Source: Gammaproteobacteria bacterium (GTDB taxonomy: Bacteria > Pseudomonadota > Gammaproteobacteria > JAADGQ01). Taken from it: a stretch of DNA of 64,000 nt. Shown here one piece after another: positions 1 to 64,000 of this stretch; within the stretch, counting starts at the first letter, position 1; every line of letters starts with the position of its first letter. The DNA is taken from assembly GCA_015490755.1 (NCBI GenBank), contig WFXF01000002.1, forward strand, positions 8,433 through 72,432, read 5' to 3'. Below the pieces are notes generated by a model. That model did no database searches, was not told the DNA's origin, and was given only the letters and a program-made list of their open reading frames with translations. The position numbers were made by a program, and so were the translations under genes.

Positions 1-558
1 GTGGGTGAAAAAGTACTTATTGCTGGCTTGCTGGCAACCGATCTGCAATTTTATTCGCGGCGTTTGACATTGGATAAAGGGAGTCAGCATGGTGTGTATT
101 CCGGTCAGCCAGTACTGAATGCTCATGGGGTGGTGGGGCAAATTGTTGAGGTGGGACTTTATTCCAGTATTGCAATGCTGATTACAGATTCAAGTCATGC
201 TGTGCCTGTACAAGTACTGCGCAACGGACTGCGCGCACTTGTCGAAGGGCGAGGAGCAAGTAATCGCCTGGCATTACCTTATTTGTCGATGAGTGCAGAT
301 ATTCAGGTAGATGATCTGTTGGTTACTTCCGGGTTGGGGGGGGTGTTTCCTCCTAATTATCCCGTTGCAATTGTCAAGTCAGTTGAACGCAATCCGGGTC
401 AAACTTTTATGACTATCAGCGCAGAACCTCTTGCGTTATTGGATAGTGGGCGTGAAGTGTTATTAATATGGAACACTCAAAATATAGAATCCGATGAAAA
501 AAATACAGCGAGTAGCAAAGATGAGTCGGACTTAACTGAAACAGATCGTGCACAATGA
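1..558 (+). CDS. mreC: rod shape-determining protein MreC, C-terminal part (5' end lies outside the window)
   Basis: Open from base 1. Translation matches the MreC C-terminal domain (GxVGxV... LVTSGLGGVFPxxYPVA). It is followed, with a 4-bp overlap, by mreD. Confidence 0.85.
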   Translation: MGEKVLIAGLLATDLQFYSRRLTLDKGSQHGVYSGQPVLNAHGVVGQIVEVGLYSSIAMLITDSSHAVPVQVLRNGLRALVEGRGASNRLALPYLSMSADIQVDDLLVTSGLGGVFPPNYPVAIVKSVERNPGQTFMTISAEPLALLDSGREVLLIWNTQNIESDEKNTASSKDESDLTETDRAQ

Positions 559-1046
559 AAGTGACGACACCCAATGCCGGCTGGGTGATTGTACTCACCT
601 TTTTTATTGCAATATTGCTAATGATTATGCCTTTACCGGAATGGGGGCAGCCACTTCGGCCTCATTGGGTGGCAATGGTTTTGGTCTATTGGTGTCTGGC
701 TTTGCCATCTCGTATCGGTATTTTGAGCGCCTGGAGCTGTGGTCTGTTGCTGGATGTACTCTCTGGAACTCTTCTGGGCGAACAAGCACTGGCTTTAAGT
801 CTGGTTGCTTATATTACACTGTGGTTACACAAACGAATTCGTGTCAAACCACTTTTGCACCAGGCATTGATACTATTTTTAATATTGCTGCTGGCTCACC
901 ATATTCCATTGTTGTGGATACAGGGTATTAGTGGGCAGTCAATTCAAAGCTGGACATATTGGATAACGCCTTTTAGTAGTGCTCTATTGTGGCCTGTTGT
1001 ATTTTTATTATTGCGATATGTGCGACGTAAATTCAGAGTGACCTGA
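555..1046 (+). CDS. mreD: rod shape-determining protein MreD
   Basis: 163-aa polytopic membrane protein. Its start overlaps the mreC stop (ATGA), as in the mreBCD operon. Confidence 0.82.
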   Translation: MKVTTPNAGWVIVLTFFIAILLMIMPLPEWGQPLRPHWVAMVLVYWCLALPSRIGILSAWSCGLLLDVLSGTLLGEQALALSLVAYITLWLHKRIRVKPLLHQALILFLILLLAHHIPLLWIQGISGQSIQSWTYWITPFSSALLWPVVFLLLRYVRRKFRVT

Positions 1047-1050
1047 TTTT

Positions 1051-2886
1051 ATGCAACGTCGCGATATCAAAGACCATATCAGGGAGAGTCGTAACTTTAG
1101 CCATCGATCTGCCGCGGCCCTGGTGCTTGTCGTAATTTTAGTGTCAGTAATTTTGGGAAGGCTTGTTTATTTGCAGGTTGCGAACTATGAACACTACACC
1201 ACACAAGCACAGAATAATCGGGTAAAAATTATTCCAGTCGCCCCTACCCGCGGTTTGATCTATGATCGCAATGGTGTCATTTTGGCTCAAAACCAAACTT
1301 CATTTACGCTGGAAATAATACCAGAAAAAGTGGATGACCTAGAGGTAATGCTGGCCGAGCTGCGCAGCATTATTTCTGTCAGTGATGCAGATATAGAACG
1401 TTTTTATCGAGATATGAAGCGACAGCGTCGTTTTGACAGCGTACCTTTGCGTTACTGGTTGACAGATGATGAGGTTGCAAAATTTTCAGTTGTACGATAT
1501 CGCTTTTCCGGAGTAACAATTAAAGCACGTTTGGTGCGCCATTATACTTATGGGCAGTTGACCACTCATGTGTTGGGGTATGTTGCACGCATCAATGAAA
1601 AAGAGCAAAAACAGGTTGATGAGTCTAACTATAGTGCAACAAATTATATTGGAAAAACAGGCGTTGAAAAGTATTACGAAACCCAGCTGCATGGCCAGGT
1701 AGGTTATGAAAAAATAGAAGCTAATGTTCAGGGGCGCGTTTTACGTATTTTAGAGCGTACAGTGCCGGTGGCGGGTGATAGCCTGAATTTAACTCTTGAT
1801 ATTGATTTACAGATTGTTGCGAGCCAGGCATTGAATAAGTATCGGGGGGCTGTGGTGGCCATTAAGCCTGAAACGGGCGAAATTTTAGCCTTTGTGAGTA
1901 TGCCGAGCTACGATCCTAACCAGTATACCGTTGGGTTTGGTCATGCGGCATATAAAGCGCTGCTTGAATCACCCGATCGTCCACTTTTTAATCGTGCTTT
2001 ACGTGGCCGCTATCCCCCAGGATCTACTGTCAAACCCTTTGTAGGGTTGGCAGGGTTGCAATTTAAGGAGGCGCGGCAGGAGGTTTATTGCCCCGGCTGG
2101 TTTTCATTAGAGGGGGATGACCACCGTTATCGTGACTGGAAGCAGACCGGTCATGATATGACGTCACTGAAAAAAGCAATTGTAGAGTCATGTGACGTTT
2201 ATTTCTATGATTTGGCGTTACGTTTGGGTATTGACCGGATTTCACCTTTTATGAAGCAGTTTGGCTTTGGTTTACTCACTGAGGTTGATATCAGTGGTGA
2301 ATTAAGCGGTTTGATGCCATCAAGGCAGTGGAAACGAGCCGAACGCTATCGTATATGGTTTCCAGGGGAGACTTTAATCACAGGGATTGGTCAGGGGTTT
2401 ATGTTATCAACACCATTGCAACTAGCTTCATCGACAGCAGCGCTGGCAAATAATGGCATTCAAATGAAGCCGCATATTGTTGCATCCACATCGGTGGCTG
2501 GCAGAATGGCTCCAATTGTCAAGCCGCCCGAATTGTTGCACAAAGTGACTAATCTGAATGAAAGTAATATGAGTTATATTATTTCTGCGATGCGCAGTGT
2601 TGTGCACAGCTCAACAGGGAGTGCCCGAAAAATTTCTCATAACTTAACATACGATATTGCGGGAAAAACGGGAACATCACAGGTTTTCGGTATCAAGCAG
2701 GATGAGGTGTATGTCAAAGAAGAAATTGCAGAAAGATTGCGCGATCATGCGTTGTTTATCGCATTTGCGCCTATCGAACACCCAAAGATTGCGATTGCAG
2801 TCGTGGTCGAAAATGGGGGGAGTGGCGGCGACGTTGCTGCACCGATTGCGAGGCAGGTCATGGATGCTTATCTGAAAAAACAGTGA
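1051..2886 (+). CDS. mrdA: peptidoglycan D,D-transpeptidase, penicillin-binding protein 2
   Basis: 611 aa with an N-terminal TM anchor, a PBP dimerisation domain and a transpeptidase domain with STVK, SCD and KTG(T) motifs. Followed by rodA. Confidence 0.93.
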   Translation: MQRRDIKDHIRESRNFSHRSAAALVLVVILVSVILGRLVYLQVANYEHYTTQAQNNRVKIIPVAPTRGLIYDRNGVILAQNQTSFTLEIIPEKVDDLEVMLAELRSIISVSDADIERFYRDMKRQRRFDSVPLRYWLTDDEVAKFSVVRYRFSGVTIKARLVRHYTYGQLTTHVLGYVARINEKEQKQVDESNYSATNYIGKTGVEKYYETQLHGQVGYEKIEANVQGRVLRILERTVPVAGDSLNLTLDIDLQIVASQALNKYRGAVVAIKPETGEILAFVSMPSYDPNQYTVGFGHAAYKALLESPDRPLFNRALRGRYPPGSTVKPFVGLAGLQFKEARQEVYCPGWFSLEGDDHRYRDWKQTGHDMTSLKKAIVESCDVYFYDLALRLGIDRISPFMKQFGFGLLTEVDISGELSGLMPSRQWKRAERYRIWFPGETLITGIGQGFMLSTPLQLASSTAALANNGIQMKPHIVASTSVAGRMAPIVKPPELLHKVTNLNESNMSYIISAMRSVVHSSTGSARKISHNLTYDIAGKTGTSQVFGIKQDEVYVKEEIAERLRDHALFIAFAPIEHPKIAIAVVVENGGSGGDVAAPIARQVMDAYLKKQ

Positions 2887-2899
2887 TGACAGCATAGTT

Positions 2900-4036
2900 A
2901 TGGCAAATATGAATTATGAATCACACTCATATTGGAGTGGTAGTGCAAGCAAACGCTGGTTTATGACGCGATTGCATCTGGATTGGCCATTGACTGTGGG
3001 GTTGGTTCTTTTGTCAATTGTAGGGTTGTTTATCCTCTATAGCGCAAGCGGTCAGGATATGGCCTCTATCGAGAGGCAGGGGATTCGTCTGGGGCTGGCT
3101 TTTGCCGTGATGATTGCAGTAGCACAGATCAATCCTTATCAAATCCAGCGATGGGCACCGTGGATATTTGGCCTGGGGGTGATTTTGTTAATCGCCGTGC
3201 TGATTTTTGGAGTGATCGGAAAAGGTGCACAGCGCTGGCTGGATTTTGGTTTTTTTCGTTTTCAACCGTCAGAATTAATGAAAATCGCAGTGCCTATGAT
3301 GGTGGCATGGTATGTCGCCGATCGGCCTCTACCGCCTAAGTCAAAAAGAGCGTTTGGTGCCTTGTTATTGATATTAGTGCCTACTTTTTTGATTTCCCGG
3401 CAGCCTGATCTGGGAACATCGTTATTGATTGCTTCTGCAGGGCTCTGGGTGCTTTTTTTATCGGGTATTCGTAAACGTGTGATCGGGGGAGCCATTTTGC
3501 TGGCACTAGCATTTGCCCCTGCTCTCTGGATGACAATGCATGATTATCAGCGTTCTCGAGTCTTGATGTTTCTAAATCCGCAAAATGACCCGCTGGGGGC
3601 GGGTTATCATATTATTCAGTCGAAAATTGCGATTGGTTCGGGGGGGATCTATGGTAAGGGTTGGTTGAATGGCAGTCAGTCGCAATTAGAATTTTTACCT
3701 GAGCGTTCAACCGATTTTATTTTTGCAGTTTTTAGTGAAGAGTTTGGCCTGTTGGGTATTTTTCTTCTGTTGATGCTTTATCTGTTTATCATTGTGCGAG
3801 GGCTATATATCGCGACGCAGGCGCAAACTTCATTTAATCGATTGCTGGCAGGGAGCTTGATTCTCACTTTTTTTGTTTACATCTTTGTCAATATAGGTAT
3901 GGTGACAGGTTTGCTGCCTGTTGTGGGAGTACCTCTACCCTTGGTTAGTTATGGAGGAACATCAATGGTGACCTTGATGGCTGCATTTGGTGTTTTGATG
4001 TCCATTCATACGCATCGGCGTTTACTGGTGCGTTAA
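2900..4036 (+). CDS. mrdB: SEDS-family peptidoglycan glycosyltransferase RodA
   Basis: 378-aa polytopic membrane protein of the FtsW/RodA family. Conserved position after mrdA. Confidence 0.93.
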   Translation: MANMNYESHSYWSGSASKRWFMTRLHLDWPLTVGLVLLSIVGLFILYSASGQDMASIERQGIRLGLAFAVMIAVAQINPYQIQRWAPWIFGLGVILLIAVLIFGVIGKGAQRWLDFGFFRFQPSELMKIAVPMMVAWYVADRPLPPKSKRAFGALLLILVPTFLISRQPDLGTSLLIASAGLWVLFLSGIRKRVIGGAILLALAFAPALWMTMHDYQRSRVLMFLNPQNDPLGAGYHIIQSKIAIGSGGIYGKGWLNGSQSQLEFLPERSTDFIFAVFSEEFGLLGIFLLLMLYLFIIVRGLYIATQAQTSFNRLLAGSLILTFFVYIFVNIGMVTGLLPVVGVPLPLVSYGGTSMVTLMAAFGVLMSIHTHRRLLVR

Positions 4037-4046
4037 CAGTTTAGAA

Positions 4047-5051
4047 ATGAAAATGAAAAAAACAGTTTTAATACTTTTAGTTGTCTCGGCAATCGTGGGT
4101 TCGTCATTACAAGCTGCATCTTTGGAGCAGAGGGATGATGTCAAGGCTTTCATTCAATCTATGGTGGAAAAACATGGCTTTGAATCCACTGAATTGCTTC
4201 AATTGTTTAAACAAGTGGAGCTGCGTGAAGATATTATCGAGTTAATGACCCGACCTGCTGAAGGGAAACCCTGGCATGAATATCGACCCATTTTTGTGAC
4301 TAAAAAACGAATTCAGGGCGGGGTTAAGTTTTGGAATGAAAATAGAGAGATTTTGTTGCGGGCAGAAAAAGAGTATGGTGTGCCGCCCGAAATTATTACT
4401 GCCATTATTGGTGTTGAGACACGTTATGGAGGCTATATTGGCAAGCATCGGGTGATTGATGCATTGACTACGCTCGGTTTTGATTATCCAAAGCGGGCTA
4501 AGTTTTTTAGCAGTGAACTTGAACACTTTCTATTATTGATGCGTGATGAATCCAAAGATCCTTTGATTCCAGTTGGCTCTTATGCCGGGGCAATGGGAAT
4601 ACCTCAATTTATTCCAAGTAGCTATCGTCATTATGCGGTTGATTTTGATGGCGATGGTAAGCGTGATTTGTGGGAAAACCGGGCCGATGTGATTGGCAGT
4701 GTTGCAAGTTATTTTCAACGGCACGGTTGGCAAGCCGGGCAGCCTGTCGTGAGCCAGGTGAAGGTTGAAGGTGATGGTTATATTGCATTGCTGAAAGCGG
4801 GAATTAAACCAAAACATAATTTGAAACACTTTAGGGAGAATGGTGTGATCATCAGTGATAAGTTTTCTGATGAACTGCCTGCTGCACTGCTAAAGTATGA
4901 AACGAAGTCAGAGCCGGAGTATTGGATAGGTCTGCAAAATTTTTATACGATTACACGATATAATCACAGTAAGCGTTACGCTATGGCTGTGTATCAGTTA
5001 GCAATGGCGATTCGCGATGCTCATAAAAATCAAAAACAAGTCAGCAGATAA
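4047..5051 (+). CDS. mltB: lytic murein transglycosylase B
   Basis: Signal peptide, and MltB/Slt35-family conserved stretches (e.g. ...ETRYGGYIGKH...). Confidence 0.85.
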   Translation: MKMKKTVLILLVVSAIVGSSLQAASLEQRDDVKAFIQSMVEKHGFESTELLQLFKQVELREDIIELMTRPAEGKPWHEYRPIFVTKKRIQGGVKFWNENREILLRAEKEYGVPPEIITAIIGVETRYGGYIGKHRVIDALTTLGFDYPKRAKFFSSELEHFLLLMRDESKDPLIPVGSYAGAMGIPQFIPSSYRHYAVDFDGDGKRDLWENRADVIGSVASYFQRHGWQAGQPVVSQVKVEGDGYIALLKAGIKPKHNLKHFRENGVIISDKFSDELPAALLKYETKSEPEYWIGLQNFYTITRYNHSKRYAMAVYQLAMAIRDAHKNQKQVSR

Positions 5052-5052
5052 A

Positions 5053-5853
5053 ATGAAAGATATTGTTGAAATATTTCATCGAAGCCGTGTGTTATGGATA
5101 GGGAGTGTGTTGTTTTTAAGCGCATGCAGCACAGTTGTGACTCAGCAGGATGGGCCGCCGCCGCATAGTGTTGATGTCAGTTCGATTGGTAATGCAAAAC
5201 CAAAATTTGAAGCACGCAGCAGGTATGGAAACCCTGAATCATACGTTGTTGGCAACCGGCGTTATTACACAATGGAGAGTAGTCAAGGGTATGTGGATGA
5301 AGGGGTTGCTTCATGGTACGGCTCTAAATTTCATGGGCGACGTACGTCGAGTGGGGAGATCTATAATATGTACGGTATGACAGCTGCACACAAGAGCCTG
5401 CCATTACCGACCTATGTGGAGGTGACCAATCTGGATAATGGCCAAAAAATAGTTGTAAAGGTGAATGATCGCGGCCCGTTTGTTGATGGCCGTCTGATTG
5501 ATCTTTCGTATGTAGCCGCAGCCAAATTAGGTATCACGCAGCATGGCACAGGGCGAGTCAAGGTTCGTGCTATTGATGTAAAGCAAGGCGCACCTGCTGT
5601 GACGAAAGCAGAAGCAGTTTCATCGCGTGTCTATTTGCAGGTGGGAGCATTTAGTCAGCAGTATAATGCAGAAAAGCTACAAGACTCACTGACAGAGAAA
5701 CGTTTTGCAAACGTACATATCCATGAATCGAATGGCACTGGTAGTTCGCTTTACCGGGTTCGTATTGGGCCGGTTGATGATGAGGCGCTGCTGAAATTAG
5801 CAGCAAAAGTCAGACCTTACATAGGTCATGAACCTCATGTCGTTGTTGATTGA
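5053..5853 (+). CDS. rlpA: septal ring lytic transglycosylase RlpA family lipoprotein with a C-terminal SPOR domain
   Basis: The ORF opens at 5017, but the likely start is the ATG at 5053, because a lipoprotein signal (…LSAC) follows. It has a DPBB domain (GxASWYG… GxxTxSGE) and a C-terminal SPOR domain. Conserved position between mltB and dacA. Confidence 0.85.
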   Translation: MKDIVEIFHRSRVLWIGSVLFLSACSTVVTQQDGPPPHSVDVSSIGNAKPKFEARSRYGNPESYVVGNRRYYTMESSQGYVDEGVASWYGSKFHGRRTSSGEIYNMYGMTAAHKSLPLPTYVEVTNLDNGQKIVVKVNDRGPFVDGRLIDLSYVAAAKLGITQHGTGRVKVRAIDVKQGAPAVTKAEAVSSRVYLQVGAFSQQYNAEKLQDSLTEKRFANVHIHESNGTGSSLYRVRIGPVDDEALLKLAAKVRPYIGHEPHVVVD

Positions 5854-5897
5854 TTCTGTTCGGTATCAAATAAATATTTATAGGCTGAAAATAAAAA

Positions 5898-7055
5898 ATG
5901 AAACAAAAAATATCAATTCTTTATGGCTGCACTTTAGTCGTTTTGTTGAGTATTGTCGTCTGTAATAGTGCCTTTGCGATACCCAAAATAATTCCACAGC
6001 CCCCCAGTGTTGCTGCACGTGGCTATATTGTTCAGGATTTTAATAGTGGTTATGTGATTGCGGAAAAAAATGCAGATACACGACTGGAGCCTGCAAGCCT
6101 GACCAAATTAATGACTGCTCTGGTTGTTTTTGAAAAGCTACGTGAAGGTGAAATTGTTTTGGATGAGCCTGTGATGATCAGTGAAAAAGCATGGCGTATG
6201 CAAGGCTCAAGAATGTTTGTTGAGGTAAATAAACAGGTCTCTATCGAAAAGCTGCTTAAAGGTCTGATTATACAGTCAGGTAATGATGCAAGTGTTGCTT
6301 TGGCGGAGCATGTGGCGGGTAGCGAAGAGGGCTTCGTTACAATGATGAATGGTTACGCCAGTGAATTTGGTATGGAGGGTACCCATTTTATGAATAGTAC
6401 GGGTCTGCCCGATGAGAACCACTATACAACCGCTCGTGATATGGCGAAGTTAACACAGAAGATCATCGAACGCTTTCCTGAATATTATTCATGGTACTCC
6501 ATAAAAGAGTACAGCTATGGCGGTATCAAACAATTCAATCGCAACAAACTGCTGTGGCGCGATAAATCAGTTGATGGCCTTAAAACAGGGCATACAAAAT
6601 CTGCTGGATACTGTCTGATTACATCTGCGAAACGTAATGGTATGCGCTTGATTTCCGTGGTGATTGGTGCAAAAAGTGAAGAAGGTCGTGCGCAAGAGAG
6701 CCAGCGTTTGTTAAATTACAGCTTTCGCTTTTTTGAAACCCGTAAGCTTTACTCAGCTAATGAAGTATTAACTACGACCAAGGTCTGGAAAGGCGAGATA
6801 GAGGAGTTGCAACTCGGTGTAGGTCGTGATTTCTATTTGACGTTTCCACGAGGCCGGTATAAAAATCTGGATGCTTCGATGAGTGTTGATAATCTTGTTT
6901 ATGCTCCTGTGAAGCGCGGTCAAGAACTGGGTTCAGTGAATATTAAACTGAATGACCAAGAGCTGGGTTCACAGCCATTAATTGCATTGAATGGTGTTGA
7001 AGAGGGTGGTTTTTTTCAACGTATGGTTGATGAAGTTTATTTAATGTTTGAGTAA
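5898..7055 (+). CDS. dacA: D-alanyl-D-alanine carboxypeptidase (PBP5/6 family, serine-type)
   Basis: Signal peptide, an SxxK motif (ASLTK), SGN, KTG, and the C-terminal PBP5 domain. Confidence 0.9.
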   Translation: MKQKISILYGCTLVVLLSIVVCNSAFAIPKIIPQPPSVAARGYIVQDFNSGYVIAEKNADTRLEPASLTKLMTALVVFEKLREGEIVLDEPVMISEKAWRMQGSRMFVEVNKQVSIEKLLKGLIIQSGNDASVALAEHVAGSEEGFVTMMNGYASEFGMEGTHFMNSTGLPDENHYTTARDMAKLTQKIIERFPEYYSWYSIKEYSYGGIKQFNRNKLLWRDKSVDGLKTGHTKSAGYCLITSAKRNGMRLISVVIGAKSEEGRAQESQRLLNYSFRFFETRKLYSANEVLTTTKVWKGEIEELQLGVGRDFYLTFPRGRYKNLDASMSVDNLVYAPVKRGQELGSVNIKLNDQELGSQPLIALNGVEEGGFFQRMVDEVYLMFE

Positions 7056-7064
7056 GAGAGCTTT

Positions 7065-7934
7065 TTGATGAGCGCAGAAATTGTCTATCTGAATGGTGAA
7101 TTTTTACCCGCAGAAAAAGCATCTGTCTCGGTATTGGAGCGTGGTTTTATTTTTGGTGATGGTGTTTACGAAGTCATACCTGTGTATGGAGGTCGTTTGT
7201 TTCGCCTGGATGAGCACTTGAAGCGTTTAACCGATAGCCTGAGCTCTGTTCAAATCAAAAACCCATTATCAATATCGCAATGGCGAGACGTGATTATTGA
7301 GCTGGTTGCGCGAAATGGCGGAGGCGACCTATCGATCTATCTTCAGGTTACACGCGGTGTAGCGACACGCGACCATGCTTTTCCTGTTAATGTGCCATCT
7401 ACTCTGTTTTTGATGGCAAATCCATTAAAAGCGATGTCTGATGAAGTTCATAAAAAGGGTGTTGCGGCGGTAACAGCAGAAGATATTCGCTGGAAATATT
7501 GTCATATCAAGAGTATTTCATTGTTGGGTCATGTTATGTTGCGCCAACAGGCACTGGATCAAAATGCATCCGAAGCTATTTTGATTCGCGATGGTCATAT
7601 CACAGAAGGTGCTGCAAGCAATGTTTTTATCGTAAAAAATGGAGAATTGATCACACCTCCTAAAAGCGATTTCCTGTTGCCTGGAATCACACGTGATCTT
7701 GTTTTGGAAATTGCAGCGACGCATCATATTCCATTTAAAGAGGCTAATTTTACGCCGCAAGTGTTAAGTGGTGCTGATGAGGTTTGGCTGACCAGTTCTA
7801 CTAAAGAAATTTTACCCGTAACCTTGCTGAATGGTTTTCCCGTTGGTTGTGGTAAACCGGATATTTTGTGGCAGCGTATGATCGCGTTGTATCAAGAATA
7901 TAAACAAAATATTCGAAAAAATTTGTCGCATTAG
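7065..7934 (+). CDS. class IV (fold type IV) PLP aminotransferase; closest to D-amino-acid / D-alanine aminotransferase
   Basis: 289 aa. The ERGFIFGDGVYEV and EGAASNVF motifs are typical of Dat/BCAT-type class IV enzymes. PabC (aminodeoxychorismate lyase) is an alternative given the adjacent ubiC. Confidence 0.75.
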   Translation: MMSAEIVYLNGEFLPAEKASVSVLERGFIFGDGVYEVIPVYGGRLFRLDEHLKRLTDSLSSVQIKNPLSISQWRDVIIELVARNGGGDLSIYLQVTRGVATRDHAFPVNVPSTLFLMANPLKAMSDEVHKKGVAAVTAEDIRWKYCHIKSISLLGHVMLRQQALDQNASEAILIRDGHITEGAASNVFIVKNGELITPPKSDFLLPGITRDLVLEIAATHHIPFKEANFTPQVLSGADEVWLTSSTKEILPVTLLNGFPVGCGKPDILWQRMIALYQEYKQNIRKNLSH

Positions 7935-7940
7935 TTCATT

Positions 7941-8528
7941 GTGAGCCAGATTCGATGGAGTATCGGTAAACATCATTACGAGCCTGAATGGTTCAAGGTG
8001 AACCGGCAATTGCAATATACCATTCCCCGTGAATTACAGTGCTGGATACTGGACTCAGGTTCATTAACTGAGCGTTTAAAAAGTGCAGCAAAGGGGCAGC
8101 TTCAGGTGCGTGTTATAGATATGTGTCATGAACGTCCGATGTGGAGTGAGCGCCAGGCATTAAATATAGCTGATCAACAAGTAGCTTTGGTACGACATGT
8201 GCTCTTGTCAGGTTGTGGGCAACCATGGGTTTTTGCGAGAACAGTCATTCCCCTTGCATCATTAGGCCGATCCTTGAAACACTTGAAACGCTTGGGAAAC
8301 AGACCTTTAGGGGCTGTATTGTTTTCAGATAAAAATTTATTTCGTAGTGAGCTTGAGGTGACGGCTTGTAGCTCACGGGCAAATTTTTTTAATAAAATAA
8401 ACGTATGTTCGCAGAACTTTTCAGAAACTGAAGCGATTTGGGGGCGGCGTTCCCTGTTTAAATTGAAAGGGCAGCCTTTATTGGTGAGTGAGTTTTTTTT
8501 GCCAGGCATATACGGAGCAATACCCTAA
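7941..8528 (+). CDS. ubiC: chorismate--pyruvate lyase
   Basis: The C-terminal region resembles E. coli UbiC (…GRRSxxxLxGxPLLxxExFLP…). Immediately upstream of ubiA. Confidence 0.7.
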   Translation: MSQIRWSIGKHHYEPEWFKVNRQLQYTIPRELQCWILDSGSLTERLKSAAKGQLQVRVIDMCHERPMWSERQALNIADQQVALVRHVLLSGCGQPWVFARTVIPLASLGRSLKHLKRLGNRPLGAVLFSDKNLFRSELEVTACSSRANFFNKINVCSQNFSETEAIWGRRSLFKLKGQPLLVSEFFLPGIYGAIP

Positions 8529-8619
8529 GTCCGACAGCCTCTTGGCCTGTTAGCTTTTCACAGGCGGTTAGGGTGTTTGTAAGTATACCCATGGAAATTG
8601 TCAGTAACTGGAGCGATTC

Positions 8620-9531
8620 ATGAAAATAGATCTACCCCCTCAATATAGACGATGGGAGTATTGGGAACGACGACTTTACCTTTATGCGCGCCTGATGCGT
8701 CTGGATCGTCCTGTTGGAATATATCTGTTGCTATGGCCAACTTTATGGGCTTTGTGGATTGCCGCAGATGGTGTGCCTGATCCGTTGATTCTGGTTGTAT
8801 TTGTGTTGGGTGTGATTCTAATGCGTTCGGCGGGTTGTGTGATTAATGATTATGCCGACCGCAAAATTGATGGCAAAGTTGAGCGCACTCGAGATCGTGT
8901 TTTGGTGGCGGGTTATTTGCCTGCAAAAGAGGCTTTGGTGCTTTTTGCTGTATTGTGCGCTGTGGCATTTTTGCTCGTACTGCTCATGAATGGTTTAACC
9001 ATAATGCTCTCTTTTGTAGGCGTATTACTTGCCGCGATTTATCCCTTTATGAAGCGTTGGACTTATCTGCCTCAGGTTGTGCTTGGTATGGCATTTGCCT
9101 GGGCGATTCCGATGGCGTTTGCGGCACAAACAGGTGAAATACCTCAGGTGGCATGGTTGCTTTATATTGCGACCGTATTGTGGGCAACCGCTTACGATAC
9201 GATGTATGCGATGGTGGATCGTAAAGATGATCAATTGATCGGTGTTAAGTCTACGGCAATTTTGTTTGGTTCCGCAGATCGATTGATGATCGGAATGCTA
9301 CAGCTTCTGGCTTTGATTGTGATGCTTCTTGTGGGCAATCAACTGGAGCTAGGCGAATTTTATTTTATTGGTATATCGCTTGCCGCTATATTTGCTATAT
9401 ATCAACAGGTGTTAATTTCCAAGCGTCATCCGCGGAACTGTTTTAAGGCATTTCTTAATAATAACTGGTTTGGCGCTGCTATCTTTGGCGGCATTTTGTT
9501 ACATTACGCCGCATCCAGTTATTGTATTTAG
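8620..9531 (+). CDS. ubiA: 4-hydroxybenzoate octaprenyltransferase
   Basis: UbiA prenyltransferase family. It has the NDxxDRxxD motif ([16 protein letters not shown]) and a polytopic membrane topology. Confidence 0.92.
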
Positions 9532-9543
9532 GTATATTAAATT

Positions 9544-10521
9544 ATGTTGGTTTCATCCATTGCGGTTTTATTAGGTTTGATTGTCATGATCTGGGGGGCA
9601 GACCGGTGTGTGACAGGTGCTTCTGCATTAGCACGAAATCTGGGTGTTTCACCACTGGTGATTGGTTTAACAATTATTGGCTTTGGTACTTCGGCTCCTG
9701 AACTTTTAGTGTCTGGTCTGGCGACCTGGGAGGGCAATCCCGGATTGGCGGTGGGTAATGCTATTGGTTCCAATATCGCGAATATTGCGTTGGTCATTGG
9801 TGTGACGGCATTGGTGTCACCGTTAATAGTGAGTTCAAAAACGGTGCGGCGTGAATTCCCTGTTTTACTCGCCGTTGTGTTGTTGGCATTTATTTTAATG
9901 ATGGATGGCGAGCTATCACAAATTGACGGAGTGGTATTAATTGCCGGGCTGGTCGCTATGGTTGCCTGGGTTGTTCATTTGGGGCTTCAGGGTCATGAGT
10001 CCGGGAGTGATCCTGTCGAGCAAGAGTATGACGACGAGATCCCTAAAGATATGTCCATGTCGAAAGCATTAGCGTGGCTGATTGTTGGGTTGATCCTGTT
10101 ATTGGCGAGCTCCAAGGCGTTGGTTTGGGGTGCGGTGAATATTGCTGAGGCATTTGGTGTCAGTGACCTGATTATCGGTTTGACTATTATCGCAATTGGT
10201 ACCAGTCTGCCTGAATTAACCGCATCAGTGATGAGTGTGCTTAAAAAAGAGGATGACCTTGCCATTGGCAATATTATTGGCTCGAATATGATTAATATTC
10301 TGGGTGTATTGGCACTGCCTGGTTTGATTGCAGCGCCGGCCATACTGGATGCAGAAGTGATGAGCCGGGATTTTCCTTTTATGGCCATACTGACCGTTGT
10401 TTTATTGATTATGGCTTTTGGTCGAAAAGGGGCAGGTAAGATTTCACGCCTGGAGGGAGGCGTATTGTTAATCTCTTTTGTTGCTTATATGGTTTATCTC
10501 TATTTGAGCGCTGTTTCTTGA
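9544..10521 (+). CDS. yrbG: CaCA-family sodium:calcium antiporter (YrbG-like)
   Basis: Two internal alpha-repeats (GxSxPE). Conserved position upstream of kdsD. Confidence 0.85.
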   Translation: MLVSSIAVLLGLIVMIWGADRCVTGASALARNLGVSPLVIGLTIIGFGTSAPELLVSGLATWEGNPGLAVGNAIGSNIANIALVIGVTALVSPLIVSSKTVRREFPVLLAVVLLAFILMMDGELSQIDGVVLIAGLVAMVAWVVHLGLQGHESGSDPVEQEYDDEIPKDMSMSKALAWLIVGLILLLASSKALVWGAVNIAEAFGVSDLIIGLTIIAIGTSLPELTASVMSVLKKEDDLAIGNIIGSNMINILGVLALPGLIAAPAILDAEVMSRDFPFMAILTVVLLIMAFGRKGAGKISRLEGGVLLISFVAYMVYLYLSAVS

Positions 10522-11504
10522 TGACTCTCTTTATAGACGAAAAAAAACTTTGTGACTTAGGTAGAGCGGTTGTTGAGGTTGAAGCGGCGGCTGTAGCCGC
10601 ACTGGCAGTACGCATTGACAAGTTTTTTGTCCAGGCCTGTCGCCATATGTTGGCTTGTGAAGGCCGAATTGTTGTTATTGGCATGGGAAAATCGGGTCAT
10701 ATTGGCGGTAAAATTGCGGCAACATTAGCCAGTACCGGAACGCCTGCATTTTTTGTTCACCCAGGTGAAGCCAGTCATGGTGACTTGGGGATGATCACGA
10801 ATAAAGATGTTGTTTTAGCACTGTCAAATTCAGGTGAAACCGATGAAATCCTGACGATTGTACCCCTGATTAAACGGTTGGGTGTTCCACTTATATCAAT
10901 GACTGGAAATTCATCGTCGGCACTGGCAACGTCATCGACGGTGCATATTGATGTGAGTGTTGAAAAAGAGGCATGTCCATTAGGTTTGGCTCCCACATCC
11001 AGTACGACGGCTGTTTTGGTTATGGGTGATGCGCTGGCTGTATCAATGCTGGAGGAGCGGGGATTCACGGCAGAAGATTTTGCATTTTCTCATCCGGGTG
11101 GCCGTTTAGGGCGGCGTTTACTGTTGCATATCCAGGATATTATGCATACGGGTGATCGAATTCCCCAAGTAACAGAAGATGTTTTGCTTGGTGATGCTCT
11201 GGTGGAGATGACCAAAAAAAGTTTAGGTATGACGGTGGTGGTGGATGTTAAGTCCCGGGTCACTGGTGTTTTTACCGATGGCGACTTGCGGCGCGTGATT
11301 GACCATGAGTGGGATGTTCATACTACGCCGATTACTGAGGTCATGACACGGCAGTGTAAAACCGTACAGGCCGATCTATTGGCGGCAGAAGCACTGCAGT
11401 TAATGGAGCAATCTGCAATCAATGCGCTGCCTGTCGTGGATAGTGAGAACCGGCTAGTCGGTGCATTTAATATGCATGATCTTTTAAAAGCAGGAGTCGT
11501 TTGA
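10518..11504 (+). CDS. kdsD: arabinose-5-phosphate isomerase (SIS + tandem CBS)
   Basis: An SIS domain (GMGKSGHIG) plus C-terminal CBS pair. Its start overlaps the yrbG stop. Confidence 0.93.
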   Translation: MMTLFIDEKKLCDLGRAVVEVEAAAVAALAVRIDKFFVQACRHMLACEGRIVVIGMGKSGHIGGKIAATLASTGTPAFFVHPGEASHGDLGMITNKDVVLALSNSGETDEILTIVPLIKRLGVPLISMTGNSSSALATSSTVHIDVSVEKEACPLGLAPTSSTTAVLVMGDALAVSMLEERGFTAEDFAFSHPGGRLGRRLLLHIQDIMHTGDRIPQVTEDVLLGDALVEMTKKSLGMTVVVDVKSRVTGVFTDGDLRRVIDHEWDVHTTPITEVMTRQCKTVQADLLAAEALQLMEQSAINALPVVDSENRLVGAFNMHDLLKAGVV

Positions 11505-12031
11505 TGGACGCTATTTATCAACGTGCGACAAAGATTCGCCTGGTCATTTTTGATGTTGACGGTGTATTAACAGACGGTCGGCTCTACTTTGGCGCTGAAG
11601 GCGATGAGTATAAAACATTTCATGTTCGTGATGGACTCGGTATGAAAATGTTACAGGCGAGCGGTGTAGCCATTGGAGTCATTACGGCACGGCGTTCAAA
11701 AGCAGTGGCTCTGCGTATGGAGGCGCTGGGTGTCGAATATGTCTATCAAGGGCAAGAGAATAAAGTTCCTGCATTTGAGAATTTACTGGAAAAAGCACAA
11801 CTAGAAGCAGCGCAGGTGGCTTATGTCGGTGATGATATTATTGATCTGCCAATTATGCGGCGTGTGGGATTAGCCATTGCCGTGGCTGATGCGCATGAGC
11901 ATGTAAAACAGTACAGTCACTGGCAAACAAGCCGTAACGGTGGCTGTGGTGCAGCACGTGATGCATGTGAATTGATTATGAAAGCACAGGGCACACTAGA
12001 TGCTCAATTTCAGAAATATATTAACGCTTAA
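11501..12031 (+). CDS. kdsC: 3-deoxy-D-manno-octulosonate 8-phosphate phosphatase
   Basis: HAD family (FDVDGVLTDG). Conserved after kdsD. Confidence 0.9.
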   Translation: MMDAIYQRATKIRLVIFDVDGVLTDGRLYFGAEGDEYKTFHVRDGLGMKMLQASGVAIGVITARRSKAVALRMEALGVEYVYQGQENKVPAFENLLEKAQLEAAQVAYVGDDIIDLPIMRRVGLAIAVADAHEHVKQYSHWQTSRNGGCGAARDACELIMKAQGTLDAQFQKYINA

Positions 12032-12569
12032 AAGTGGTACAGGCCGATGGCTGCTTGTGACAGGTCTATTAATTATCGTAGTTTGGGGGTGGAAAAGCCT
12101 ACATCCGACCACATCGGATACTCGGCCAAAAACCAATGAGACTCCCGACTCTTTTTTTTCAAAGTTCAAGTCCGCCAAAATGGATGAAACCGGTCAGATT
12201 CATTATGAACTATCTGCATCTATGTTGTATCACTACTCAGGTGACAAACGAGCAACGCTGGAGCTTCCGATGATCAGATTGTTTGAAAGCGGTGAGCAGG
12301 TTTGGCGGGTTCGTGCGAATGCTGGAACGGTGATTAATGGCGGTGAGAAGTTTGAGCTGCAAGGCGATGTGGAGTTGTTTCGAGAGACAGATGGTTTCTC
12401 TTTAAAAACCGAAACGCTCACTGTTTGGCCAAATCAATCAAAAGCTGAAACAGATAAGCCCGTTATATTGATAAGCACACTTGGTGAGATTAAAGCTGTA
12501 GGTATGCATGCTGATTTTTTAAATGAACGGCTGACACTTTTATCCCAGGTCAGAGGTCGTTATGAATAG
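12000..12569 (+). CDS. lptC: LPS export system protein LptC
   Basis: 189 aa with an N-terminal TM anchor, in the conserved position between kdsC and lptA. The start may lie slightly downstream. Confidence 0.75.
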   Translation: MLNFRNILTLKSGTGRWLLVTGLLIIVVWGWKSLHPTTSDTRPKTNETPDSFFSKFKSAKMDETGQIHYELSASMLYHYSGDKRATLELPMIRLFESGEQVWRVRANAGTVINGGEKFELQGDVELFRETDGFSLKTETLTVWPNQSKAETDKPVILISTLGEIKAVGMHADFLNERLTLLSQVRGRYE

Positions 12570-13083
12570 TTGTATTAAATTAATTTTTATCGGATTGTTG
12601 CTTTTGCCTGTGATGGCATTGGCGCTAGAGGGTGATCGTGAGCAGCCGATCTATATTGAAGCGGATGAATTTGTTGCTGACCGACAAAAAAATATCAGCA
12701 CATATCGTGGCAATGTCTCTTTAAGGCAAGGAAGTGTTGAGTTGTTGGCAGATAGCATTGTTGTGACCGGTGGCCAGGATCTGGAAAAAATTGTCGCAAA
12801 AGGTCAGCCGATACGTTTTAGTCAAATATTAAAAAAAATATCATCAGGGGTGATACAAAAAATCCGCGGCGAAGCCTTGACACTTAAATATTTTGTGGAG
12901 ACGGAGCAACTGATTTTTGAAGGAAAAGCTCACTTGTGGCGTGATTTTGATGAATTTATGGGTGATTATATTGAATATGATATGCGCCTGAATAGAGTAA
13001 ATGCCAAGCGAGTGGAAGGGAGTCAGGAGCGGGTGAAAGTTATTATTCAGCCACGAAAAAAAGAGGTGCAACCTGAGCAATGA
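12562..13083 (+). CDS. lptA: LPS transport periplasmic protein LptA
   Basis: Signal peptide and an OstA-like beta-jellyroll. Lies between lptC and lptB. Confidence 0.85.
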
Positions 13084-13805
13084 GCAGGCTTGAGGCGCAG
13101 CAGCTTGTCAAGCACTACCGCACAAGGAAAGCGGTAAGTGATGTGTCGGTTCGAATCGATGGCGGCGAGGTCGTTGGTTTATTGGGGCCTAATGGTGCAG
13201 GGAAAACAACCAGTTTTTACATGATTGTTGGATTAATCCCTTGTGATGGTGGAAAAATTACACTGGATCATGATGATATTACGGACTTACCCATGCATAT
13301 GCGTGCACGTAAAGGAATTGGTTATCTGCCTCAGGAAGCATCGGTTTTTAGAAAATTAACCGTGGCCGATAATATTATGGCTATCTTGCAATCAATCCCT
13401 GGGTTATCCTCTAAAGAACAGAAGATACAGCAGGAAGAGTTGCTGGAAGAGCTGCATATTACTCATATATACAATCAATTGGGAATGAGTTTGTCGGGTG
13501 GAGAGCGTCGGCGAGTAGAAATTGCTCGTGCATTGGCGACGCGCCCAAAGTTTATTTTATTGGATGAACCTTTTGCTGGAGTTGATCCTATTTCAGTGCT
13601 GGATATCCAGCGTATTATTGGTCATTTGAGAGATAAAGATATCGGGGTGCTTATTACCGACCACAATGTCAGGGAAACATTGGACATCTGTGGGCGTGCC
13701 TATATCATGAATGAAGGCAGAGTGATTGCACAAGGAACACCCGAAGTTATTTTAGGTGACGAACAGGTTCGGCGTGTTTATTTAGGGGATAGCTTTCATT
13801 TATGA
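13080..13805 (+). CDS. lptB: LPS export ABC transporter ATP-binding protein LptB
   Basis: Walker A (GPNGAGKTT), an ABC signature (LSGGERRR) and Walker B. Confidence 0.95.
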
Positions 13806-13867
13806 GTAGGTTACAATGGATGTAGCGCGGACATGAATAATTCAGCAGGATGAGCTTATAATATTCA

Positions 13868-15352
13868 ATGAAACCATCACTTCAACTTCGAATTGGCCAG
13901 CAACTGTCGATGACACCACAGTTGCAGCAGGCAATACGTTTATTGCAGTTATCATCATTAGAGTTACAGACTGAAATTCAAGAGGCGCTAGAGTCTAACC
14001 CTTTGCTCGAAGTGGAAGAAGAGCATCAGGAAAGTGTTTTGCCTTCGGAAATAGAGAGCAAAGCTGCTGACTCTTCTCAAGAGACAGAGCCACTTCTGAG
14101 CGCCTCCCAAGATGCAACCGTTGATTTGCAAGCATCGGATGAAATTCCACAAGAGCTCCCAATGGACAGCCACTGGGAAGACACTTTTGATACAGACCGC
14201 ATCTCTTCGATCAATACAGTGGCTTCAGATGAGTATCCATCAGATCGTCGCCCTGTTGCAGGGCAAACGTTAGCTGATCATCTTTTATGGCATGTTCAGC
14301 TCACGCCTTTTAGCGAAATAGATCAAACCATTGCGATAGCCATTATTGATTCTATTGATGAAAGTGGTTATTTGAATGCATCTCTGGAGGAGATTCAGCA
14401 AGGGCTTTGTCAGCAAGAGTATGAGGTTGAGCTGGATGAAGTTGAAGCGATGCTGCGCGCGATACAAAGTTACGGTCCACCGGGTGTGGCGGCACGCGAT
14501 TTGAAAGAGTGTTTACAATTACAATTAAAATCACTGGATCCTCAGCCTCTATGCTTGGCAGAGGCACAGATTCTGGTGGATACGCATATGAATTTGTTGG
14601 CGAATCGTGATTTTAAACAACTCATGAAACGTATGCGGTTAACTCAGGATGAGTTACAGGATATTGTTGCTTTGATCCAGTCCCTCAATCCTCGTCCTGG
14701 TTATCAAGTTGCTGACAGTCAGCCTGAGTATGTTATTCCTGATGTTTTTGTGAGAAAACACAAAGGAGTCTGGCGTGTTGACTTGAACTCAGAAGGTTTG
14801 CCGCGTTTGCGTGTGAATGCTCAGTATGCAGGCCTGGTTCGACGTGCGGATAATAGTGTTGATAATACATACCTCAAAAATCATCTGCAGGAGGCTCGCT
14901 GGTTTATTAAAAGCATACAGAGCCGTAATGAAACGTTGTTGAAAGTGGCGACGAGTATTGTAGAGCGTCAGCAGGCATTTTTTGAACGAGGTGAGGAAGG
15001 TATGGTACCTTTAGTCTTGCATGATGTAGCTGAAATGGTAGAGATGCACGAGTCAACAATATCGAGAGTGACTACGCAAAAATTTATGCACACACCCAGA
15101 GGGGTTTTTGAGTTAAAATATTTTTTCTCAAGTCATGTGAGTACTGCGAGCGGAGGTGCATGTTCATCCACGGCAATACGCGCTTTAATTAAAAAACTCA
15201 TTGCTAATGAGAATGGAAGCAAGCCACTTAGTGACAGTAAAATTGCCGATTTAATTGAAAAAGAAGGTGTTAATGTGGCGCGCAGAACGGTTGCAAAGTA
15301 CCGTGAAGCAATGGCGATACCTTCATTTAGAGAGCGAAAACAGCTCATTTAA
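13868..15352 (+). CDS. rpoN: RNA polymerase sigma-54 factor
   Basis: A Gln/Leu-rich N-terminus, and the C-terminal RpoN box (ARRTVAKYRE). Confidence 0.95.
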   Translation: MKPSLQLRIGQQLSMTPQLQQAIRLLQLSSLELQTEIQEALESNPLLEVEEEHQESVLPSEIESKAADSSQETEPLLSASQDATVDLQASDEIPQELPMDSHWEDTFDTDRISSINTVASDEYPSDRRPVAGQTLADHLLWHVQLTPFSEIDQTIAIAIIDSIDESGYLNASLEEIQQGLCQQEYEVELDEVEAMLRAIQSYGPPGVAARDLKECLQLQLKSLDPQPLCLAEAQILVDTHMNLLANRDFKQLMKRMRLTQDELQDIVALIQSLNPRPGYQVADSQPEYVIPDVFVRKHKGVWRVDLNSEGLPRLRVNAQYAGLVRRADNSVDNTYLKNHLQEARWFIKSIQSRNETLLKVATSIVERQQAFFERGEEGMVPLVLHDVAEMVEMHESTISRVTTQKFMHTPRGVFELKYFFSSHVSTASGGACSSTAIRALIKKLIANENGSKPLSDSKIADLIEKEGVNVARRTVAKYREAMAIPSFRERKQLI

Positions 15353-15376
15353 TATCCAAACTGGAGATATAACTTA

Positions 15377-15700
15377 ATGCAAATTAATATCAGTGGACAT
15401 CATGTTGAAATTACAGAGGCGTTACGCAACCATGTAGAAGAAAAGTTTGCCCGTTTGAGTCGTCATATGAGTCGTGCAGGTAATGCGAAGGTGATTCTCA
15501 GCGTAGAGAAATCAATTCAAAAAGCAGAAGCAACAATAAAGGTTAATGGTGGTTCTGTTTTTGCTGATGCATCAGGAGACAATATGTATGCCTCTATTGA
15601 TGCATTAACGGGAAAGCTGGATAGACAGCTCATTAAATATAAAGAAAAACAGTCCAGTCATCGTGGATCACAGCAGCTAGAGATTGATGAATCAGAATGA
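15377..15700 (+). CDS. hpf: ribosome hibernation promoting factor
   Basis: 107 aa of the sigma-54 modulation protein / YfiA family, immediately after rpoN. Confidence 0.9.
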   Translation: MQINISGHHVEITEALRNHVEEKFARLSRHMSRAGNAKVILSVEKSIQKAEATIKVNGGSVFADASGDNMYASIDALTGKLDRQLIKYKEKQSSHRGSQQLEIDESE

Positions 15701-16179
15701 TACAGCTGTCAGATTTTATCTCTGCTGATAATGTGGCTTGTGGCATTCGTGCCACAAGTCGTAAGCGGGTGCTGGAAGTGCTCGGAGATGTATTGGCGGA
15801 AAATAGTGAAGAGGTCTCTGCTCCGGCAGTATTTAGTAGTTTGCATACACGAGAGCGTTTAGGGAGCACAGGGATTGGTTATGGAATAGCGATTCCCCAT
15901 GGCCGAATAGAGGGATTGAAAACAGTATTGGGGGCATTTGTTCAGTTAGAGTCAGGCGTTGATTTTGATTCCCCTGATAAACAGAGTGTGGACCTTTTAT
16001 TTGCACTTATAGTTCCTGAAGATTCGACTGAAATCCATTTGAAACTGCTTGCTCAGTTGTCACTCATGTTTAAAGACAAAGCTTTGTGTGATCAGCTGCG
16101 CCTTGCAAAATCACGACAATCCCTGCATGATTTGCTGACCAAATGGCAACCACTTACCAATGACACCACCACCTCTTAA
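15697..16179 (+). CDS. ptsN: PTS-Ntr EIIA(Ntr)
   Basis: A PTS EIIA type-2 fold with a conserved His in the GxAIPHG motif. Confidence 0.9.
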   Translation: MIQLSDFISADNVACGIRATSRKRVLEVLGDVLAENSEEVSAPAVFSSLHTRERLGSTGIGYGIAIPHGRIEGLKTVLGAFVQLESGVDFDSPDKQSVDLLFALIVPEDSTEIHLKLLAQLSLMFKDKALCDQLRLAKSRQSLHDLLTKWQPLTNDTTTS

Positions 16180-17101
16180 TAGCGGCAAACTTTTTAAATT
16201 ATTGCAGGGTAAACTGGATTGGGTTTGGCAAGCTGGGCGTGAAGGAGAGGAGCGTTTGATCCGTTTGGAGGAAAAACCCGGTGTCGCATTAGTGGGACAT
16301 TTGAATTTAATCCATCCAAGCAGGATTCAAGTATTGGGTCATACCGAGCTGCTTTATTTGAAGCGCTTAAAGAAAAACTCCTATCATGATACATTGGCTG
16401 CCCTGTTTTCTGAAAATCCTGCCATGGTGGTCTTTGCGGATAACGAAGTGGTGAGTGAAGATTTCAGGCAATATGCTTCAAGAGAAAAAACCCCGTTAAT
16501 TTCATCGAAAGTTTCCAGTCATACACTAATTGAACGCATTCGCTGTTACCTTTTTAACTGGTTTGCAGCCAAAGTAACATTACATGGTGTTTTTATGGAA
16601 GTGATCGGTATTGGTGTATTACTGACGGGTGATAGTGGTATTGGCAAGAGTGAGGTGGCATTCGAGCTTTTAAATCGAGGGCATCGTTTGATTGCAGATG
16701 ATACAACTGAATTTTCTCGTATTGCATTGGATACTCTGAGTGGTACGTGTCCTCCCGTGCTGCAAGATTTTTTGGAAGTGCGAGGTTTGGGCGTTATCAA
16801 TGTTCGTGAGATGTTTGGTGACAGTGCGATTAAGCAGAGCAAATATTTGCGTTTGATGATTCATTTTAAACAGATGACGGATGAAGATTTAAACCAGATC
16901 GATCGGTTGCGTGGCAGCGGCCAGCAGAACTCTATATTAGATGTTGATATTCCACAAATCACTTTGCCCGTTGCACCCGGTCGTAGTCTGGCTGTTTTGG
17001 TAGAAGGTGCTGTGCGTAATCATATTTTATCGTATCGTGGTTATAATGCTGCGCAGCATTTTATTGAGCGGCAACGGGCTTGTATCGCTGAGGGGCAATA
17101 G
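16160..17101 (+). CDS. hprK: HPr kinase/phosphorylase
   Basis: The P-loop GDSGIGKSEVAFELLNRGHRLIADD matches the HprK catalytic domain. An N-terminal domain is present. It overlaps the ptsN end by 20 bp. Confidence 0.88.
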   Translation: MTPPPLNSGKLFKLLQGKLDWVWQAGREGEERLIRLEEKPGVALVGHLNLIHPSRIQVLGHTELLYLKRLKKNSYHDTLAALFSENPAMVVFADNEVVSEDFRQYASREKTPLISSKVSSHTLIERIRCYLFNWFAAKVTLHGVFMEVIGIGVLLTGDSGIGKSEVAFELLNRGHRLIADDTTEFSRIALDTLSGTCPPVLQDFLEVRGLGVINVREMFGDSAIKQSKYLRLMIHFKQMTDEDLNQIDRLRGSGQQNSILDVDIPQITLPVAPGRSLAVLVEGAVRNHILSYRGYNAAQHFIERQRACIAEGQ

Positions 17102-17992
17102 ATGAAACTGACGATTATAAGTGGTTTATCAGGGTCGGGGAAAAGTATCGTATTGCAGGCCATGGAAGATTTTGGCTATTACTGTATTGATAATTTACCT
17201 CTCGGTTTGCTCTCTGAATTTGCAATGCAGGCACGTATTATATTGCGCCAGGGGGGCGCTTCCTCTGAAGAGGTGAATAAAGCGTTGAGCCATGTGGCTG
17301 TCGGTATTGATGCACGTAATATTGTGGGTGGGTTGCAGCACTTTCCGGAAATTATTGCCGACCTTAAATCAGAAGGGATTGCTTGCGAGGTTGTTTTTTT
17401 GGACGCGGATGATTCTGAGTTGCTGAAACGATTTAGTGAAACGCGCCGAAAGCATCCGTTAACACGTTCAGATGTCTCACTGACGGAAGCCTTACAGATT
17501 GAGCGGAAGCTATTAAAATTCATTTCTGAAGGTGCTGATTTATATATTGATACAACACTCATCAATGTTCATGAGCTACGCACTGTTGTTCAGGAACGCA
17601 TTGTTGGAAGATCCGATGAATCCAGCATGTCATTGCTGTTTTTATCATTTGGTTTTAAGTATGGTGTTCCCGTTGATACTGACTTTATTTTTGATGTACG
17701 CTGCCTGCCTAATCCTCATTGGGAAGCTGCTTTGCGACCCATGACCGGGATGGATCAGCCTGTTGCCTGCTTTTTAAAACAGCAGCCACTAGTGGAGCAG
17801 ATGTTTGACCAGGTGAAAAGCTTTGTTGAATATTGGGCGCCCCATTTTGAAGCGGAGAATCGCAGCTATTTGAATATAGCGATTGGTTGCACAGGAGGTC
17901 GGCATCGTTCTGTTTATCTTGCACAACGAATGACGGAGTATTTTAAGGAGCAAAGAGATCATGTGCTGGTTAGGCACAGGGAGTTATCATGA
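17102..17992 (+). CDS. rapZ: RNase adapter protein RapZ (YhbJ)
   Basis: An N-terminal P-loop (GLSGSGKS) and the conserved C-terminal GCTGGRHRS motif. Confidence 0.92.
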   Translation: MKLTIISGLSGSGKSIVLQAMEDFGYYCIDNLPLGLLSEFAMQARIILRQGGASSEEVNKALSHVAVGIDARNIVGGLQHFPEIIADLKSEGIACEVVFLDADDSELLKRFSETRRKHPLTRSDVSLTEALQIERKLLKFISEGADLYIDTTLINVHELRTVVQERIVGRSDESSMSLLFLSFGFKYGVPVDTDFIFDVRCLPNPHWEAALRPMTGMDQPVACFLKQQPLVEQMFDQVKSFVEYWAPHFEAENRSYLNIAIGCTGGRHRSVYLAQRMTEYFKEQRDHVLVRHRELS

Positions 17993-18393
17993 GTGTGGGA
18001 TTATTAGTGATTGCACACAATCAGGTGGGAGAAGCTCTGCTTGAGGCGGCTTCGGATATTTTTAAATCATCACCGTTGTTAGTAAAAGTTTTACCGGTAT
18101 ATCCACGCAGCAACTTTGATGGATTGGTTAAAAAGTCCAGTCAATACCTGCAAGAGCTGGATACAGGGCATGGTGTATTGGTATTAACGGATCTGTTTGG
18201 TTCTACACCCAGTAATATCGCTAATAAGTTAGTATCGGAAACAATCAATTCAATTGTTATTGCGGGGGTTAACTTACCCATGCTAATTCGTATATTTAAT
18301 TATTCCCACCTTGAATTGAAAGAGCTTGCAATAGCGGCGGATGAAGGTGGCAGTAATGGTATTGTCTCTTTTGATCCTAATGGCGTGCGCTGA
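17989..18393 (+). CDS. PTS EIIA component, mannose/fructose family
   Basis: 134 aa with an EIIA-Man fold, in the position of the betaproteobacterial ptsM/ptsL-like EIIA, after rapZ. Confidence 0.8.
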   Translation: MSVGLLVIAHNQVGEALLEAASDIFKSSPLLVKVLPVYPRSNFDGLVKKSSQYLQELDTGHGVLVLTDLFGSTPSNIANKLVSETINSIVIAGVNLPMLIRIFNYSHLELKELAIAADEGGSNGIVSFDPNGVR

Positions 18394-18666
18394 TTGATGC
18401 AACGAAGAAAAATTACCATTGTAAATAAGTTGGGTCTACATGCACGAGCGGCAGCTTGTTTTGTGAAACTGGCCATTGGCTATAAAAGTCAGGTAAAGCT
18501 GGAGCGAGAGCATCAACAGGTTAATGGTAAAAGTATTATGGGAGTGATGATGCTTGCGGCAAGCCAAGGCACAGAGCTGTTTTTGGTGACAGAAGGTGAA
18601 GATGAGGTCGTTGCAATTGAGGCACTGGCGCAGCTGGTATCAAACCGCTTCGGTGAGCAAGTATGA
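18394..18666 (+). CDS. HPr / NPr phosphocarrier protein
   Basis: 90 aa. The active-site His lies in the GLHARAA motif, as in HPr (His15) and NPr. Confidence 0.88.
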   Translation: MMQRRKITIVNKLGLHARAAACFVKLAIGYKSQVKLEREHQQVNGKSIMGVMMLAASQGTELFLVTEGEDEVVAIEALAQLVSNRFGEQV

Positions 18667-18674
18667 ACATTTTT

Positions 18675-19844
18675 TTAACTTGCATCCGCAAGAGTAATAT
18701 CACTCAGTCTATGGTTGATGTGTTGGATATTAAGGTCAGTGCCCAGTTTAATCTTAATGCGCATTTCATTACTTGAATCGGCATATTGCAGTGCATCGCT
18801 ATATGAAATAATACCCTGTTTGTAAAGTTTATAAACAGACTGGTCAAAGCTTGTCATGCCATGTAGCGATGACTTTTTAATTAACTCTCTGATTTCATTA
18901 AGTTTATCCTGGGAAATTAACTCTGATACCAGGGGGGTGTTAACCATGATTTCCAGCGCAACCTGGCGGCCTTCACCGTTCAATTTAGGGATGAGCCTTT
19001 GTACGATAATGGCATTCAAATTAAGTGAAATATCCATTAAGACCTGTTGTCGCCGCTCTTTGGGAAATAGATTGATCATTCGCTCTAATGCCAGCTCAGC
19101 ATTACTGGCATGGAGTGTGGAAAGGCATAAATGTCCGGTTTCTGCGAATGTCAGGGCATGCTCCATGGTTTCACGGCTACGGATTTCACCAATTAAAATA
19201 ACGTCAGGCGCCTGGCGAAGTGCATTCTTTACAGCGGGCTCATAAGAGTCTGTATCCAGACCAACTTCACGCTGTGTGATAATGCAGCCATCATGCTTGT
19301 GAATAAATTCGATAGGATCTTCTATGCATATAATATGCCCTGAGCTATGCCGATTGCGTGTACCAATCATGGCGGCAAGTGAAGTTGACTTTCCAACACC
19401 GGTTGCGCCCACAAAAAAGATCAACCCCCGTTTTGCCATTGCTAATTTATTGAGCAAGGGTGGTAAGCCTAAGTCACCGATCGTTGGGATTTGAAATTCA
19501 ATTTTGCGAACCACCATTCCGACATGGCCTTGTTGACGGAATACGTTGACCCGGAATCTTTTTTTGTTAAAACAGCTGATTGCAAAATTACATTCATTGG
19601 TTTTTTCAAACTCAATGCGCTGTTTTGGTGTCATGGTCTGGTGGGCAATTGTGCGGGATTGCTGAGGAGTAATAATAGTTTGGTTGATCTGAATAATTTC
19701 ACCGTCAATCTTGAGTGAAGGTGCGATTCCACAGGTGATAAACAGGTCTGAAGCGCGTTGCTCTACCATGAGTTGTAAATAGCTCATGAACAGATGGTTC
19801 GATTTATTTGGCATAGACACGCTATTATCTGCTGGTTTGCTCAT
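18675..19844 (-). CDS. pilU: type IV pilus retraction ATPase, PilU-like (PilT/PilU family)
   Basis: Near-collinear with P. aeruginosa PilU (ASDLFIT…, Walker A GATGVGKST, and a His box). Confidence 0.9.
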   Translation of the reverse strand: MSKPADNSVSMPNKSNHLFMSYLQLMVEQRASDLFITCGIAPSLKIDGEIIQINQTIITPQQSRTIAHQTMTPKQRIEFEKTNECNFAISCFNKKRFRVNVFRQQGHVGMVVRKIEFQIPTIGDLGLPPLLNKLAMAKRGLIFFVGATGVGKSTSLAAMIGTRNRHSSGHIICIEDPIEFIHKHDGCIITQREVGLDTDSYEPAVKNALRQAPDVILIGEIRSRETMEHALTFAETGHLCLSTLHASNAELALERMINLFPKERRQQVLMDISLNLNAIIVQRLIPKLNGEGRQVALEIMVNTPLVSELISQDKLNEIRELIKKSSLHGMTSFDQSVYKLYKQGIISYSDALQYADSSNEMRIKIKLGTDLNIQHINHRLSDITLADAS

Positions 19845-19923
19845 CGTTCTTCCTAAACTTTGTAACTATTATTTATGTAAACGACTATTTTGCATAGGTT
19901 TCTTTTCAAGAGATATTAGCACG

Positions 19924-20085
19924 ATGAACTATCAAACAAGCACATTTATTTTAATATTTTTAATAACAGCTTTTTCATCACCTGTTTTTGCTGTAGATTC
20001 GGGCCGGGATGGCTACAAAATAGTTGGTCAGATGCATCTGGTGGCTTTCTATATCTATCCATATCCAGGTACGTCAACGCATTAA
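19924..20085 (+). CDS. small hypothetical secreted peptide (about 53 aa)
   Basis: An ATG at 19924 opens a predicted signal peptide (FILIFLITAFSSPVFA|VD) inside a longer ORF. There is no recognisable similarity. Confidence 0.25.
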   Translation: MNYQTSTFILIFLITAFSSPVFAVDSGRDGYKIVGQMHLVAFYIYPYPGTSTH

Positions 20086-20173
20086 ATGTGAAATGGATTA
20101 TCATGTAGGCCTTGACTCACACCAAACTCAGTAATACGATTAATATTTATGTGTTACTAGCAAGGTTTTTGAT

Positions 20174-20791
20174 ATGCGTTTCTCTATGATTGTTTGCTTC
20201 TTTTTGTTGTCAGCTGCTCTTTCATCAGCAGTTTATGCGCATAAAGTTAATATGTTTGCTTATCAGGAGGGGGGGCAGGTTTTTGTTGACGGTTATTTTG
20301 CCGATGGCAAAAAAGCACAAAAAAGTGAAGTGGCCGTTTATGATGAACAGGGTCAATTACTACTGAATGGTGAAACAGACAATGAAGGAATGTTTGTTTT
20401 TACGCCAGCTCATGAAGGGGCGCTACGTATTACACTGGACGCGGGTTTGGGGCATAAAGCCGAGTATGAATTAAGTGCTGATGAGTGGGGTGAATCGGCA
20501 GATTTGGCTTCTTCAACCGTGAGTGATACTGTACAGGCGCAAGTGGTGAACTCTTCTGACGCCAAAATAGCGGCTCATTCGGTGCTATTGGGATTAGAGG
20601 ATGAAAAAGCTTTACGGGAAATGATCAAAAAAGCTGTCCATGATGCGAATACACCTTTAATAAGAAGTCTTGAAGAAGCACAACATAAAGCATCATTGAG
20701 TGACATTATCGGAGGTGTTGGTTTTATCTTTGGTATTTTTGGAGTTCTACTCTATTTTAAGGCTCGTAAACAGTCGAAAAATACTGCTTGA
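20174..20791 (+). CDS. hypothetical membrane-anchored periplasmic protein. After the signal peptide the mature protein begins with His (AVYA|HKV). Possibly a DUF4198/NikK-like metal-binding beta-sandwich, which is uncertain.
   Basis: Signal peptide, a roughly 150-aa soluble region, and a single C-terminal TM (IIGGVGFIFGIFGVLLYF) followed by basic residues. Confidence 0.55.
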   Translation: MRFSMIVCFFLLSAALSSAVYAHKVNMFAYQEGGQVFVDGYFADGKKAQKSEVAVYDEQGQLLLNGETDNEGMFVFTPAHEGALRITLDAGLGHKAEYELSADEWGESADLASSTVSDTVQAQVVNSSDAKIAAHSVLLGLEDEKALREMIKKAVHDANTPLIRSLEEAQHKASLSDIIGGVGFIFGIFGVLLYFKARKQSKNTA

Positions 20792-20812
20792 AATGTTGTT
20801 GTTTGATTGGAT

Positions 20813-22615
20813 TTAATTATATTCATGATGATTTAGAACCTCAAGAAATGCATCGCCATAGCGCTCTAGTTTTACGGTGCCGACTCCTGAAACATGGCTG
20901 AGTTGTTCCAGTGTTTGAGGTAAGTGATCAACCATTTCGATCAATGTGGTATCTGGAAAAATAATATACGGGGGAACATTTTGTTTTTCTGCGATCTCTC
21001 TGCGGCATTTGCGCAGCGCATGCCATAGCGCTTCTTGTTTCTGTGTGCTGAAAGTGATTTGCTTGCGACGTGTGGGGCCGCTTTTTATGGGTTTTTTATC
21101 TTGGCGCAAAAGAAGTTGTTGCTGGCCTTTAAGGATAGGGCGGCACTCTTCGGTGAGGCGAAAGGTGCCATATTCAATATCAACATCCAGTAACCCTCTG
21201 GCGACTAACTGTCTTAGCACTGAGCGCCACTGATTAGCATTGAGTTCGCCACCGATGCCATAGGTGGTTAACTTGTGGTGGCCTAACTGTTGAATTCGTC
21301 TGTTCTCTTTGCCCAGTAAAATATCAATAATATAACCTGCGCCAAAGCGTTGCCCAGTACGATATATGCACGAAATCAGTTTTTGTACCGCTATAGAGGC
21401 GTCCCAGGTTTTGACCGGTTCGAGGCAGTTATCGCAGTTACCACACGGTTTTTCAAGTTTATCATCAAAGTAACTGAGCAAGGTTTGGCGGCGACACGAT
21501 GTGATCTCGCAAAGTCCCAGCATGGTATCAAGCTTGTAACGTTCGATACGCTTTTGGCTTTCACCCGCATCGGATGAATCCAGCATTTGGCGCAATGTCA
21601 CAACATTTTGTAATCCATATGACATCCATGCATTAGCGGGCAAGCCATCGCGCCCTGCGCGGCCAGTCTCCTGATAATAGGCTTCGATGCTTTTAGGTAG
21701 ATCAAGGTGAGCGACAAAGCGCACATCAGGTTTGTCGATTCCCATGCCAAAAGCAATGGTTGCAACGATGATAATGTTCTCTTCATTAAGAAAGCGGGTC
21801 TGGTTTTGCTCGCGTACAGTGCCAGGCAGTCTGGCGTGATAGGGTAGGGCATTAAAACCTTTGCTGCTTAACCAGTCGGCAATCGTTTCTACTTTTTTGC
21901 GTGACAGGCAATAGACAATGCCAGAGTCACCTTTATGTTCACGGTGTAGAAATTTTAATAACTGATCGCGTTGGTTTTGGTATTGATTAATACGGTAGGT
22001 AATATTGGGGCGGTCAAAACCACTGACAAAAATCTGTGCCTTTTCCAGCCCCAGCTGGCTGATAATTTCACTGCGCGTGGTTTGGTCAGCGGTCGCAGTC
22101 AGGGCAATGCGTGGTATATCAGGGAATCGTTCATGCAGTATGGTGAGTTTGTGGTATTCGGGCCTGAAATCATGCCCCCATTGTGAAACACAATGCGCCT
22201 CATCAATCGCGAACAGTGCGATGTTGAGGCGAGACATCATGTTCAGCATACGCGGGTTCATTAATCGCTCAGGTGCAATATAGAGCAGATCCAGTTCAGC
22301 ATTAAAAAGCTGTCGCTCAATCGCTTGTGTTTCTTGATAGTCCAGACTGGAATTCAGGAATGCAGCACGCACACCGACCTGTTGCAGCGCATGAACCTGA
22401 TTTTGCATCAATGCAATAAGAGGTGAGATCACAATGCCAACGCCATTTCTGGCAATAGCTGGAATTTGATAACAAAGTGATTTTCCTCCACCCGTTGGCA
22501 TGAGTACCATCACATCGCCCCCCTCAATCAGCTGATTGATGATGGCTTCCTGTGAATCACGAAATTGATCAAAGCCAAAGGTGCTGTGTAGAATCTCCTG
22601 AGCCAGTCTACTCAC
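20813..22615 (-). CDS. recQ: ATP-dependent DNA helicase RecQ
   Basis: A DEAH box (DEAHCVSQWGHDFRPEY), helicase C, RQC and HRDC domains; 600 aa. Confidence 0.95.
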   Translation of the reverse strand: MSRLAQEILHSTFGFDQFRDSQEAIINQLIEGGDVMVLMPTGGGKSLCYQIPAIARNGVGIVISPLIALMQNQVHALQQVGVRAAFLNSSLDYQETQAIERQLFNAELDLLYIAPERLMNPRMLNMMSRLNIALFAIDEAHCVSQWGHDFRPEYHKLTILHERFPDIPRIALTATADQTTRSEIISQLGLEKAQIFVSGFDRPNITYRINQYQNQRDQLLKFLHREHKGDSGIVYCLSRKKVETIADWLSSKGFNALPYHARLPGTVREQNQTRFLNEENIIIVATIAFGMGIDKPDVRFVAHLDLPKSIEAYYQETGRAGRDGLPANAWMSYGLQNVVTLRQMLDSSDAGESQKRIERYKLDTMLGLCEITSCRRQTLLSYFDDKLEKPCGNCDNCLEPVKTWDASIAVQKLISCIYRTGQRFGAGYIIDILLGKENRRIQQLGHHKLTTYGIGGELNANQWRSVLRQLVARGLLDVDIEYGTFRLTEECRPILKGQQQLLLRQDKKPIKSGPTRRKQITFSTQKQEALWHALRKCRREIAEKQNVPPYIIFPDTTLIEMVDHLPQTLEQLSHVSGVGTVKLERYGDAFLEVLNHHEYN

Positions 22616-23421
22616 TGTCGGCGATGATCAAGTGCTGGAAAATTACGGCGAGTGCTGGTCAGTTGATCAAGGTTAATATCAGCAATGACAAAGCCGGATC
22701 CTTGGGGGCGGTGATCGAGTATTGTTCCCCATGGGTCGACGATCATGCTGTGGCCGTGAGTCGCTCGACCATTGACATGAAACCCTCCTTGCGCGGCTGC
22801 AATGACATAACTTAAATTTTCAATCGCACGTGCGCGAACTAATGTTTCCCAGTGTGCTTTGCCGGTCATTGCGGTAAATGCGGCGGGTACGACAAAAAAA
22901 TCGACTCCTTTATTGATTAAAGATCGATAAAGCTCTGGAAAGCGTAAGTCATAACAAACCGTTATACCCATGCAGCCGAAGGGGGTGTCAACGGTTACAA
23001 GTGAGTCTCCCGCTTCTATGGTGGCAGATTCGGTATAACTCTCCTGACTCTCTTCCAGCAAGACATCAAAAAGGTGAAGTTTGTCATAACGGGCGATGCG
23101 CTGACCTTCATTGTTGAAGACAAGGCAGGATGCATATGCTTTATTCGGGTTGTCGCTGACTAAGGGAATCGTGCCACCCACGATCCATATGTCATGCTTG
23201 ATCGCCTGTTGCGTCAAAAAACCTTGAATTTGACCGTCATCTTCATGCTCTCGAATATCAACTTTTTCAGTTTCAATGCGGCCCATCAGCGCAAAATTTT
23301 CAGGGAGCACAATAAGCTTTGCTCCCGATGCGACTGCTTGCCCAATGAGTTTATCTGCTTCAATAAGGTTTGCATTTAAATTGGGCCCTGAAGCCATCTG
23401 GATTGCAGCAATTCGGTTCAT
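22612..23421 (-). CDS. carbon-nitrogen hydrolase family protein (nitrilase / omega-amidase-like)
   Basis: CN-hydrolase fold with its E-K-C triad context. Overlaps recQ by 4 bp. Confidence 0.88.
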   Translation of the reverse strand: MNRIAAIQMASGPNLNANLIEADKLIGQAVASGAKLIVLPENFALMGRIETEKVDIREHEDDGQIQGFLTQQAIKHDIWIVGGTIPLVSDNPNKAYASCLVFNNEGQRIARYDKLHLFDVLLEESQESYTESATIEAGDSLVTVDTPFGCMGITVCYDLRFPELYRSLINKGVDFFVVPAAFTAMTGKAHWETLVRARAIENLSYVIAAAQGGFHVNGRATHGHSMIVDPWGTILDHRPQGSGFVIADINLDQLTSTRRNFPALDHRRQ

Positions 23422-26400
23422 TTATCAGCCTGTTTTTTCTCTGGAATTTTATAGGTTGAAACTTTTTCTACAACAGGCTCATCCCAAGATCCTGTGACGC
23501 GATATTCAGTGCTGGCGATGGTATCCAGCTTGGGTAAAAATACTTTTTGAAAAATAAGTACAGCAGCACCCGCACCCATCCAGCTGGAGCCTGCGGCAAT
23601 TGCACCCGCAACGGGTAGTATGGAGCTGACTTTTGGAGTCACTAATACTTGTTGATTATAGTCCTCATCAGCCAGTCCTATACGGCCAATCATTTTAACC
23701 TCAGCTGCACTGCTTGTCATGACCAGATTTTCAGTAAATGCATCACCCATGTCAATTTTGTAGTCACCTATAATTTTGTCAAACTTAAAGCCTTTGCCGA
23801 AGAGATCTCTAAAGTCCAAAGCGAGTCGTTTTGGCAGAGCTTGCAGGCTTAACAGGCTTACAATGCGTCCAGCACCGGGTTTAATATCAGTCAGTTGGCC
23901 ATCCCTGATATCCATGTTGAGATCACCGCGAAAGCGTGTCAAATCAAAGTCAGTAGGTGAGCCGAGCCAGTTGGCATTGATTTTAACTCCTCCTTTACCA
24001 CCTTTGATCGGCATGACAACGTCAAAAAGCGCGAGTGTTTTGGGCAGTTGATTAATTTTTAGATCAATTTCAAAGGCTGTTTTTTGTTGGTTGTTAATGT
24101 CAAGCCAATCACCTTGCGCTGTAATTTTAGTATGGCTTGAGTCGAGGGTAATTTTCTCAAAATGGAGGCCATTTTTCTGTGATGTCGCGGTGAGGCTTAG
24201 TGTTCCAAAATTGTTACCATTAAAAATAAATTGCTGGCTTGTGATTTGTAACGAAGGTATTTTTTTAGGGTCTGCCGCAGGTGAAGGTGATTGAATTTCA
24301 CGCTCTTTTTGCGATTGAAGTTCAAGGTGTTCAAGATTCATTATGATGGGCAAAGAGATTTGACGCGGCAGAGAGATCATCCCTTTAAGCTGTGTGCTGT
24401 CAATATCGACCTGCCAGGCCTGTTTTGTTCTATTCACAAAAACATTAGCCTGGTCAAAATATTGGCCGAAAGCCTCCATTGAGTTGATCTGTAAATCAAT
24501 ACTGTTAGGTAGGTTGATATCACTTTTTTGCTCCGTTGATTCAGGAAGTACACTTAGCCAGTCACTGATAGAGAGTTTTGGTAAGCTGCCAGCAATACGT
24601 AGTTGTGGTTTGTTAGGGAGTACTGCGAAATCATCACCAAAACGAAGTTCACCGCGTTCCCACACAACTGTTTCCTGAGTCGCATCACGTAAAAATATAC
24701 CATTAATTTTTTCCCCATAACGAAGGGTAACCGGTTCTTTCAGTGCGCCCCCCAGCAGCCCCATTTCCAGAATAAAAGTACGTGGCTCTATTGATTGTTT
24801 TTTGAGTGGGTATGGCAGGGTAATGGCCAGCCCTTTTAGTAAAGACTCGACGTGCAAATTGACATCGGGTGGTTTATTTTTACCCTTTTCCGAGGTTAGT
24901 TGAAGCCGTGCATGCCAGTCTGTTTTCCCCTTTAAAAAGCGATTGTCAGGGAGGTGAATGATTTTTGATAGTCGTGTCGCATCAACGATGCCATCCGCAG
25001 TAAACTGGATAATATTGTTTTTTTGATTATCGTGATGGGTGCGAATGACCAGTTCAGTCTCCATGCCGAGCAATTTGCCCTGAATACCGGGTGAATAAAT
25101 CCCTTGCTCTGAAAAAACAAGCATGCCTTGCAGTTGTTCGAGATCAACAGCACCTTCTGCGAGCAATAGTGTATTGTTATCAAATGTAATTTCACCATTA
25201 ACTTTGTGACCGGTGGGCGCAATCGGCAGGTCGAGTTGCAGATGCAATTGACTTGGACCTGTTGCTTCACTGCTCGTGGCAAAAGTTCCGAACTGTGCTT
25301 TTAGTGGGCTCTCTTTAAGGAACTTCAAGGTATCAGAAAGCGGGCCATCAATATAACCATTGATGGTTATATTTAGTGGATTGTCTTTAAAATCTAAAAT
25401 AAGTGCGTTGACATCACGTAATTGTGAATTGAGTAATTGGCCTGATGTGGCATTGATCTCCATACCTGCGCCCTTGAATACCGCTTCAAGTTGCAGCGCT
25501 TCCAGCCGAGGCCAGTGATCCAGGTAGTCAAGAGTTGCATTTTCAGCATTGAAACGTACCTCAAAGTGACCCTGGTTTTTTCTAAATGGAAACCCTTTGA
25601 GCGGGCCATGAAAAAGAATACTTCCATGAGTGACATGGCCATCAATAATGGAATTGTCCAGCCACGTGACTGCTCCTTCCGGCATAATTCCCACGGGTAA
25701 ATAACGTGATGTTTTCTTGGCATCTCCATCTGAAAAATTTGCAAAAATTTCCAGAAATGGAGGTGAGTGGTCTGAAGGAAACTCAAGCAACATTGAGCCT
25801 CTAGCCGTAATATCGCTATTTTTTAATACAATATCGCTTGATTGAATACGCCAACCGATATCACTTTTTCCCCAATGCAGGCGGCCATTCAATAAATCCA
25901 CAGGCAATTTTTCACGAAACAGCATGCCTGTATCCAGTTTTGCAGTATGGCTGTTGATATCAAGTATGCCTGCCTGTTGATTTAAAGTAATGGAGCCATT
26001 GAGGTTTTTTATGCCGGGAATTGGGTGGCTAAATTGTGTTGTCAGGTTTCTAAACTTTGATTGGAATGAGAATGTTTCAGAGCTCTCTTTGTTTGCTTTT
26101 TGGTACTGTAAATAGGTGTCAGAAAAAGAGCCGGCAGGTTTTAATTTTTTCAGTAGTTTTGTCGTTTTTTGATCCAGCAGGTCACTGTTCAATAATAAAT
26201 CTCGCAAGTCATCAATTTGAATAAATGAGCTTCGTACTGTGTAGTGTTCGGAGGGTTGAGCGCTGTTTTTTTCAATACTAAACTGGCTTGTGGGCCAGGT
26301 ATGTCTGTTTCGTTGGAGAATAAATTGATCAATATCCAATATAAAGCCTTCTTGTTGACGTAACCAGGCAAAATTTCCAGAAAGTCGATCAATTAAAAAT

Positions 26401-27359
26401 GGTCTGTTTTTAGAGGTGCTTTTGCCAGTTTTAACTGAATCGAGCCGAATATGTTGCCCATTGAGCATGCCAGAGGCTGAAGTGATGAGTGATTTTTCCC
26501 AATGACTCCATAGTTTAAGGTTTATTTTCCCTGTGAGTGTGAGCTGTTGTTTGGGTGTTAAAATGTTCAACCACTCTTGCGGGTTGATATTTGTACCTTC
26601 AATGTAGACCTGGCCAGACCACTGTTCAGGTTTTGATAGATCACCTGTGCCATCAAGTGCAAAAGAGAGCTGCTCTCCCAGACTGTTAGGTAGTGAAATT
26701 TTTGCGGTGAGTTGATGGCGGCCATTAATATTGCGGGTTTCAATTTGTGCATCCTGAAAGGTGAGTTGATGATTGCCTGTTATCTGGTCTGTCCAGAGTA
26801 GCTTTTTAACTTCAATATTAATTTGCTCCTGACTGAGTAACCAGCGTAGGGTTTCTATTCCATGTTGGTCGTCTGTCGCTTTTTCAGGTGTGAAATTTAA
26901 CTCTTTAAGCAGTAACTCTCCCTGCTTGTTACGTTGCAAGTCTAATTGATCAATTGACAAGTCAAGTTGATCCAGGGTGATGTTCCAGCGATGCAGTGAT
27001 TCGAGCAGGTCTAAACCGATCAGGGCTTTTTCAAAATTGAGCAGGGTATGTTTTTCAGTGTTGTCTAGCAGTTCGAGTCCATGAAGCTCCAGGCGGGGGC
27101 CAAAGCGATACCAGCGGGCTTTGATTTCAGTGATACGCACAGGTTGTCCCAGTGCGTCACTGACGGCTGCTTCAATGCTCTGACGGTAAGCTCCAATTTC
27201 AGGCAAAACAACACGGGCTATACTGAGGAATACGGCCAGAATGATGATGAAAGCAACAAATGTATGGCGGCTTATGTGAAAACAGTTCCACAGGCAAAGT
27301 TTTATAAAGTGATCTTTGCCAGGCTTTTCATCTTTTTTACGATCTACTGCTTGAGCCAT
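23418..27359 (-). CDS. yhdP: YhdP-family AsmA-like protein (TIGR02099; envelope lipid transport)
   Basis: 1313 aa with an N-terminal TM anchor. Its size and its position next to rng match E. coli yhdP. Confidence 0.85.
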   Translation of the reverse strand: MAQAVDRKKDEKPGKDHFIKLCLWNCFHISRHTFVAFIIILAVFLSIARVVLPEIGAYRQSIEAAVSDALGQPVRITEIKARWYRFGPRLELHGLELLDNTEKHTLLNFEKALIGLDLLESLHRWNITLDQLDLSIDQLDLQRNKQGELLLKELNFTPEKATDDQHGIETLRWLLSQEQINIEVKKLLWTDQITGNHQLTFQDAQIETRNINGRHQLTAKISLPNSLGEQLSFALDGTGDLSKPEQWSGQVYIEGTNINPQEWLNILTPKQQLTLTGKINLKLWSHWEKSLITSASGMLNGQHIRLDSVKTGKSTSKNRPFLIDRLSGNFAWLRQQEGFILDIDQFILQRNRHTWPTSQFSIEKNSAQPSEHYTVRSSFIQIDDLRDLLLNSDLLDQKTTKLLKKLKPAGSFSDTYLQYQKANKESSETFSFQSKFRNLTTQFSHPIPGIKNLNGSITLNQQAGILDINSHTAKLDTGMLFREKLPVDLLNGRLHWGKSDIGWRIQSSDIVLKNSDITARGSMLLEFPSDHSPPFLEIFANFSDGDAKKTSRYLPVGIMPEGAVTWLDNSIIDGHVTHGSILFHGPLKGFPFRKNQGHFEVRFNAENATLDYLDHWPRLEALQLEAVFKGAGMEINATSGQLLNSQLRDVNALILDFKDNPLNITINGYIDGPLSDTLKFLKESPLKAQFGTFATSSEATGPSQLHLQLDLPIAPTGHKVNGEITFDNNTLLLAEGAVDLEQLQGMLVFSEQGIYSPGIQGKLLGMETELVIRTHHDNQKNNIIQFTADGIVDATRLSKIIHLPDNRFLKGKTDWHARLQLTSEKGKNKPPDVNLHVESLLKGLAITLPYPLKKQSIEPRTFILEMGLLGGALKEPVTLRYGEKINGIFLRDATQETVVWERGELRFGDDFAVLPNKPQLRIAGSLPKLSISDWLSVLPESTEQKSDINLPNSIDLQINSMEAFGQYFDQANVFVNRTKQAWQVDIDSTQLKGMISLPRQISLPIIMNLEHLELQSQKEREIQSPSPAADPKKIPSLQITSQQFIFNGNNFGTLSLTATSQKNGLHFEKITLDSSHTKITAQGDWLDINNQQKTAFEIDLKINQLPKTLALFDVVMPIKGGKGGVKINANWLGSPTDFDLTRFRGDLNMDIRDGQLTDIKPGAGRIVSLLSLQALPKRLALDFRDLFGKGFKFDKIIGDYKIDMGDAFTENLVMTSSAAEVKMIGRIGLADEDYNQQVLVTPKVSSILPVAGAIAAGSSWMGAGAAVLIFQKVFLPKLDTIASTEYRVTGSWDEPVVEKVSTYKIPEKKQADK

Positions 27360-27374
27360 TAGTCTCTTAAATAT

Positions 27375-28832
27375 TTACAACAAAATAATATCGAATTGCT
27401 CTTGGGTATAAGTGGCCTCAATTTGGAATTTTACTGGTTTGTTGATGAACTCTTCCAGTTCAGCAACACGGGTAGACTCTTCATCAATTAAGCGGTCAAC
27501 AACCTCAGGACAGGCAAGAACCAGATATTCCCGAGCATCAAATTGGCGGGCTTCACGCATAATTTCACGAAAAATATCATAGCAGGTGGTTTCGGCTGTT
27601 TTTACAGAGCCTCGACCATTACAGGTTGGACATGTCTCGCATAGAATGTGCTCCAGGCTTTCGCGGGTACGTTTGCGGGTCATCTCGACCAGCCCTAGTG
27701 CTGAAACGGTACTGATATTATATTTTGAATGGCTATTCGCCATGTGTCTTTCCAGTGCTTGCAGTACCTGCTGTTTATGTTTTTCGTCAGTCATATCAAT
27801 AAAATCGATGATGATGATACCGCCAAGGTTACGTAATCTGAGTTGTCGAGCAACCGCATGAGTCGCTTCAAGGTTGGTTTTAAAAATGGTTTCGCTGAGG
27901 TTTTTATGTCCGACAAATGCTCCCGTATTCACGTCAATAGTTGTCATGGCTTCTGTCTGGTCTATGACCAGATAACCACCGGACTTGAGTTGAACCTGGC
28001 GCTCAAGCGCTTTCTGGATTTCATCTTCAATGGAGTAGATGTCAAAGATGGGACGTTCACCTGGGTAATGTTGTACACGATCTGCTATTTCAGGTAGGAA
28101 AGTTTGGGCAAAATGAGCTGCACGCTGATGTGTTTCCCGTGAATCGATACGTATTCGATCAATATCCTGGTTGACCATGTCACGCATGGTGCGCATGGCG
28201 AGTGGAAAACCTTCGTAGACCATCATTCCGACTGTTGCATTTTGAATGCGCTCTTGTACTTTTTTCCATAATCGATTCAGGAAGTCCATATCAGCCAACA
28301 GATCTTTTGTATCGGATCCTTCAGCCGCTGTACGTACTATATAGCCATGTCTATTTTCTGTGGCTGCACTCTGAATAATTTTTTTAAGGCGTAATCGCTC
28401 CTTTTCATTCTCGATTTGGTGTGAGATGCCAATGTCTGTTGTATTGGGAATCAGTACAAGGTAGCGAGATGGAATAGATATGTGTGTGGTTAAACGTGCG
28501 CCTTTTGTTCCCAATGGGTCTTTGATGACCTGTACCAGTAACTCTTGACCGTCATGGAGCAGTGAGCGAATCTGTTTCTCATTATGTTCACTATCATTGC
28601 CAGGTAAAGTTCGTATATCAGACGCATGAAGAAAAGCAGAGCGTTCCAGGCCTATATCAATAAAAGCGGCCTGCATACCGGGTAAAATCCGGCACACTTT
28701 ACCGTGGTAAATATTGCTCACCAGGCCACGTTTGCTGCTACGCTCGATATGTACTTCCTGAAGCACACCATTTTCGACGATTGCGACTCGTGTCTCACTG
28801 GGGGTGACGTTAATTAATATCTCTTCACTCAT
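27375..28832 (-). CDS. rng: ribonuclease G
   Basis: An S1 domain plus the RNase E/G catalytic domain; 485 aa. Confidence 0.93.
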   Translation of the reverse strand: MSEEILINVTPSETRVAIVENGVLQEVHIERSSKRGLVSNIYHGKVCRILPGMQAAFIDIGLERSAFLHASDIRTLPGNDSEHNEKQIRSLLHDGQELLVQVIKDPLGTKGARLTTHISIPSRYLVLIPNTTDIGISHQIENEKERLRLKKIIQSAATENRHGYIVRTAAEGSDTKDLLADMDFLNRLWKKVQERIQNATVGMMVYEGFPLAMRTMRDMVNQDIDRIRIDSRETHQRAAHFAQTFLPEIADRVQHYPGERPIFDIYSIEDEIQKALERQVQLKSGGYLVIDQTEAMTTIDVNTGAFVGHKNLSETIFKTNLEATHAVARQLRLRNLGGIIIIDFIDMTDEKHKQQVLQALERHMANSHSKYNISTVSALGLVEMTRKRTRESLEHILCETCPTCNGRGSVKTAETTCYDIFREIMREARQFDAREYLVLACPEVVDRLIDEESTRVAELEEFINKPVKFQIEATYTQEQFDIILL

Positions 28833-28878
28833 GTTTTATATATCGGCCGCTATTGCACCTGCCTTGTTGAAAAATATT

Positions 28879-29349
28879 TTAGGCACGATGGTAGGGGTGG
28901 TTGGCCAGGATGCTCCAGGCACGGTAAATCTGTTCGGCAAGTAGTATGCGTACCAGCGGATGAGGCAGCGTGAGTGGTGAAAGTGACCAGGATTGCCGGG
29001 CACGGTTCAGGCAGGATGGGTCGAGCCCTTCTGGGCCACCAACAAGGAGTGCGATATTGCGCCCATCTTGCATCCATTGACTCATTTGAGATGAAAGCTT
29101 TTCTGTACTCCAGCTCTGGCCTTTAACATCCAGTGCAATGGTCAGGCAATCTTTGGGAAGTACAGCGAGCATACGTTCACCTTCTTGCTGCAAAATACGT
29201 TTAATATCGCTATTTTTACCACGCTTGCCAGCAGGAATTTCGTGGAGATTCAGTCTGCACTCGTGGGGGAGGCGTTTGGCGAACTCAGAGTAACCGTCAT
29301 TGACCCATCGAGGCATTTTTTGGCCGATTGCAACAAGGTGGATCTGCAT
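28879..29349 (-). CDS. rlmH: 23S rRNA (pseudouridine1915-N3)-methyltransferase RlmH
   Basis: 156-aa SPOUT methyltransferase; MQIHLVAIG… is the typical RlmH N-terminus. Confidence 0.92.
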   Translation of the reverse strand: MQIHLVAIGQKMPRWVNDGYSEFAKRLPHECRLNLHEIPAGKRGKNSDIKRILQQEGERMLAVLPKDCLTIALDVKGQSWSTEKLSSQMSQWMQDGRNIALLVGGPEGLDPSCLNRARQSWSLSPLTLPHPLVRILLAEQIYRAWSILANHPYHRA

Positions 29350-29352
29350 GAG

Positions 29353-29694
29353 CTAACTTGCTACTTCAGCATCGGTATTCCAAAGCTTTTCCAGTTGATA
29401 AAACTCGCGCATATCAGGTGTCATGATATGAATAACAACATCAGCGAGATCAACTAATATCCAGTTTCCGGGGTGCTGCCCTTCAACACCGATCGGCGTA
29501 CAGCCGTTTTCCTTGCTTTTTACGATAACACTATTGGCCAGCGCTTTGACCTGGCGGTCAGAGCTACCCGTGGCAATGATCATAAAGTCAGTGACACTGC
29601 TCATGCCGCGTACGTCGAATACTTGAATATTGATACCTTTTAAATCTTCCAGGGCTTCGAGAGAAATATTTTTTAATTGCTCAGGGCTGATCAT
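29353..29694 (-). CDS. rsfS: ribosomal silencing factor RsfS
   Basis: 113 aa of the Iojap/YbeB family, directly upstream of rlmH. Confidence 0.92.
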   Translation of the reverse strand: MISPEQLKNISLEALEDLKGINIQVFDVRGMSSVTDFMIIATGSSDRQVKALANSVIVKSKENGCTPIGVEGQHPGNWILVDLADVVIHIMTPDMREFYQLEKLWNTDAEVAS

Positions 29695-29740
29695 TACATT
29701 ACTTCTTGCATTTGATAGTCGCGCGAGTATAACAGATGTG

Positions 29741-29914
29741 CTACTTGTTTTGGGTCACGAGCGCACTACTTTCCAAAGCAGCAGACAAGTTTTGGGCCAT
29801 TTTTAGTTGCAGTCGTGCAGTTGACATGCTGTTGATGGTCAATAAAGAGAGCACCAGAAGCAACACAATGCTGACTATGAGCATACCGCCCAGCTGTTTT
29901 TCCCTATGTTTCAT
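29741..29914 (-). pseudogene. 58-codon remnant encoding only the N-terminal (PilX_N-like) segment of a type IV minor pilin
   Basis: The minus-strand translation is MKHREKQLGGMLIVSIVLLLVLSLLTINSMSTARLQLKMAQN…. This is a prepilin-like hydrophobic N-terminus followed by the PilX-type (S/T)xxLxxxMAxN motif. It is not in the ORF track because it is under 60 aa, and no globular domain follows. Confidence 0.45.
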
Positions 29915-29918
29915 TACA

Positions 29919-30923
29919 TTATTTTACCTGATCCGTTTGCTTGATTTTCTTCAAATATATAATCGATGCTCTTCGGTTCTCATCATCTGGATAGACACGA
30001 CCGGAGGTGAGGCAAGTAAAAATATGTTTGAAAACTTCGCCGGGAGTGCCTTTTTTGGTTCCAGAGCGAAAATAGGAGTGGCCTTTGGGGCGGTCATATG
30101 CACTATTAACATCATCGCAATCAACTCGATATACATTTCTTGGTGTTTTCTCTATATCTTCCGGGCCGGTATGACCTAACCTGCGAGATGCAATTTTATT
30201 TTTAAGGTTTGAAACTTTGCTTGCTCGAAGTGCCAGGTCATCCGATGCGTGATAAACAATAACATTACGTGAAGTATGGCAGATTAATTCTCCAGGCTCA
30301 CCTTTGTGAAGTGTTTCATTGACTACATCAGCAGCGACCATGAAGGTGTTTCTAAAAATCAGGGGCAACCCTTTGGGCAGGTCATATTTGCCCCAGACGG
30401 ATAATGTTTCTCGTAGAACACGGTTCCCCATAGAGTGAGCTAATAAGTTGACTCTTTTCAGGCAGGGTTCATCCTGAGGGTTATATTTTTCAGAATTACG
30501 CCATGCTATGAATTTTTCTAATACTCTTGCAAAAGAGAAGGCACTTTGGTCAGCAGCTTTTTGATCATCCCAATAATCCTTGATAATTCCTAAATCGTTG
30601 TCGCATGGCCAAACGATGGGGATGACTAGAATTTCACCCTTTTTAGTTTTTTCACAAAGGTTTTGAAATTCATTAACGGCAGAAAACACATCTTCAGGAA
30701 GGTTGGAAAACCCATGGATGTATATAAGAATCTGGCGACATTCCGACCCTTTTAGCCGACTTAAAAACTCAATACTGCCAATCTCTTTGTACTCTTTTTC
30801 AGATAAACGTTCACAGAAAAATACTGAATTGCTTGCTGCATTATTATTTAGGTCAAAATCAAAATTTCGTCCAACCCGGGTTCGAATGCTCTGTTTTGGG
30901 AATCGGTTTGTAATAAAAATCAT
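29919..30923 (-). CDS. alpha/beta-hydrolase fold protein (putative esterase/lipase, DUF900-like). It is an orphan and AT-rich.
   Basis: 334 aa with the nucleophile elbow AHSMG (GxSxG-type), IYIHGF upstream, and candidate Asp/His downstream. It sits where nadD would normally precede rsfS. Confidence 0.7.
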   Translation of the reverse strand: MIFITNRFPKQSIRTRVGRNFDFDLNNNAASNSVFFCERLSEKEYKEIGSIEFLSRLKGSECRQILIYIHGFSNLPEDVFSAVNEFQNLCEKTKKGEILVIPIVWPCDNDLGIIKDYWDDQKAADQSAFSFARVLEKFIAWRNSEKYNPQDEPCLKRVNLLAHSMGNRVLRETLSVWGKYDLPKGLPLIFRNTFMVAADVVNETLHKGEPGELICHTSRNVIVYHASDDLALRASKVSNLKNKIASRRLGHTGPEDIEKTPRNVYRVDCDDVNSAYDRPKGHSYFRSGTKKGTPGEVFKHIFTCLTSGRVYPDDENRRASIIYLKKIKQTDQVK

Positions 30924-30953
30924 TTTAATTTCTCTCCTTATAAAAATTAAGCT
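30824..30953. repeat. copy 1 of a 130-bp direct duplication (the first 33 codons of the hydrolase gene plus 30 bp upstream)
   Basis: Near-identical, with a single 1-nt indel, to 32124-32253. Confidence 0.9.
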
Positions 30954-31020
30954 CTGAACTTTGAACCGAAGTAAAAGAGCAAGTCAGAGTGTAGAAGTTA
31001 TTTCGTGAACGTTCCTAAGT

Positions 31021-31110
31021 GCCGTGTTAAGTGGTTTTGCTTTTCACTATAAGGATATCAGTTTGAAAAACGGTTTTGGTGACCCTAATAATCTGCATAT
31101 GTTTCTTTGA
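31021..31110 (+). pseudogene. fragment paralogous to the C-terminal part of the 185-aa membrane protein at 32905-33462
   Basis: About 80% nucleotide identity to 33247-33336. It translates to AVLSGFAFHYKDISLKNGFGDPNNLHMFL*, against AVLSGFAFHYEDINLAGGFGDPDNLHMLLG in the intact gene. Confidence 0.4.
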
Positions 31111-31120
31111 GTTTTGGATG

Positions 31121-31148
31121 TTGATTGTAATAAATCTAATGTTATAAT
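31121..31148 (+). promoter_or_regulatory. candidate sigma-70 promoter of the TA operon
   Basis: TTGATT, then a 16-nt spacer, then TATAAT, ending 38 nt upstream of the antitoxin ATG. An AAGAGG RBS lies at 31175-31180. Confidence 0.4.
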
Positions 31149-31186
31149 GTGTATCTAATGTATGCACAGAAAAAAGAGGTTATCTT

Positions 31187-31450
31187 ATGAGCAAAACCGC
31201 ATCTATCAATATGCGTGTTGAGCCTAGCCAGCACGAACTTTTAACAAAGGCATCAAGAATTCTACATAAAGATAGAAGTGCCTTTATTTTAGATATTGCC
31301 TGTCGAGAAGCAAAAAATGTACTGCTGGATCAACGTTTGTTTTTATTAGAAAGTGAGGCTTTTGAAAAGTTTGAGCAGGCTTTAAATACTCCACTGGCTG
31401 AAAACAGTAGACTAGAGCAACTTATGGCTGAGCCGTCACCGTGGGATTAA
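31187..31450 (+). CDS. DUF1778-family antitoxin of the TacA/AtaR/KacA type (RHH fold)
   Basis: 87 aa. INMRVEPSQHELLTKAS…SAFILD…A…VL… matches the DUF1778 consensus. It overlaps the toxin gene by 10 bp. Confidence 0.88.
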   Translation: MSKTASINMRVEPSQHELLTKASRILHKDRSAFILDIACREAKNVLLDQRLFLLESEAFEKFEQALNTPLAENSRLEQLMAEPSPWD

Positions 31451-31938
31451 TAAAAAAACCTGAATTACTTGATAGCAAACATAATGTTTTAGGCTTTAAC
31501 TGTGGTAATGAAACCTTAAATGATTGGTTAAAAAAGAAGGCTTTAAAAAATCAAAGGCAGGGAGCAAGTAAAGCCTTTGTTATTTGTGATGACATACAGG
31601 TTGTTGGTTACTACGCTTTGGCAACAGGCAGTGTGGAAAGAATAAATGCACCCAAGTCTTTAGCACGAAATATGCCGAACCCTATACCTGTTATTGTTCT
31701 TGGCAGGTTGGCGATTGACCAGCAGTTTCATGGTAAAAAACTTGGTTCAGCACTACTTAAAGATGCCATAAAACGTACTATTTATATATCTGAAAATGTA
31801 GGTGTAAAGGCTTTACTGGTGCATGCAATTTCAGAAGAAGCTAAAAGATTTTACCTTCACCACAATTTTATTGAATCACCTATAGAATCAATGACGTTAT
31901 TATTATCAATGAATAATAAGAAAAGACTTATAATCTAG
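31441..31938 (+). CDS. GNAT-family toxin (aminoacyl-tRNA-acetylating, TacT/AtaT/KacT-like)
   Basis: 165 aa with an acetyl-CoA binding segment (…QQFHGKKLGSALLKDAIKR…) and the conserved pairing with an upstream DUF1778 antitoxin. Confidence 0.86.
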   Translation: MGLIKKPELLDSKHNVLGFNCGNETLNDWLKKKALKNQRQGASKAFVICDDIQVVGYYALATGSVERINAPKSLARNMPNPIPVIVLGRLAIDQQFHGKKLGSALLKDAIKRTIYISENVGVKALLVHAISEEAKRFYLHHNFIESPIESMTLLLSMNNKKRLII

Positions 31939-32100
31939 GAGCCTGTCCGAGAATGAAAAGTCTACTGCGGAAAATCCATTTCGGCCATATTTGGTGTAAA
32001 TTTTCGTTAAATAGAACAACTATTCGCCTCAAATTTACACCAAATCTGCCATCAAAATGGCTTTCCCTCGCTACGACTTCCATTCTCGGACAGGCTCCTA
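31938..32100. repeat. 163-bp palindromic MITE-like element with 17-bp terminal inverted repeats (GAGCCTGTCCGAGAATG … CATTCTCGGACAGGCTC)
   Basis: Left and right TIRs, and internal inverted segments (ATTTGGTGTAAATTT / AAATTTACACCAAAT), are directly visible. It starts at the toxin stop codon. A second partial copy lies at 51147-51254. Confidence 0.7.
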
Positions 32101-32123
32101 GTCATGGTACTTTACCAATGAAC

Positions 32124-32253
32124 TGAATTGCTTTGCCGCATTATTATTTAGGTCAAAATCAAAATTGCGTCCAACTCGGGTTCGAATGCTCTGTTTTGGG
32201 AATCGGTTTGTAATAAAAATCATTTTAATTTCTCTCCTTATAAAAATTAAGCT
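32124..32253. repeat. copy 2 of the 130-bp direct duplication. It carries a truncated hydrolase start (46-codon relic ORF on the minus strand).
   Basis: Matches 30824-30953. Confidence 0.9.
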
Positions 32254-32307
32254 TCTTTTAAGCTTACATGGTTATGCTGTCACTCTTGGGTCTATAGAAA
32301 TAGAGTA

Positions 32308-32892
32308 ATGGTTATGAGTGAAAGTAGCACAAAACAAATTAAAGTATGGGATGGCCTTGTGCGCGGTTTTCACTGGCTGATGCTGCTCTCTTTTGTGGGC
32401 GCTTATATTACTAGCCAGTCAGGAATGCAGCAAACTCATATTTTGATTGGCTACTTCATCTGTTTATTACTGATTATTCGTACTGTGTGGGGCTTTATCG
32501 GAAGCAAACATGCGCGCTTCTCTGATTTTGTTGCTTTACCTTCACATGTATGGGCTTATCTGCAAGCCAGCTTTAGAAACAGTCCCCCTCATTATTTTGG
32601 TCATAATCCAGCTGGTGGCTGGATGGTGTTGGCTTTGATGGGGGCGCTTTTGTTGATGTCTGTGAGTGGAGTGATTCTTGTCTCTGTAATCGAATTTGAA
32701 GGGCCACTACTGAATTTATTGTCTGGTATGAGTGATCAGTGGGCCTATCGCTATGAAGAGCTGCATGAAGTGGCACTTAACATCTTGTGGTTGTTGATCG
32801 CAGGGCATTTAGTGGGTGTGGTCGTTGCATCAATTCAACATAAAGAAAATCTGCTACGTGCCATGGTCAGTGGGTATAAAATTATAAAATAG
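32308..32892 (+). CDS. cytochrome b561 family protein (CybB/YceJ-like, PF01292)
   Basis: 194 aa with four TM helices and conserved His (…FHWLMLL…, …GHLVGVV…) in the Ni/Fe-hydrogenase b-type cytochrome fold. Confidence 0.85.
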   Translation: MVMSESSTKQIKVWDGLVRGFHWLMLLSFVGAYITSQSGMQQTHILIGYFICLLLIIRTVWGFIGSKHARFSDFVALPSHVWAYLQASFRNSPPHYFGHNPAGGWMVLALMGALLLMSVSGVILVSVIEFEGPLLNLLSGMSDQWAYRYEELHEVALNILWLLIAGHLVGVVVASIQHKENLLRAMVSGYKIIK

Positions 32893-32904
32893 ATATGAGG
32901 GAAA

Positions 32905-33462
32905 ATGATGAAAAAGTATTTAGCGATCTGCTGCATATTATTTAGCTGGAATTGCTCTGCTCAAGCTCAGGAATACATGCCAGAACACTTTTTGGATTTG
33001 TCTGTTAAGCCGCAACCGTATACATCCTATATTCAATTAGCCCAGCTTGATACGGCAAATTTAAATGCTACCCATGAAGGCCATAATGAAGAGAAGAAAC
33101 CCCTGTTTAAATCCAGGCCTGTGACTTTGAATAAAGTGCATAAATATCTTGGTTACGCTTCAATGGTAAGTGCTGTATTGACAGGGTTGTCACCCAAAAC
33201 AGCCGGGGGTCCTCATGAGCTTTTTGGTACAGCCGCAGCCGCTTTTGGTGCGGCAGCTGTGTTAAGCGGTTTTGCTTTTCATTATGAAGATATCAATTTG
33301 GCGGGTGGTTTTGGCGACCCGGATAACTTGCATATGCTTCTTGGCATTTTAGGAACCGCAGGTTATGCCGTTGCTGTGAGTAGTGGTGAAGATGGTGGGC
33401 ATGGTGGTCCTGGTACTCTTGGTGCGCTCAGCATGGCTATGGCTATTAAATTAACCTGGTAG
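32905..33462 (+). CDS. hypothetical protein: signal peptide, a roughly 70-aa periplasmic segment, then Gly/Ala-rich TM helices flanked by His residues
   Basis: 185 aa with no recognisable family. Tightly coupled (a 12-bp gap) between the b561 gene and the c-type cytochromes. Confidence 0.6.
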   Translation: MMKKYLAICCILFSWNCSAQAQEYMPEHFLDLSVKPQPYTSYIQLAQLDTANLNATHEGHNEEKKPLFKSRPVTLNKVHKYLGYASMVSAVLTGLSPKTAGGPHELFGTAAAAFGAAAVLSGFAFHYEDINLAGGFGDPDNLHMLLGILGTAGYAVAVSSGEDGGHGGPGTLGALSMAMAIKLTW

Positions 33463-33472
33463 GAGCTTAAGA

Positions 33473-33865
33473 ATGAATAAAATATTAATTTTTGTGGTTG
33501 CAATACTCTTCTCATCAATTGCATTGGCGACAACCCCCATTGATCAACGTATGGCTGATTATAACCCTGATGGTAATCTGATATTTGATGCTAAACGTGG
33601 TGAAGATTTATGGAATCAGAAGCGTATGGTTGATGGCAAACAGCGTGATTGTAACGCTTGCCACGGTAAAGATCTCACACAGCCGGGTGAGCATGTAAAA
33701 AGTGGCAAAGTGATTAAGCCTATGGCCTATTCAGTCAATAAGGAGCGTTTCACTAAACTGAAAAAGGTCAAAAAGTGGTTCAAACGTAATTGTAAATGGA
33801 CTTATGGACGCGAGTGCACCACTCAAGAGAAAGGTGATTTGCTTAAATACTTATCTCAATTTTAA
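33473..33865 (+). CDS. monoheme c-type cytochrome (single CxxCH; SHP/DUF1924-like)
   Basis: A signal peptide and one CNACH haem-binding motif; 130 aa. Confidence 0.75.
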   Translation: MNKILIFVVAILFSSIALATTPIDQRMADYNPDGNLIFDAKRGEDLWNQKRMVDGKQRDCNACHGKDLTQPGEHVKSGKVIKPMAYSVNKERFTKLKKVKKWFKRNCKWTYGRECTTQEKGDLLKYLSQF

Positions 33866-33881
33866 ACAGGGCTGAAATATT

Positions 33882-34448
33882 ATGACTAAAAGACTAACAA
33901 TATTATCTATAGTGACTCTCTTGGGGCTGGGAATCAATACGTCGGTCTTTGCAGATGGTGAAAGTTTTTTTGATTGGTTGTTGACTACGGATTCGCGTAA
34001 CGAAATCAAACCCATGCAGAATGAGTTATATAATGAGGAGTGCAGCGACTGTCACTTTCCTTATCAGGCGGGCCTATTACCGGAAGCCTCTTGGAAAAAG
34101 CTGCTTGACCCTAAAGCACTGGAAGACCATTTTGGTGATAATGCTGAATTAGATGATGAAACAAGGAGTGCAATATTGGATGCTTTGATTGCGGATTCGG
34201 CCGATAAATCACGATATAAGCGTTCCAAAAAAATTATGTCATCACTGGGCGAAAATGAAGTGCCCATGCGTATTATTGATATTCCTTATATTAAGCGTAA
34301 GCATCATGAAATTTCTGATAAACTCATCACTGGAAATGACAAGGTGAAATCATTAAGTTTTTGCGATGCATGTCATCAAAAAGCAGATGAGGGAATCTAT
34401 GATGATGACAGCGTGGTAATTCCTGGGCATGGTAACTGGACGTGGTAA
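33882..34448 (+). CDS. diheme cytochrome c (DHC family)
   Basis: A signal peptide and two CxxCH motifs (CSDCHF and CDACHQ) about 105 aa apart, as in DHC. Confidence 0.8.
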   Translation: MTKRLTILSIVTLLGLGINTSVFADGESFFDWLLTTDSRNEIKPMQNELYNEECSDCHFPYQAGLLPEASWKKLLDPKALEDHFGDNAELDDETRSAILDALIADSADKSRYKRSKKIMSSLGENEVPMRIIDIPYIKRKHHEISDKLITGNDKVKSLSFCDACHQKADEGIYDDDSVVIPGHGNWTW

Positions 34449-34468
34449 TAACCGTGGAAAATTGAATC

Positions 34469-35131
34469 ATGCGTATACTTCTGGTTGAAGACGATCCGCA
34501 GTTGGGCGATGGCATTCGTACCGGTCTGCAACAGGTCAGTTATGCTGTAGATTGGTTACGTGATGGCTTGGGCGCTTTGCATAGTCTGGAAGTCGAAAAC
34601 TTTGATATGGTGATACTCGATCTGGGTTTGCCACGTATGGATGGTCTCAGTGTACTGGAGAAAATTCGTGCTTCCGGCAACGATGTACCCATATTGATTT
34701 TAACAGCGAGAGACACTGTTGCAGATCGTGTCAAAGGGCTTGACAGCGGTGCCGATGATTATTTGGCAAAACCATTTGATCTGGATGAGTTGTGCGCTCG
34801 AATAAGGGCATTGAGTCGTCGTCACAGTGGCCGGGCATCCTCATTAATCAAGTACCGTGATATCGTTTTGGATCCAATGGCTCACAGCCTCAATAAAAAC
34901 GGTGAAGAGATAAATCTATCAACCCGAGAATTTAAAATTCTACAAATTCTGTTTGAAAATATCGGTCGTGTCTTGTCCAGAGAGCGCATTGAAGAAAGCT
35001 TGTTCGGCTGGGATGATTCACTTGAAAGTAATGCCACCGAAGTTCATATTCATCATCTGCGCAAAAAATTGGGCAAAGATCTTATTGTGACTATTCGCGG
35101 TGTTGGTTACATGATCGCTAAAGAGAGTTGA
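34469..35131 (+). CDS. OmpR/PhoB-family DNA-binding response regulator
   Basis: A receiver domain (DD…D…K) plus a winged-helix trans_reg_C domain. Confidence 0.93.
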   Translation: MRILLVEDDPQLGDGIRTGLQQVSYAVDWLRDGLGALHSLEVENFDMVILDLGLPRMDGLSVLEKIRASGNDVPILILTARDTVADRVKGLDSGADDYLAKPFDLDELCARIRALSRRHSGRASSLIKYRDIVLDPMAHSLNKNGEEINLSTREFKILQILFENIGRVLSRERIEESLFGWDDSLESNATEVHIHHLRKKLGKDLIVTIRGVGYMIAKES

Positions 35132-36483
35132 TGAAACCCCGTTCAATCCGTCAAAACTTATTATTATTGGTATTGGGGGCAGTATTCATCTCTTGGGCAG
35201 TAGTTGCTCTGTTTGTCTATAAAAGTGCTAAACATGAAACTGAAGAGGTTTATGATGCACATCTGGTTCAAAGTGCCAAGTTGTTAGCCTCATTAATCAG
35301 GTATGAGCAGGAAAAGAGTCATCAGCTACAGGTTGAGATGGATGACTTTCTACCCATAGCACATAAATACGAATCTAAAATATCTTTTATTGTTTATTAT
35401 GGTGATGGAAAGGTAATGGTTCGTTCAGCATCGGCTCCAATACTGCCGGAGATTGAATCTTTCAATAATTTCAAACAGATCGAAGTTGATGGCGTCATTT
35501 GGTATACCTATAACCTTCGTGACCCCAAGACAAACTTACTTATTCAAACCGCTCAACGTTATGATGTCCGCCAGGAACTGATTAACTATATTAGTAGTAG
35601 CGTATTAGGTGTAATGCTGCTTTCTCTGCCGTTTATCGCAATTTTGATCTGGATTACTATTGGTCGAGGCCTGCGCCCATTGGTTCTGCTGGCAGATTCT
35701 ATATCGGGCCGATCAGTACAGCAGTTGGAGCCGATTACACTCGAAAGAGTGCCTACTGAAGCACAGCCTATTGTTTATGCTTTGAACTCTCTTTTTAATC
35801 GCTTGTCGCAAGCTTTTGAAAAAGAGCGACGCTTTACTGCGGATGCGGCTCATGAGTTGCGTACACCATTGTCAGGTATAAAAACCCAGGCACAGGTGGC
35901 TCTGCGATCAACAGAAAACAAGCAGCGACAGCAAGCGATAGTGCAAGTGATTACGGGCGTTGAACGTACAACCAAGCTGGTCAATCAGCTGTTAATTCTT
36001 GCCAGAGTTGATGCTGAGCAACATATCGTTAAAACTGAGCTGAACCTGAAACAGCTATGCGCGACCGTGATTAGCGAACAGATTGTTTCAGCTCTGAGTA
36101 AAAATATAGATATCAGTCTGGAAGGTGAGTCACTTGTAACCATAAATGGTAATGAAGAGTTGATACATATTTTGATTGCGAATGTAATCAATAATGCAAT
36201 ACGTTATACGCCCAGCGAAGGGCGTATTATTGTCAGTGTAACAAGTGATGCGCAGGGTATAGTGTTTGAGGTGAAAGATTCCGGTTTTGGTATATCTAAA
36301 TCATTGCAGACAGAAGTTTTTAATCGTTTTAAACGTGGTGAGCATTCAGATATTTCTGGTAGCGGATTGGGGTTATCAATAGTGTTGCGAATCTCCGAGC
36401 TACACCGTGCAAGAATTCAGCTGGGTGAAGGTTTGGATAATGCAGGGCTTAGTGTCAAAATCACTTTTGAACAAACTGCGTAA
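35128..36483 (+). CDS. sensor histidine kinase (two TM, HAMP, HisKA, HATPase_c)
   Basis: H-box AHELRTPL and G1/G2 boxes (GSGLGLSIV). Overlaps the regulator gene by 4 bp. Confidence 0.92.
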   Translation: MMKPRSIRQNLLLLVLGAVFISWAVVALFVYKSAKHETEEVYDAHLVQSAKLLASLIRYEQEKSHQLQVEMDDFLPIAHKYESKISFIVYYGDGKVMVRSASAPILPEIESFNNFKQIEVDGVIWYTYNLRDPKTNLLIQTAQRYDVRQELINYISSSVLGVMLLSLPFIAILIWITIGRGLRPLVLLADSISGRSVQQLEPITLERVPTEAQPIVYALNSLFNRLSQAFEKERRFTADAAHELRTPLSGIKTQAQVALRSTENKQRQQAIVQVITGVERTTKLVNQLLILARVDAEQHIVKTELNLKQLCATVISEQIVSALSKNIDISLEGESLVTINGNEELIHILIANVINNAIRYTPSEGRIIVSVTSDAQGIVFEVKDSGFGISKSLQTEVFNRFKRGEHSDISGSGLGLSIVLRISELHRARIQLGEGLDNAGLSVKITFEQTA

Positions 36484-36500
36484 GGAACGTTCACTTCACC

Positions 36501-36932
36501 TTATATCTTTACGTAATGGATTCGCCCTTGTTCCGTTAATTGAATATTCAACCTCTCTGAGCGATGCCAATTCGCTAATTTTTTTGGGCTGACCTTAAAG
36601 TAGTGTGCTAATTCATTTTGGTGAATAATGCTCTGCCGTTTTTTTCGATTGGCATGGCGGTTATGTAACAGGATATTGTATTTGATCCACAACCAAAAAC
36701 TCACAATTATTGTAGTGATGAGTGACAAAAGGGCTATAAATATTTCAATATTGATCCCTCGTTCATCAATACTTATGGCTGACAGGTCAATACCCGCAAA
36801 TGTGAGTAGCGGTTTAAGTGCGGGTAGTAGCAAATAGATCCACAGCATCCATAATACGAGCGTTATCGAGCTTAGTGTAATCCTTTGTGGTATGCCTTGG
36901 AGATGGGGGTTTTGGATGATTAACGTGTTCAT
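36501..36932 (-). CDS. pgaD: poly-beta-1,6-N-acetyl-D-glucosamine biosynthesis protein PgaD
   Basis: 143 aa with two TM helices, directly after pgaC (1-bp overlap). Confidence 0.8.
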   Translation of the reverse strand: MNTLIIQNPHLQGIPQRITLSSITLVLWMLWIYLLLPALKPLLTFAGIDLSAISIDERGINIEIFIALLSLITTIIVSFWLWIKYNILLHNRHANRKKRQSIIHQNELAHYFKVSPKKLANWHRSERLNIQLTEQGRIHYVKI

Positions 36933-38194
36933 TAGCGTATTCCTCTGTCAGGGCTGACCCAGGTGGCTCGTGAGCTGCGCTGGGTTAATAGTGTTTTGGG
37001 AAGTGCTACAGTCATGGTTAACAGATTGATTAACCAGTAGACCAGGGGGTACCAGATCATCCAGTAATAAAGTCTGCCCAGGCTTTTTTCATAGCGACCA
37101 TCAATATAGAAGCTCACAGCAAACTGAATGAGGCAGGTCAAACCGAGTAGAAGGCCTGCAGAACTTGGTATGAAGGAAAATGCCGTCATACCTTCTGGAT
37201 GTGGAATGAATGGCATCAGTGCCCATAGTATGATTAGGGATATGACCCCATAGGTCCACAAAATGCTGATGAAATATTCAGTCAATAATAACCACAAGCG
37301 TCGTTGGCGCAGACGTATGACTTGTGGCAGATAGCGAATAAAGACTTCGACACCTCCTTGTGCCCAGCGAAGGCGCTGTTGCCATAGACCCTTGAGTGTT
37401 TCCGGCATTAAAATCCAGCATAAAGCGTTTGGCTCGAAACGGATGTCCCACCCTTTTAATTGCAGCTTCCAGGTTATATCTATGTCTTCAGTAATTGCAT
37501 CTACGCTCCAATAATCAGCATCTTGCAAAGCAGATTTTCGAAATCCGGCAATGACACCAGAAATAGAGAACAGACGGCCATAGACACGTTGAGCACGCTT
37601 TATAAGGCCAACAATGGAAGAGAATTCACCGACTTGTATTTTGCCAAGAAGGGTAGAGCGAGTGCGTACACGAGGGTTGCCGGTTACAGCACCGACGCGA
37701 GGGCTGCTAAGGAAATGCCGCATGATCCAGCCGGTGGCATTGCTATCAAGCAGGGCATCACCATCAATACAGACGAGGAATTCATTAGATGACACCATCG
37801 CACCCATACGTAGAGCCATGGCTTTACCCTGGTTTTCTTCCAGGTGTACGACGCGTAAGCGGGAGTACTTTTTATTCAGTTTATCCAGTAATTCACCAGT
37901 GTTATCAGTACTTCCATCATTGATAGCAATAATGTCAAAATAAGGGTAGTTTTGTCTGTTCAGTGCCGCGATGGTTTCACTTAAATTATCACCTTCGTTA
38001 TGACAAGGAACAAGTATGCTGACGTGAGGATAGGCTGGCAGACTGTTCAGTATGCTCCCACCGTTAGGCTGGTTTCGTTCCCACTTGATGTAGTATATGA
38101 TGCCGCCGATCATCCAGACATAGGCCATCAGCAATGGATAGTAATAGGCAAAGCTGAGCGTTGAACTTAGGTAGAGAGGGAGCCAGTTTTCCAT
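36932..38194 (-). CDS. pgaC: poly-beta-1,6-N-acetyl-D-glucosamine synthase (GT2)
   Basis: A GT2 catalytic domain (D, DxD, QxxRW = QQRLRWAQG) flanked by TM helices. Confidence 0.93.
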   Translation of the reverse strand: MENWLPLYLSSTLSFAYYYPLLMAYVWMIGGIIYYIKWERNQPNGGSILNSLPAYPHVSILVPCHNEGDNLSETIAALNRQNYPYFDIIAINDGSTDNTGELLDKLNKKYSRLRVVHLEENQGKAMALRMGAMVSSNEFLVCIDGDALLDSNATGWIMRHFLSSPRVGAVTGNPRVRTRSTLLGKIQVGEFSSIVGLIKRAQRVYGRLFSISGVIAGFRKSALQDADYWSVDAITEDIDITWKLQLKGWDIRFEPNALCWILMPETLKGLWQQRLRWAQGGVEVFIRYLPQVIRLRQRRLWLLLTEYFISILWTYGVISLIILWALMPFIPHPEGMTAFSFIPSSAGLLLGLTCLIQFAVSFYIDGRYEKSLGRLYYWMIWYPLVYWLINLLTMTVALPKTLLTQRSSRATWVSPDRGIR

Positions 38195-38196
38195 GG

Positions 38197-39639
38197 TTAT
38201 TTCCTCTTGTTAAGTTCTGGTATTGACAATGACGCGTGTATATTGCGTACAGTTTTGAGTGTCGGACGATACAGGCGGGCACGTTCGGCCAGAGCATCGG
38301 CCCATTGATTCAAGCTCTCATGGTTGCTTTGGTCGGAATCATAATGAAAAGCCAGGCCATCAATATGGGTGTATTTGGTGAGGTCTTCGTAGATATCACC
38401 GACAAGTTGCAAGGCTTGCTGGCTGTTTTTCGATACGAGTTGATTCAATGGAAAATCATAGGCCATGAGAGGCAATGAAGCGTAGACCTTTACTCCAGTG
38501 CGAGTTCGTAGTTGCCAGGCCACACGGCTGAATAGATCGGCCTGCATCGGAAGGTGGCGATTGGGAAAATAGAGTGCATCAGCATTGCCGTCTTTATTGG
38601 TATCGGTATAAGCTGATAGATAGACGGTATTGGCTTTAATTGCCTTAACACGATCTAGCAGAAATCCCAGATTCTTTTCTTGTTGTTTAGGGTTTGGGTC
38701 GTAAATATCATCGAGACTCAGATAGACTGAACGTACGGGTTCAATATCGGGTTTGTAGTGGTTGTTGATTTGCCATACAAAATCAGCCAGTGTGATGCCG
38801 TGGCCAATCAATAGGCGGTTTAAACTGCCAAGGTTTTTAATATCTATTGGGCCATCTTCAAGGCTCATTGTGATGGGCATACCAACTTCATTGGCAATGT
38901 TGTTGGTAATGCGATTATAAGCGCCGTAAGGCCACACCATGACTCGTGGTTTATGACCTGTTTTACGAGCAATAAGGTCAGAGTTTCGTTGCAGATCGTT
39001 GCGAATACGTTGTTTGTATTGCTCGTCACTTTCGTAGCTATTTGTATCGGCGTTATAATGTCGGCTGACAGCTGCTGGCCGACTGTTTTTTTGTGGGTTT
39101 GCGATGATGCCATGATGCAGGTTATAGCTATGTGAAGCTATTTCCACGTATCCAGAGTTTGCCATCTCGCGTATCTGATCCCAATTTAGAAAATATTTAC
39201 GTGCTATGAGATCGCTGCCATACATCACTTGTCTGCTCGCAGGTACTTCTATCCATTTTCCAACGACTGCGATCACGGCTTGATAGTCAAATATGCGCAA
39301 CAATGGATAGACCTGTTCATACATTCCACGATAGGCATCATCAAAAGTGAGTAGAACGGCCTTATCTGGTAGAGCGCGCTTTCCCTTCTGTGCATCCAGC
39401 AAATCATCAATTCCTACGGATTCATAACCGTGCTCTTTGAGCCAGGAAAACTGCTTGGCCAATTCAGATGTTGTTATTGCCATGGCTGTGAAATTTTTAT
39501 CATGATTAAGCGAATGGCTTGTTTCGTGGTACGAAAGTACGATTAAATCTGCTTTGACAGGTGCAGTGATCATCACTATTAGTAATGACACCATGCCCCA
39601 TAGGTAATGCTCTGTTTTTTTTATTTTTTTCATGGTCAA
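38197..39639 (-). CDS. pgaB: poly-beta-1,6-N-acetyl-D-glucosamine N-deacetylase PgaB (shorter than E. coli PgaB)
   Basis: A signal peptide, an N-terminal CE4 deacetylase domain (TFDD…) and a C-terminal GH-like domain; 480 aa. Confidence 0.85.
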   Translation of the reverse strand: MTMKKIKKTEHYLWGMVSLLIVMITAPVKADLIVLSYHETSHSLNHDKNFTAMAITTSELAKQFSWLKEHGYESVGIDDLLDAQKGKRALPDKAVLLTFDDAYRGMYEQVYPLLRIFDYQAVIAVVGKWIEVPASRQVMYGSDLIARKYFLNWDQIREMANSGYVEIASHSYNLHHGIIANPQKNSRPAAVSRHYNADTNSYESDEQYKQRIRNDLQRNSDLIARKTGHKPRVMVWPYGAYNRITNNIANEVGMPITMSLEDGPIDIKNLGSLNRLLIGHGITLADFVWQINNHYKPDIEPVRSVYLSLDDIYDPNPKQQEKNLGFLLDRVKAIKANTVYLSAYTDTNKDGNADALYFPNRHLPMQADLFSRVAWQLRTRTGVKVYASLPLMAYDFPLNQLVSKNSQQALQLVGDIYEDLTKYTHIDGLAFHYDSDQSNHESLNQWADALAERARLYRPTLKTVRNIHASLSIPELNKRK

Positions 39640-41720
39640 AACCTAACGTAAAAGTTCATAAATCCACGAGTGAAGTACTCCTTGATACCATCGTAGACGG
39701 GGCGAGAGCGTTTGATTCCATAACTTAAACTCAGTTGTTGACTGAAACTCCAGTGGTGCTCATATCCCAGCATCCACGTGGATTCTTTATTAAAGTTTTT
39801 CTGATTGCTTGATCCCATATTGATTAAAAGACGTTGACGCATCGACTTTTCATAATAGCGATAAGTCAACCATTCATTGTTAAACTCCAGTTCGATAGAG
39901 CTTTGTGTGGCGGGATTGAAGTAAATGGCGTTATTGATTGTGTTGGTTTGGCTATAGAGGTTGAGCTCTCCTTCCAGTTTGTAGTGCAGACCCTGGAATA
40001 GGCGTTGGCGGCCAAAAGCGAAAAAGGTATTTCGTTTGTTGCCATCATCAAAGCCCATATGTTGCAATGAAATGCCTAAACTGCGACTTTCGTGAAAACG
40101 ATACTCTGTGCTTGCTGTTAGTGACCAGGCTTCAATGTTATCCAGGTCGGCGCGTAAGGGGGTTTGCTCACTGAAGCTTTTCATGGAAAGGCTTCCATAC
40201 CAATGATCCGTAGGTATCCAGTCACCTTGCAGTGATATGCCTGGAGAGCCATCACCACCACTGATGTTGCCGCGAAGCATAATATCCTGTTGTTGATAAT
40301 GCAGCCCGATAGCTAAACGGCTACGGTTGACTTTTTGTCCAGAAAAATCAGCCTGGCTTTGGGAAATATAAGCAAAAGGGCGTAACCCAAGGCTCCATGG
40401 CTGATCATAATAATAGGCGATAAATCCTAGGTCTTTGTTGCCTTTATCAATATTAGTGCCACTACTGGAGCCGCCATTGACTTCCAGCCATATCTCGCGC
40501 ATTTTTTGAATCTTTGATTCGCGTACCAAGTTTTGTATAGAAGGGTCATCGCCATACAGCGTTTGCAGTGGAGCCAGTGCCATATCAGCTCCAGCGAAAT
40601 CACCACGAGCAGTGAGCACACTGACAATACCCTTAAGAGCTCCCAGGTTTCCTGAATTTTGAGCCAGTACGGAACGGTACTCTTTTAACGCCAATCGTGG
40701 CCAGCCTCGCCATAAATATATATTGGCAAGATTGTTTCTTATGTCTACGTTAGTCGGGGATTGTTTCAATAATCTCTTGAGACCATACTCCGCGGCATCT
40801 AACTTTCCAACATAGGCGCGTGCAATGCTAGCAGTATTCTGAGCGTATAATTTATCAATATTAAGCTGTCGCTCTTTACTGCCAGGAGGCCATATCCACT
40901 GTGGTAGCGACGCTGCAAAAGCATCAATATGGGTGAGTGATTTTTTATAGCGACCAGACTCTAAATAAGCATAGTATAGAGAGTATTGGGCATCTAAATT
41001 TTCGGAGTAATTTTTAAGGGATTGTTCCAGTAAGGTGGTTGCACGTTCTGGTTGGCGTAACATGAGGTAAGCATCACCAACGATTGCTTGCACGTAGGGT
41101 GGGAAAGTTTTTACACTCAATTGCTCGTAGAGTGCAATGGCTTTGTGCATATAGCGCCGATTGTGATAGGCGGCTATAAGGTCGAAACGGTTACGCAGAG
41201 CCGCAGAAGATGCTTTGTCAGTTATTTTTACATACTGCTCTTGCAGTCGCTTAATGGCGGAATCGGTGTTTTGATAGCGTTTGCTGGGGTCAATTGTGGC
41301 CAATCGTCCCCAACGTATCTCCTCTGCCGCTTGATCTCCCACCATTTTCTGCCACTCGTCAGGGCTAAAAAGATCACGATTGTCATGCGCCAGGCGTAGT
41401 GCCTGGTGAGGGGCTCCCAAGTGTAGTAAAGCTAAAATCCGGCCACGTTTAGCGCCGCGATGGCTGGGTTGTATTGTGAGTAGTCGATCATAAATAGCAA
41501 TGGCGGCGGCATAATTGTGGTTGGTTTCTTTTTCATGGGCTTGTGTCTCCAGTAGTTCCACAGAGCCCAGAGGCGGTTTGGCTTCTGTTGTTTCCGAGTA
41601 CATAACTACGCAGAGAAACAATGCAGCAATAGATCGCAATAACAAAGAAGAAGGTTGTGGGCTGTAGTTTAATTGTCCACATGTTCTGGTATTTTTTATT
41701 TTAATTATATTCATCATCAT
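39636..41720 (-). CDS. pgaA: PGA export outer-membrane porin PgaA (TPR + beta-barrel)
   Basis: 694 aa with N-terminal TPR repeats and a C-terminal porin domain ending in an aromatic residue (…YVRF). First gene of the pga operon. Confidence 0.85.
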   Translation of the reverse strand: MMMNIIKIKNTRTCGQLNYSPQPSSLLLRSIAALFLCVVMYSETTEAKPPLGSVELLETQAHEKETNHNYAAAIAIYDRLLTIQPSHRGAKRGRILALLHLGAPHQALRLAHDNRDLFSPDEWQKMVGDQAAEEIRWGRLATIDPSKRYQNTDSAIKRLQEQYVKITDKASSAALRNRFDLIAAYHNRRYMHKAIALYEQLSVKTFPPYVQAIVGDAYLMLRQPERATTLLEQSLKNYSENLDAQYSLYYAYLESGRYKKSLTHIDAFAASLPQWIWPPGSKERQLNIDKLYAQNTASIARAYVGKLDAAEYGLKRLLKQSPTNVDIRNNLANIYLWRGWPRLALKEYRSVLAQNSGNLGALKGIVSVLTARGDFAGADMALAPLQTLYGDDPSIQNLVRESKIQKMREIWLEVNGGSSSGTNIDKGNKDLGFIAYYYDQPWSLGLRPFAYISQSQADFSGQKVNRSRLAIGLHYQQQDIMLRGNISGGDGSPGISLQGDWIPTDHWYGSLSMKSFSEQTPLRADLDNIEAWSLTASTEYRFHESRSLGISLQHMGFDDGNKRNTFFAFGRQRLFQGLHYKLEGELNLYSQTNTINNAIYFNPATQSSIELEFNNEWLTYRYYEKSMRQRLLINMGSSNQKNFNKESTWMLGYEHHWSFSQQLSLSYGIKRSRPVYDGIKEYFTRGFMNFYVRF

Positions 41721-41828
41721 CTTTTTTTATTTTTAATGATGATGCTAGATTAGCTATATAAGCTTAAATAAACCTTAATAAAAACAGTTGATTGGTTTTT
41801 GTCTATTTTATTAGTCTATTTATGAAGA

Positions 41829-42623
41829 TCAGTTTTTGATTGATGCCGCTTTGCCACGAAGCAGTGATGGTTGATTGATACTTCTTAATTTACTCAAAGC
41901 TTCTTTTTGGTTAACAACATCTTTCATTGCTTTTTTAAAAAAAGAGCGAAGTGAGCCTTTCAGGTGAGCATTGACCTCTGATATGGGAATCTGCTTCAAA
42001 ACACAGAATATTGCTAGAGCATAGGTAACTTCTGTTTCATCCAGAAAGCCGTCGCGATCCATTGCAGGGGAGCGGCAACGGCCACAACCTCCTCCACGAT
42101 AGGGGTGGGCTGTATTGGCCATCATCAATCCAAACCCCATGTAGGCGCTGACTACTTCCATGATATGAGGCCATTGCTCTTCATCACAGGGGGGACGCTC
42201 TTGAGCCTGACACCCCAAATGATGAGCAATAGCATGAGCATAATTGGCGATCATTGCTTGTGGGTTGCCCACTTGCTGGGGTTCATAAAGTAGTGGCAAT
42301 TTTAGTTCTGAGGGGCTTTCGAGAACTTGCTGTATATTGGGTTCAGCAGTGGGATCAGAGTGATAGTAATGTTGATTGATAAGACGCGTTGGCCAATGAT
42401 TCACTCCCGCATAGCTTTTAACTCGATCCAAAATGAGTGCCGCCATGCTATCGACGCTATTTTCTCGGCCAGGAAAATGTTGGTCAGAGGGGGTTACCAG
42501 TATCGACTCTTTGTAAAAAGTATCTGTGCCAAAATTTTTCAGCGACCAGGCGAATGCACTAAAGAGCCATTTGATAACTTCTTCTTCAAGTAGTGGTTGT
42601 TTTTTGAATAGACTGAATACCAT
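41829..42623 (-). CDS. hypothetical protein, His/Cys-rich (HAIAHHLGC… CGRCRSP)
   Basis: 264-aa ORF with no recognisable family, lying immediately downstream of pilW. Confidence 0.55.
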   Translation of the reverse strand: MVFSLFKKQPLLEEEVIKWLFSAFAWSLKNFGTDTFYKESILVTPSDQHFPGRENSVDSMAALILDRVKSYAGVNHWPTRLINQHYYHSDPTAEPNIQQVLESPSELKLPLLYEPQQVGNPQAMIANYAHAIAHHLGCQAQERPPCDEEQWPHIMEVVSAYMGFGLMMANTAHPYRGGGCGRCRSPAMDRDGFLDETEVTYALAIFCVLKQIPISEVNAHLKGSLRSFFKKAMKDVVNQKEALSKLRSINQPSLLRGKAASIKN

Positions 42624-42691
42624 TTTGTGTCACTCTAAATTGACTTCTGTATGTTGAGTATAACGAGAGCTTGCCCATGCTGAAAGTTGCT

Positions 42692-43246
42692 TTAACTGGG
42701 GTTAGGCAGTTTGATTGTTGTGGTGAAGAGCTTTTGTTGCATGATGAGCGTAATACGTACACTGATGATGTTACTTGTCGTGGGTGTGTCTGTGTAGCGA
42801 TTGACCGAGCCATTGCTGCCTTCACCGAACAAAAACTGTATTTCATCAATGCCGTTGACCAGAGGTTGGGGGTAGCCACCATTGCCATTACACATGAGGG
42901 TATTGTCTTTTAAATAGTATTGGTTGATAACAGGTTGCTCGGTATTTTTGAGCTGATTGTTATTACAATCACGAGGTGCGTTGTAGGAAATCTCAAGGCG
43001 TTCATCACCTGTTTCTTCGTTAAGAGTGACGGTGTTGGCTAAGCGAAGATTATTGCTGATAAACACGATAGCAAGGCGGCTATTTTCAAGTAGGCGTGCC
43101 ATATTTTCATGGTAGAGATAGCTCTGTTTTGTTGTAATAAATATTTGCCATAAACCAGCGGAAATGGTGCTGGTAAGTGCTGTGGCGATTACCAGCTCTA
43201 TGAGTGTGAGTCCTGTTTGCTTTCTGGAAAAATAATTTTTTACCAT
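42692..43246 (-). CDS. pilW: type IV pilus minor pilin PilW-like
   Basis: A prepilin N-terminal methylation motif (GLTLIELVIA) and PilW-type …NSRLAIVFISNNLRLAN. Confidence 0.75.
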   Translation of the reverse strand: MVKNYFSRKQTGLTLIELVIATALTSTISAGLWQIFITTKQSYLYHENMARLLENSRLAIVFISNNLRLANTVTLNEETGDERLEISYNAPRDCNNNQLKNTEQPVINQYYLKDNTLMCNGNGGYPQPLVNGIDEIQFLFGEGSNGSVNRYTDTPTTSNIISVRITLIMQQKLFTTTIKLPNPS

Positions 43247-43695
43247 TACAGGTCAAACTCCAGCTGAACAGAGTGACTGTTTTGTGGATCAGCTTTGTTG
43301 AGCCAGTTGATTTTAATGCTAAAACTGTTCGCCGTACTCTTTGTGATGGTTCCTGTGCCTTCAGGCAGCAGTGATTTTATATTTTGTTGCCATTCATAAA
43401 TATCGTATTGTGCAATTTCTTCTGGAAAGCAGCTTCTAAGGTGGCAGTCAGGTTTGCTTGAAACGTTGCTTATATTTTTGTAACTGTATGCGGTGTTAGA
43501 TTTCATGCGTTCAGCCATGTCATGTGCTTGAAGGGTTGCCTGGGTGAGCAGATAAGCTTGGTGACTGGTTTGAAGGCTTTTAATTTGTAGGTTGGCGAGC
43601 GCCAGCAATCCTGTTGAAAGCACCAAAAGGGCAATAAGCACTTCGATCAAGGAAAACGCACGTAATCCTCGCCTGTCTGTTTTTAACTGACTCAT
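43246..43695 (-). CDS. pilV: type IV pilus minor pilin PilV
   Basis: The motif RAFSLIEVLIALLVLSTGLLALANLQ is typical of PilV. Confidence 0.8.
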   Translation of the reverse strand: MSQLKTDRRGLRAFSLIEVLIALLVLSTGLLALANLQIKSLQTSHQAYLLTQATLQAHDMAERMKSNTAYSYKNISNVSSKPDCHLRSCFPEEIAQYDIYEWQQNIKSLLPEGTGTITKSTANSFSIKINWLNKADPQNSHSVQLEFDL

Positions 43696-43771
43696 CGTAT
43701 CTCATCCTTGAGATTGCAACGGTGAATGTATTTAGTTTGTGATCGCGCGGCATCCTGCGCCGCTACAGTTT

Positions 43772-44647
43772 TTATTTTTGGGTAGGCTCCCAAGAATTAA
43801 TATGAACTCTTTTTTGAACCATATAAGTTTTTGTCGGTGTATTCATTAGTAATGGATTTTTTTGTTTTACAAGCTCTGATACGGCGACTAGCTCGATCCC
43901 CTGGCTTTTGAGGCGAGGCAACTCTTTTTTTAACATATTAATAGTTTCAGGAAAGGGGTGACCAATTGCAAGTGCATAGCCTCTTTTCCTGGCGAGTTTG
44001 AGTAGTTTTCTATATTGTTGACGGATCTTGTTCGGGTTGACCCATGTGTCCAGAAAAATATCCCGTTGCAAGCTGGGGATCTGGGTTTCTTGTGCAACTT
44101 TATGTGCGGCAGAACGGCTGGCTGTACGGCTGTCGATAAAAAATAGATTACCTTGCTGATAAACCGCATTCATAACCCATTGCATGTGCCCTGGATGGCG
44201 GGTGAGAAGGCTGCCCATATGGTTGTTAATTCCTATTGCATGAGGAATGGATTGTAGGTTTGCACGCACAGTCTGCATAACTTCGGCTTCTGTCATATTA
44301 AGGTGTAAGCCGCCGTTACCCAGCTTGTTGCCATCAAGCGACTCCATGGGCTGATGCAGTAAAACTTCTTTTCCTTGCAGGAATGCTTTTGCTGCGAGCT
44401 TTTTGGCATGAGGCGTGTCAGGCAGAAATGCGTAGGCAACAGGCCCTGGCAAGTCAATCGCTCGTGAGTCACGCTTTAAGGTATAGCCCAGATCATCAAT
44501 AATAATGGCAATTTGTGGTAGTGTTGCCTGTTTGTTGACGGGCTGCGCGGACAGTAGTGTTGGGGAAAGTAGTAAAACAGCCCAAATTAATCTAATGCAG
44601 AGTCGCGTCCGTGCCTTACATGTGATTGCTTGCTTGTGTTGTATCAA
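43772..44647 (-). CDS. yibQ: divergent polysaccharide deacetylase family protein (YibQ-like)
   Basis: PF04748-like (IAIIIDDLGY…, …INNHMGS…). Downstream of ctpA, as with envC/yibQ in enterics. Confidence 0.88.
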   Translation of the reverse strand: MIQHKQAITCKARTRLCIRLIWAVLLLSPTLLSAQPVNKQATLPQIAIIIDDLGYTLKRDSRAIDLPGPVAYAFLPDTPHAKKLAAKAFLQGKEVLLHQPMESLDGNKLGNGGLHLNMTEAEVMQTVRANLQSIPHAIGINNHMGSLLTRHPGHMQWVMNAVYQQGNLFFIDSRTASRSAAHKVAQETQIPSLQRDIFLDTWVNPNKIRQQYRKLLKLARKRGYALAIGHPFPETINMLKKELPRLKSQGIELVAVSELVKQKNPLLMNTPTKTYMVQKRVHINSWEPTQK

Positions 44648-44652
44648 AGAGA

Positions 44653-45945
44653 TTAAATATCCTTTTGCAAAATGTAGAGTCCTTTCAGGAGGTTAAGTGC
44701 TTCATATAATGGGTAGTCATCATATGAAGAAGCGGAACCTTCTTGCTTGTTATCGGATTTGTCTATAGTTTCTTCATGTTCCAGATGACCTTTTAAATCT
44801 GCTTCAAAAACAGGTCTGTTTTCTGGTGAACTATCTTTAGCCAGTGTGAACTTTTCTAATAATACATCAGGTTCAATACCTTCTGCTTGAATTGAGCGGC
44901 CGGACGGTGTGTAGTAGCGTGCAGTGGTTAGCTTCAAGGCTGTACCGTTATTAATAGGCTGGATCGTTTGTACCGACCCTTTGCCAAAGGTTTTACTTCC
45001 CATAATTACCGCACGTTGATGATCTTGCAGTGCACCAGCAACAATTTCAGAGGCTGAAGCAGAGCCACCATTGACTAATACCACCATAGGGCGACCTTTA
45101 AGTATATCAGTGGGGGTGGTATTAAAGCGCATATCTGAATCGGCAACACGCCCTTCGGTATATACGATCAGCCCCTTTTTTAGAAATGCATCAGAGACTG
45201 CAACAGCAGCACTGAGCACACCGCCAGGATTATCACGTAGATCAAGTACTAATCCTTTTAGCTCCCCCTCTGACTTGTTACGGAGACGGCTGATATGACG
45301 CAGCAAACGTTCAGCCGTGCGACTTTGGAACTGGGTGATTCTGATATAGCCAAAGTGATCGTCGAGCATTCGGCTTTTAACACTTTTAACTTCAATAATA
45401 GCTCGTGTTATGGTGACATCAAAAGGCTGCTCTTCACTGTCGCGTACGATGGTAAGTGTGATTGTGCTGCCGGGTTCTCCTCTCATAAGCTTTATGGCTT
45501 CATTTAATGATAGGTCTTTGGTCGGTTTGTCATCAATGCGTATAATCAGGTCGCCGCTTTGAATTCCAGCACGTTTGGCGGGCGTGTCATCAATTGGTGC
45601 GATGACTTTGATGAGGTTGTTTTCTGTGCTAATTTCAATGCCCAGCCCTCCAAACTCGCCAGAAGTGCCAGCCTGCAACGCTTTGTATTCATCTTTATCA
45701 AGATAGGCTGAGTGTGGATCAAGACCTGCTAACATGCCGCGAATAGCATCTTCCAGTAACTTGCTGTCTTCTACGGGTTCAACATAATCATTTTTAATTC
45801 TATGCAATACTTGTGTGAAAGTTCGAAGTTCATCAAGAGGCAGTTTATCTGTTTCAACAGGATTTTCTGGTGTTGATTGAGCCCAGCCGGGTGATAAGTT
45901 TAAGCAGAGTATTAATAGCAGAAGGTAATTTTTGTAACACTTCAT
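44653..45945 (-). CDS. ctpA: carboxy-terminal processing protease (S41, with PDZ)
   Basis: A signal peptide, a PDZ domain, and a Ser/Lys dyad region (GGSASASEI… KTFGKGS). Confidence 0.92.
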   Translation of the reverse strand: MKCYKNYLLLLILCLNLSPGWAQSTPENPVETDKLPLDELRTFTQVLHRIKNDYVEPVEDSKLLEDAIRGMLAGLDPHSAYLDKDEYKALQAGTSGEFGGLGIEISTENNLIKVIAPIDDTPAKRAGIQSGDLIIRIDDKPTKDLSLNEAIKLMRGEPGSTITLTIVRDSEEQPFDVTITRAIIEVKSVKSRMLDDHFGYIRITQFQSRTAERLLRHISRLRNKSEGELKGLVLDLRDNPGGVLSAAVAVSDAFLKKGLIVYTEGRVADSDMRFNTTPTDILKGRPMVVLVNGGSASASEIVAGALQDHQRAVIMGSKTFGKGSVQTIQPINNGTALKLTTARYYTPSGRSIQAEGIEPDVLLEKFTLAKDSSPENRPVFEADLKGHLEHEETIDKSDNKQEGSASSYDDYPLYEALNLLKGLYILQKDI

Positions 45946-46205
45946 GATTGGTCTGGTTTTTTTTGATTGGAGTTCAGGGGTTCAAGGTGTTTGCTATCAC
46001 TAATTTTTCCCTCTTTTTCCAGCTGAAGAATTTCAGCATTGTGCAGCTCCTGGCTGATACCTGTTTTAGTATTTTGAACAAAGCGACGAGCTTTATTCAT
46101 CCAGCGGACCGACTTGCGTACTAATGAAGGGAACTCATCGGGGCCGACGATAAGCAGTGCGATAATGCCAATCAATGCAATTTCCCAAAAACCGATATCA
46201 AACAT
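45942..46205 (-). CDS. twin-arginine translocase TatA/TatB-family protein (TatB-like N-terminus MFDIGF)
   Basis: 87 aa: one TM, then an amphipathic helix, then an acidic tail. It follows hisE, and no tatC is adjacent. Confidence 0.7.
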   Translation of the reverse strand: MFDIGFWEIALIGIIALLIVGPDEFPSLVRKSVRWMNKARRFVQNTKTGISQELHNAEILQLEKEGKISDSKHLEPLNSNQKKPDQS

Positions 46206-46211
46206 GATTCT

Positions 46212-46529
46212 CTACTTTTTTCTCGCAGCTCTTTCTGCAATGCCTGAAGTACCAAAACGGCGCTCCAGTTCGCTCAGTATATGGTCGGGTGTCAGGTCAA
46301 AGTGGCTTAACATCACCATGGAATGAAACCATAGATCGGCTGTTTCATAAATGATCTGCTGTTTGTCACCATTCTTTGCGGCGATAACGGTTTCAGCAGC
46401 CTCTTCACCCACCTTTTTTAATATGGTGTCCAGCCCTTTTTTATGTAAGCTGGCGACATAGGATGATTCCGGGTCAGCGTCACGGCGCTCTTTGAGTATT
46501 CGGGCAAGATGGTTAAGAGTATCAGGCAT
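46212..46529 (-). CDS. hisE: phosphoribosyl-ATP pyrophosphatase
   Basis: 105-aa MazG-like HisE (…EEAAE…ETADLW…). Confidence 0.9.
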
Positions 46530-46594
46530 GATTATTAATATACTTTAAACAATGACATTGCAGACTACGTCATTCTTTAAAACAGCGCAAGCGA

Positions 46595-47194
46595 CTACTC
46601 CTTTTCTGCCAGAGAGAGATACATTTGATGGAGTTGTTGTACTTTGTTGTTGAGTTCAGCGCGACTCTTGTCATTAACAATAATATCATCGGCAGCTTTG
46701 ATGCGGGATGAACGATCTATTTGTGTTGCAATAATGGCATCAATCTCTTTTTTTGATAAACCACTTCGAGCCTGGACTCTTTTGTATTGTATGTTCGGCA
46801 GCACATCAATGACTAAAACTCTATCGACCAAATCTGTTTGTCTGGTTTCTAACAATAGTGGGATTTCAAGAATGCAGTAGGGTGTTTTTAATTGCGAAAT
46901 GCCATGTTGCATGGACTTTCTTATTAATGGATGCAAAATAGACTCTAGGGTCTCTTTTTTTTCTGGGTTTTGAAATATTATTTGTCGCATTTTATTGCGA
47001 TCAAGCTCTTTCGCCGGATTTAATACACCAATCCCGAAAGTATCAGTAATCTGTTTTAGCGCAGGTTTTCCAGGTTCGACAAGCTCTCTTGCAATCTGAT
47101 CTGCATCAATAACGGGGGCACCCAGCTTTTTGAAAAGAGCTGAGACGGTACTTTTTCCACTGCCGATTCCGCCAGTTAAACCTACAATGAACAT
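46595..47194 (-). CDS. coaE: dephospho-CoA kinase
   Basis: A P-loop (GLTGGIGSGKST); 199 aa. Conserved downstream of pilD. Confidence 0.92.
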   Translation of the reverse strand: MFIVGLTGGIGSGKSTVSALFKKLGAPVIDADQIARELVEPGKPALKQITDTFGIGVLNPAKELDRNKMRQIIFQNPEKKETLESILHPLIRKSMQHGISQLKTPYCILEIPLLLETRQTDLVDRVLVIDVLPNIQYKRVQARSGLSKKEIDAIIATQIDRSSRIKAADDIIVNDKSRAELNNKVQQLHQMYLSLAEKE

Positions 47195-47197
47195 CGT

Positions 47198-48088
47198 TTA
47201 AGCCAAGCCACTCCAGTGCATATAAATCTCAGTAATATCATTGCCCCAGAGCAGGCAGATCCAGCCCGCTGCAGCGAGATAAGGGCCAAATGGAATGGGT
47301 TTGCTTTTGTCGTGGTTTTTAAAAACGATCAACAGAACTCCAACAATGGCGCCGACTAATGATGACAATAAAATAATGATGGGCAACGCTTGCCAGCCCA
47401 TCCAGGCACCTAACAAAGCGAGTAATTTAAAATCACCATATCCCATGCCTTCTTTGCCAGTGAGTAATTTAAAAGCCCAATAAACAGACCATAAAATAAG
47501 GTAGCCTGAAATTGCACCAATAATGGCATCAACAGGTTGGGTGAATATGCCAAAGAGCGCCAGCAATAAACCGATCCAGACAAAGGGAAGAGTCAGGTTG
47601 TCAGGCAGAAGATAGTGGTCAAAATCAATCATGGTCAAACATATTAGAGCCCAGGTGAGCAAGAGTGCCGCGGCTGTTTGCCAGGTGAAACCAAAGTGCC
47701 ATGCAACAATAATTGAGAGCAGTGCAGTGATACCTTCAATAATGGGGTATCGGCAAGAGATATGAATGCCACATTTTGAGCATCGGCCACGCAGCAGCAG
47801 GTAGCTGATAATGGGGATATTCTCCCATGCCTTGATTGTATGGCCGCAAGATGGGCAGGTGGATCGTGGTATTGCAAGGTTGAAGGTGTCTGCTGTTTTT
47901 TTTGCAGGCTCGGTTCTCTGTTCATCTGTTTTAGTCAAGGCATCACATTGTGAGCGCCACTCCCTTTCCAGCATCACAGGCAGGCGATAAATCACCACAT
48001 TAAGAAAACTTCCGATAACTAAACCAAAAAGTCCCGTTACCATGATGAAGAGTAACGGTGACTCTTGCAGGTAAATGATTAAATGCAT
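47198..48088 (-). CDS. pilD: prepilin peptidase / N-methyltransferase (A24)
   Basis: An N-terminal tetra-Cys zinc motif (CPSCGH…CSKCG), catalytic Asp residues, and a polytopic topology. Confidence 0.92.
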   Translation of the reverse strand: MHLIIYLQESPLLFIMVTGLFGLVIGSFLNVVIYRLPVMLEREWRSQCDALTKTDEQRTEPAKKTADTFNLAIPRSTCPSCGHTIKAWENIPIISYLLLRGRCSKCGIHISCRYPIIEGITALLSIIVAWHFGFTWQTAAALLLTWALICLTMIDFDHYLLPDNLTLPFVWIGLLLALFGIFTQPVDAIIGAISGYLILWSVYWAFKLLTGKEGMGYGDFKLLALLGAWMGWQALPIIILLSSLVGAIVGVLLIVFKNHDKSKPIPFGPYLAAAGWICLLWGNDITEIYMHWSGLA

Positions 48089-48096
48089 TGTTTTTG

Positions 48097-49317
48097 TTAA
48101 ACCACTTCGCCCATTTTGAAAATAGGCAGGTACATGGCAACGACCAGGCCACCGATGACTACACCAAGAAAGGCCATAATGATCGGTTCCAGCAGGCTGC
48201 TTAGCCCATCAACAGCATCGTCAACCTCTTCTTCGTAAAAGCTGGCCACTTTACCCAGCATGGAATCCAGTGCTCCAGACTCTTCACCGATGGCTACCAT
48301 CTGTACAACCATATTGGGAAATAATCCACTTTGACGCATGGATTGATTCAGTGTTGTGCCCGTAGCAACTTCATCACGCATACGCAGTATTGAGTTTGTG
48401 TAGATAATATTACCTGCCGTACCGGCAACAGTGCCCATTGCTTCAACCAGCGGTACACCCGCTGCGAACATGGTTGAAAGCGTGCGTGCGTAACGTGCAA
48501 TGATCGCTTTTGTAATAATGTCACCGATGATCGGCGCTTTAAGAATCATCTGATCCATCACTCTGGCAACGCTATGGGAGCGTTTTTGAGCTTGAACCAA
48601 TGCAATAATAACAAGGGCAATTGAGCCAAATATAGCCCACCACCACTCTTGCAAGCCACGGGATAAAGTGACGACAAACTTTGTCATGGCGGGAAGTTCA
48701 CCACCAAAGTTAGTGAACATCGCTTCGAATTGAGGCACAACAAAAAGTAGTAATATTGCGGTTACAATAAAAGCAACCACCATAATAGCGATTGGGTAAA
48801 ACATCGCTTTTTTGATTTTTCCCTTAATGGCTTCTACTTTTTCTTTATAAAGTGCAATTTTATTTAATAGTGTTTCTAAAATACCGGCTTGTTCACCAGC
48901 GTGGACGAGATTGCAATATAGAGTATCAAAGTACTTTGGATGTTTGCGTAGCGCATCGGCCAGTGAGTTTCCCCCCTCGACATCGGCTTTTATAGCCATA
49001 ATCAGTTCTTGCATGCTTGGGTTTTCATGGCCACGACCAATAATTTCAAATGACTGCACTAAAGGTACACCTGAGCTCATCATGGTTGCCATTTGCCGAC
49101 TAAAAATAGCAATATCTTTAGCGGTGATTTTTTTCTTTGATGAACCGAATAGGGGGGCGGATTTTTTCTTGATTTTAATGGGGGTTATGCCCTGTCGTCG
49201 CAACGTAGCTTTGACCAGCGCAACACTTGTACTCTCCATTTCACCTTTGATACGGGACTTTTTTTTGTCGACCCCTTCCCAGATAAATATACTTTCCTTG
49301 GTTTCTTTTTTTGCCAT
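48097..49317 (-). CDS. pilC: type IV pilus inner-membrane platform protein PilC
   Basis: Two GspF/T2SSF repeats; 406 aa. Confidence 0.93.
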   Translation of the reverse strand: MAKKETKESIFIWEGVDKKKSRIKGEMESTSVALVKATLRRQGITPIKIKKKSAPLFGSSKKKITAKDIAIFSRQMATMMSSGVPLVQSFEIIGRGHENPSMQELIMAIKADVEGGNSLADALRKHPKYFDTLYCNLVHAGEQAGILETLLNKIALYKEKVEAIKGKIKKAMFYPIAIMVVAFIVTAILLLFVVPQFEAMFTNFGGELPAMTKFVVTLSRGLQEWWWAIFGSIALVIIALVQAQKRSHSVARVMDQMILKAPIIGDIITKAIIARYARTLSTMFAAGVPLVEAMGTVAGTAGNIIYTNSILRMRDEVATGTTLNQSMRQSGLFPNMVVQMVAIGEESGALDSMLGKVASFYEEEVDDAVDGLSSLLEPIIMAFLGVVIGGLVVAMYLPIFKMGEVV

Positions 49318-49319
49318 GA

Positions 49320-51038
49320 TTAACTCGTAATTACTCGGTTGATTTCATCCAGGGTTGTTAAACCTTGAAGCACTTTTTTAAGTCCGGACATTCTTAAATC
49401 GGCCACTCCCTCTTTTTTCGATAGTTCGGCGAGTTGCAGGGCGTTGCCACCTTCCATGATGAGTTTGCTCATTGTTTCTGAAACAGGCATGACCTGATAA
49501 ATTCCAACCCGCCCTTTATAGCCTTGGTGGCATTGATCACAACCCACGGCCCCATATATCGCTAACTCCTCTAGTGTACCCTCTTCGAAGCCTTCTTTTA
49601 AGAGTGCTTTTTTTGGAATATCAACCACTTGTTTGCAGTGAGGGCACAATCGCCTGGCCAGACGTTGAGCGATAATAAGAGAAACGGATGAAGCCACATT
49701 AAATGGGGCTACACCCATATTAAGTAAACGAGTGAGTGTTTGCGGTGCATCGTTGGTATGCAAGGTTGAGAGCACCATATGGCCGGTCTGTGCAGCTTTA
49801 ATAGCGATTTCCGCTGTTTCAAGGTCACGAATCTCACCCACCATAATAATGTCAGGATCTTGTCTTAAAAAAGATTTGAGGGCAGCTGAAAAGGTGAGTC
49901 CTACTTTGGGTCTTACATTGACCTGATTGATGCCGGGCAAATTGATTTCGGCAGGGTCTTCAGCCGTTGAAATGTTACGCTCTTCTGTATTAAGGATATT
50001 CAATCCTGTGTAGAGTGAAACTGTTTTACCGCTTCCCGTAGGGCCAGTGACCAGGATCATTCCGCTCGGTTTTTTCAGTGCATTGAGGTAGAGCGTTTTT
50101 TGGTCTTCTTCATAGCCCAGGGCATCAATACCTAGTTGAGCGCTACTGGGGTCAAGAATACGCATGACAATTTTTTCGCCAAACAGTGTCGGGCACGTGC
50201 TGACACGAAAATCGATGGCTCGATGTTTTGATAGAACCATACGCATTCTTCCATCTTGTGGAACACGCCGCTCTGAAACATCCAGCTGTGACATGACCTT
50301 GATGCGTGCGGCTATTTTTAGTGTCAGGCTGACAGGGGGGGCAGCGGCTTCAATGAGAATGCCATCGACCCTGTAACGAATTCGATAGAACTTTTCAAAG
50401 GGCTCAAAGTGCAGGTCGGAAGCATTTTTGTTGATCGCATCAAGCAAGATTTTATTGACAAAACGAACAATGGGAGTGTCATTGATCTCATTTTCACTTA
50501 AATCTTCATCGGACTCTTCATGGCTACTTGAGATGTCCAGGTCATCAAGCTCTTCATCATCAAGCCCGGCCATGGAGGTATCCATTGCCTCCAGCGTTTT
50601 TTGTATGGTTGTTCGTAGCTTGTCCTCTTCAACCAGTATGGCTTGAATATGGGCATCGGCGTGGAACTTTATTTCATCCAGGGCACCCAGGTTAAGAGGG
50701 TCAGAGACCGCTACAAACAGACGGTTTCCACGCTTGTATAACGGTAATAGATTGTGCTTGCGTATGAGCGTCTCTGACACCAGTTCGATGGGAGCCATCT
50801 CCATATCCATCGCTTCCAGGTCAAAGAACGGGATGCCAAACTCTCTGGAAGCCGCTGATGCAATTGTAAGGCTGTTAACTATTTTGTTTTCTACCAAATA
50901 GCTGATGAGTGGCAGTGTTGCTTCATCTGCTTTTTGTTGATGTTCAAGCGCACTTTCATGATCAAACACACCATCCATAACAAGGCAGCGGGATAAGCCG
51001 GTGAGTTGATCCGTTGTTGTGCTTTTTGTTTCGTCCAT
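49320..51038 (-). CDS. pilB: type IV pilus assembly ATPase PilB
   Basis: An N-terminal GSPII-like domain, Walker A (GPTGSGKT) and a tetra-Cys motif (CPHC…CDQC). Confidence 0.95.
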   Translation of the reverse strand: MDETKSTTTDQLTGLSRCLVMDGVFDHESALEHQQKADEATLPLISYLVENKIVNSLTIASAASREFGIPFFDLEAMDMEMAPIELVSETLIRKHNLLPLYKRGNRLFVAVSDPLNLGALDEIKFHADAHIQAILVEEDKLRTTIQKTLEAMDTSMAGLDDEELDDLDISSSHEESDEDLSENEINDTPIVRFVNKILLDAINKNASDLHFEPFEKFYRIRYRVDGILIEAAAPPVSLTLKIAARIKVMSQLDVSERRVPQDGRMRMVLSKHRAIDFRVSTCPTLFGEKIVMRILDPSSAQLGIDALGYEEDQKTLYLNALKKPSGMILVTGPTGSGKTVSLYTGLNILNTEERNISTAEDPAEINLPGINQVNVRPKVGLTFSAALKSFLRQDPDIIMVGEIRDLETAEIAIKAAQTGHMVLSTLHTNDAPQTLTRLLNMGVAPFNVASSVSLIIAQRLARRLCPHCKQVVDIPKKALLKEGFEEGTLEELAIYGAVGCDQCHQGYKGRVGIYQVMPVSETMSKLIMEGGNALQLAELSKKEGVADLRMSGLKKVLQGLTTLDEINRVITS

Positions 51039-51146
51039 TATGAAAGATGAGCTTTATAGAGTTTCTCACTTTTATCGGCTTATAGGGTGTTTGTTTTAAG
51101 ATGAAGGTATTTGATTGCCTGGTTTGTAGCGTGTAATCAAGGACAG

Positions 51147-51254
51147 TTTTTCGGTATTTTGAGGCGAATAGTTGTTCTATTTAACGAAAATTTACACCAA
51201 ATCTGCCTCAAAATGGCTTTCCCTCGCTACGACTTCCATTCTCGGACAGCCTCC
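51147..51254. repeat. second, partial copy of the MITE-like element (right half and TIR)
   Basis: …TTTACACCAAATCTGCC[T]CAAAATGGCTTTCCCTCGCTACGACTTCCATTCTCGGACAG[C]CTCC is almost identical to 32048-32100. The centre is inverted relative to copy 1. Confidence 0.65.
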
Positions 51255-51342
51255 TGGCGGGCGAAGCTCGGCAGGCAGTGTAAACGTCATCATAATCATA
51301 AAATAATCGGCAGGGACCTGTTTCTGAGACCGCCGCTCAACT

Positions 51343-52650
51343 TTATTTATGACACAGCTCTTCAATTTCGGCGACAGTTTTTGGTGCCGCTTGTGTAAGG
51401 ACTTCATTTCCATCATTCGTTACTAATATATTGTCTTCAATACGAATGCCGATATTCCACCACTTTTTTGCAACGTCTTTGTTGTTGGCTGCGATATAAA
51501 GCCCTGGTTCAATTGTTAAAACCATACCGGGCTCAAAAACTCGCCAATTTTTATCTCGCTTGTAATCACCGGCATCATGCACATCCATACCGAGCCAGTG
51601 GCCGGTACGATGCATGTAAAAAGGTTTGTAGGCCTTCTGCTTTATGAGTTCACGCGGCGCTCCTTTTAATAGACCCAGCTTAATGAGCCCTTTGGTGAGT
51701 TCCCGTATAGCGGCAGTATGTGGGGCATTCCAATGGTTTCCTGGCTTGACCTTTTTGATTGCAGCCAATTGCGCTTTGAGAACAACTTCATAAAGGGCAC
51801 GTTGTTCAGCATTAAAGCGGCCATTAATGGGGAAAGTGCGTGTTATATCTGCGGCGTAAAAGTCATACTCTACGCCAGCATCTATCAATAAAAGCTCTCC
51901 GTCATTTAGAGGCATACTGTTTTCTGTGTAGTGCAAAATACATGCGTTTTTACCTCCGGCGACAATGGAGGGGTAGGCTGCATCACGACAGCCCATGCGG
52001 TTAAATTCGTGTGTGATTTCAGCTTCGATCTCATACTCCATCATGCCGGGCTGACAACATTGCATGGCGCGCCGATGGGCGCTGGCTGAAATATCTGCGG
52101 CGGTACGCATGGCTTTAATTTCTGCGCGGCTTTTAAAGAGGCGCATTTCATGCAGTAAGGGTTCAATGCCAATGAAGTCGGTGGGAGCGCTGATACCTTG
52201 ACGTGCCATTGCGCGTACCTGTTTAACCCAGCCCATAAGCCTTTGGTCGAAATCCTGATTCTCTCCCAATGTGCAATAAATCTGTTGGCGATCTTTAAGG
52301 AGTTCAGGGAGGTGTTTGTCTATCTCCTTGATCGACAGTGCTTCATCGGCACCCCATTGATTTCGAGCACCTTCCAAACCCGCACGTTTACCGTTCCAGA
52401 TCTCTTTTTCTTTATCTCGTTCACGACAAAATAGAACAAATTGCCCCTGTTTACGCCCTGGAATGAGAGCAAGAATGGCTTCAGGTTCGGCAAAGCCGGT
52501 GAGGTAAGCAAAATTGCTGTTTGGGCGAAAAGGGTAATCAACATCACTGTTACGCTGTTGCTCTGGTGAGGTAGGCAAAATAGCAATATTGCCCACGCCG
52601 ATTTTTTTCATGAGCCGTTTCCGGCGCTGGAAAAACTCTTTTTTATCCAT
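51343..52650 (-). CDS. pepP: Xaa-Pro aminopeptidase
   Basis: An M24B fold with an N-terminal AMP_N domain and metal ligands (D, D, H, E, E). Confidence 0.93.
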   Translation of the reverse strand: MDKKEFFQRRKRLMKKIGVGNIAILPTSPEQQRNSDVDYPFRPNSNFAYLTGFAEPEAILALIPGRKQGQFVLFCRERDKEKEIWNGKRAGLEGARNQWGADEALSIKEIDKHLPELLKDRQQIYCTLGENQDFDQRLMGWVKQVRAMARQGISAPTDFIGIEPLLHEMRLFKSRAEIKAMRTAADISASAHRRAMQCCQPGMMEYEIEAEITHEFNRMGCRDAAYPSIVAGGKNACILHYTENSMPLNDGELLLIDAGVEYDFYAADITRTFPINGRFNAEQRALYEVVLKAQLAAIKKVKPGNHWNAPHTAAIRELTKGLIKLGLLKGAPRELIKQKAYKPFYMHRTGHWLGMDVHDAGDYKRDKNWRVFEPGMVLTIEPGLYIAANNKDVAKKWWNIGIRIEDNILVTNDGNEVLTQAAPKTVAEIEELCHK

Positions 52651-52656
52651 AATGGC

Positions 52657-53232
52657 TTAATGCATTTGTGGTGGTTTTTTGAAAGGTTGCAACTCTTCAT
52701 TGAGTAGCATCACAACCGTGCGTACATACTCTACGATTTCACTATAGGCGCTTTCATCTTCATCACTGCTATTTGCTGCATGGTGCAGTGCTTGCGATAT
52801 ATCAACAAGATCTTGAATTGCCTCGGCAACGTCGTGTTGTAGCTGGTTGAGTGGTTTGTTAATGCCTGTGCCGAGACCATAAAGGCAACCGCGACACCAG
52901 CTGGCGAGCATTTCAGTGCGAAAATTCAGCGAGGTGTCATCTTTAGGCAAGAGGGGGTAAAAGGTGCATTGGGTGTCGTTGAGTTGCTGGAATGTTACTT
53001 CATGTAGCTCTTTGAGTCTCTTTTGTGTTTCAGCAGAGAGACTGTTTTCATGCTGGCTGCTTTCACTGTCCCATAGCTGATTGATCCAGAGCAGATCACT
53101 AAAGTGGCCTTTGCTGCAAAGCAGACCGCATAAAACACCATGACATTCAGATGCGTCTATAATAATTTCCTGTTCATTCAATAGCTTATCGATTGAGTCG
53201 AAGTCAATAATCGTATGGTCTGCTTGTGTCAA
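52657..53232 (-). CDS. ygfB: UPF0149 family protein YgfB
   Basis: 191 aa, in the conserved position downstream of pepP. Confidence 0.85.
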   Translation of the reverse strand: MTQADHTIIDFDSIDKLLNEQEIIIDASECHGVLCGLLCSKGHFSDLLWINQLWDSESSQHENSLSAETQKRLKELHEVTFQQLNDTQCTFYPLLPKDDTSLNFRTEMLASWCRGCLYGLGTGINKPLNQLQHDVAEAIQDLVDISQALHHAANSSDEDESAYSEIVEYVRTVVMLLNEELQPFKKPPQMH

Positions 53233-53311
53233 TGGAGTCTGCCCTCAAACTTTGAAAAGGGGTATGCTATCATTCTATCTGCTTGGGGGCACTATAATCG
53301 GGTTTGAACGA

Positions 53312-53542
53312 ATGTTTGAAGAAAAAACAGATGATAGAATCGTGGCTGTTGCAAAACTGGAAAACAGTGTTAATGAGCTGTTGCTGGTTTGTCGGCAGCT
53401 TACGGAACAGAATAATGCACTTAAGAAAAAGCAGGCTGAATGGTCTGGGGAGCGTTCACGTCTTTTAGAAAAAAACGAGAAGGTACGCTCACGTTTGGAG
53501 TTGATGGTTTCACGCCTTAAGATGATGGAGGCTGAGTCATGA
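53312..53542 (+). CDS. coiled-coil protein (ZapB-like / TIGR02449 family), conserved upstream of zapA
   Basis: The ORF opens at 53252. The likely start is the ATG at 53312 (MFEEKTDDRIVAV…). It is an all-helical, heptad-rich 76-aa product, and its stop overlaps the zapA start. Confidence 0.6.
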   Translation: MFEEKTDDRIVAVAKLENSVNELLLVCRQLTEQNNALKKKQAEWSGERSRLLEKNEKVRSRLELMVSRLKMMEAES

Positions 53543-53862
53543 GTCAATATGATGAACCAGAGCCGGTTTCCATTAACATTTTTGGCAAAGAGTATCAGGT
53601 CGCTTGTGAAAAAGAGGATCAGCCTGCGCTTGTTGCCGCATCAACTCTTCTGGATAGCAGAATGCGGGAAATTCGCAGTGCAGGAAAGATATTAGGTACA
53701 GAGCGTGTGGCAGTGATGGCAGCACTCAATATTGCGCATGAATTAATAGAAAGTCAGCAAAACAAGCATCAAAACAGTGATGTAGCTTTTGATAAAATAA
53801 AAGCGTTGCAGGAGCAGGTAGAGGCTGCGCTTGCATTGAACAATAATCAACAAAAAAATTAA
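53539..53862 (+). CDS. zapA: cell division protein ZapA
   Basis: 107-aa ZapA fold (…INIFGKEYQVAC…). Followed by a 6S RNA candidate and ygfA, as in enterics and pseudomonads. Confidence 0.85.
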   Translation: MSQYDEPEPVSINIFGKEYQVACEKEDQPALVAASTLLDSRMREIRSAGKILGTERVAVMAALNIAHELIESQQNKHQNSDVAFDKIKALQEQVEAALALNNNQQKN

Positions 53863-53919
53863 GCTGTCAAAGCGAATGGTTCTGGGTTAAACTAAAAACC
53901 AAGGCATATTCTGCAACGT

Positions 53920-54100
53920 TTGCCAGCTTGTCTGAGATGGTCTTGGGCCTAATTATATCTCTCCGGGAACGCGTCCCCGATGCTGTTGTGCATGCCCGTT
54001 TTACGGGTCGCCTGATGCATCATATGTGTGCCCACTTGAACCCTTGGTTCAAGACTGATGACAGCAGCGGCGCTTGTGGATATGCCGCTCTTTTTGGTTC
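53920..54100 (+). ncRNA. ssrS: 6S RNA (SsrS); ends are approximate
   Basis: Lies between zapA and ygfA. It contains UCUGAGAUG near the 5' end, and ACAUGUGUGCCCACUUGAACCCUUGGUUCAAGACUGAUGACAGCAGCGGCGC resembling the E. coli 6S 3' half (…CACCUUGAACCAAGGGUUCAAGGGUUACAGCCUGCGGCGGC…). A hairpin (AGCGGC…GCCGCU, 54066-54089) is followed by TTTTT. Confidence 0.6.
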
Positions 54101-54120
54101 TTGATCGTTTCTAAGGGTGA

Positions 54121-54732
54121 ATGTCCCATTCAAAAAAGCAGTTACGCCGGCAGATACGCGATGCTCGTCGTGCATTGAGTGACTCTGATCGTTGTGAGGC
54201 AGCCGCTCGTGCTGCTCAATTACTGTTGAAAAGCAGGTTATTTCAGCGTTCACGTCATATTGCACTCTATCTGCCCAGTGATGGTGAGTTAGATTCTACA
54301 CCACTGTTACATGCTATCTGGCGCTCAAATAAACTGAGCTATTTGCCCATGGTACAGCCACCTTACTCTGGCCGCCTCCGATTTGCTTCTTACAATGCTA
54401 AAAGCCGTATGGTAAATAACAGGTATGGTATTCCTGAGCCCTCTGTTTCTGCTTGCACTATTGTGCCAGCCTGGGCTTTGGATCTGGTTCTGTTGCCTTT
54501 GGTTGCCTTTGATGAAAAGGGGTATCGATTAGGTATGGGCGGTGGTTATTATGATCGCACTTTCAATTTTTTATCTTATCGTCAATATTGGCGAAAGCCC
54601 TGTTTGATCGGGTTGGCTTATGACTTTCAAAAAATTGAGGCTGTACCGCGTGAACCCTGGGATATTCCATTGTCTGGAATTGTGACAGAAAACAGGTTGT
54701 ATCCGTCAGAATTACTTGCCAATGGTGCTTAA
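54121..54732 (+). CDS. ygfA: 5-formyltetrahydrofolate cyclo-ligase
   Basis: 203-aa MTHFS family (…GMGGGYYDR…). Downstream of 6S RNA as in E. coli. Confidence 0.88.
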   Translation: MSHSKKQLRRQIRDARRALSDSDRCEAAARAAQLLLKSRLFQRSRHIALYLPSDGELDSTPLLHAIWRSNKLSYLPMVQPPYSGRLRFASYNAKSRMVNNRYGIPEPSVSACTIVPAWALDLVLLPLVAFDEKGYRLGMGGGYYDRTFNFLSYRQYWRKPCLIGLAYDFQKIEAVPREPWDIPLSGIVTENRLYPSELLANGA

Positions 54733-55596
54733 TAGTTGATCAATCATCTGCTCTGCTTGTGGTAGGTAGCCTGAGCCAAATAAGTTTAGGTGGTTCAGAA
54801 TGTGATAAAGGTTATAAACTATTTTGCGGGTATGGTAGTCATCATTGAGTGGGCAGGCTTTGTTATAGGCTTTATAAAATCGGGGTGAAAAACCACCAAA
54901 AAGCTCTGTCATGGCCAGATCTGTTTCAGGGTCGCCATAATAGACGGCCGGGTCAAAAATAACAGGTTGACCCTGCTCATCAAACCCATAATTTCCTGAC
55001 CATAAATCGCCATGCAAAATAGTCGGTGATGGTGTGTAGTTGTCAAAAAACTGCTCAATGTGAATAAGTAACAGCTCACCTCGGTTTTGTAAATTTCCTT
55101 TGTAACCATGTCTGGCTGCCAGTTCCAGCTGATAGCCCAGACGGTTTTTTTGCCAAAACTGACACCACGTTGCCTGCTGGCTGTTTATTTGTGGGGTGGA
55201 GCCAATGGTGTTGTTTTGAAGCCAGCCATAATAAGGTGCTTTTGTGTTATGCAGTGCTGCCAGTTGTTGTCCAAGAAGCTCAGGATCTCCATGTTGGTTG
55301 AAATGAATGTATTCAAGCACTAAAAAGGCATGTTTGTCCGCCTGACCACAGCAGATGGGGCGTGGAGCACGAATTGTTTGGCTGTTGATGATTTCGTTCA
55401 GACCGTTCATTTCCGCTCTGAACATGGATAACTTTGATGCACAATTCAATTTGACAAAGTATTTTTGGCTCAATTTACTCTCTAGGAGATAAGAGGTGTT
55501 GATGCAGCCACCCTTGATGGGGCTTTGCTGGTGAGAGATAAATGTTTGCTCTGTTGCCGTAGAAATTTCTTTTGCAATGATTTGCCATAGAGGCAT
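54712..55596 (-). CDS. fructosamine/ketosamine-3-kinase family protein
   Basis: 294-aa kinase-like fold of the YniA type (…HGDLWSGN…). Confidence 0.85.
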   Translation of the reverse strand: MPLWQIIAKEISTATEQTFISHQQSPIKGGCINTSYLLESKLSQKYFVKLNCASKLSMFRAEMNGLNEIINSQTIRAPRPICCGQADKHAFLVLEYIHFNQHGDPELLGQQLAALHNTKAPYYGWLQNNTIGSTPQINSQQATWCQFWQKNRLGYQLELAARHGYKGNLQNRGELLLIHIEQFFDNYTPSPTILHGDLWSGNYGFDEQGQPVIFDPAVYYGDPETDLAMTELFGGFSPRFYKAYNKACPLNDDYHTRKIVYNLYHILNHLNLFGSGYLPQAEQMIDQLLSTIGK

Positions 55597-55679
55597 TATT
55601 TTTTCCTGAAAGCATAATCGGGTATGAACAGATTCTATCGTACCCGATTATGTATACAAGTTTGGGAACGTGCTTTTAG

Positions 55680-56831
55680 TTATGCTTCGACTGTATGGCG
55701 TTCATTGATAATAACATCCGCTTTTTGCTGGATCGCGTTTAACAGTGCATCAAATGAGTCAGAAAAAGATTTAACACCTTCATTCTCTAGATGATCTGTG
55801 ATCATATCCAGGTCGATATCCAGAGCTTTTAGTGCATCAACATTGCTCTTGGCGAGATCCAGATCGGTCTCTAGTGTAGCCTGGGGGTTTCCATGGTCTT
55901 TATATGCCTCAAATGTTGCAGGTGGAATTGTGTTGACAGTATTGGCACCGATTAGTGTATCGACATACAGTACGTCACTATACGTTGGGTTTTTGGTTCC
56001 AGTGCTTGCCCAAAGCAGACGTTGCATCTGGCCACCACACTCCAGTAGATCTTTACAGCGCCGACTGCTGGAGATTTTTTTGAAGTGTTGGTAAGAGAGT
56101 TTGGCATTGCTGATTGCAATTTTACCTTTGAGTGATTGCAATTGGTTTTTTGTATGGCTATCAGCTGTTTCCATTTTTTGATCCAGCTGTTTGTCAACCA
56201 TTGCATCAACACGACTGATAAAGAAGCTGGCGACAGAGCTAATATTATCAATGGGTTGGCCACGGCGTAAGCGCGCTTCAAGGCCTAACAGATAAGCCTC
56301 AAGAACTTCCTGGTAGCGCTTGTTGGAAAATAGCAGCGTTGCATTGATGCTGACTCCTTCCGCAGTCAAAGTTTCAATTGCACTCAAACCTTCCCAGGTT
56401 GCGGGAACTTTGATCATTAAATTAGGGCGATTGACTCGTTTAACCAGTTGTAGTGCTTCTGAAACAGTCTGGTCTGCGTTATAGGCCAGATCTGGAGATA
56501 CTTCCAGGCTGACCATGCCATCAATACCATGGCTCTTGTTGTAAATTGGGTGTAATAAATCAGCTGCTTTTTGAATATCAGTGATTGCGAGAGAGAAAAA
56601 CAGATCTCGACTGTTTTGTTCTGGATACTCTTCCAGGAGCTGTTTTATTTGATCATCGTAATTGTGACTGTTGCTGATTGCATTTTGGAAGATTGTTGGG
56701 TTGGAGGTAATGCCTCTTACGCCGTCTTCTTGAATCATGCGCTCTAATTCACCTGATGTAAGCATTTTACGATGAATGTTGTCATACCATGGGCTTTGTC
56801 CAAAATCATGTAAACGGCGCAGTGGGTTCAT
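55680..56831 (-). CDS. tal: transaldolase (long, roughly 380-aa type)
   Basis: An N-terminal …SPWYDNI… and TSNPTIFQ; the active-site Lys lies in the TIM barrel. Confidence 0.9.
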   Translation of the reverse strand: MNPLRRLHDFGQSPWYDNIHRKMLTSGELERMIQEDGVRGITSNPTIFQNAISNSHNYDDQIKQLLEEYPEQNSRDLFFSLAITDIQKAADLLHPIYNKSHGIDGMVSLEVSPDLAYNADQTVSEALQLVKRVNRPNLMIKVPATWEGLSAIETLTAEGVSINATLLFSNKRYQEVLEAYLLGLEARLRRGQPIDNISSVASFFISRVDAMVDKQLDQKMETADSHTKNQLQSLKGKIAISNAKLSYQHFKKISSSRRCKDLLECGGQMQRLLWASTGTKNPTYSDVLYVDTLIGANTVNTIPPATFEAYKDHGNPQATLETDLDLAKSNVDALKALDIDLDMITDHLENEGVKSFSDSFDALLNAIQQKADVIINERHTVEA

Positions 56832-57036
56832 ATTAGTTATCTCCTGATGTCACATTTTTAATATTGGTATTATTTGTTAAATAAGGCTATTATTAGAGTC
56901 AGTACTAGCCATACTTATAAGTTGTCGGCACTCTGGCATAAATTCGATAGGCTCAATTGAAATTTTGTTGTGTCTGTAGTGCATCGGGAAATAGAGCAAG
57001 GATAAAATGTGCAGAGCTAATCTTTGGGGGAAATAA

Positions 57037-57516
57037 ATGATGAAAAGAGGTTTTACGTCATCACGTATTGCTCTGTTTATCGTCGGAATGTTTATTTCGC
57101 TTTATAGTTATGCGGATGAAAATAAAAATAAACTGCTTTTTCAACACGAATCAAAACAGATCATTTGTAAAACGCCTGAAGAGGTAAAGCGCCTCTGTGC
57201 CGAATCACTTCAGCTACGCCGCTTAACGCCTCTTAAAGCGCCAGAAAAGTTGCTATTTCCGGACTATTCGTCAAACTTGCAAAATCCGTTGTCGCTGGTT
57301 CATAAGCATGCAGGAAGCCCTGTCTTTCGTTTAAATATGCAAGATGAACGCCCCGTTATTGGTATGGGTTTGATTAATCAAGAGATCTTAAGAATCAGTT
57401 TCTTGCTGGGAACGGATCTGGATATTGAGCAGGCGACTGCTGAAGAGTTGATGCAATCGTTGACTGAATTCGAATTGAAGCCAAATATTGGTGTGGGTTT
57501 TGAGAGTTATTGGTAG
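57037..57516 (+). CDS. hypothetical secreted protein
   Basis: 159 aa with an N-terminal signal peptide (IALFIVGMFISLYSYA) and no recognisable family. Confidence 0.5.
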   Translation: MMKRGFTSSRIALFIVGMFISLYSYADENKNKLLFQHESKQIICKTPEEVKRLCAESLQLRRLTPLKAPEKLLFPDYSSNLQNPLSLVHKHAGSPVFRLNMQDERPVIGMGLINQEILRISFLLGTDLDIEQATAEELMQSLTEFELKPNIGVGFESYW

Positions 57517-57580
57517 CGCTCTAACCAATACTTGATTAATTTTGTGAACTTTTAAAAATAGTGCGTGTCTTTAATAACAG

Positions 57581-57628
57581 AGTATGCACAGATACTCTCC
57601 CGCTTTTACCTCTCCCTCCAAAGCGGGA
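57581..57628. terminator. two adjacent hairpins between convergent genes (candidate bidirectional terminator)
   Basis: AGAGTAT-gcacag-ATACTCT (57581-57600) and CCCGCTTT-N13-AAAGCGGG (57599-57628), between the 57037-57516 gene and engB. Confidence 0.45.
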
Positions 57629-57645
57629 AATTTGAAACTTCCCGG

Positions 57646-58281
57646 TTATCTCCCAGTAGCCGGGGTTTCTTTTGTCTCAGATATATCCATCCATTCATTT
57701 AACTTGCTATAGGCATCTTCAATCCCTGTTTTTTTTAGCGATGAAAAAAGTTGTACGGAAACAGAAATTTCGCGTGTCTGTTGCTTTAAATTTTTTTTTG
57801 CCTGGCTAAGTGTTGCCCGGGCTTCATTTTTACTGAGTTTATCTGTTTTTGTCAGTAATATATGTGCAGGCATTTTGGCATATTCACACCAGTCAAGCAT
57901 CTGCATGTCGAAGGGTGTGAATGGACGACGTGAATCCATAATAACAATCAGCCCCTTCAGAGCCTGGCGGTCATTCAGGTACGATGAAATCAGTTGCTGC
58001 CAGTGCTGTTTTACTCGGTCGGGTACTTTGGCAAATCCGTAACCAGGCAAATCAACCAGTCTGTGCTCTGAATCTATTTCAAAAAAGTTGATCAGCTGGG
58101 TTCTTCCCGGTGTTTTACTGATTCGTGCAAGGCCACGCCGGTAAGTTAGCGTATTAATGGCGCTGGATTTGCCAACATTGGAGCGCCCGGCAAAAGCGAC
58201 CTCTCTTCCCGTATCAACGGGTAATTGGGAGGATTTGTTGGCGCTGGTTGTATATTGAGCTTGATTGTAGAAAGCACGCAT
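57646..58281 (-). CDS. engB: ribosome biogenesis GTP-binding protein YihA/EngB
   Basis: A G1 motif (GRSNVGKSSAIN) and G4 (TKTD). Confidence 0.92.
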   Translation of the reverse strand: MRAFYNQAQYTTSANKSSQLPVDTGREVAFAGRSNVGKSSAINTLTYRRGLARISKTPGRTQLINFFEIDSEHRLVDLPGYGFAKVPDRVKQHWQQLISSYLNDRQALKGLIVIMDSRRPFTPFDMQMLDWCEYAKMPAHILLTKTDKLSKNEARATLSQAKKNLKQQTREISVSVQLFSSLKKTGIEDAYSKLNEWMDISETKETPATGR

Positions 58282-58383
58282 AGATAAAAAAACCGTTACT
58301 TGCAGGTTGCAAGATAGTAAATAGCCGCCATAATAGGCGGTTTTCTATATGTTCTCCACTAAATTTAATAGATACTGAGTCTG

Positions 58384-60150
58384 ATGAAACAACTAATAAA
58401 AAACCTGCTTTGTGATGCTGTTTTTCAACTGCAACAGGAAGGCGTGCTGCCAAAAGATTTGAAGCTGGATATTCGGGTTGAACGTGGACGCAATAAAGAG
58501 CTGGGTGATTTTGCCTGCAATCTTGCTCTGGTATTATCTAAATCAGCACGTTGTAAACCGCGTGATTTGGCAGAAAAGCTGGTGCAGGCATTGCCTGAGT
58601 CAGCTTCAATATCCAGGATTGAGGTTGCTGGCCCGGGATTCATTAATTTTTTTATGGCACCAGCAGCATTCCAGAAAGTTATTTTAGCTGTGCATGAAGC
58701 CGGTGAAGCTTATGGGCGCAGCACGATTGGCCGAGGGCGTAGAGTTCAGGTTGAGTTTGTTTCTGCCAATCCGACCGGGCCATTGCATGTCGGTCACGGT
58801 CGAGGTGCAGCATACGGTGCCACAGTCGCAGATTTGCTGGTGGCTGCCGGTTTTGAAGTGCATCGTGAATATTATGTGAATGATGCGGGTCGCCAGATGA
58901 ATATTTTGGCGACCAGTGTCTGGTTGCGTTATCTGGAGCTTTGTGGCGAAGAAATTATATTTCCAGTCAGTGGCTATCGTGGTGAATATATACGCGACAT
59001 TGGAGCGGCATTGAAAAATAGTCATGGAAATACATTTTTGCATGCAGCTCAAACAGTGATGGCTGATTTGCCTGAAGATGCAATCGAAGAGGGTCGCGGC
59101 GATAAAGAGGCGCATATTGATGGCCTGATTCAGCGAGCGAGACAGCTATTAGGTGAGCAGGGTTATCGCACAGTATTTAATGCGGGGCTGGAATCTATTC
59201 TGGGCGATATCCGTAAAGATCTTGAAGAGTTTGGTGTTGTTTACGAGGAGTGGTTTTCCGAGCGCTCTCTGGTTGAAAGTGGTTTGGTTGAAAAAACAAT
59301 TGAGCGACTCAAAGGCTGCGGTCATCTTTATGAAAAAGAGGGCGCGTGGTGGTTTAAATCAACCGATTTTGGCGATGAAAAAGATCGTGTTGTGGTGCGG
59401 GATAATGGTGAAACCACCTATTTTGCATCTGATGTCGCCTATCATCTGGATAAAGCAGAGCGTGGTTATGAAAAGGTGATTGATGTTTGGGGGGCTGATC
59501 ATCATGGTTATGTTCCGCGTGTTAAGGCAGCCCTTGCAGCGATGGGTAAACAGCCTGATCTGCTGGATGTTTTACTGGTTCAATTTGCTAACCTTTATCG
59601 CGATGGTAAAAAAGTACAGATGTCGACTCGCAGTGGTTCATTTGTCACGTTGCGTGAATTGCGTGAAGAGGTGGGTAAAGATGCCGCACGTTTTTTCTAT
59701 GTGATGCGCAAATGCGAGCAGCATATGGATTTTGATCTGGAGTTAGCCAAATCACAGTCGAATGAAAATCCGGTTTATTACGTGCAATATGCACATGCAC
59801 GTATTTGCAGTGTGATGCGGCAATTAAAGGAGCGAGAGCTGAGTTGGAACAGAGAGCAAGGTGAAGCTCATCTGTCGTTGCTGACTGAAGCTCATGAGCA
59901 AGCATTAATGGCCAGTCTTGCGCGTTATCCTGAGCTGCTCGAAACAGCGGCATTAAATCATGAGCCGCATCAGGTTGTTTATTACTTGCGCGATCTGGCG
60001 ACCGAGTTTCATACTTACTATAATGCTCATCAGTTTATTGTTGATGATGAAAAGTTACGAAATGCACGTTTTTCACTCATACTAGCGGTAGGTCATGTAT
60101 TGAAAAACGCTTTATTATTGTTAGGCGTTTCTGCACCGGAAAGTATGTAA
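58384..60150 (+). CDS. argS: arginine--tRNA ligase
   Basis: Class I HIGH (PTGPLHVGH) and KMSK-like (MSTRSG) motifs; 588 aa. Confidence 0.96.
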
Positions 60151-60152
60151 CT

Positions 60153-60767
60153 GTGGCTACAAAAAATAAAAAAAACCAGCGTGTTTATGATCGTAGGCGC
60201 TCAGATAAAAAAGCGGCCGAGAGAAGAGCAGATCAGAAAAAAAGAACGCCGGGCTGGGTCTGGCTTTTGGTGGGTCTTATTCCTGGGCTTGGTGTGGCAC
60301 TTTTAGTTTATTTAATGAAAGACGAGTCTGAAGTAACACTGCATGAAACAAAAGTGACAATATCTTCCGCATTACAGCAAGAGGAGCCTGTTGCGCCTTT
60401 GCCTCCGCAACCTGAAGCGCGTTATGACTTTTATAAGTCATTGCAAGATATGAAAATTTTTATCCCTGATGAAGAAGAGATCGTAACCAATAAAAGATCA
60501 AACTCTGAAATCAAAGAAATAAAACAGCCGGGTGCTTATATTTTTCAGGTTGCTTCATTTAAAGAGTATAAAATGGCTGATGCATTGAAAGCAAAACTGG
60601 CTATACTGGGTATCAAGTCGGGTATACAGACCGTTACTATTGAAAATGGATCTACCTGGCATCGTGTTCGCATTGGCCCTATTCATGAATTGCCACGCTT
60701 GCATGAGGTTAAATTACAGCTTCAGCAAAATGATATTGAATTTATTTTGCTGAAATTAAAGGGGTAA
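60153..60767 (+). CDS. SPOR domain-containing protein (FtsN-like: basic N-terminus, TM, Pro/Gln-rich linker, C-terminal SPOR)
   Basis: The C-terminal SPOR fold is …YIFQVASFKEYKMADALKAKLAILGI…WHRVRIGP…. Confidence 0.8.
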   Translation: MATKNKKNQRVYDRRRSDKKAAERRADQKKRTPGWVWLLVGLIPGLGVALLVYLMKDESEVTLHETKVTISSALQQEEPVAPLPPQPEARYDFYKSLQDMKIFIPDEEEIVTNKRSNSEIKEIKQPGAYIFQVASFKEYKMADALKAKLAILGIKSGIQTVTIENGSTWHRVRIGPIHELPRLHEVKLQLQQNDIEFILLKLKG

Positions 60768-60777
60768 GAAAGGCGTT

Positions 60778-63700
60778 ATGGGTACTAATTCTTATTTGAT
60801 TGGTATTGATGTCGGTTCGACGACGGTCAAGTGTGTGGTTGTTGAGCCTGAAAGTTTTTCTATTGTATGGCGTTGCTATGATCGGCACGAAGGGCTGCAA
60901 GGGCCAAAACTTCTTGAATCACTAGAGCGCATGGAGTCAGAAAATCCCTTTCTTAAAGAAGGCCAGCATCTGGCCTATATTACAGGCTCTGGTGGCACAG
61001 CCGTTGCCGGGCATGTGGGCGCAAGGTTTATTCAAGAGGTGAATGCTGTCACGCTTGCCGTTGAACGTTTACATCCTGATGTCAACAGTGTCGTCGAACT
61101 GGGAGGGCAGGATGCAAAAATTATCATATTTCAGCCCGGCGCCAATGCTGAGGAGCGGCGAGTTGTCACCTCAATGAATGATAAGTGTGCTTCAGGTACG
61201 GGCGCAACTATTGATAAGTGTCTGTTGAAAGTGGGTCTCAGCTCTGGGCAAGCCACCCAAATTCCCTTTTTACCCGAAAAACTACACCATGTGGCCGCAA
61301 AGTGTGGGGTGTTTGCAGAAACCGATGTTGTCAACCTGGTGAAGTCGGGTGTGCCATCTGAAGAGATTGTCAATTCATTGGCTGATGCCATTGTGATGCA
61401 AAATCTTACGGTGTTGACACGAGGTAATACGCTGCTGAGTAACGTATTGTTGCTGGGCGGCCCTAATACCTACTTACCCTTTTTGCAGGCTTGTTGGCGC
61501 AAGCGAATTATAGATACATGGAACGAGCGTGGTTATGCCGTTCCAGACATTCCGCCTGAAGAGCTGATTAAAGTACCTGATGATGCACAATATTATGCCG
61601 CATTCGGCGCGGTCGTATTTGGTGCGCAGGAGCAGGCTGAAGGGGCTGACTATTGTGGTGTTGAACGGCTTCGCACTCATTTGAGTGGAGAGGGCCAGCG
61701 TGCATCCTCTCACCACACAGGTCCGGGTTTATGGAAAACAGAAGAAGATCTGGATGAGTTCAAGAAAACCTATGTAAAACCTGCATTTAAAGCTCAGCAG
61801 TTTAATAGGGAAGAGACTGTTCGTGTTTTTGTGGGAATTGATGGTGGTTCAACCACCACTAAAGCTGTGTTGCTTGATGAACAAGGCGAGGTGATTACAA
61901 AAGAGTATCTGCTCTCCACAGGCAACCCCATTAATGATAGCAATATCATTTTCAAAAAACTGAAAGAGTATATCTCGCAGCAATCTGCTCCTATTGAAAT
62001 TGCAGGTTGTGGTGTGACGGGCTACGCTGGTGATGTACTTGAAAAAGCATTAGGCTGTGATGCCAATATTGTTGAAACGATTGCACATATGCAAAGTGCC
62101 AAGCGTTTCTGTGGTGATGATATTGACGTGGTTTGTGATGTCGGTGGTCAGGATATTAAAGTCCTTTTCTTGCAGCATGGTGACATAAAAAGCTTCCGCC
62201 TCTCAAATCAGTGCTCAGCGGGCAATGGTATGCTTTTGCAAGCAATGGCACAGCAGTTTGGTGTCAAAGTCGAACAGTTTGCGGATGTTGCATTTGAAGC
62301 AAAAAGTTCGCCCAATTTTAGTTATGGCTGTGCGGTTTTTCTCGATAGTGATCGTGTCAATTTTCAGAAAGAGGGTTATTCCCGAGAAGAGCTGTTTGCA
62401 GGTCTGGCTCGTGTATTGCCCAAAAATATATGGCAATACGTTGTTCAAATTCCACGCCTTGCCGAACTGGGACGTAAGTTTGTTCTGCAGGGCGGCACCC
62501 AATATAACCTGGCGGCGGTTAAAGCGCAGGTTGATTATATTAAAGCGCGTGTGCCCAATGCTGAAGTGATTGTACACCCCTATTGCGGTGAAGGCGGTGC
62601 GATTGGTGCGGCACTTGAGGCCATCAGGGTTGTAAAACTTCAAGGAAAATCTTCATTTATCGGGCTTGATGCCGCGCTCAATGTACAATTTACGACACGC
62701 ACGGATGAGGAGACGCGTTGCAACTTTTGCACCAATAGTTGCTCGCGTACCTTTATTGATATCGAACTACCTGCTTTGCCTCCTGTCAGGCATATTGCCG
62801 GGTTTGCCTGTGAAAAGGGCGAGGTCGAGTCTAAACAGGAGGTAGTTGTACAAGAGAAACAGAGGCGAAAGCTTAAAGCGAATTATCCTAATATGGTGGA
62901 TGAAGAGTCGAAGCTGGTTTTTCGTCATGTCTACAAAGCCACCTTGCTTCCTGATACTTCAACACAGATCGAAACCACTCAACCTGAAAAGCGTTGGTTT
63001 ACTATTCACCATAAAAAAGTAAAACGTAATTTTCAGCGCAGCTCAGAGGCTGCTATGCAGCGCCGTCAACAAATTAGAGTTGGAATACCGCGTGCGCTGA
63101 ATATCTATACGATTGCACCTTTTATGCGGACGTACCTTGAGGCTTTGGGCATTACTTCGCACAATATTGTATTTTCTGATGAAACATCGGAAGAGTTGTG
63201 GCGTGATGGAGGAAAGTATGGATCAATCGATCCCTGCTTTCCTGCCAAGGTCTCACAAGCCCATATCTATAATTTGCTGTACAAGAAACAGACAAGCCGT
63301 AAATCACTTGACTATGTCTGGTTTCCGAGTGTGATTCAGCTCTCTAACTTTTGCACAAATGTTATTGGAAATACGACTTGCCCCATCGTGGCCGGTACGC
63401 CTAATGTTGTTAAGGCATCGTTTACAAAGGAAAAAAACCTGTTTGATCAGTGTGGTGTAGACTATGTTGATAGTGCGCTTGATTTTAATCACTTCTCTCT
63501 ACTCAAACGACAACTTTTTGATACATGGGCTTCACACCTTGATATCACAGAAGATGAGAGTGACTGGGCATGTGAACAGGGTCAAAAAGCGATGTTGCAT
63601 ATTGACGCAAAAGTGCAAAGCCGTGGTATGGAGTTGCTCAAATCCATGGAAGATAACAGTCGTGTCGGTTTGTTAATGCTGGGGCGACCTTATCATAATG

Positions 63701-64000
63701 ACCCCGGAATTAATCATGAAGTATTAAGTGATTTTCAGGCGCTGGGTTATCCGGTGCTCTCCATCCGCTCGATTCCTAAAGATCCAGCTTATCTTGATCA
63801 ATTTTTTGGTAAGGAGATTAGATCAGGAAAAATCGAAGATGCTTTTGATACTCGTGATGTCTGGCCTGAAAGTTACTCTGTGAATAGTGCTCAGAAAGTA
63901 TGGGCTGCAAAATTTGCTGCGCGCCACCCCAATATTGCTGTTGTTGATTTTTCAAGTTTTAAGTGTGGTCACGATGCACCGACGTATGGTTTGGTTAACC
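60778..64000 (+). CDS. large CoA-substrate-specific enzyme activase-like protein: two BadF/BadG/BcrA/BcrD (ASKHA) ATPase domains fused to a Cys-rich region and a DUF2229 / 2-hydroxyglutaryl-CoA dehydratase D-like domain. 5' partial; it runs off the window.
   Basis: The frame is open from the ATG at 60778 to the window end (1074+ codons), and was absent from the ORF track because it has no stop. Two ASKHA phosphate-1 motifs (IGIDVGSTTVKCVVV and VGIDGGSTTTKAVLLD) and a CNFCTNSC Cys cluster are visible. Confidence 0.8.
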   Translation, partial: MGTNSYLIGIDVGSTTVKCVVVEPESFSIVWRCYDRHEGLQGPKLLESLERMESENPFLKEGQHLAYITGSGGTAVAGHVGARFIQEVNAVTLAVERLHPDVNSVVELGGQDAKIIIFQPGANAEERRVVTSMNDKCASGTGATIDKCLLKVGLSSGQATQIPFLPEKLHHVAAKCGVFAETDVVNLVKSGVPSEEIVNSLADAIVMQNLTVLTRGNTLLSNVLLLGGPNTYLPFLQACWRKRIIDTWNERGYAVPDIPPEELIKVPDDAQYYAAFGAVVFGAQEQAEGADYCGVERLRTHLSGEGQRASSHHTGPGLWKTEEDLDEFKKTYVKPAFKAQQFNREETVRVFVGIDGGSTTTKAVLLDEQGEVITKEYLLSTGNPINDSNIIFKKLKEYISQQSAPIEIAGCGVTGYAGDVLEKALGCDANIVETIAHMQSAKRFCGDDIDVVCDVGGQDIKVLFLQHGDIKSFRLSNQCSAGNGMLLQAMAQQFGVKVEQFADVAFEAKSSPNFSYGCAVFLDSDRVNFQKEGYSREELFAGLARVLPKNIWQYVVQIPRLAELGRKFVLQGGTQYNLAAVKAQVDYIKARVPNAEVIVHPYCGEGGAIGAALEAIRVVKLQGKSSFIGLDAALNVQFTTRTDEETRCNFCTNSCSRTFIDIELPALPPVRHIAGFACEKGEVESKQEVVVQEKQRRKLKANYPNMVDEESKLVFRHVYKATLLPDTSTQIETTQPEKRWFTIHHKKVKRNFQRSSEAAMQRRQQIRVGIPRALNIYTIAPFMRTYLEALGITSHNIVFSDETSEELWRDGGKYGSIDPCFPAKVSQAHIYNLLYKKQTSRKSLDYVWFPSVIQLSNFCTNVIGNTTCPIVAGTPNVVKASFTKEKNLFDQCGVDYVDSALDFNHFSLLKRQLFDTWASHLDITEDESDWACEQGQKAMLHIDAKVQSRGMELLKSMEDNSRVGLLMLGRPYHNDPGINHEVLSDFQALGYPVLSIRSIPKDPAYLDQFFGKEIRSGKIEDAFDTRDVWPESYSVNSAQKVWAAKFAARHPNIAVVDFSSFKCGHDAPTYGLVN

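Follow-up and report, generated by a model that had tools for sequence, protein, structure and literature searches.

Campbell-type integration and homology-facilitated illegitimate recombination are routes by which foreign DNA becomes integrated. Bacterial MITEs, exemplified by the Correia elements and MITEAba12, are short, non-coding, multicopy elements that have perfect terminal inverted repeats and fold into strong hairpins. The TacAT/AtaRT-type GNAT-RHH (DUF1778) type II toxin-antitoxin systems (Salmonella TacT, PDB 5FVJ; 7F37, 7AK7/8) are overlapping, antitoxin-first two-gene operons in which the toxin acts by acetylating aminoacyl-tRNA (PMC4942678, PMC5959882). The DUF900 (PF05990) alpha/beta hydrolases include cinquedea, a secreted archaeal phospholipase (bioRxiv 10.64898/2026.06.10.730825).

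Here we describe a locus that combines elements of all these kinds, the interval upstream of rsfS in a 64,000-nt stretch of DNA (hereafter, the window) from an uncultured vent gammaproteobacterium. As after Campbell-type or homology-facilitated recombination, a foreign segment is located between 131/132-nt direct repeats of host sequence and, as in genomic islands that restore their tRNA target, the arrangement preserves the interrupted gene; unlike in Campbell-type integration, the insert has no integrase, attachment site or circular form, and the repeat is of the host type on both sides. The toxin-antitoxin module shares the gene order and overlap of the TacAT systems, its toxin aligns full-length to TacT with the catalytic tyrosine and the acetyl-CoA loop conserved, and, like them, it is small and mobile, occurring in unrelated contexts. 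It differs from Salmonella TacAT in that the proteins share, by visual estimate from the alignment, only about half of their residues, the module resides in an uncultured vent bacterium, and the tacT stop codon lies inside the MITE target site; its function in this host is predicted from sequence. The MITE shows all the listed features of its bacterial counterparts, and its ends recur in full-length elements that code for an IS1182-family transposase, but its family is unusually widespread, from metagenomes to a Pseudomonas conjugative plasmid. The hydrolase, compared at the family level, resembles the DUF900 hydrolases in its Pfam match, an invariant H-S-M-G elbow and its occurrence as a single-gene unit.

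Two probable layers of different age upstream of rsfS

The interval probably consists of two layers of widely different age, an old one found across the clade and a young one specific to the window strain (Table 1). The hydrolase gene and the cytochrome operon appear to have been neighbors of rsfS in related species already before approximately 1.3 kb of foreign DNA, containing tacAT and the MITE, was inserted between them in the window strain only. The fragment of the gene for a 185-aa membrane protein (mp185), tacAT, the MITE and the duplication seem to represent one compound insertion, not six independent events. Together, the five genomes compared, including that of the window strain, present four configurations of the locus. 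All six pieces of this patch that were listed in the first-pass annotation are present, approximately where it placed them. Its depiction of the patch as a single 2.6-kb acquired block does not hold: the hydrolase gene and orf57 are old, and the acquired part is limited to 30954-32253.

Table 1. Features of the rsfS-b561 interval and its surroundings (positions in the window)
Feature	Coordinates	Strand	Evidence
rlmH	28879-29349	-	Pfam
rsfS (ribosomal silencing factor), left anchor	29353..29694	-	Pfam RsfS, E=6.3e-33
orf57, 57-aa PilX_N-like single-helix ORF between hydrolase and rsfS	29741..29914	-	intact in 5 genomes, dN/dS
DUF900 alpha/beta (serine) hydrolase, 334 aa	29919..30923	-	Pfam DUF900, E=4.6e-15
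L copy of duplicated target	30823..30953		alignment to R copy and empty sites
Filler, 66-67 nt, left end of insert	30954..31020		similarity comparison
mp185-type gene fragment, 98 nt	31021..31118	+	nucleotide and peptide identity
tacAT module, ~815 nt	31112..31934	+	nucleotide homology to L093/L094, Pfam, PDB matches
IS1182-family MITE, 167 nt including flanking CTAGs	31935..32101		terminal repeats, hairpin fold, copies elsewhere
Foreign flank, 20 nt, right end of insert	32102..32121		empty-site alignment
R copy of duplicated target	32122..32253		alignment to L copy and empty sites
Operon of b561, mp185, DUF1924, dihaem cytochrome c, response regulator, histidine kinase; right anchor	32308..36483	+	Pfam
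Second partial copy of MITE family	51158..51257		sequence identity to 31935..32101 element

A NadD-type cytidylyltransferase is encoded immediately upstream of rsfS in 38 of the 39 distant relatives that carry rsfS-rlmH-rng. The initial observation that this usual neighbor is gone was borne out: nadD was not found anywhere within the 64-kb window, and no nadD-like sequence was detected in the fetched stretches of the L095, L084 and L086 loci. The place of nadD is occupied by orf57 and the hydrolase gene, a feature common to four related genomes (97%, 82%, ~76% and 70% nucleotide identity), one of which (L100) has since lost the hydrolase by deletion. In L095, L084 and L086, the hydrolase occupies the same site and the order hydrolase, orf57, rsfS is collinear, and the divergence of the hydrolase and orf57 in these relatives (97%, 82% and 70% nucleotide identity) keeps pace with that of rsfS, rlmH and rng (identity of 98, 94 and 88%, respectively, for the hydrolase, versus 98, 90 and 80% for RsfS and 100, 89 and 86% for Rng). 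In the scenario that we favor, nadD would have been gone from upstream of rsfS already in the ancestor of this uncultured, vent-associated group of Gammaproteobacteria, with the hydrolase gene and orf57 in its place and in the same orientation as rsfS-rlmH-rng; in some of the species, the b561/cytochrome c/two-component operon would be divergent to the hydrolase gene at a distance of ~90 nt.

The small orf57 had been interpreted as a pilin relic. It is intact in all five genomes (the window, L095, L084, L086 and L100), with dN/dS values of 0.10-0.37 (0.10-0.27 between species and 0.37 versus the conspecific L095), so that orf57 is under purifying selection and is not a decaying relic. Its PilX_N score is 14.9 bits in the window and 21.8-25.8 bits in the orthologs, with the L086 ortholog (25.8 bits) above the cutoff of 25.5. 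The 57 amino acids correspond to the N-terminal part only, and the globular C-terminal domain of the PilX minor pilin is absent. The predicted product appears to be functionally akin to a small membrane peptide, not to a pilin.

The hydrolase matches the Pfam family PF05990 with 56.1 bits (cutoff 20.5), and its nucleophile elbow, H163-S164-M165-G166, is invariant across 33 homologs; a structure model of medium confidence matches only generic cutinase/PETase-type folds (E~2e-3, TM 0.25-0.33). Homologs with 75-94% amino acid identity are encoded in Gammaproteobacteria, Desulfuromonadota, Thermodesulfobacteriota and Planctomycetota, in unrelated contexts, and RNase G is less conserved than this between comparable genomes. 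The homologs are always bare ORFs without flanking homology; one adjoins an ISL3 transposase and BREX genes, and another, 64% identical, is plasmid-borne. The hydrolase appears to be old at this site within the clade and horizontally mobile as a family at large. A further, rather improbable reading is that it may be a self-sufficient, horizontally spreading single-gene function, for example, in defense or as a toxin-like lipase, that, along with a conserved micro-protein, became fixed at the head of the rsfS-rlmH operon in this clade.

The b561 operon is collinear with that of L095 (96% nucleotide identity up to the contig end, at 35354) and with that of L084 (82%); in L095 and L084/L085, which lack the insert, it abuts the hydrolase gene, and in L100, where the hydrolase is deleted, it directly follows orf57. 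At the corresponding place in the more distant L086, the operon is missing, and it may therefore have arrived separately at an earlier time or have been rearranged. The suggestion that this operon belongs to the acquired unit is contradicted by its presence without the insert in relatives and by its GC content of 0.39-0.45, which is ordinary; orf57 is at 0.45, and the hydrolase gene, at 0.40, is marginal. No stretch of the window is richer in AT than the insert, whose GC content of 0.363 (window mean, 0.437 +/- 0.022) falls within the lowest 1% of same-size windows; for tacT, GC3 is 0.26. Of the 2.6 kb described as AT-rich in the first pass, the portion at about 30.6-32.4 kb is so, but the remainder is not.

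The young insert and its components

The reported 130-bp direct duplication of the hydrolase start was recovered as a pair of 131/132-nt repeats, with three substitutions and one indel between them (~97-98% identity), enclosing an insert of 1,168 nt at 30954-32121. The duplicated segment consists of hydrolase codons 1-34 and 30 nt upstream. The L copy belongs to the functional hydrolase gene, whereas the R copy is a dead-end hydrolase start (41-aa ORF, 32098-32223, minus strand) that keeps the native b561 upstream region. With just 30 nt of native upstream sequence retained, expression of the hydrolase would have to rely on insert sequences or on read-through.

Empty sites were found in two species. 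The conspecific vent metagenome contig L095, which is 96.2-97.8% identical to the window, has nothing between the hydrolase gene and b561, and its positions 3102-3232 align to both repeat copies; L084 and L085 (82% nucleotide identity) are likewise empty, and the single copy in L084 aligns to both L and R. The alignment check proposed in the first pass accordingly gave empty sites for 30954-32253, but not for the hydrolase gene and orf57, nor, among genomes of 82% or higher nucleotide identity, for the b561 operon. With four differing positions, the repeat copies have diverged to roughly the same extent as the window and L095, so that the insert is young only in relative terms.

The fragment at 31021-31115 matches 33256-33350 of the gene for the 185-aa protein at 78%, and covers mp185 codons ~117-145, followed by a stop. 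It is 77-78% identical to the window's own mp185, 82% to that of L084 and 85% to those of L099/L100; many of its differences from mp185 and the orthologs are synonymous, and the encoded peptide is 86% identical to P0254. Being closer to L099/L100 than to its own genome's gene, the fragment is not a relic of a resident paralog, as had been assumed, but appears to derive from the mp185 ortholog of another species. Comparison of the filler next to it with the b561/mp185 regions of four genomes and with all fetched loci gave no significant match, and no donor arrangement of the insert was found.

The DUF1778/GNAT toxin-antitoxin operon is present as annotated, with tacA (DUF1778/TacA1; 31187-31450) and the GNAT gene tacT (31441-31938) overlapping by 10 nt on the plus strand, downstream of a promoter-like site (31121-31148, TTGATT-16-TATAAT) detected by promoter scan. 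TacA matches TacA1 (PF08681; E=1.8e-21) and PDB 7F37_C (E=3e-19). TacT matches Acetyltransf_7/10/1 in Pfam and, in phmmer comparison to the PDB, 5FVJ (E=8.4e-49) and 7F36 (6.7e-49), with residues 1-157 of 165 aligned. Its Y138, in '...AKRFYLHHNF', occupies the position of the catalytic tyrosine in the 5FVJ alignment (Y140 in Salmonella TacT), where the 5FVJ chain, which we take to be the Y140F crystal variant, has F; in the acetyl-CoA loop, 'FHGKKLGSALL' aligns to 'FHGKGLGADLL'. By homology, TacT would acetylate aminoacyl-tRNA and arrest translation, and TacA would neutralize TacT and repress the operon. Among the compared relatives, tacAT is present at this site in the window strain only. Two unrelated metagenome tacAT loci with different neighbors, L093 and L094, are homologous to it at the nucleotide level (85% and 81%, respectively), and this homology starts at 31112/31120, where the mp185 fragment ends, and stops at 31922/31930, at the MITE. 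The coincidence of the tacAT boundary with the fragment end suggests that the two were joined elsewhere.

The MITE has perfect 21-nt ends, within 47-nt arms that are 79% complementary, a fold energy of -78 kcal/mol (z = -14), and no ORF of its own beyond chance; the palindromic element was thus correctly recognized, except that its length is 167 nt including the CTAGs, not 163. CTAG flanks the element on both sides in the window, in L046 and in full-length L106, either as a 4-nt target duplication or as part of the repeat. The stop codon of tacT is contained in the left CTAG, and the L094 tacT homolog, which is only 81% identical, ends in CTAG without a MITE. The partial copy at 51158-51257 is 97% identical over 69 nt and 87% over 99 nt. 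L046 has two copies, another is carried by a Pseudomonas conjugative plasmid, and the terminal motif occurs in at least 120 metagenome stretches, mostly as 141- or 160-nt elements. Elements of ~1.8 kb with the same ends are present in L106, L183, L171 and L210; in L106 and L183, the two that were examined, ORFs of 503-514 aa encode DDE transposase domains, and the L106 ORF matches the IS1182 transposase model NF033551 (406.7 bits, cutoff 270). By these ends, the MITE appears to derive from the IS1182 family; no name for this MITE family was found in the literature searched.

Origin of the insert and its implications

A history compatible with these boundaries would begin outside the locus, with the ~815-nt tacAT module joined to a fragment of another species' mp185 ortholog. 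This compound, 1,168 nt in its present form, would then have hit the hydrolase 5' end and the divergent intergenic region in one event that came with duplication of 131 nt of the target, the left copy leaving the hydrolase ORF intact and the right copy the b561 upstream region. The joining may have occurred by illegitimate duplicative insertion or template switching; alternatively, a small circle that bore the 131-nt segment may have undergone Campbell-type integration. To our knowledge, a target duplication of 131 nt is not the expected product of any transposase, nor of the IS1182 family. The MITE would have inserted at the CTAG of the tacT stop codon, before or after arrival at the locus, and its hairpin probably insulates tacAT from b561.

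A less likely possibility, assigned a low probability, is that the whole rsfS-to-b561 interval, perhaps including the b561 operon, is a hotspot where several independent recent insertions displaced nadD. The locus does vary, with the hydrolase lost in L100, the b561 operon absent from this site in L086, tacAT confined to the window strain and the window's pgaABCD corresponding to ArsP/MerR in L084; divergence from the conspecific is raised at 30600-30799 and 32522-32721, and the hydrolase family extends across phyla and onto plasmids. However, the hydrolase gene and orf57 remain syntenic and diverge like the housekeeping neighbors down to 70% nucleotide identity, the b561 operon occurs without the insert and has ordinary GC content, and no integrase, recombinase or transposase ORF is present in 29695-32307, the MITE being non-autonomous. 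Moreover, the four young items are jointly absent from L095 and L084 and form a single block in one repeat pair, contrary to the first-pass view of repeated insertions of unrelated pieces. What stands of the proposed recombination hotspot is that the locus differs between relatives and holds horizontally acquired DNA, but not that several independent events took place.

Two other explanations are less probable still. The order L copy, mp185 fragment, R copy, b561, mp185 would fit a tandem duplication, in this lineage, of the segment from the hydrolase start through b561 to mp185, with the first copy mostly deleted, tacAT inserted, and the fragment a remnant of the own gene; yet the repeats are ~97-98% identical, whereas identity between the fragment and the resident mp185 is only 77-78%, compared with 85% for the gene of another species, and tacAT begins exactly at the fragment end, which suggests joining elsewhere. 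Equally improbable is an artefact, with the duplication and the join across the MITE being errors in the assembly of this metagenome-derived genome. The genome contains more than one copy of the MITE, assemblies made independently end at 32061, 31973 and 30015, with contigs breaking off in the MITE or in the repeat, and the right, MITE-to-R-copy junction is seen in the window's own assembly only. But the independent contig L001, which ends inside the MITE, is 100% identical over 19919-32061, so that the left junction and all of the insert before the MITE are found there as well; the three substitutions and the indel set the R copy apart from the L copy, and 20 unique nucleotides separate the R copy from the MITE, neither of which collapsed or duplicated reads would give. 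The R copy also runs seamlessly into b561, as in the empty sites.

We therefore retain the single compound insertion into an old arrangement. The locus is a case of ordinary genome plasticity, involving known kinds of elements and unusually well resolved, and current understanding is unchanged by these findings. The locus also documents an IS1182-derived MITE family, strikingly widespread in the environment, and a DUF900 hydrolase subfamily conserved across phyla. The insert would provide a base-pair-resolved example of the spread of a toxin-antitoxin module, with a MITE at its stop codon and next to a scrap of an earlier host's gene, into the divergent promoter region of a new host, where the 131-nt duplication leaves both flanking genes usable. 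With filled and empty sites available within one species, the effect of the insert on expression of the hydrolase and the b561 operon is directly testable.

The rsfS junction and its relatives

The interval between rsfS and the cytochrome b561 operon is an old, clade-wide junction without nadD that was later hit by one strain-specific compound insertion. From recQ to the gene for a DUF900 alpha/beta hydrolase, the genes form a single co-directional run on the minus strand. A scan with RNase G as the query and one genome per species yielded at least 80 loci (58-68% protein identity among the matches listed), most of which carry rsfS-rlmH upstream of rng-yhdP. A NadD-type cytidylyltransferase of about 210 aa, with the GxFxPxHxGH motif, lies directly before rsfS in 38 of the 39 loci with enough upstream sequence; the first-pass annotation, which took nadD to be the normal predecessor of rsfS-rlmH, was right for this part of the Gammaproteobacteria. 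No nadD-type gene was found within the whole 64-kb window, and no nadD-like sequence in the stretches fetched from L095, L084/L085, L086 and L099/L100. These four relatives were found via the contigs bearing the closest hydrolase homologues, which supplied the sites empty of the insertion; the RNase G loci (at most 68% identity) served the nadD question. The gap between rlmH and rng (28833-28878) is 46 nt in the window and 0.6-1.1 kb or more in most of the distant relatives (L004-L083), where it presumably holds another gene.

Features around rsfS, from the ORF map and Pfam annotation of the window (mp185, ORF map)
Feature	Coordinates	Strand
recQ	20813-22615	-
CN-hydrolase	22612-23421	-
yhdP	23418-27359	-
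rng	27375-28832	-
rlmH	28879-29349	-
rsfS	29353-29694	-
orf57 (57 aa, PilX_N-like)	29741-29914	-
DUF900 alpha/beta hydrolase	29919-30923	-
tacA (DUF1778)	31187-31450	+
tacT (GNAT)	31441-31938	+
Palindrome, 167 nt	31935-32101	
Cytochrome b561	32308-32892	+
mp185 (185-aa membrane protein)	32905-33462	+
DUF1924	33473-33865	+
Dihaem cytochrome c	33882-34448	+
Response regulator	34469-35131	+
Histidine kinase	35128-36483	+

Related loci, with nucleotide identity to the window and protein identities (mp184, counterpart of mp185)
Locus	Source	Nucleotide identity	Arrangement	Hydrolase	RsfS	RlmH	Rng
L095	hydrothermal-vent metagenome contig	96.2-97.8%	response regulator-dihaem cytochrome c-DUF1924-mp184-b561, ~90 nt, hydrolase-orf57-rsfS-rlmH-rng	98%	98%	99%	100%
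L084/L085	GCA_054016435.1	~82%	as in L095	94%	90%	90%	89%
L086	GCA_054016095.1	~70%	hydrolase-orf57-rsfS; DUF1801 and cbiMQO upstream; b561 operon absent there	88%	80%	79%	86%
L099/L100	GCA_054043885.1	82% on b561 side, ~76% on rsfS side	rsfS-orf57 fused directly to b561-mp184-DUF1924				

An independent assembly, GCA_027051705.1, is 100% identical over 19919-32061, its contig ending inside the palindrome. L095 is read, from its sequence, as the same species as the window. Synteny of the hydrolase and orf57 extends to relatives with 70% nucleotide identity to the window, and their protein identities run parallel to those of their neighbours, which argues against their assignment to an acquired patch. 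In L100 (1-560; Logan SRR33094751), the hydrolase is missing between orf57 and b561; we read this as a deletion because just ~25 nt resembling its 3' end survive.

The frame of orf57 is open in each of the five genomes and varies little in length; dN/dS is 0.10-0.27 between species, where dS is near or past saturation, and 0.37 relative to the conspecific L095. On PilX_N, the orthologues reach 21.8-25.8 bits (cutoff 25.5). Together, the open frame, dN/dS and PilX_N scores point to a small membrane-helix protein that has pilin-like ancestry and is being maintained, rather than the decaying pilin relic proposed earlier. An origin among the pseudopilin genes of the 42.6-43.7 kb region gained no support, as the 264-aa gene beside them is not pilin-like.

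On the far side of the b561 operon lies a second variable segment, adjoining it: pgaABCD in the window (36501-41720; PgaD, GT2 PgaC, PgaB and PgaA barrel by Pfam) and an ArsP permease with a MerR regulator in L084 (3977-5547), between conserved flanks. In L099, the dihaem cytochrome gene is followed by a Sel1/trypsin gene, and no response-regulator or kinase gene was called at that position.

A single strain-specific insertion

In alignments with the empty sites, the window is collinear on the hydrolase side up to 30953 and on the b561 side from 32122, so that 30954-32121 (1,168 nt) is an insertion relative to L095 and L084, both of which have an uninterrupted hydrolase-b561 junction. Their single-copy segment matches both copies of a direct duplication flanking the insert (30823-30953 and 32122-32253; 131/132 nt, three substitutions and one extra T by repeat search and BLAST), which covers hydrolase codons 1-34 and 30 nt upstream. 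The duplicated sequence is the host's own, since both copies share species-specific bases with L095. The GC content of the insert is 0.363, compared with 0.437 +/- 0.022 for windows of the same size (lowest 1% of the window), and the GC3 of tacT is 0.26; the hydrolase is marginal (0.40) and the b561 operon ordinary (0.39-0.45).

The pieces listed in the first-pass annotation are all present, with slight differences in length, including the duplicated hydrolase start. Its reading of the interval as acquired holds for 30954-32121 but not for the old hydrolase-orf57 junction. In place of repeated insertions, the mp185 fragment, tacAT, the miniature element (MITE) and the duplication form one block, as all are missing together from the empty sites. 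Nor does the b561 operon belong to the acquired unit, as had been suggested: it lies outside the insert and adjoins the hydrolase without it in L095 and L084/L085. The strain-specific insertion consists of tacAT, a scrap of a former host's gene and an IS1182 MITE, all known kinds of element.

Components of the insert

Nucleotide homology of tacAT to the two best-sampled foreign loci spans just 31112/31120 to 31922/31930 (identity, 85% to L093 and 81% to L094), and the foreign contexts are unrelated, one by an IS4-like transposase and the other by a HigB-like pair; tacAT is thus an approximately 815-nt mobile module. A promoter-like site at 31121-31148 (TTGATT-16-TATAAT, with TG upstream) belongs to it. 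The toxin-antitoxin assignment, made by Pfam, is borne out by sequence matches to PDB entries: TacT residues 1-157 of 165 align with Salmonella TacT (5FVJ, E=8.4e-49), and TacA matches DUF1778 antitoxins in solved TacAT complexes (7F37_C, E=3e-19); TacA has no match in PADLOC or NCBIfam. TacT is full length, given homologues of 162-168 aa, and retains the FHGK-LG acetyl-CoA loop and a tyrosine at the catalytic position (Y138). Toxins of this type acetylate charged tRNA and stop translation, and TacA neutralises them (PMC4942678, PMC5959882); by homology, the window's TacT would be expected to acetylate charged tRNA and TacA to counteract it.

Left of tacAT, positions 31021-31118 (95-98 nt) resemble the 3' part of mp185, with 78% identity by repeat search and BLAST. 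The tacAT module starts at the right end of this fragment (junction with tacA, TTTCTTTGAGTTTTGGATGTTGATTG). The fragment ends in a stop, and synonymous changes make up many of the differences that separate it from mp185 and the mp185 orthologues. It shares 77-78% identity with the resident mp185 and L095, 82% with L084 and 85% with L099/L100, and its peptide is 86% identical to the homologue P0254. These identities and synonymous differences indicate a once-functional mp185 orthologue from another member of this small clade, not a paralogue relic as first thought, and imply that tacAT joined that gene in an earlier host. The mp185 family is tiny (19 proteins in a 5.8-billion-protein search), and mp185 has no match in Pfam, NCBIfam or PADLOC. 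The 66-nt filler left of the fragment shows no similarity to the b561/mp185 regions or the fetched loci.

The palindrome was correctly recognised as a MITE, its length being 167 rather than 163 nt. The 18-nt motif at its ends was found in at least 120 stretches of metagenome sequence. Of those listed, 71 have a partner end close by, most often at a spacing of 141 or 160 nt and in several stretches at 1.7-1.8 kb. Two long forms (L106 and L183) each encode a DDE transposase of 503-514 aa (DUF772 and DDE_Tnp_1_6), and the L106 ORF scores 406.7 bits on the NCBIfam IS1182 model (cutoff 270). CTAG stands at both ends of the window MITE, of a copy in L046 (a distant gammaproteobacterial MAG, isolate Cca_21) and of the full-length L106. 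The TAG stop of tacT lies within the left CTAG, and the L094 tacT homologue ends in CTAG with no MITE present; we infer that the MITE inserted precisely at the tacT stop codon. Its hairpin (-78 kcal/mol, z = -14) may block read-through between tacT and b561. An Rfam scan of 29600-32400 returned just chance microRNA-model matches on the hairpin and no family for the MITE.

A partial copy (about half) lies at 51158-51257, intergenic between two minus-strand genes. L046 carries two copies (5992-6161 and 9683-9849), one of them between rsfS and rng; rlmH was not detected there. A 77%-identical match lies in an unannotated stretch of the Pseudomonas sp. MPC6 conjugative plasmid NZ_CP034782.1 (140982-141149), and a conjugative plasmid is a possible vehicle for the spread of the family. 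Toxin-antitoxin cassettes are common in integrons, and the MITE was therefore considered as an attC site; this was rejected, as inspection of its ends revealed no core sites of the attC type, its copies adjoin housekeeping genes and the full-length ones code for a transposase.

The duplication and the hydrolase

At 131 nt, the repeat is longer than a transposase target duplication would be, and the 1,168-nt insert, which holds no recombinase gene, showed no transposon-like inverted repeats at either end on inspection. The repeats are 97-98% identical, whereas the mp185 fragment is 77-78% identical to mp185; a decayed tandem duplication, as a common source of both, was therefore rejected. The options left are illegitimate duplicative insertion or template switching, or else the entry of a small circle bearing the 131-nt segment by Campbell-type integration. 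With three substitutions and an indel, the two copies have diverged from each other about as much as the window has from L095. The insert starts with five bases, CTGAA, that recur close to where the duplicated segment begins, but this microhomology is not compelling. Divergence from L095 is raised at 30600-30799, in the 5' third of the hydrolase, and at 32522-32721, inside b561 (9-17 differences per 100 nt, the background being 0-4), and b561 has 92% amino-acid identity to L095 compared with 98-99% for its neighbours, which suggests imported recombination tracts at the locus.

Because of the duplication, the hydrolase ORF is intact via the left copy. The full-length gene would retain just 30 nt of its own upstream region, while the right copy would leave b561 with ~186 nt of native upstream sequence. 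The hydrolase ribosome-binding site and start codon kept in the right copy probably now open a dead-end 41-aa ORF (32098-32223).

The hydrolase is a serine hydrolase of the DUF900 family, and its H-S-M-G elbow is invariant among 33 homologues. Its best 120 homologues (74-94% identical) are attributed to Gammaproteobacteria, Desulfuromusa, Thermodesulfobacteriota and Planctomycetota; each is a lone ORF in a context that varies between genomes, with nucleotide homology between loci limited to the ORF. The Desulfuromusa homologue adjoins an ISL3 transposase and BREX genes, and a 64%-identical homologue lies on a Dinoroseobacter shibae plasmid. Neither the hydrolase nor orf57 has a match in PADLOC or NCBIfam, and a PDB sequence search with the hydrolase gave none. 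Its AlphaFold model, of medium confidence (pLDDT 65.6), matches generic cutinase/PETase-type alpha/beta-hydrolase folds in a Foldseek search of the PDB, which indicate no specific function. For DUF900, a function is hinted at only by a 2026 preprint that describes an archaeal secreted phospholipase (bioRxiv 10.64898/2026.06.10.730825).

Follow-up and report, generated by a model that had tools for sequence, protein, structure and literature searches.

The stretch of DNA analysed here (the window, 64 kb) carries an intact DUF900 alpha/beta-hydrolase gene on the minus strand (29919..30923, from the ORF list; 334 aa; Pfam PF05990, E=4.6e-15), and an identical hydrolase protein is present in GCA_027051705.1. 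To its right, a divergent operon begins with a cytochrome b561 gene (32308..32892, plus strand), assigned by Pfam PF01292 and by synteny with locus L004 of a sister species, and an intact gene for a 185-aa protein follows (32905-33462; GC 44.6%). The hydrolase and b561 genes are separated by a toxin-antitoxin (TA) pair and a miniature element (MITE), bracketed by two copies of a sequence that contains the start of the hydrolase gene. A PADLOC search with the hydrolase and TA proteins returned nothing.

Copy 1 of the bracketing repeat (30823-30953, 131 nt) continues on its left into the native hydrolase body and meets the insert on its right, and copy 2 (32122-32253, 132 nt) is followed on its right by native sequence, first the intergenic region and then the cytochrome b561 operon. 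A first-pass annotation of the window had placed the two copies at 30824-30953 and 32124-32253 and reported them as near-identical apart from one 1-nt indel; the duplication and the indel stand, with the boundaries off by 1-2 nt and with three substitutions also seen in the MAFFT alignment. By repeat search and alignment the copies are ~97% identical, and their final 75 nt are the same. The 131-bp direct repeat is real and far beyond chance, as it is the longest among only four direct-repeat families of ≥40 nt in the 64-kb window; the sequence occurs there twice and is not multi-copy.

On its target, the repeat starts 30 bp ahead of the hydrolase ATG, and the DNA homology continues through codon 33/34. 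The RBS (AAGGAGAG) and the ATG of the minus-strand hydrolase gene are in both copies together with the beginning of its coding sequence, in agreement with the earlier claim for the first 33 codons, and the RBS, ATG and first 33 codons in copy 1 are those of the intact 334-aa gene. The two starts translate identically over 30 residues, after which the indel shifts the frame of copy 2. What is left is a relic ORF (32098..32223, minus strand) that begins as the hydrolase, is frameshifted at codon 31 and reads on into the insert; it had been given as 46 codons and in fact has 41, and it is also annotated as a 41-aa gene at locus L007.

The spacer between the copies measures 1168 bp (30954-32121), matching the 1.17 kb first reported, and it looks foreign because its GC content is 35-39% compared with 43.7% for the whole window. 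Its left end is a 67-bp segment (30954..31020; GC 38.8%) that starts with CTGAA, a pentamer also present at nt 2-6 of the repeat, and that has no match among the fetched loci or elsewhere in the window. The adjoining 95-bp scrap (31021..31115, plus strand; GC 34.7%; hereafter C') spans codons ~118-147 of a gene and ends in a stop. This is the fragment that had been noted between the copies, and it comes from a homologue of the 185-aa gene and not from the hydrolase. By tblastn, C' has 73% amino acid identity to the 185-aa gene (E=1.6e-11); at the nucleotide level it is 79% identical to its resident counterpart within that gene (33256..33350, plus strand) and 83.75% identical to the orthologue in L004. 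C' is thus a piece of a diverged foreign orthologue of the 185-aa gene, whose resident copy is found 2.2 kb further downstream. At the right end of the insert are 20 bp (32102..32121) that abutted the toxin stop codon before the MITE arrived. Sliding identity to L004 revealed no foreign patch beyond the insert. Searches for the source of C' gave no candidates in a protein search with a 45-aa chimeric query, and no relatives among 600 pattern matches in metagenomes with a 57-aa chimeric query; a blastn search of plasmid and phage collections with the insert minus the MITE had no match.

Between C' and the MITE lies the TA cassette, whose conserved part begins on the left with a predicted sigma-70-like promoter (31121..31148, plus strand; TTGATT-16-TATAAT, with TG before the second hexamer). 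The genes that follow, both on the plus strand, encode a TacA-type (DUF1778) antitoxin of 87 aa (31187..31450; Pfam PF08681, E=1.8e-21) and a TacT/AtaT-like GNAT acetyltransferase toxin of 165 aa (31441..31938; Pfam PF13508/PF13673/PF00583), and they overlap by 10 nt. An overlapping upstream antitoxin gene, a GNAT gene for ~160-175 aa and a promoter of their own are the gene layout of a TacAT/AtaRT-type type II TA module, to which the pair would belong; the TA operon called in the first-pass annotation is borne out by the match of the antitoxin to the TacA1 family (PF08681) and by the GNAT domain of the toxin. The toxin is predicted to be a member of the tRNA-acetylating GNAT family.

The cassette recurs as a unit (31112/31120-31929/31930) at 81-86% nucleotide identity beside unrelated genes (those for a metallophosphatase, Trm112/KdsB and Gp49-HTH), and at L089-L092 the homology begins at 31112-31120. 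Closer TA relatives were found in the protein database, with 82-90% amino acid identity, and by a metagenome scan, all in unrelated contexts and none with C' beside them. In the species-representative genomes, a search for the donor by toxin gave a best match of 63% amino acid identity, and none of 80 loci had the hydrolase, b561 or 185-aa genes nearby.

These comparisons bear on the proposal, made in the first-pass annotation, of a segmental duplication followed by deletion. The order repeat, C', repeat, b561, 185-aa gene does resemble a collapsed tandem duplicate, as would arise if the region from the hydrolase start to the 185-aa gene was duplicated, then lost its interior, and acquired the TA pair later. 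However, C' and the resident gene share just 79% identity, compared with 97% for the repeats, and the two therefore cannot be duplicates of the same age. C' is also about equally far from the resident gene and the L004 orthologue, with a GC content of 35% against ~44%; the whole interval is compositionally foreign, and elsewhere the TA unit is found in unrelated surroundings. Such a history would also take three events or more. We therefore consider it very unlikely, and the proposal is not supported.

The MITE is a 167-bp element (31935..32101) that is flanked by TA/CTAG and bounded by the terminal inverted repeats GGAGCCTGTCCGAGAATG; it sits exactly on the toxin stop codon and leaves the toxin ORF unchanged. 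Its arms pair across 47 nt (79% complementary), with termini that are exact over 18 nt, and an Rfam search of 30400-32500 gave only sub-threshold, eukaryotic miRNA-like matches, located on this hairpin. The truncated second copy (51158..51255) shows that the family is resident in the host genome. The element was already recognised as a MITE in the first pass and has the attributes of one, being short, non-coding, bounded by terminal inverted repeats and a short flanking duplication, and multicopy, with ~1.5 copies seen in the window.

In the draft genome GCA_027051705.1 the assembly breaks at the MITE, with the locus divided between two contigs that share 127 bp of the element; the overlap marks a branching node and thus an identical MITE 127-mer elsewhere in the reads, and the contig break implies further copies of the element. 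That the TA side and the copy-2 side adjoin each other across the MITE is taken from the assembly of the window itself, and the contigs matching the window are all 100% identical to it and may come from the same sample. These observations would fit a mis-join or collapse at the MITE, such that the copies are not 1.17 kb apart or that a larger island between two MITEs was collapsed. Against this, each copy was assembled with its own unique flanks and with the four diagnostic differences in both GCA_027051705.1 and the Logan contigs, and in the sister species no gene lies between hydrolase and b561, which makes their adjacency here parsimonious. Even with a collapsed interior the bracketing duplication would stay real, and we give an artefact only a slight chance.

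The state of the locus without the insert is seen in the sister species (L004/L005, ~82% nucleotide identity), where the same hydrolase and cytochrome b561 genes are neighbours. The first-pass annotation had suggested looking in a relative that lacks the TA pair for exactly one copy of the repeat, and L004/L005 hold just one 131-bp copy between the two genes, and no insert. They are the closest TA-less relative available and represent a different species, not a conspecific strain. In a four-way alignment, once the insert and one of the copies are taken out, the window is collinear with L004 at 85-88% identity up to both junctions. The ancestral layout, kept in the sister species, would thus be the minus-strand hydrolase gene, a divergent intergenic region of ~85-90 bp and the b561 operon, and this site now holds a ~1.0-kb, AT-richer foreign piece comprising the full TA cassette with its promoter, the 95-bp scrap and the terminal 67 and 20 bp. 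A precise deletion in the L004/L005 lineage is formally possible, because the only empty site comes from another species (82% nucleotide identity).

An insert flanked by direct repeats is what conventional mobile elements leave behind, whether as a transposon target-site duplication, as integrase attL/attR sites or as integron attC sites. In chromosomal integrons, attC repeats (attC/VCR) of ~120 bp stand on either side of TA cassettes, and the locus resembles them as a small promoter-bearing TA cassette between direct repeats of ~120-130 bp. Unlike attC, which has RYYYAAC/GTTRRRY cores, the repeat is not an imperfect palindrome and has no attC-like fold (z = 0.5), there is no GTTRRRY core at its edges and no integron integrase, and in the sister species it is single-copy. 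Elements that integrate by the Campbell route and att-flanked cis-mobilisable elements likewise lie between direct repeats, one of which restores the target gene; the locus differs from them in having no integrase and no conserved att core, and its repeat is the native start of the hydrolase gene, single in L004. A search of Rfam with 30400-32500 gave no family at the gathering score, and the repeat is not a tRNA or att site. As in a transposon target-site duplication, the target is directly duplicated around the insert, but 131 bp is more than ten times the typical length (<10 bp), and even the long and variable duplications of IS1630 span 19-26 bp (PMC2853133, Figure 1). The first-pass annotation had judged the repeat too long for a transposase, and this is supported; the ends of the insert have no terminal inverted repeats, and no transposase or integrase is found among the called genes of the insert or within ~10 kb on either side. 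A conventional mobile-element footprint is refuted for every feature that could be tested and is scarcely credible here.

Restriction-modification (RM) systems, by contrast, reportedly enter genomes by insertion with long target duplication, as described by Nobusato et al. in 2000. Such insertions are documented with repeats of 46-423 bp and without mobility genes (PMC2853133; Furuta, Abe & Kobayashi 2010, NAR). The RM literature thus already has a name for this architecture, one that the first-pass annotation did not mention. The class comprises duplications of >30 bp around an insert of <20 kb, with a single-copy empty site in a relative and no mobility genes (Furuta et al. 2010); our locus has the empty site, one copy against two, a duplication of 131/132 nt, an insert of 1168 bp and no mobility genes, and the MITE inside the insert has its own ends. 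The cargo is TacA and a GNAT toxin and not an RM system. As with RM systems, one genome has the unit and a related genome lacks it, the empty genome has a single target where the filled one has two, as direct repeats of tens to hundreds of bp, no transposase or integrase is found, the cargo is of the addiction type, and the repeat overlaps the end of a flanking gene, as RM-system repeats often do. It differs in its cargo, a type II TA pair with a GNAT toxin that has no DNA-cutting activity, and in also containing a scrap of a foreign orthologue and a MITE. Structurally, the locus represents the same class of rearrangement with a different cargo.

We favour a one-step insertion with long target duplication through illegitimate recombination of incoming linear DNA, to which we assign a probability of about 0.55; of the two origins offered in the first-pass annotation, the recombination-mediated capture of the TA cassette is thus the one favoured by the evidence. 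Both ends of the linear DNA would have been joined to the target, at positions separated by 131 bp and using little homology or none; the site could have been a staggered break or a replication fork. Fill-in would then have duplicated the interval of 131 bp, with no transposase or integrase involved. The event could have survived because the duplication kept both neighbours intact, copy 1 saving the hydrolase ORF and its RBS and copy 2 the upstream region of b561. The MITE may have landed on the toxin stop codon later, or may already have been there in the donor. After its arrival, the TA pair would act against the removal of the insert through repeat-repeat recombination, because cells that lost it would be poisoned. 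This mechanism is inferred from the end product alone, with no donor genome found in the toxin, C' and plasmid/phage searches, and a random insertion in one step leaves unexplained why the scrap comes from an orthologue of a gene just 2.2 kb away.

A related process is homology-facilitated illegitimate recombination, known from transformation in Acinetobacter baylyi and Streptococcus pneumoniae, in which one end is joined by homology and the other illegitimately. It shares with our locus the integration of foreign DNA without a recombinase, at least one joint without homology, and the deletion or duplication of recipient sequence at a joint; it differs in that no homologous anchor is identifiable here, save the 131-bp repeat.

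The substitutions between the copies point in another direction. Read in the hydrolase frame, all three are synonymous (P = 0.011, from only three substitutions), and with polarity taken from L004 the two that are derived in the relic are again synonymous in that frame (P = 0.049). This pattern fits two parental alleles better than the decay of a duplicate formed in situ, and it is what would be expected if both copies evolved in working genes. It could have come about in two steps. A foreign insertion without duplication at codon 33/34 would have inactivated the hydrolase, or one at -30 would have cut off its promoter; DNA from another strain of the species would then have repaired the gene through homology-facilitated illegitimate recombination, crossing over homologously within the hydrolase body and joining illegitimately at 30953/30954, and the old 5' end would remain as copy 2. 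The intact hydrolase ORF is in keeping with such a repair, and selection to regain the hydrolase supplies a reason for it. The statistics are weak, however, with only three substitutions, two rare events are required, an intermediate strain with a disrupted hydrolase and a single copy was not found, and the frameshifting indel of the relic must still be a later mutation. On balance this two-step history seems doubtful to us, though worth keeping in view.

Somewhat less probable is a Campbell-type integration, in which a circle carrying the TA segment and one 131-bp copy crosses into the chromosomal copy. A single crossover of this kind yields exactly repeat, insert, repeat, and 131 bp is sufficient homology for RecA. 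The circle could itself have formed by repeat-repeat recombination in another cell, giving the cycle of excision and re-integration hypothesised as a life cycle of RM systems (PMC2853133), and C' could then be a repeat from an earlier insertion site carried along on the circle. The 67 bp beside C' are not sequence of the 185-aa gene, however, a misfit to the simplest version of an old repeat; no circle or second site was observed, and the problem is only moved back one step, as the foreign DNA must still have become linked to the 131-bp sequence in the first place by an illegitimate event.

Whichever route was taken, unrelated bacteria show the same architecture at two further TacAT loci or more. 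At L060 a 57-nt duplication of the 3' end of apaG brackets the TacAT cassette, and at L033/L048 the duplication is 194 nt long and comes from the 5' end of a PF09720 antitoxin gene, of which it covers the promoter and codons 1-50. Tight bracketing by direct repeats was seen at 5 of 83 TacAT loci in species-representative genomes compared with 0.54% of control positions, a significant enrichment. This was not reproduced in an independent sample of metagenomes, where one locus of 41 was bracketed, by a REP-like hairpin, and we therefore rely on the three individually inspected cases and not on the statistic. Bracketing repeats were also noted at L028 (52 nt) and L074 (25 nt), which are not among the three cases relied on. 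Our literature search found no report of long target duplications or flanking direct repeats for type II TA modules; most subscription papers were outside its scope, and an earlier description is possible.

The locus is a clean pair of filled and empty sites, in which a minimal TA cassette, from promoter to stop, would have arrived without a recombinase and left a 131-bp target duplication. It ties the mobility of TA modules to the insertion with long target duplication known from RM systems, and it argues that this footprint is independent of DNA cutting by a restriction enzyme. For annotation, it accounts for the 41-codon pseudo-start of the hydrolase. Judging by the layout, the b561 operon kept its native promoter and the hydrolase, which retains only 30 bp of native upstream sequence, may have been cut off from its own. 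More speculatively, and with rather long odds against it, type II TA cassettes may spread by an RM-like cycle of insertion with long and variable duplications, loss opposed by post-segregational killing, occasional excision through repeat-repeat recombination as a circle with one repeat, and re-insertion elsewhere; the 95-bp scrap would then be the fossil repeat of a previous site, and the chimeric TacA of Tychonema/Oscillatoriales a by-product. If such a cycle is true, long target duplication would be a general, host-driven route for addiction modules and not a property of restriction enzymes.

The start of a DUF900 alpha/beta-hydrolase gene (PF05990) is present twice in the window, as direct repeats of 131 nt (copy 1, 30823-30953) and 132 nt (copy 2, 32122-32253) that bracket an insert of 1168 bp (30954-32121). 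Repeat search and pairwise alignment bore out the near-identical duplication with a 1-nt indel reported by the first-pass annotation. Three substitutions and a 1-nt indel separate the copies, all outside the right-hand 75 nt. The repeat is the longest of the four direct-repeat families of at least 40 nt in the 64-kb window, which disposes of chance as an explanation. Read on the minus strand, each copy spans the hydrolase ribosome-binding site and ATG and runs through codon 33. Copy 1 continues into the intact gene (29919-30923, minus strand, 334 aa), and copy 2 opens a relic ORF (32098-32223, minus strand) of 41 codons, not 46 as first annotated, in which 30 residues match the hydrolase before the indel shifts the frame.

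The nearest relatives in the other state are two sister-species loci, L004 (GCA_054016435.1) and L005, with 94% amino acid identity in the hydrolase and ~82% nucleotide identity to the window across the region. In both, the hydrolase gene lies directly next to the cytochrome b561 operon, divergently oriented and ~91 bp away, the 131-bp sequence is present once, and neither the toxin-antitoxin (TA) pair nor the MITE is found. When the insert and one repeat copy were removed, the window was collinear with L004 at 85-88% identity up to both junctions, with no unusually diverged patch beside the insert. Copy 1 thus holds the native flank on the left and copy 2 that on the right. A single copy in a TA-less relative had been proposed as the test of TA-linked capture, and the result supports such capture, the relative being a sister species and not a strain of the same species.

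The insert begins with 67 bp (30954-31020) that had no match among the fetched sequences. Its first five bases, CTGAA (30954-30958), equal repeat bases 2-6 (30824-30828 and 32123-32127), a match expected by chance at about 0.5% that may be a trace of microhomology or a coincidence. Next comes a 95-bp scrap (C', 31021-31115) that is homologous to codons ~118-147 of a 185-aa gene and ends in a stop; the resident copy of this gene lies two genes to the right of the insert (32905-33462). The TA promoter (TTGATT-16-TATAAT, 31121-31148) is followed by genes for a TacA/DUF1778 antitoxin (PF08681, 31187-31450) and a GNAT acetyltransferase toxin (31441-31938), together a TacAT pair. A 167-bp MITE (31935-32101), with exact 18-nt terminal inverted repeats (GGAGCCTGTCCGAGAATG) and TA/CTAG flanks, sits exactly at the toxin TAG stop codon and leaves the toxin ORF unaltered, and the last 20 bp of the insert (32102-32121) lay directly 3' of the toxin stop before the MITE arrived. 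A truncated second MITE copy was found 19 kb away (51158-51255).

The insert is most readily read as foreign DNA. Its parts have a GC content of 35-39%, below both the window (43.7%) and the resident 185-aa gene (44.6%). Relatives of the TA pair, with 82-90% amino acid identity, were found in four other contigs (L089, L090, L091 and L092) among unrelated neighbours (a metallophosphatase, Trm112/KdsB and a Gp49-HTH pair). In all four, window-like DNA (81-86%) begins at 31112-31120, the -35 box, and ends at 31929-31930, in the last toxin codons, so the transferable unit is the promoter and two genes only; the shared unit showed no conserved terminal motifs in these contigs. C' matches the TA cassette in its low GC and mixes synonymous and conservative changes. 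It is 79% identical to the resident 185-aa gene and 84% to the sister-species orthologue in L004, roughly equidistant from two sequences that are themselves ~84% alike over the same stretch. With the repeats 97% identical, C' cannot have been copied from the resident gene at the time when the repeats arose. The foreign GC, the cassette in unrelated contexts and the divergence of C' together argue against the segmental duplication followed by deletion that the first-pass annotation had offered as one explanation.

An assembly artefact, the other concern, could be set aside for the repeat itself. Two contigs of the draft assembly GCA_027051705.1 are 100% identical to 23919-32061 and 31935-39865 of the window, and each repeat copy is assembled there between unique flanking sequences and with the differences diagnostic of it, indicating that the repeat was neither collapsed nor invented. 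The two contigs share a 127-bp overlap inside the MITE, so the join across the MITE comes from the window's own assembly. Such a 127-mer node ending two contigs implies an identical MITE segment elsewhere in the reads, and the break inside the MITE means that the genome must hold further copies. A larger interior between two MITE copies, collapsed in the assembly, is therefore conceivable; the bracketing duplication would stand regardless, and direct adjacency is the parsimonious layout given the synteny with L004. Logan contigs from SRR10312489 break at the positions that a 31-mer graph predicts for the stretch identical between the copies, as with L008, which begins at 32224. Another of these contigs, L003 (window 30990-31962), begins at 30990 rather than at the 30924 expected from the repeat edge, suggesting that this sample has a coverage gap or sequence variant near the point where the 67 bp meet C'.

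Known mobile elements did not account for the structure. The called genes within ~10 kb on either side (among them rsfS, rlmH, rng and yhdP at one flank; the b561/cytochrome c genes, a two-component system and pgaABCD at the other) included no transposase or integrase, and no inverted repeats were found at the insert ends. A transposon footprint and att sites were rejected on these grounds. An integron cassette was likewise rejected, as the repeat has no attC-like hairpin (fold z = 0.5), its edges have no GTTRRRY core, and no integrase is called in that ~10-kb range; Rfam returned no family at threshold.

The locus combines foreign DNA and a 131-bp duplicated target with an intact hydrolase ORF and no recombinase. 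In our preferred reading, which is inferred, the two ends of an incoming linear fragment would have attached 131 bp apart at a staggered break or replication fork, with no significant homology at either join, and subsequent fill-in would have produced the duplication. The event may have been retained by selection because the coding start is kept in both flanking transcription units. None of the three substitutions between the copies changes an amino acid in the hydrolase frame, where 22% of possible changes are synonymous (P = 0.011), and the relic copy is derived at two of the three (polarity against L004, P = 0.049). As copy 2 seemingly diverged inside a working gene, these changes hint at a two-parent route, in which a simple disruptive insertion came first and an allele from another strain then repaired it through homology-facilitated illegitimate recombination. 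The resident copy of the C' source gene is only 2.2 kb away, a roughly 1-in-1000 coincidence for random DNA. C' could be the repeat of a previous insertion site, brought along on a circle that repeat-repeat recombination had excised; the neighbouring 67 bp are not recognisably 185-aa-gene sequence, and the simplest version of this idea is unsupported. Alternatively, C' could be a sign of homology that guided donor DNA to the neighbourhood. The synonymous substitutions, C' and the CTGAA match do not fit comfortably with two-end illegitimate joining and fill-in, which we nevertheless prefer. No donor of the insert was found in species-representative genomes, the protein database, metagenomes, or plasmid and phage collections.

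The insertion left the native sequence upstream of the b561 operon intact (186 bp before the ATG). The hydrolase retains only 30 bp (30924-30953), essentially the ribosome-binding site, so its promoter must now lie within the foreign DNA. Two weak sigma-70-like sites are present on the minus strand at 31124-31209, back-to-back with the TA promoter. Homologues of the hydrolase with 75-94% amino acid identity occur in MAGs whose assigned phyla are distant, with labels that include Desulfuromusa, Thermodesulfobacteriota, Planctomycetes, Neptunomonas and Sedimenticola, and in Desulfuromusa MAGs (L172, 5001-5978; L173, 376-1353) an ISL3 transposase, AAA_28, DUF3987, an HTH protein and BrxB adjoin it. 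The hydrolase gene thus has the look of a horizontally mobile accessory gene itself, perhaps derived from a defence island; PADLOC returned no match for it. A 57-aa ORF directly downstream (29741-29914, minus strand) had no Pfam match in the window, and its orthologue in comparison locus L006 (8966-9166) matched PilX_N weakly; the two genes lie together next to rsfS in three genomes.

Direct repeats of at least 25 nt tightly bracket 5 of 83 TacAT-like loci in species-representative genomes; at control positions within these loci the figure is 0.54%. Inspection upheld three of the five. At L060, from a proteobacterial MAG, the cassette is bracketed by a 57-nt duplication of the apaG (PF04379) 3' end, with apaG intact upstream and a relic downstream. 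In L033 (Tychonema bourrellyi, 1550-3058) and L048 (an Oscillatoriales strain, 5538-6675), probably representing one event, a 194-nt duplication around the cassette spans the promoter of a PF09720 'addiction module component' antitoxin gene and its first ~50 codons, and the intact PF09720 antitoxin-ParE pair lies just downstream. The upstream copy runs in frame into TacA, so that the duplication created a 133-aa chimeric antitoxin. The remaining repeats are 52 nt (L028) and 25 nt (L074). The enrichment was not replicated in an independent metagenome set, where 1 of 41 testable loci was bracketed, by a REP-like hairpin, so the recurrence rests on the inspected cases and not on the statistic.

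The rearrangement class is already known. Furuta, Abe and Kobayashi described 'insertion with long target duplication' for restriction-modification (RM) systems (PMC2853133), with repeats of 46 to 423 bp, often over the end of a flanking gene (PMC2853133; summarized in PMC3874152). Their class is defined by an insert of <20 kb without mobility genes that is present or absent in related genomes, and by a target that is single when empty and directly duplicated (>30 bp) around the insert. The window locus has all of these structural features and departs only in its cargo, a type II TA pair, which is what is new here. Our literature search, which was incomplete, found no type II TA reported with a long target duplication, and an earlier description is possible; a 2020 review called TA integration into genomes 'unelucidated to this day' (PMC7167474). 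The clean filled/empty pair and two analogues provide a concrete, testable lead, moderately interesting rather than surprising. Unlike RM systems, the tRNA-acetylating GNAT toxin family has no DNA-cutting property; should both kinds of insertion truly be of one class, the host would be the likelier supplier of the mechanism.

Follow-up and report, generated by a model that had tools for sequence, protein, structure and literature searches.

A TacAT-type toxin-antitoxin cassette on a patchwork insert with a 132-nt target duplication and a MITE in the toxin stop codon of a gammaproteobacterium

Here, we show that the window, i.e., the whole 64,000-nt stretch of gammaproteobacterial DNA analysed in this study, carries a DUF1778 antitoxin gene and an overlapping GNAT acetyltransferase gene which, judged on sequence, display every feature by which the DUF1778-GNAT family and its TacT branch can be recognised. 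The two genes very probably constitute an active TacAT-type (DUF1778-GNAT) type II toxin-antitoxin (TA) module. We propose that the module would have arrived on a 1.0-kb patchwork fragment that settled between a DUF900 hydrolase gene and a cytochrome b561 gene and duplicated 132 nt in doing so, and that a CTAG-targeting MITE would have landed in the toxin stop codon later. The occupied site and three empty sites, the junctions, the duplicated target, a donor fragment and the later MITE are visible together, and the locus is a usable example of minimal TA cassettes spreading without mobility genes of their own.

ORF calling across the window placed the antitoxin ORF at 31187-31450 (+ strand, 87 aa, ATG start) and the toxin ORF at 31441-31938 (+ strand, 165 aa, GTG start), the two overlapping by 10 nt (GTGGGATTAA). 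This is exactly the layout given in the preliminary description, which had claimed an 87-aa DUF1778 antitoxin overlapping a 165-aa GNAT protein by 10 bp, and the Pfam assignments agree with it as well. The GTG start is credible because the alignment with TacT begins at M1-G2 of both proteins and the toxin frame holds no ATG before residue 78. Residues 7-81 of the antitoxin, a tacA-like ribbon-helix-helix protein, match the 80-position Pfam model TacA1/DUF1778 (PF08681) with E = 1.8e-21, and its PDB matches are 7F37_C (3e-19), 7ZG6_A (4.6e-17) and 7AK7_C (1.6e-12), whereas the antitoxin chains of AtaRT and KacAT were reached only at E-values of 5e-3 to 8e-3. The DUF1778 gene lies directly upstream of the acetyltransferase gene in one operon, the arrangement that characterises the family.

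The tacT-like toxin matches three acetyltransferase models in Pfam, all above the curated cut-offs (Acetyltransf_7, 7e-8; Acetyltransf_10, 1.9e-7; Acetyltransf_1, 6e-5). HMM searching thereby recovered in each protein the family that had been predicted for it, PF08681 in the antitoxin and GNAT families in the toxin. A phmmer search of all PDB sequences with the toxin returned 7F36_A (6.7e-49), 5FVJ_A (8.4e-49), 7AK8_A and 7F37_B (2.4e-48), with the best six chains, TacT 5FVJ among them, spanning 1e-42 to 1e-49. KacT (5ZGN) followed at 4e-18, and the other, longer toxin chains (N-acetyltransferases of 172-196 aa; 6AJM, 6GTS and similar) at 1e-16 to 1e-18, such that, by the E-values of the PDB search, the toxin is closer to TacT than to KacT and the longer chains by about 30 orders of magnitude. 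Global identity between the toxin and TacT is 52% over 157 aligned positions, and from this identity to solved structures we infer a GNAT fold. The toxin match 7F37_B and the antitoxin match 7F37_C are partner chains of one entry, and both proteins are thus full-length homologues of the two chains of a single solved complex.

Among the matched PDB chains, only 5FVJ is tied to TacT by a paper, being the structure of TacT Y140F reported by Cheverton et al. (PMC4942678). Literature searches by PDB code for 7AK7, 7AK8, 7F36, 7F37, 7ZG6 and 9ILR yielded nothing useful for naming their chains. We take 7F37 to be the Salmonella TacAT complex and 7F36 to be a TacT structure. The latter entry is cited in papers on phage Mu Mom, an enzyme that hypermodifies DNA adenine with the help of charged tRNA; TacT-like GNAT proteins can thus serve purposes other than toxicity. 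Such a role was set aside here, given the DUF1778 partner and the 52% identity to TacT. Similarly, a role as a ribosomal-protein acetyltransferase was rejected, the NCBIfam RimI match being far below threshold (16.5 bits against a cut-off of 86.4); NCBIfam offered no specific model for either protein.

Among characterised systems, Salmonella Typhimurium TacAT (T8/A8) is the closest, with the same gene order, a DUF1778 antitoxin first and an overlapping GNAT toxin second. Sizes are also similar (toxin, 165 aa against 164-169 aa for the solved TacT-type chains; antitoxin, 87 against 92). The window module differs from its Salmonella counterpart in its 10-nt overlap with a GTG start, in two surface residues of the toxin (R77 to A and K146 to I), in a promoter and candidate operator sequences that are specific to the window subgroup, and in its host, which is no enteric pathogen but a marine or hydrothermal gammaproteobacterium that has not been cultured. 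The clade A systems, E. coli AtaRT and Klebsiella KacAT, share the architecture and the general chemistry, i.e., a DUF1778 ribbon-helix-helix antitoxin with a GNAT toxin that acetylates aminoacyl-tRNA, but are much more distant than TacAT, with toxin E-values of about 1e-17 to 1e-18. The pair had been described as TacAT/AtaRT-type; its place in the TacA/TacT family stands, with both chains matched, while the affiliation narrows to the TacT branch and excludes that of AtaT and KacT. With this finding, uncultured gammaproteobacteria of vents and the sea join the TacT branch. The TA module itself adds little, since DUF1778-GNAT pairs are abundant (the family search with the toxin gave 5231 homologues) and their mechanism is established.

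The residues on which TacT toxicity depends are largely retained. TacT loses its toxicity on substitution A93P in the acetyl-CoA pocket, on Y140F, which concerns acetyl transfer, and on any of K36E, R77E, R78E and K146E, all on the surface that binds tRNA (PMC4942678). We aligned the window toxin with TacT and 120 database homologues (122 sequences); positions A93, Y140, K36, R78 and R91 of TacT correspond to A91, Y138, K36, R76 and R89 of the window toxin, and W29 is likewise conserved. The acetyl-CoA-pocket residues, whose loss the preliminary description had named as evidence against a toxin, are hence present (A91 and Y138). Across the 122 sequences W29, R78, R91, G104 and Y140 (TacT numbering) are invariant, and K36 and A93 nearly so. 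The counterparts of R77 and K146 are A75 and I144, neither of them basic. In the alignment, A is the family majority at the first position and Q/I at the second, suggesting that R77 and K146 are peculiar to Salmonella and that their absence is not a defect here.

The mechanism proposed below is drawn by homology from the Salmonella system (PMC4942678) and from the comparison of Bikmetov et al. (PMC9177977). TacA would bind the toxin through its C-terminal part and would repress the operon by placing its ribbon-helix-helix domain on a palindrome at the -10 element. Free TacT dimer, supplied with acetyl-CoA, would acetylate charged elongator tRNA on the alpha-amino group of its amino acid; the acetylated tRNA would be unusable in elongation, translation and growth would stop, and the block would be reversible by peptidyl-tRNA hydrolase.

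Regarding the tRNA target, the TacT clade includes TacT, TacT2, TacT3, AtaT2 and GmvT; all five clade D toxins that were newly assayed, TacT and TacT2 among them, acted almost exclusively on Gly-tRNAGly, which was the only tRNA acetylated by TacT3 and AtaT2, also of clade D, whereas clade A toxins acetylated Gly and several hydrophobic aminoacyl-tRNAs (PMC9177977). Because the window toxin groups with TacT by E-value, Gly-tRNAGly would be expected as its target rather than initiator or hydrophobic aminoacyl-tRNAs, and we regard this target as probable. An active toxin with another target, whether a broad or hydrophobic aminoacyl-tRNA range like that of AtaT/ItaT or a substrate other than tRNA, would be in line with the repeated specificity shifts documented within the family (PMC9177977), with the differences at some tRNA-groove residues, and with an identity of only 52% to the nearest assayed toxin. 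We consider it unlikely, as the PDB search favours TacT over the AtaT/KacT branch by the margin given above and all tested clade D toxins are almost exclusively Gly-specific.

The module appears to carry its own expression signals. A sigma-70-type promoter, TTGATT-16-TATAAT with a TG extended -10, was located by consensus scan at 31121-31148 (+ strand). The scan match itself carries little weight, the region holding 5 promoter-like matches against 5.2 expected in shuffled sequence; what counts is that both hexamers are kept in the window and in four homologous loci (L085-L088) with unrelated genomic contexts. A Shine-Dalgarno sequence, AAGAGG, lies at 31174-31179 (+ strand), 7 nt 5' of the antitoxin ATG, and is kept in L087 and L088. 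The earlier claim that the module has a promoter and RBS of its own is upheld by these observations. At 31148-31168 (+ strand), an imperfect palindrome, TGTGTAT-N7-ATGCACA, overlaps the end of the -10 element and the likely transcription start. Its consensus, TGTGTAT-N7-ATACACA, is conserved in all five contexts, and the window version ends in ATGCACA. Given the known autoregulation of ribbon-helix-helix antitoxins, we consider this palindrome a candidate, and likely, TacA operator. The 9-mer ATCTAATGT occurs twice here, at 31134 and 31153. Rfam and tRNA scans returned nothing within or near the module.

Comparison at the DNA level with the four close homologues L085-L088, whose proteins are 78-88% identical to those of the window, gave dN/dS values of 0.11-0.23 (antitoxin) and 0.09-0.13 (toxin), with dS between 0.43 and 0.93, indicating that both genes are under purifying selection. 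DNA identity to these loci is 80-86% and runs from window position 31112/31120 to 31922/31930, a span that opens at the -35 hexamer and closes just short of the toxin stop codon. The genes around the cassette differ: Gp49/HTH genes in L085, Trm112/CTP-transferase genes in L086, and, in both L087 and L088, a metallophosphatase gene, joined in L087 by an IS. As read from these alignments, tacAT is a small horizontally moving cassette of about 0.82 kb that extends from promoter to stop. Small mobile DNA adjoins it in other genomes too: in L085, the cassette sits between two 42-nt inverted repeats (1295-1336 and 3122-3163, 93% complementary) of a repeated element, and in L087 an IS with a DDE_Tnp_1 transposase (1690-3054) begins 27 nt past the toxin stop codon. 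An integron cassette, considered for tacAT and for DUF900, was rejected, inspection by eye revealing no GTTRRRY (attC) boundaries at the ends of either the insert or the conserved cassette, with the sole GTTAAAT at the centre of the MITE; no integrase was found among the neighbouring ORFs. The role of the module might be addiction or stabilisation, persistence, or phage defence. No defence island surrounds tacAT, and PADLOC gave no match for the antitoxin, the toxin, DUF900 or orf57, and thus no support for a catalogued defence system.

How the cassette reached its present position can be read from three empty sites. L089, L090 and L091, related genomes or metagenome contigs of which the last is from a hydrothermal-vent metagenome, were found through members of the DUF900 cluster. 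Their genes run in one and the same order, YhdP, RNase G, RlmH, RsfS and DUF900, followed by divergent cytochrome b561, orf184, DUF1924 and DHC. In all three, 91 nt separate DUF900 from cytochrome b561, and neither TA module nor MITE is present. At the left junction, the match between window and empty site lasts until AAGCT (30953), where foreign DNA takes over; at the right junction, the match to the empty site resumes at ACTGAATTGC (32121). The right junction is seen solely in the assembly from which the window is taken, the other assembly of the same genome ending inside the MITE. Alignment of both junctions to the empty sites thus delimits an insert of 1167 nt (30954-32120), composed of a foreign gene fragment, tacAT, the MITE and 19 nt, with a target duplication of 132 nt. 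GC content is 33-37% across the insert compared with about 41-50% in the flanking genes.

The duplication was seen as a 121-nt direct repeat that extends to 132/133 nt with one indel (4 differences in 133 columns). The left copy (30822-30953), which matches the single copy at the empty sites, takes in 102 nt from the start of the intact DUF900 gene and 30 nt upstream of it. The right copy (32121-32253) is a dead, displaced DUF900 5' fragment, followed by the native upstream region of cytochrome b561; its first 30 DUF900 codons are identical before the sequence diverges, leaving a 41-aa ORF at 32098-32223 on the minus strand. An exact look-up of the cytochrome b561 protein gave no match.

The insert itself is a patchwork. 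Directly upstream of the tacAT cassette lies a fragment of an orf185-family gene (31021-31112, + strand; translation AVLSGFAFHYKDISLKNGFGDPNNLHMFL, then a stop), recognised by its DNA similarity: it is 78% identical to window positions 33256-33350 (E = 5e-16), within the resident orf185, a membrane-protein gene at 32905-33462, and 77-82% identical to the orthologues in L089-L091. The fragment has diverged too far to have been copied from the resident gene; accordingly, the donor was probably a relative in which the tacAT cassette stood next to, or inside, an orf185-like gene. The 67 nt at 30954-31020 matched nothing among the sequences retrieved for comparison. Judged from ORFs and Pfam, neither the insert nor its surroundings encode a recombinase or transposase. 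The patchwork insert, the long target duplication and the lack of a mobility gene favour illegitimate or homology-facilitated illegitimate recombination of incoming DNA, which would be the likeliest route, and the anatomy of the insertion calls for no new mechanism.

The 132-nt repeats could instead be read as att-like sites, with tacAT and the DUF900 5' end carried on an integrase-less circle of 1.3 kb that entered by a single crossover. The repeats do lie on either side of the insert and give the target gene back its 5' end, in the manner of integrative islands, and repeat and insert together form a unit of 1300 nt. However, a recombinase is missing from the insert and its vicinity, DUF900 sequence and comparable flanking direct repeats are absent from all four close tacAT homologues, and a patchwork insert with an unrelated gene fragment is better explained by illegitimate recombination, making this reading quite unlikely. 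It is less likely still, indeed very improbable, that the duplication records a route that minimal TA cassettes take repeatedly; if it did, small circles carrying the DUF900 5' end could integrate by single crossover wherever DUF900 occurs. Illegitimate recombination of incoming DNA remains our preferred account of how the cassette entered.

At its 3' end the module meets a MITE of 167 nt, the CTAG at both ends included, which has no ORF (31935-32101). The preliminary description had placed a MITE immediately after the module; the adjacency is correct, yet the element is not merely 3' of the module, its insertion site being the CTAG of the stop codon itself. Its arms are inverted over 47 nt, the outer 21 nt perfectly, against 0 matches expected by chance, and the predicted RNA hairpin has a folding energy of -78 kcal/mol (z = -12). 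A full-length copy, 84% identical, was found in metagenome locus L179, and a copy truncated to roughly half lies in the window at 51150-51257 (- strand), between the ORFs at 49320-51038 and 51343-52650. An exact scan found the 18-nt terminus in at least 120 metagenome contigs. Among the contigs listed, it forms about 60 inverted pairs of 79-376 nt, nearly always preceded by CTA and followed by TAG, which implies a CTAG target with duplication of TA.

Also among the contigs listed, five pairs of 1.47-1.83 kb share the TIR of the MITE, and the two longer elements examined (L097 and L115) encode transposases with DUF772, DDE_Tnp_1 and DDE_Tnp_1_6 domains. The element in the window is hence a MITE by every usual feature, i.e., it is short and ORF-less, has TIRs, occurs in multiple copies, duplicates its target and is related to transposase-bearing elements. 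From these Pfam domains, the longer elements would, in terms of the ISfinder categories, be of the IS5/IS1182 type, which inserts at CTAG. The 18-nt terminal repeat is common to the window MITE and these transposase-bearing elements of 1.47-1.83 kb; the MITE differs from them in being non-autonomous (167 nt) and in lying exactly within a stop codon.

The present TAG stop is made up of TA from the flank and the first G of the MITE, and the protein is unchanged. The CTA...TAG flanks found across the MITE family indicate that the original stop was the same TAG. Truncation of the toxin by the MITE was ruled out, as its C-terminal tail matches that of homologues of the same length, which end in ...NNKKRLTI or ...NNKKRLKV. 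The sole plausible functional effect of the MITE is to give the tacAT transcript a long 3'-terminal hairpin.

Whether the locus might be a decayed or domesticated remnant, in which the GNAT protein is non-toxic or an ordinary acetyltransferase and the DUF1778 protein merely a small regulator, deserves consideration here, given that chromosomal TA copies often lose activity, that R77 and K146 of TacT are not conserved and that the MITE has altered the 3' end of the transcript. Nonetheless, both ORFs are full length, the C-terminus resembles that of close homologues, every family-invariant residue is present in the toxin, and the dN/dS of both genes (0.09-0.23) speaks against decay. In addition, the insertion is recent enough to be absent from three related genomes, and the MITE regenerated the stop codon without altering the protein. 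A remnant is therefore highly unlikely, and an active TacAT-type module is the reading we retain.

The neighbouring DUF900 gene merits a separate comment. This gene (29919-30923, - strand; PF05990) encodes an alpha/beta-hydrolase of 334 aa. At least 80 species-level genomes (L003-L082) have a homologue, with protein identities of 65-84%; they are distributed over very different phyla, namely Desulfuromonadaceae, Planctomycetota, Verrucomicrobiota, Nitrospira, Campylobacterota, Chlorobium and Alpha-, Beta- and Gammaproteobacteria. The loci listed have no conserved neighbouring genes, and similarity at the DNA level is limited to the CDS and about 26 nt upstream. A protein scan of genome contigs found the listed loci, at least 80, to be non-syntenic with the window and to contain no syntenic empty site. 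From these comparisons, DUF900 looks like a strongly conserved, solitary and widely transferred gene.

Following the insertion, the intact DUF900 gene retains just 30 nt of its native upstream DNA, and the native intergenic region, in which its promoter presumably lies, now serves the 41-aa fragment at 32098-32223 alone. As a result, DUF900 may rely for its expression on sequences of the insert, in which promoter-like sites occur on the minus strand at 31209-31182 and 31153-31124. Elsewhere, no tRNA genes were found in the 64,000-nt window, and its sole Rfam match is a 6S (SsrS) RNA gene at 53905-54086 (+ strand; RF00013, 76 bits).

Follow-up and report, generated by a model that had tools for sequence, protein, structure and literature searches.

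The repeat analysed here lies in a 64-kb window (the whole stretch of DNA that was examined) and directly follows a toxin–antitoxin (TA) operon, which together with the repeat forms part of a 1.17-kb insertion flanked by a short direct repeat. The features of this locus are listed below, with positions counted from the first letter of the window; TIR is used for the terminal inverted repeats, and copy 1 and copy 2 refer to the two MITEs found in the window.

30823-30953, no strand: left copy of a 131/132-bp direct repeat, made up of the DUF900 gene 5' end and its upstream region and present as a single copy in the related genome L125
30954-32121, no strand: 1.17-kb insertion, missing in L125, in which MITE copy 1 lies together with the TA operon and a gene fragment
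31187-31450, + strand: TacA-type antitoxin gene (Pfam PF08681 TacA1, E = 1.8e-21)
31441-31938, + strand: GNAT (TacT-type) toxin gene (Pfam GNAT domains), with its stop codon in the left target duplication of the MITE
31935-31938, no strand: left CTAG target-site duplication, in which TAG at 31936-31938 is the toxin stop codon
31939-32097, + strand (the sense of the family model): intact MITE copy 1, which measures 159 bp with both TIRs included and is recognised by its TIRs, profile score and hairpin
31939-31955, + strand: left TIR, GAGCCTGTCCGAGAATG, a perfect 17-mer
31986-32048, + strand: inner stem with the arms ATTTGGTGTAAATTT / AAATTTACACCAAAT (15 nt, perfect) around a conserved, asymmetric centre, TCGTTAAATAG-loop-CTATTCGCCTC
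32081-32097, - strand: right TIR, CATTCTCGGACAGGCTC as read on the + strand, a perfect 17-mer
32098-32101, no strand: right CTAG target-site duplication, as read from the sequence
32122-32253, no strand: right copy of the 131/132-bp direct repeat, 97% identical to the left copy

The initial annotation had placed a 163-bp palindromic repeat with 17-bp TIRs at 31938-32100, and this element is real, with its limits now corrected by 1–3 bases. Copy 1 reads ATAATCTAG / GAGCCTGTCCGAGAATG / 125 nt / CATTCTCGGACAGGCTC / CTAGTCATGG in the window, measures 167 bp with both CTAGs included (31935-32101), and has a perfect inverted repeat of 21 bp if CTAG is counted. Three matches to the TIR with no more than three mismatches were found in the window, where 0.07 would be expected from shuffled sequences. 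The description of the whole element as one long imperfect hairpin was borne out when the fold prediction was run, as copy 1 folds into a single hairpin both as RNA (-77.4 kcal/mol, z = -13.3) and as DNA (-48.2 kcal/mol, z = -13.4), and none of 200 shuffles folded as well (0/200). Scored against a family profile derived from 13 members, copy 1 itself among them, it reached 144.8 bits in the forward sense and 59.5 bits in reverse. The open reading frames inside copy 1 are no larger than 51 and 57 aa, there is no transposase gene among them, and a protein search with the 51-aa frame found no homologue; judged by its sequence, the element appears to have no credible coding capacity. Copy 1 is structurally intact, with perfect TIRs and CTAG on both sides, and could move if a transposase is present elsewhere in the genome, so far as present-day activity can be inferred.

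The surroundings of copy 1 were compared with related DNA from other genomes. In L125, which shares ~82% nucleotide identity and the same gene order, the DUF900 hydrolase gene directly faces the cytochrome b gene, and the TA operon, the MITE and the duplication are all lacking, i.e. the whole 1.17-kb insertion is missing. The neighbouring 184/185-aa gene has a homologue of which an 88-bp piece is also found in this insertion, and the structure as a whole is the one expected if a 1.3-kb circle had integrated through one crossover within the repeat. The TA cassette (31112-31937) is found in other contexts at 85–87% identity without the MITE, and in the two TA homologues L122 and L123, neither of which has the MITE, the downstream DNA is unrelated to the window. 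A precise empty site for copy 1, for which the junction sequence would be ATAATCTAGTCATGG, was not recovered from L125, L122 or L123.

A second, rearranged copy in the window

A second partial copy, with its centre in the opposite orientation, had been reported between pilB and pepP. This copy is also real and its limits are now set at 51141-51253.

49320-51038, - strand: pilB, neighbour of copy 2
51141-51253, no strand: MITE copy 2, a truncated and rearranged remnant found by profile search, with the centre inverted and the right arm direct
51237-51253, - strand: right TIR of copy 2, CATTCTCGGACAGCCTC (the variant whose fourth TIR base is G), with CTGG directly after it
51343-52650, - strand: pepP, neighbour of copy 2

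Over its right 69 nt (51188-51255), copy 2 runs in the same direction as copy 1 and matches it at 97% identity. The 45 nt of the centre are identical to copy 1 as the reverse complement only, and copy 2 lacks both the left arm and the left TIR. Its two strands score equally against the profile (63.6 and 63.1 bits).

The annotation had gone on to propose a foldback element that flips or recombines, and the idea of an element that flips is not upheld by the full-length relatives described below. All 17 of the aligned relatives (17/17) share one arrangement of centre and arms, in the fixed order TIR - CTACTGCGGAAAA - variable stem - TTTTCGTTAAATAG - loop - CTATTCGCCTCAAAT - variable stem - TTTCCCTCGCTACG - TIR, and all full-length copies score ~60–95 bits higher against the profile in the forward sense than in reverse. 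The inversion of the centre is unique to copy 2, since the full-length relatives examined all keep the one arrangement, and a replacement of one arm by the complement of its partner would describe it equally well. It seems to be a single event of recombination or template switching within the palindrome and not a property of the family. Having lost one end and been rearranged within the palindrome, copy 2 is dead, and the 64-kb window therefore holds two copies of which one is dead.

Relatives of copy 1 and their target site

Relatives were sought by an exact scan for the TIR, GAGSCTGTCCGAGAATG, in one genome per species (596 Gb), and this returned at least 117 loci. It should be noted that ~140 chance matches are expected in 596 Gb for a 17-mer with one two-fold position, so single TIR matches prove little. 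However, the TIR matches among those listed (117 loci) are not random, as they include 75 small paired-end elements with an inverted partner TIR 81–372 bp away (allowing the partner up to three mismatches), the sizes of these elements have modes at 139 bp and 158–161 bp, and several genomes give many contigs with TIR matches. When the interiors of the 75 small elements and copy 1 were compared without their TIRs, at least four families could be distinguished, and copy 1 was placed in the 158–160-bp class, members of which align with it over the whole length at ~70–83% identity.

The hosts of this class include two Ectothiorhodospiraceae MAGs and a Mariprofundaceae (Zetaproteobacteria) MAG with four copies, as well as members of the Granulosicoccaceae, Algicola, Thiotrichaceae and unclassified Gammaproteobacteria. 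The class is also found, without annotation, on pMPC6-328K, a conjugative plasmid of Pseudomonas sp. MPC6. Several copies per host are seen elsewhere, in the Mariprofundaceae (L048, L053, L056 and L093) and in the Ectothiorhodospiraceae (two in L002, plus L097). A metagenome scan with a 27-mer specific to the subfamily found in the window returned a further member of the class, 83% identical, on a single JGI contig from a different organism. With the TIR found as paired ends in dozens of genomes, the view that copy 1 belongs to a MITE-like family and is not a local duplication can be accepted. The TIR scan of viral contigs gave two single matches, neither of which was paired with a second TIR or scored significantly against the profile (one of these lies within GC-rich coding sequence and was rejected as a chance match), and the TIR was unmatched in the phage collection.

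Two assembly records bear on copy 1 itself. The window, in which the order of the genes looks gammaproteobacterial, is 100% identical to contig JALTWX010000063.1 of GCA_027051705.1, and two independent assemblies of the source organism break inside copy 1, at window positions 32061 and 31962. As assemblers break at repeats, these breaks point indirectly to copy 1 being repeated. The family seems to be undescribed, as no match to the 13-mer core of its TIR was found among ~8 million searchable papers and the plasmid record carries no annotation for it; a 2024 review on prokaryotic MITEs does not mention IS1182.

A search for target-site duplications had been suggested as a check on the element, and CTAG was found on either side of copy 1. 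Among the matches listed, CTAG is found on both flanks of 31 of 76 elements, with the inner flank positions the most conserved. Because CTAG is palindromic, a longer inverted repeat and a duplicated target look alike where both flanks are CTAG, but non-palindromic flank pairs can tell them apart. Four of these pairs are direct (CTGG/CTGG, CTAT/CTAT, CCAG/CCAG and ATAG/ATAG) and one is inverted, and the flanks of the family as a whole thus speak for a target resembling CTAG that is duplicated over 4 bp. CTAG is a scarce sequence in this DNA, with 37 sites in the window compared to the 238 expected from base composition.

Duplications of this length are found among members of the IS1182 family and MITEs related to them. 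ISPse1, an IS1182-family element of Paracoccus, is 1653 bp long with a 16-bp inverted repeat and a 4-bp direct repeat (PMC3281130), and the ISMac2-related MITEs of Methanosarcina acetivorans are 160 and 169 bp long with inverted repeats of 25–26 bp, the 160-bp one having a 4-bp direct repeat (PMC3852290). ISPsy36, an IS1182-family element of Pseudomonas syringae, has the palindromic target GGCC (PMC8027508). The 4-bp duplication found here agrees with ISPse1 and the ISMac2-related MITEs, and the palindromic target agrees with ISPsy36 (PMC3281130, PMC3852290, PMC8027508).

Insertion sequences with the same terminal repeats

Insertion sequences (ISs) with these TIRs were found at two of the loci among the matches listed, L052 and L083, and the long open reading frames adjoining the other single-TIR loci are ordinary host genes. 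The first is a 1744-bp IS at 2772-4515 of L052, from Marinobacterium profundum, which has the ends GAGGCTGTCCGAGAATG / CATTCTCGGACAGCCTC and CTAG on both sides. Its 504-aa open reading frame matches the NCBIfam model NF033551 'IS1182 family transposase' (E = 1.3e-115; its score of 387 bits is above the cut-off of 270), and the Pfam matches of this transposase are DUF772 and DDE_Tnp_1_6 (PF05598, PF13751), as well as DDE_Tnp_1. The protein shares ~29–34% identity with IS1182 transposases annotated on plasmids, including that of ISPse1, and so represents a divergent IS1182 clade. The second, L083, is an interrupted IS in an Acidobacteriota MAG that has the same TIR at its one intact end; inward of this TIR, the N-terminus of the transposase is 58% identical to the L052 protein over 203 residues, and the locus reads as one in which the TIR has been parted from the transposase by an IS110-type gene (MKQHTVGIDISKAHLD...).

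These ISs are also found in company with MITEs. M. profundum holds both the full-length IS (L052) and the 159-bp MITE class (L070 45-203, and L034), and in L052 and L083 alike the IS stands head-to-tail with a MITE remnant, the two having one CTAG in common. The TIR of copy 1 differs from the ends of the L052 IS by a single base at position 4, which is C in copy 1 and G in both of the full-length ISs. No significant similarity was found past the 17-bp TIR when the MITE interior was compared with the subterminal regions of the L052 and L083 ISs, so the MITE is not a simple deletion derivative of those two ISs, and the proposed partnership between MITE and IS is one of shared TIRs only. A tblastn search found no IS1182 transposase in the 64-kb window.

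Our preferred explanation, to which we give a probability of about 0.85, is a MITE that an IS1182-type transposase mobilises and that inserts at CTAG with a 4-bp duplication. A DDE transposase of the divergent IS1182 clade would mobilise the MITE in trans, recognising the 17-bp TIRs (GAGSCTGTCCGAGAATG) and cutting out or copying the MITE, which would then be inserted at a rare palindromic CTAG that becomes duplicated on both sides. Such mobilisation in trans would presumably also take place within the source genome. MITEs of this kind are already known, and copy 1 represents no novel type of element but a commonplace relic of mobile DNA.

The toxin stop codon, the foldback and their significance

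Copy 1 had been described as beginning exactly at the toxin stop codon, and this is correct in that the TAG (31936-31938) lies within the left CTAG and copy 1 follows from 31939. To place this in context, stop codons were counted for 78 paired-TIR elements among the matches listed, using 506 unoccupied CTAG sites in the same DNA as the control. For 17 of the 78 elements (22%), the TAG in the flank is also the stop codon of an adjoining ORF of ≥80 codons, compared to 65 of the 506 free CTAG sites (13%) found at the stop of such an ORF (Fisher p = 0.03), and this modest excess is what the purging of insertions within genes would give. Copy 1 starts at the toxin stop because CTAG holds TAG on either strand and insertions at C-TAG spare the upstream gene and survive. 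The length of the toxin is unchanged in homologues (165 aa; ~90% identity), and a toxin homologue with 87% DNA identity ends in ...ATCTAA, with homology to the window stopping at the MITE boundary. Given the targeting of CTAG, the juxtaposition with the toxin stop needs no functional explanation.

The annotation had suggested that copy 1 may act as a transcriptional terminator for the TA operon. The sequence after the stem is CTAGTCATGGTACTTTACC, which has no T-run, and a terminator scan of 31900-32150 reported nothing, so a canonical terminator function is unsupported. The hairpin may have a putative stabilising or processing effect on the tacAT mRNA. MITEs such as the Correia and ERIC elements modulate mRNA stability.

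These points bear on the more general proposal that copy 1 is a functional structured RNA, or a terminator or 3'-end stabiliser of the tacAT operon, whose position at the stop codon reflects that function. The hairpin is very stable and lies directly 3' of the stop codon, its internal mismatched blocks and overall polarity are conserved, and pairing is kept by compensatory changes across the 17 relatives. In the alignment of these sequences 89% of cells are paired, compared to 77% in column shuffles and 32–50% with the partner slid by 1–3 columns, 24 of the 50 pairs have been changed on both sides, and none of 500 shuffles reached any of the observed pairing measures (0/500). At TIR position 4, C-G and G-C are switched at both ends together (8 and 7 sequences, respectively), and the conserved mismatched blocks of the 159-bp class place TCGTTA opposite CGCCTC and CTACTGCGG opposite CGTAGCGAGG. 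However, the mismatches show no strand asymmetry, with 40 G:T and 39 A:C, so pairing is not favoured on one transcribed strand, and the four 159-bp-class copies abutting a stop codon are evenly split between sense and antisense orientation relative to that gene (two each). The element also matches no Rfam family, as Rfam 15 gave only sub-threshold, chance matches to miRNA precursors at copy 1 (E = 0.13–0.35), and the only gathering-score match in the whole window is 6S RNA. Together with the missing T-run, the empty terminator scan at the element and the targeting of CTAG, which explains the position at the stop codon, these results make an RNA-level function quite improbable, and the covariation is read instead as a constraint at the DNA level or as concerted evolution of both arms.

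The choice of superfamily was also considered, as an IS630/Tc1-like transposase had been named as a possible cognate. If the TA at the centre of CTAG is taken to be the duplication, the G and C beside it become the ends of an element that starts GGAGCC, and copy 1 would then be a MITE of another superfamily such as IS630/Tc1-mariner. Published IS1182 members, on the other hand, give 4-bp duplications (PMC3281130, PMC3852290), and the non-CTAG flank pairs found here match directly over four bases and not over two. Moreover, the only transposases found between these TIRs at the loci listed are of the IS1182 family, so that the assignment to IS630/Tc1 is very improbable and we replace it with IS1182.

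Integron attC sites are imperfect palindromes following a cassette ORF, with an inverse core RYYYAAC and a core GTTRRRY at their ends. That copy 1 is local and does not move, whether as a palindromic duplication found in this genome alone or as an attC-like site of the TA cassette, is hardly credible, even with just two copies in 64 kb and the element at the 3' end of a TA cassette found in other contexts as attC sites would be, because homologues that match over the whole length, again with these TIRs and with CTAG on the flanks, lie beside unrelated genes in many unrelated genomes, the L122 and L123 TA homologues do not have the element, and its ends (GAGCCTG... / ...CAGGCTC) lack the attC core sites. 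A REP/BIME identity was rejected together with the attC and local duplication possibilities.

Returning to the MITE mobilised by an IS1182-type transposase, comparisons can be made with several known systems. The Correia elements of Neisseria are palindromic MITEs of ~100–155 bp with 26-bp TIRs, a duplicated TA and alpha and beta variants, which form long hairpins and are often co-transcribed with neighbouring genes; to our knowledge no transposase has been identified for them, whereas a partner family is identified here and there is no evidence here of an RNA effect. The ERIC/IRU elements of enterobacteria are ~127-bp imperfect palindromes found across related genera, in which paired substitutions keep the arms complementary, and copy 1 resembles them in both respects. 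In contrast to ERIC, for which we know of no defined partnership between TIRs and a transposase, the family described here spans several phyla, and there is no sequence similarity between the two (no Rfam match). The ISMac2-related MITEs are, by their description, of the same class, being ~160 bp long and non-coding with IS1182-type TIRs and a 4-bp duplication (PMC3852290), but they come from another host domain, and the family here is bacterial with the 17-bp TIRs GAGSCTGTCCGAGAATG and a strict CTAG target. With ISPse1 and ISPsy36 the family has in common inverted repeats of ~16–17 bp, a duplication of 4 bp and, as its target, a palindromic tetranucleotide; here this is CTAG and not GGCC, and the element in the window has no transposase, although that of its partner in L052 passes the NCBIfam IS1182 model.

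One further possibility, which we regard as unlikely, is that the 159-bp class may be a single old element spreading horizontally under constraint, whose foldback is functional, and not a set of decaying deletion derivatives. This draws on the fixed polarity, the conserved mismatched blocks and the compensatory helices seen in hosts which include Gamma- and Zetaproteobacteria as well as a conjugative Pseudomonas plasmid. If true, the foldback could, for example, be needed for transposition as a cruciform or single-strand hairpin, or could bear a binding site for a host factor, and this would amount to a structural DNA requirement of IS1182 transposition that is so far undescribed.

No long-standing question is opened by this MITE family, and its practical value lies in annotation and assembly. 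Recognising the family explains hairpins found beside stop codons as a by-product of CTAG targeting, and further members can be sought using the signature CTAG + GAGSCTGTCCGAGAATG + ~125 bp + reverse complement + CTAG. There is a modest hint that IS1182-type MITEs retain their foldback through compensatory change, and this family-wide compensatory upkeep of a polar foldback is the one feature that merits a second look by a specialist.

Insertion carrying the tacAT operon and the MITE

Both the TA operon (tacAT) and the intact copy of the MITE (copy 1) are cargo of a 1.17-kb insertion which is bracketed by a direct repeat derived from the start of the DUF900 gene, as follows:

30823–30953: left copy of the direct repeat (131 bp), comprising the 5' end and upstream region of the DUF900 gene
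30954–32121: 1.17-kb insertion lying between the two repeats, with the TA operon and the MITE as cargo
32122–32253: right copy of the direct repeat (132 bp), 97% identical to the left copy

Comparison with a related genome (L125) found this stretch in a single copy, where DUF900 and the cytochrome b gene face each other directly, and the layout of repeat and insertion is compatible with the single-crossover integration of a 1.3-kb circle. Inside the insertion and just upstream of the TA promoter is an 88-bp piece (31028–31115) of a gene homologous to the 184/185-aa gene. As this piece is closer to the copies found in relatives (82–84% identity) than to the resident copy at 33256–33350 (78%), the inserted DNA is suggested to have come from a related but different genome. 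The tacAT cassette (31112–31937) was also found in two unrelated contexts (L122 and L123) with 85–87% nucleotide identity, where the homology extends from roughly 75 bp before the antitoxin to the toxin stop codon, and in L122 the cassette adjoins a DDE_Tnp_1 transposase gene.

Elsewhere in the window is a 6S RNA (SsrS) gene at 53905–54086 (+) (Rfam RF00013, 76 bits, E = 3e-13); nothing else in the window reached the gathering score of an Rfam family.

CTAG target sites and tandem elements

The window contains 37 CTAG sites compared to the 238 expected from base composition (about 6.4-fold under-represented), and there are therefore few potential targets for the MITE family. Elements with the family's TIR often lie head-to-tail with one CTAG common to both neighbours (L052 2700–2771, L083 5694–5837, L009 40–77, L060 3285–3322 and L097 3510–3547), and these cases include both full-length insertion sequences (L052 and L083), each abutting a MITE remnant. 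The CTAG left beside one copy seems to serve again as the insertion target of another. The IS1182-type element of L083 (5838–7400), from an Acidobacteriota MAG, appears to be interrupted by an IS110-like gene (the protein begins MKQHTVGIDISKAHLD) located between the left TIR and the transposase gene.

Possible sub-lineages, longer variants and a plausible route of spread of the MITE

Position 4 is the only variable TIR position in the alignment of 17 full-length relatives (columns 4 and 160), with C at both ends in eight, G at both ends in seven, and the remaining two mixed. The window holds one of each type (copy 1 is C and copy 2 is G), and the difference may separate two sub-lineages, each with a transposase of matching specificity. 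The centre of the MITE evidently tolerates cargo, as longer variants of the same class (L050 3592–3963, 372 bp, and L034 1–226) contain additional DNA within the central loop or close to it. One full-length member of the 159-bp class, flanked on both sides by CTAG, is found in an unannotated intergenic stretch of the conjugative plasmid pMPC6-328K from Pseudomonas sp. MPC6 (L124 6001–6167; NZ_CP034782.1 140983–141149), making this plasmid a plausible vehicle for the spread of the family between taxa.
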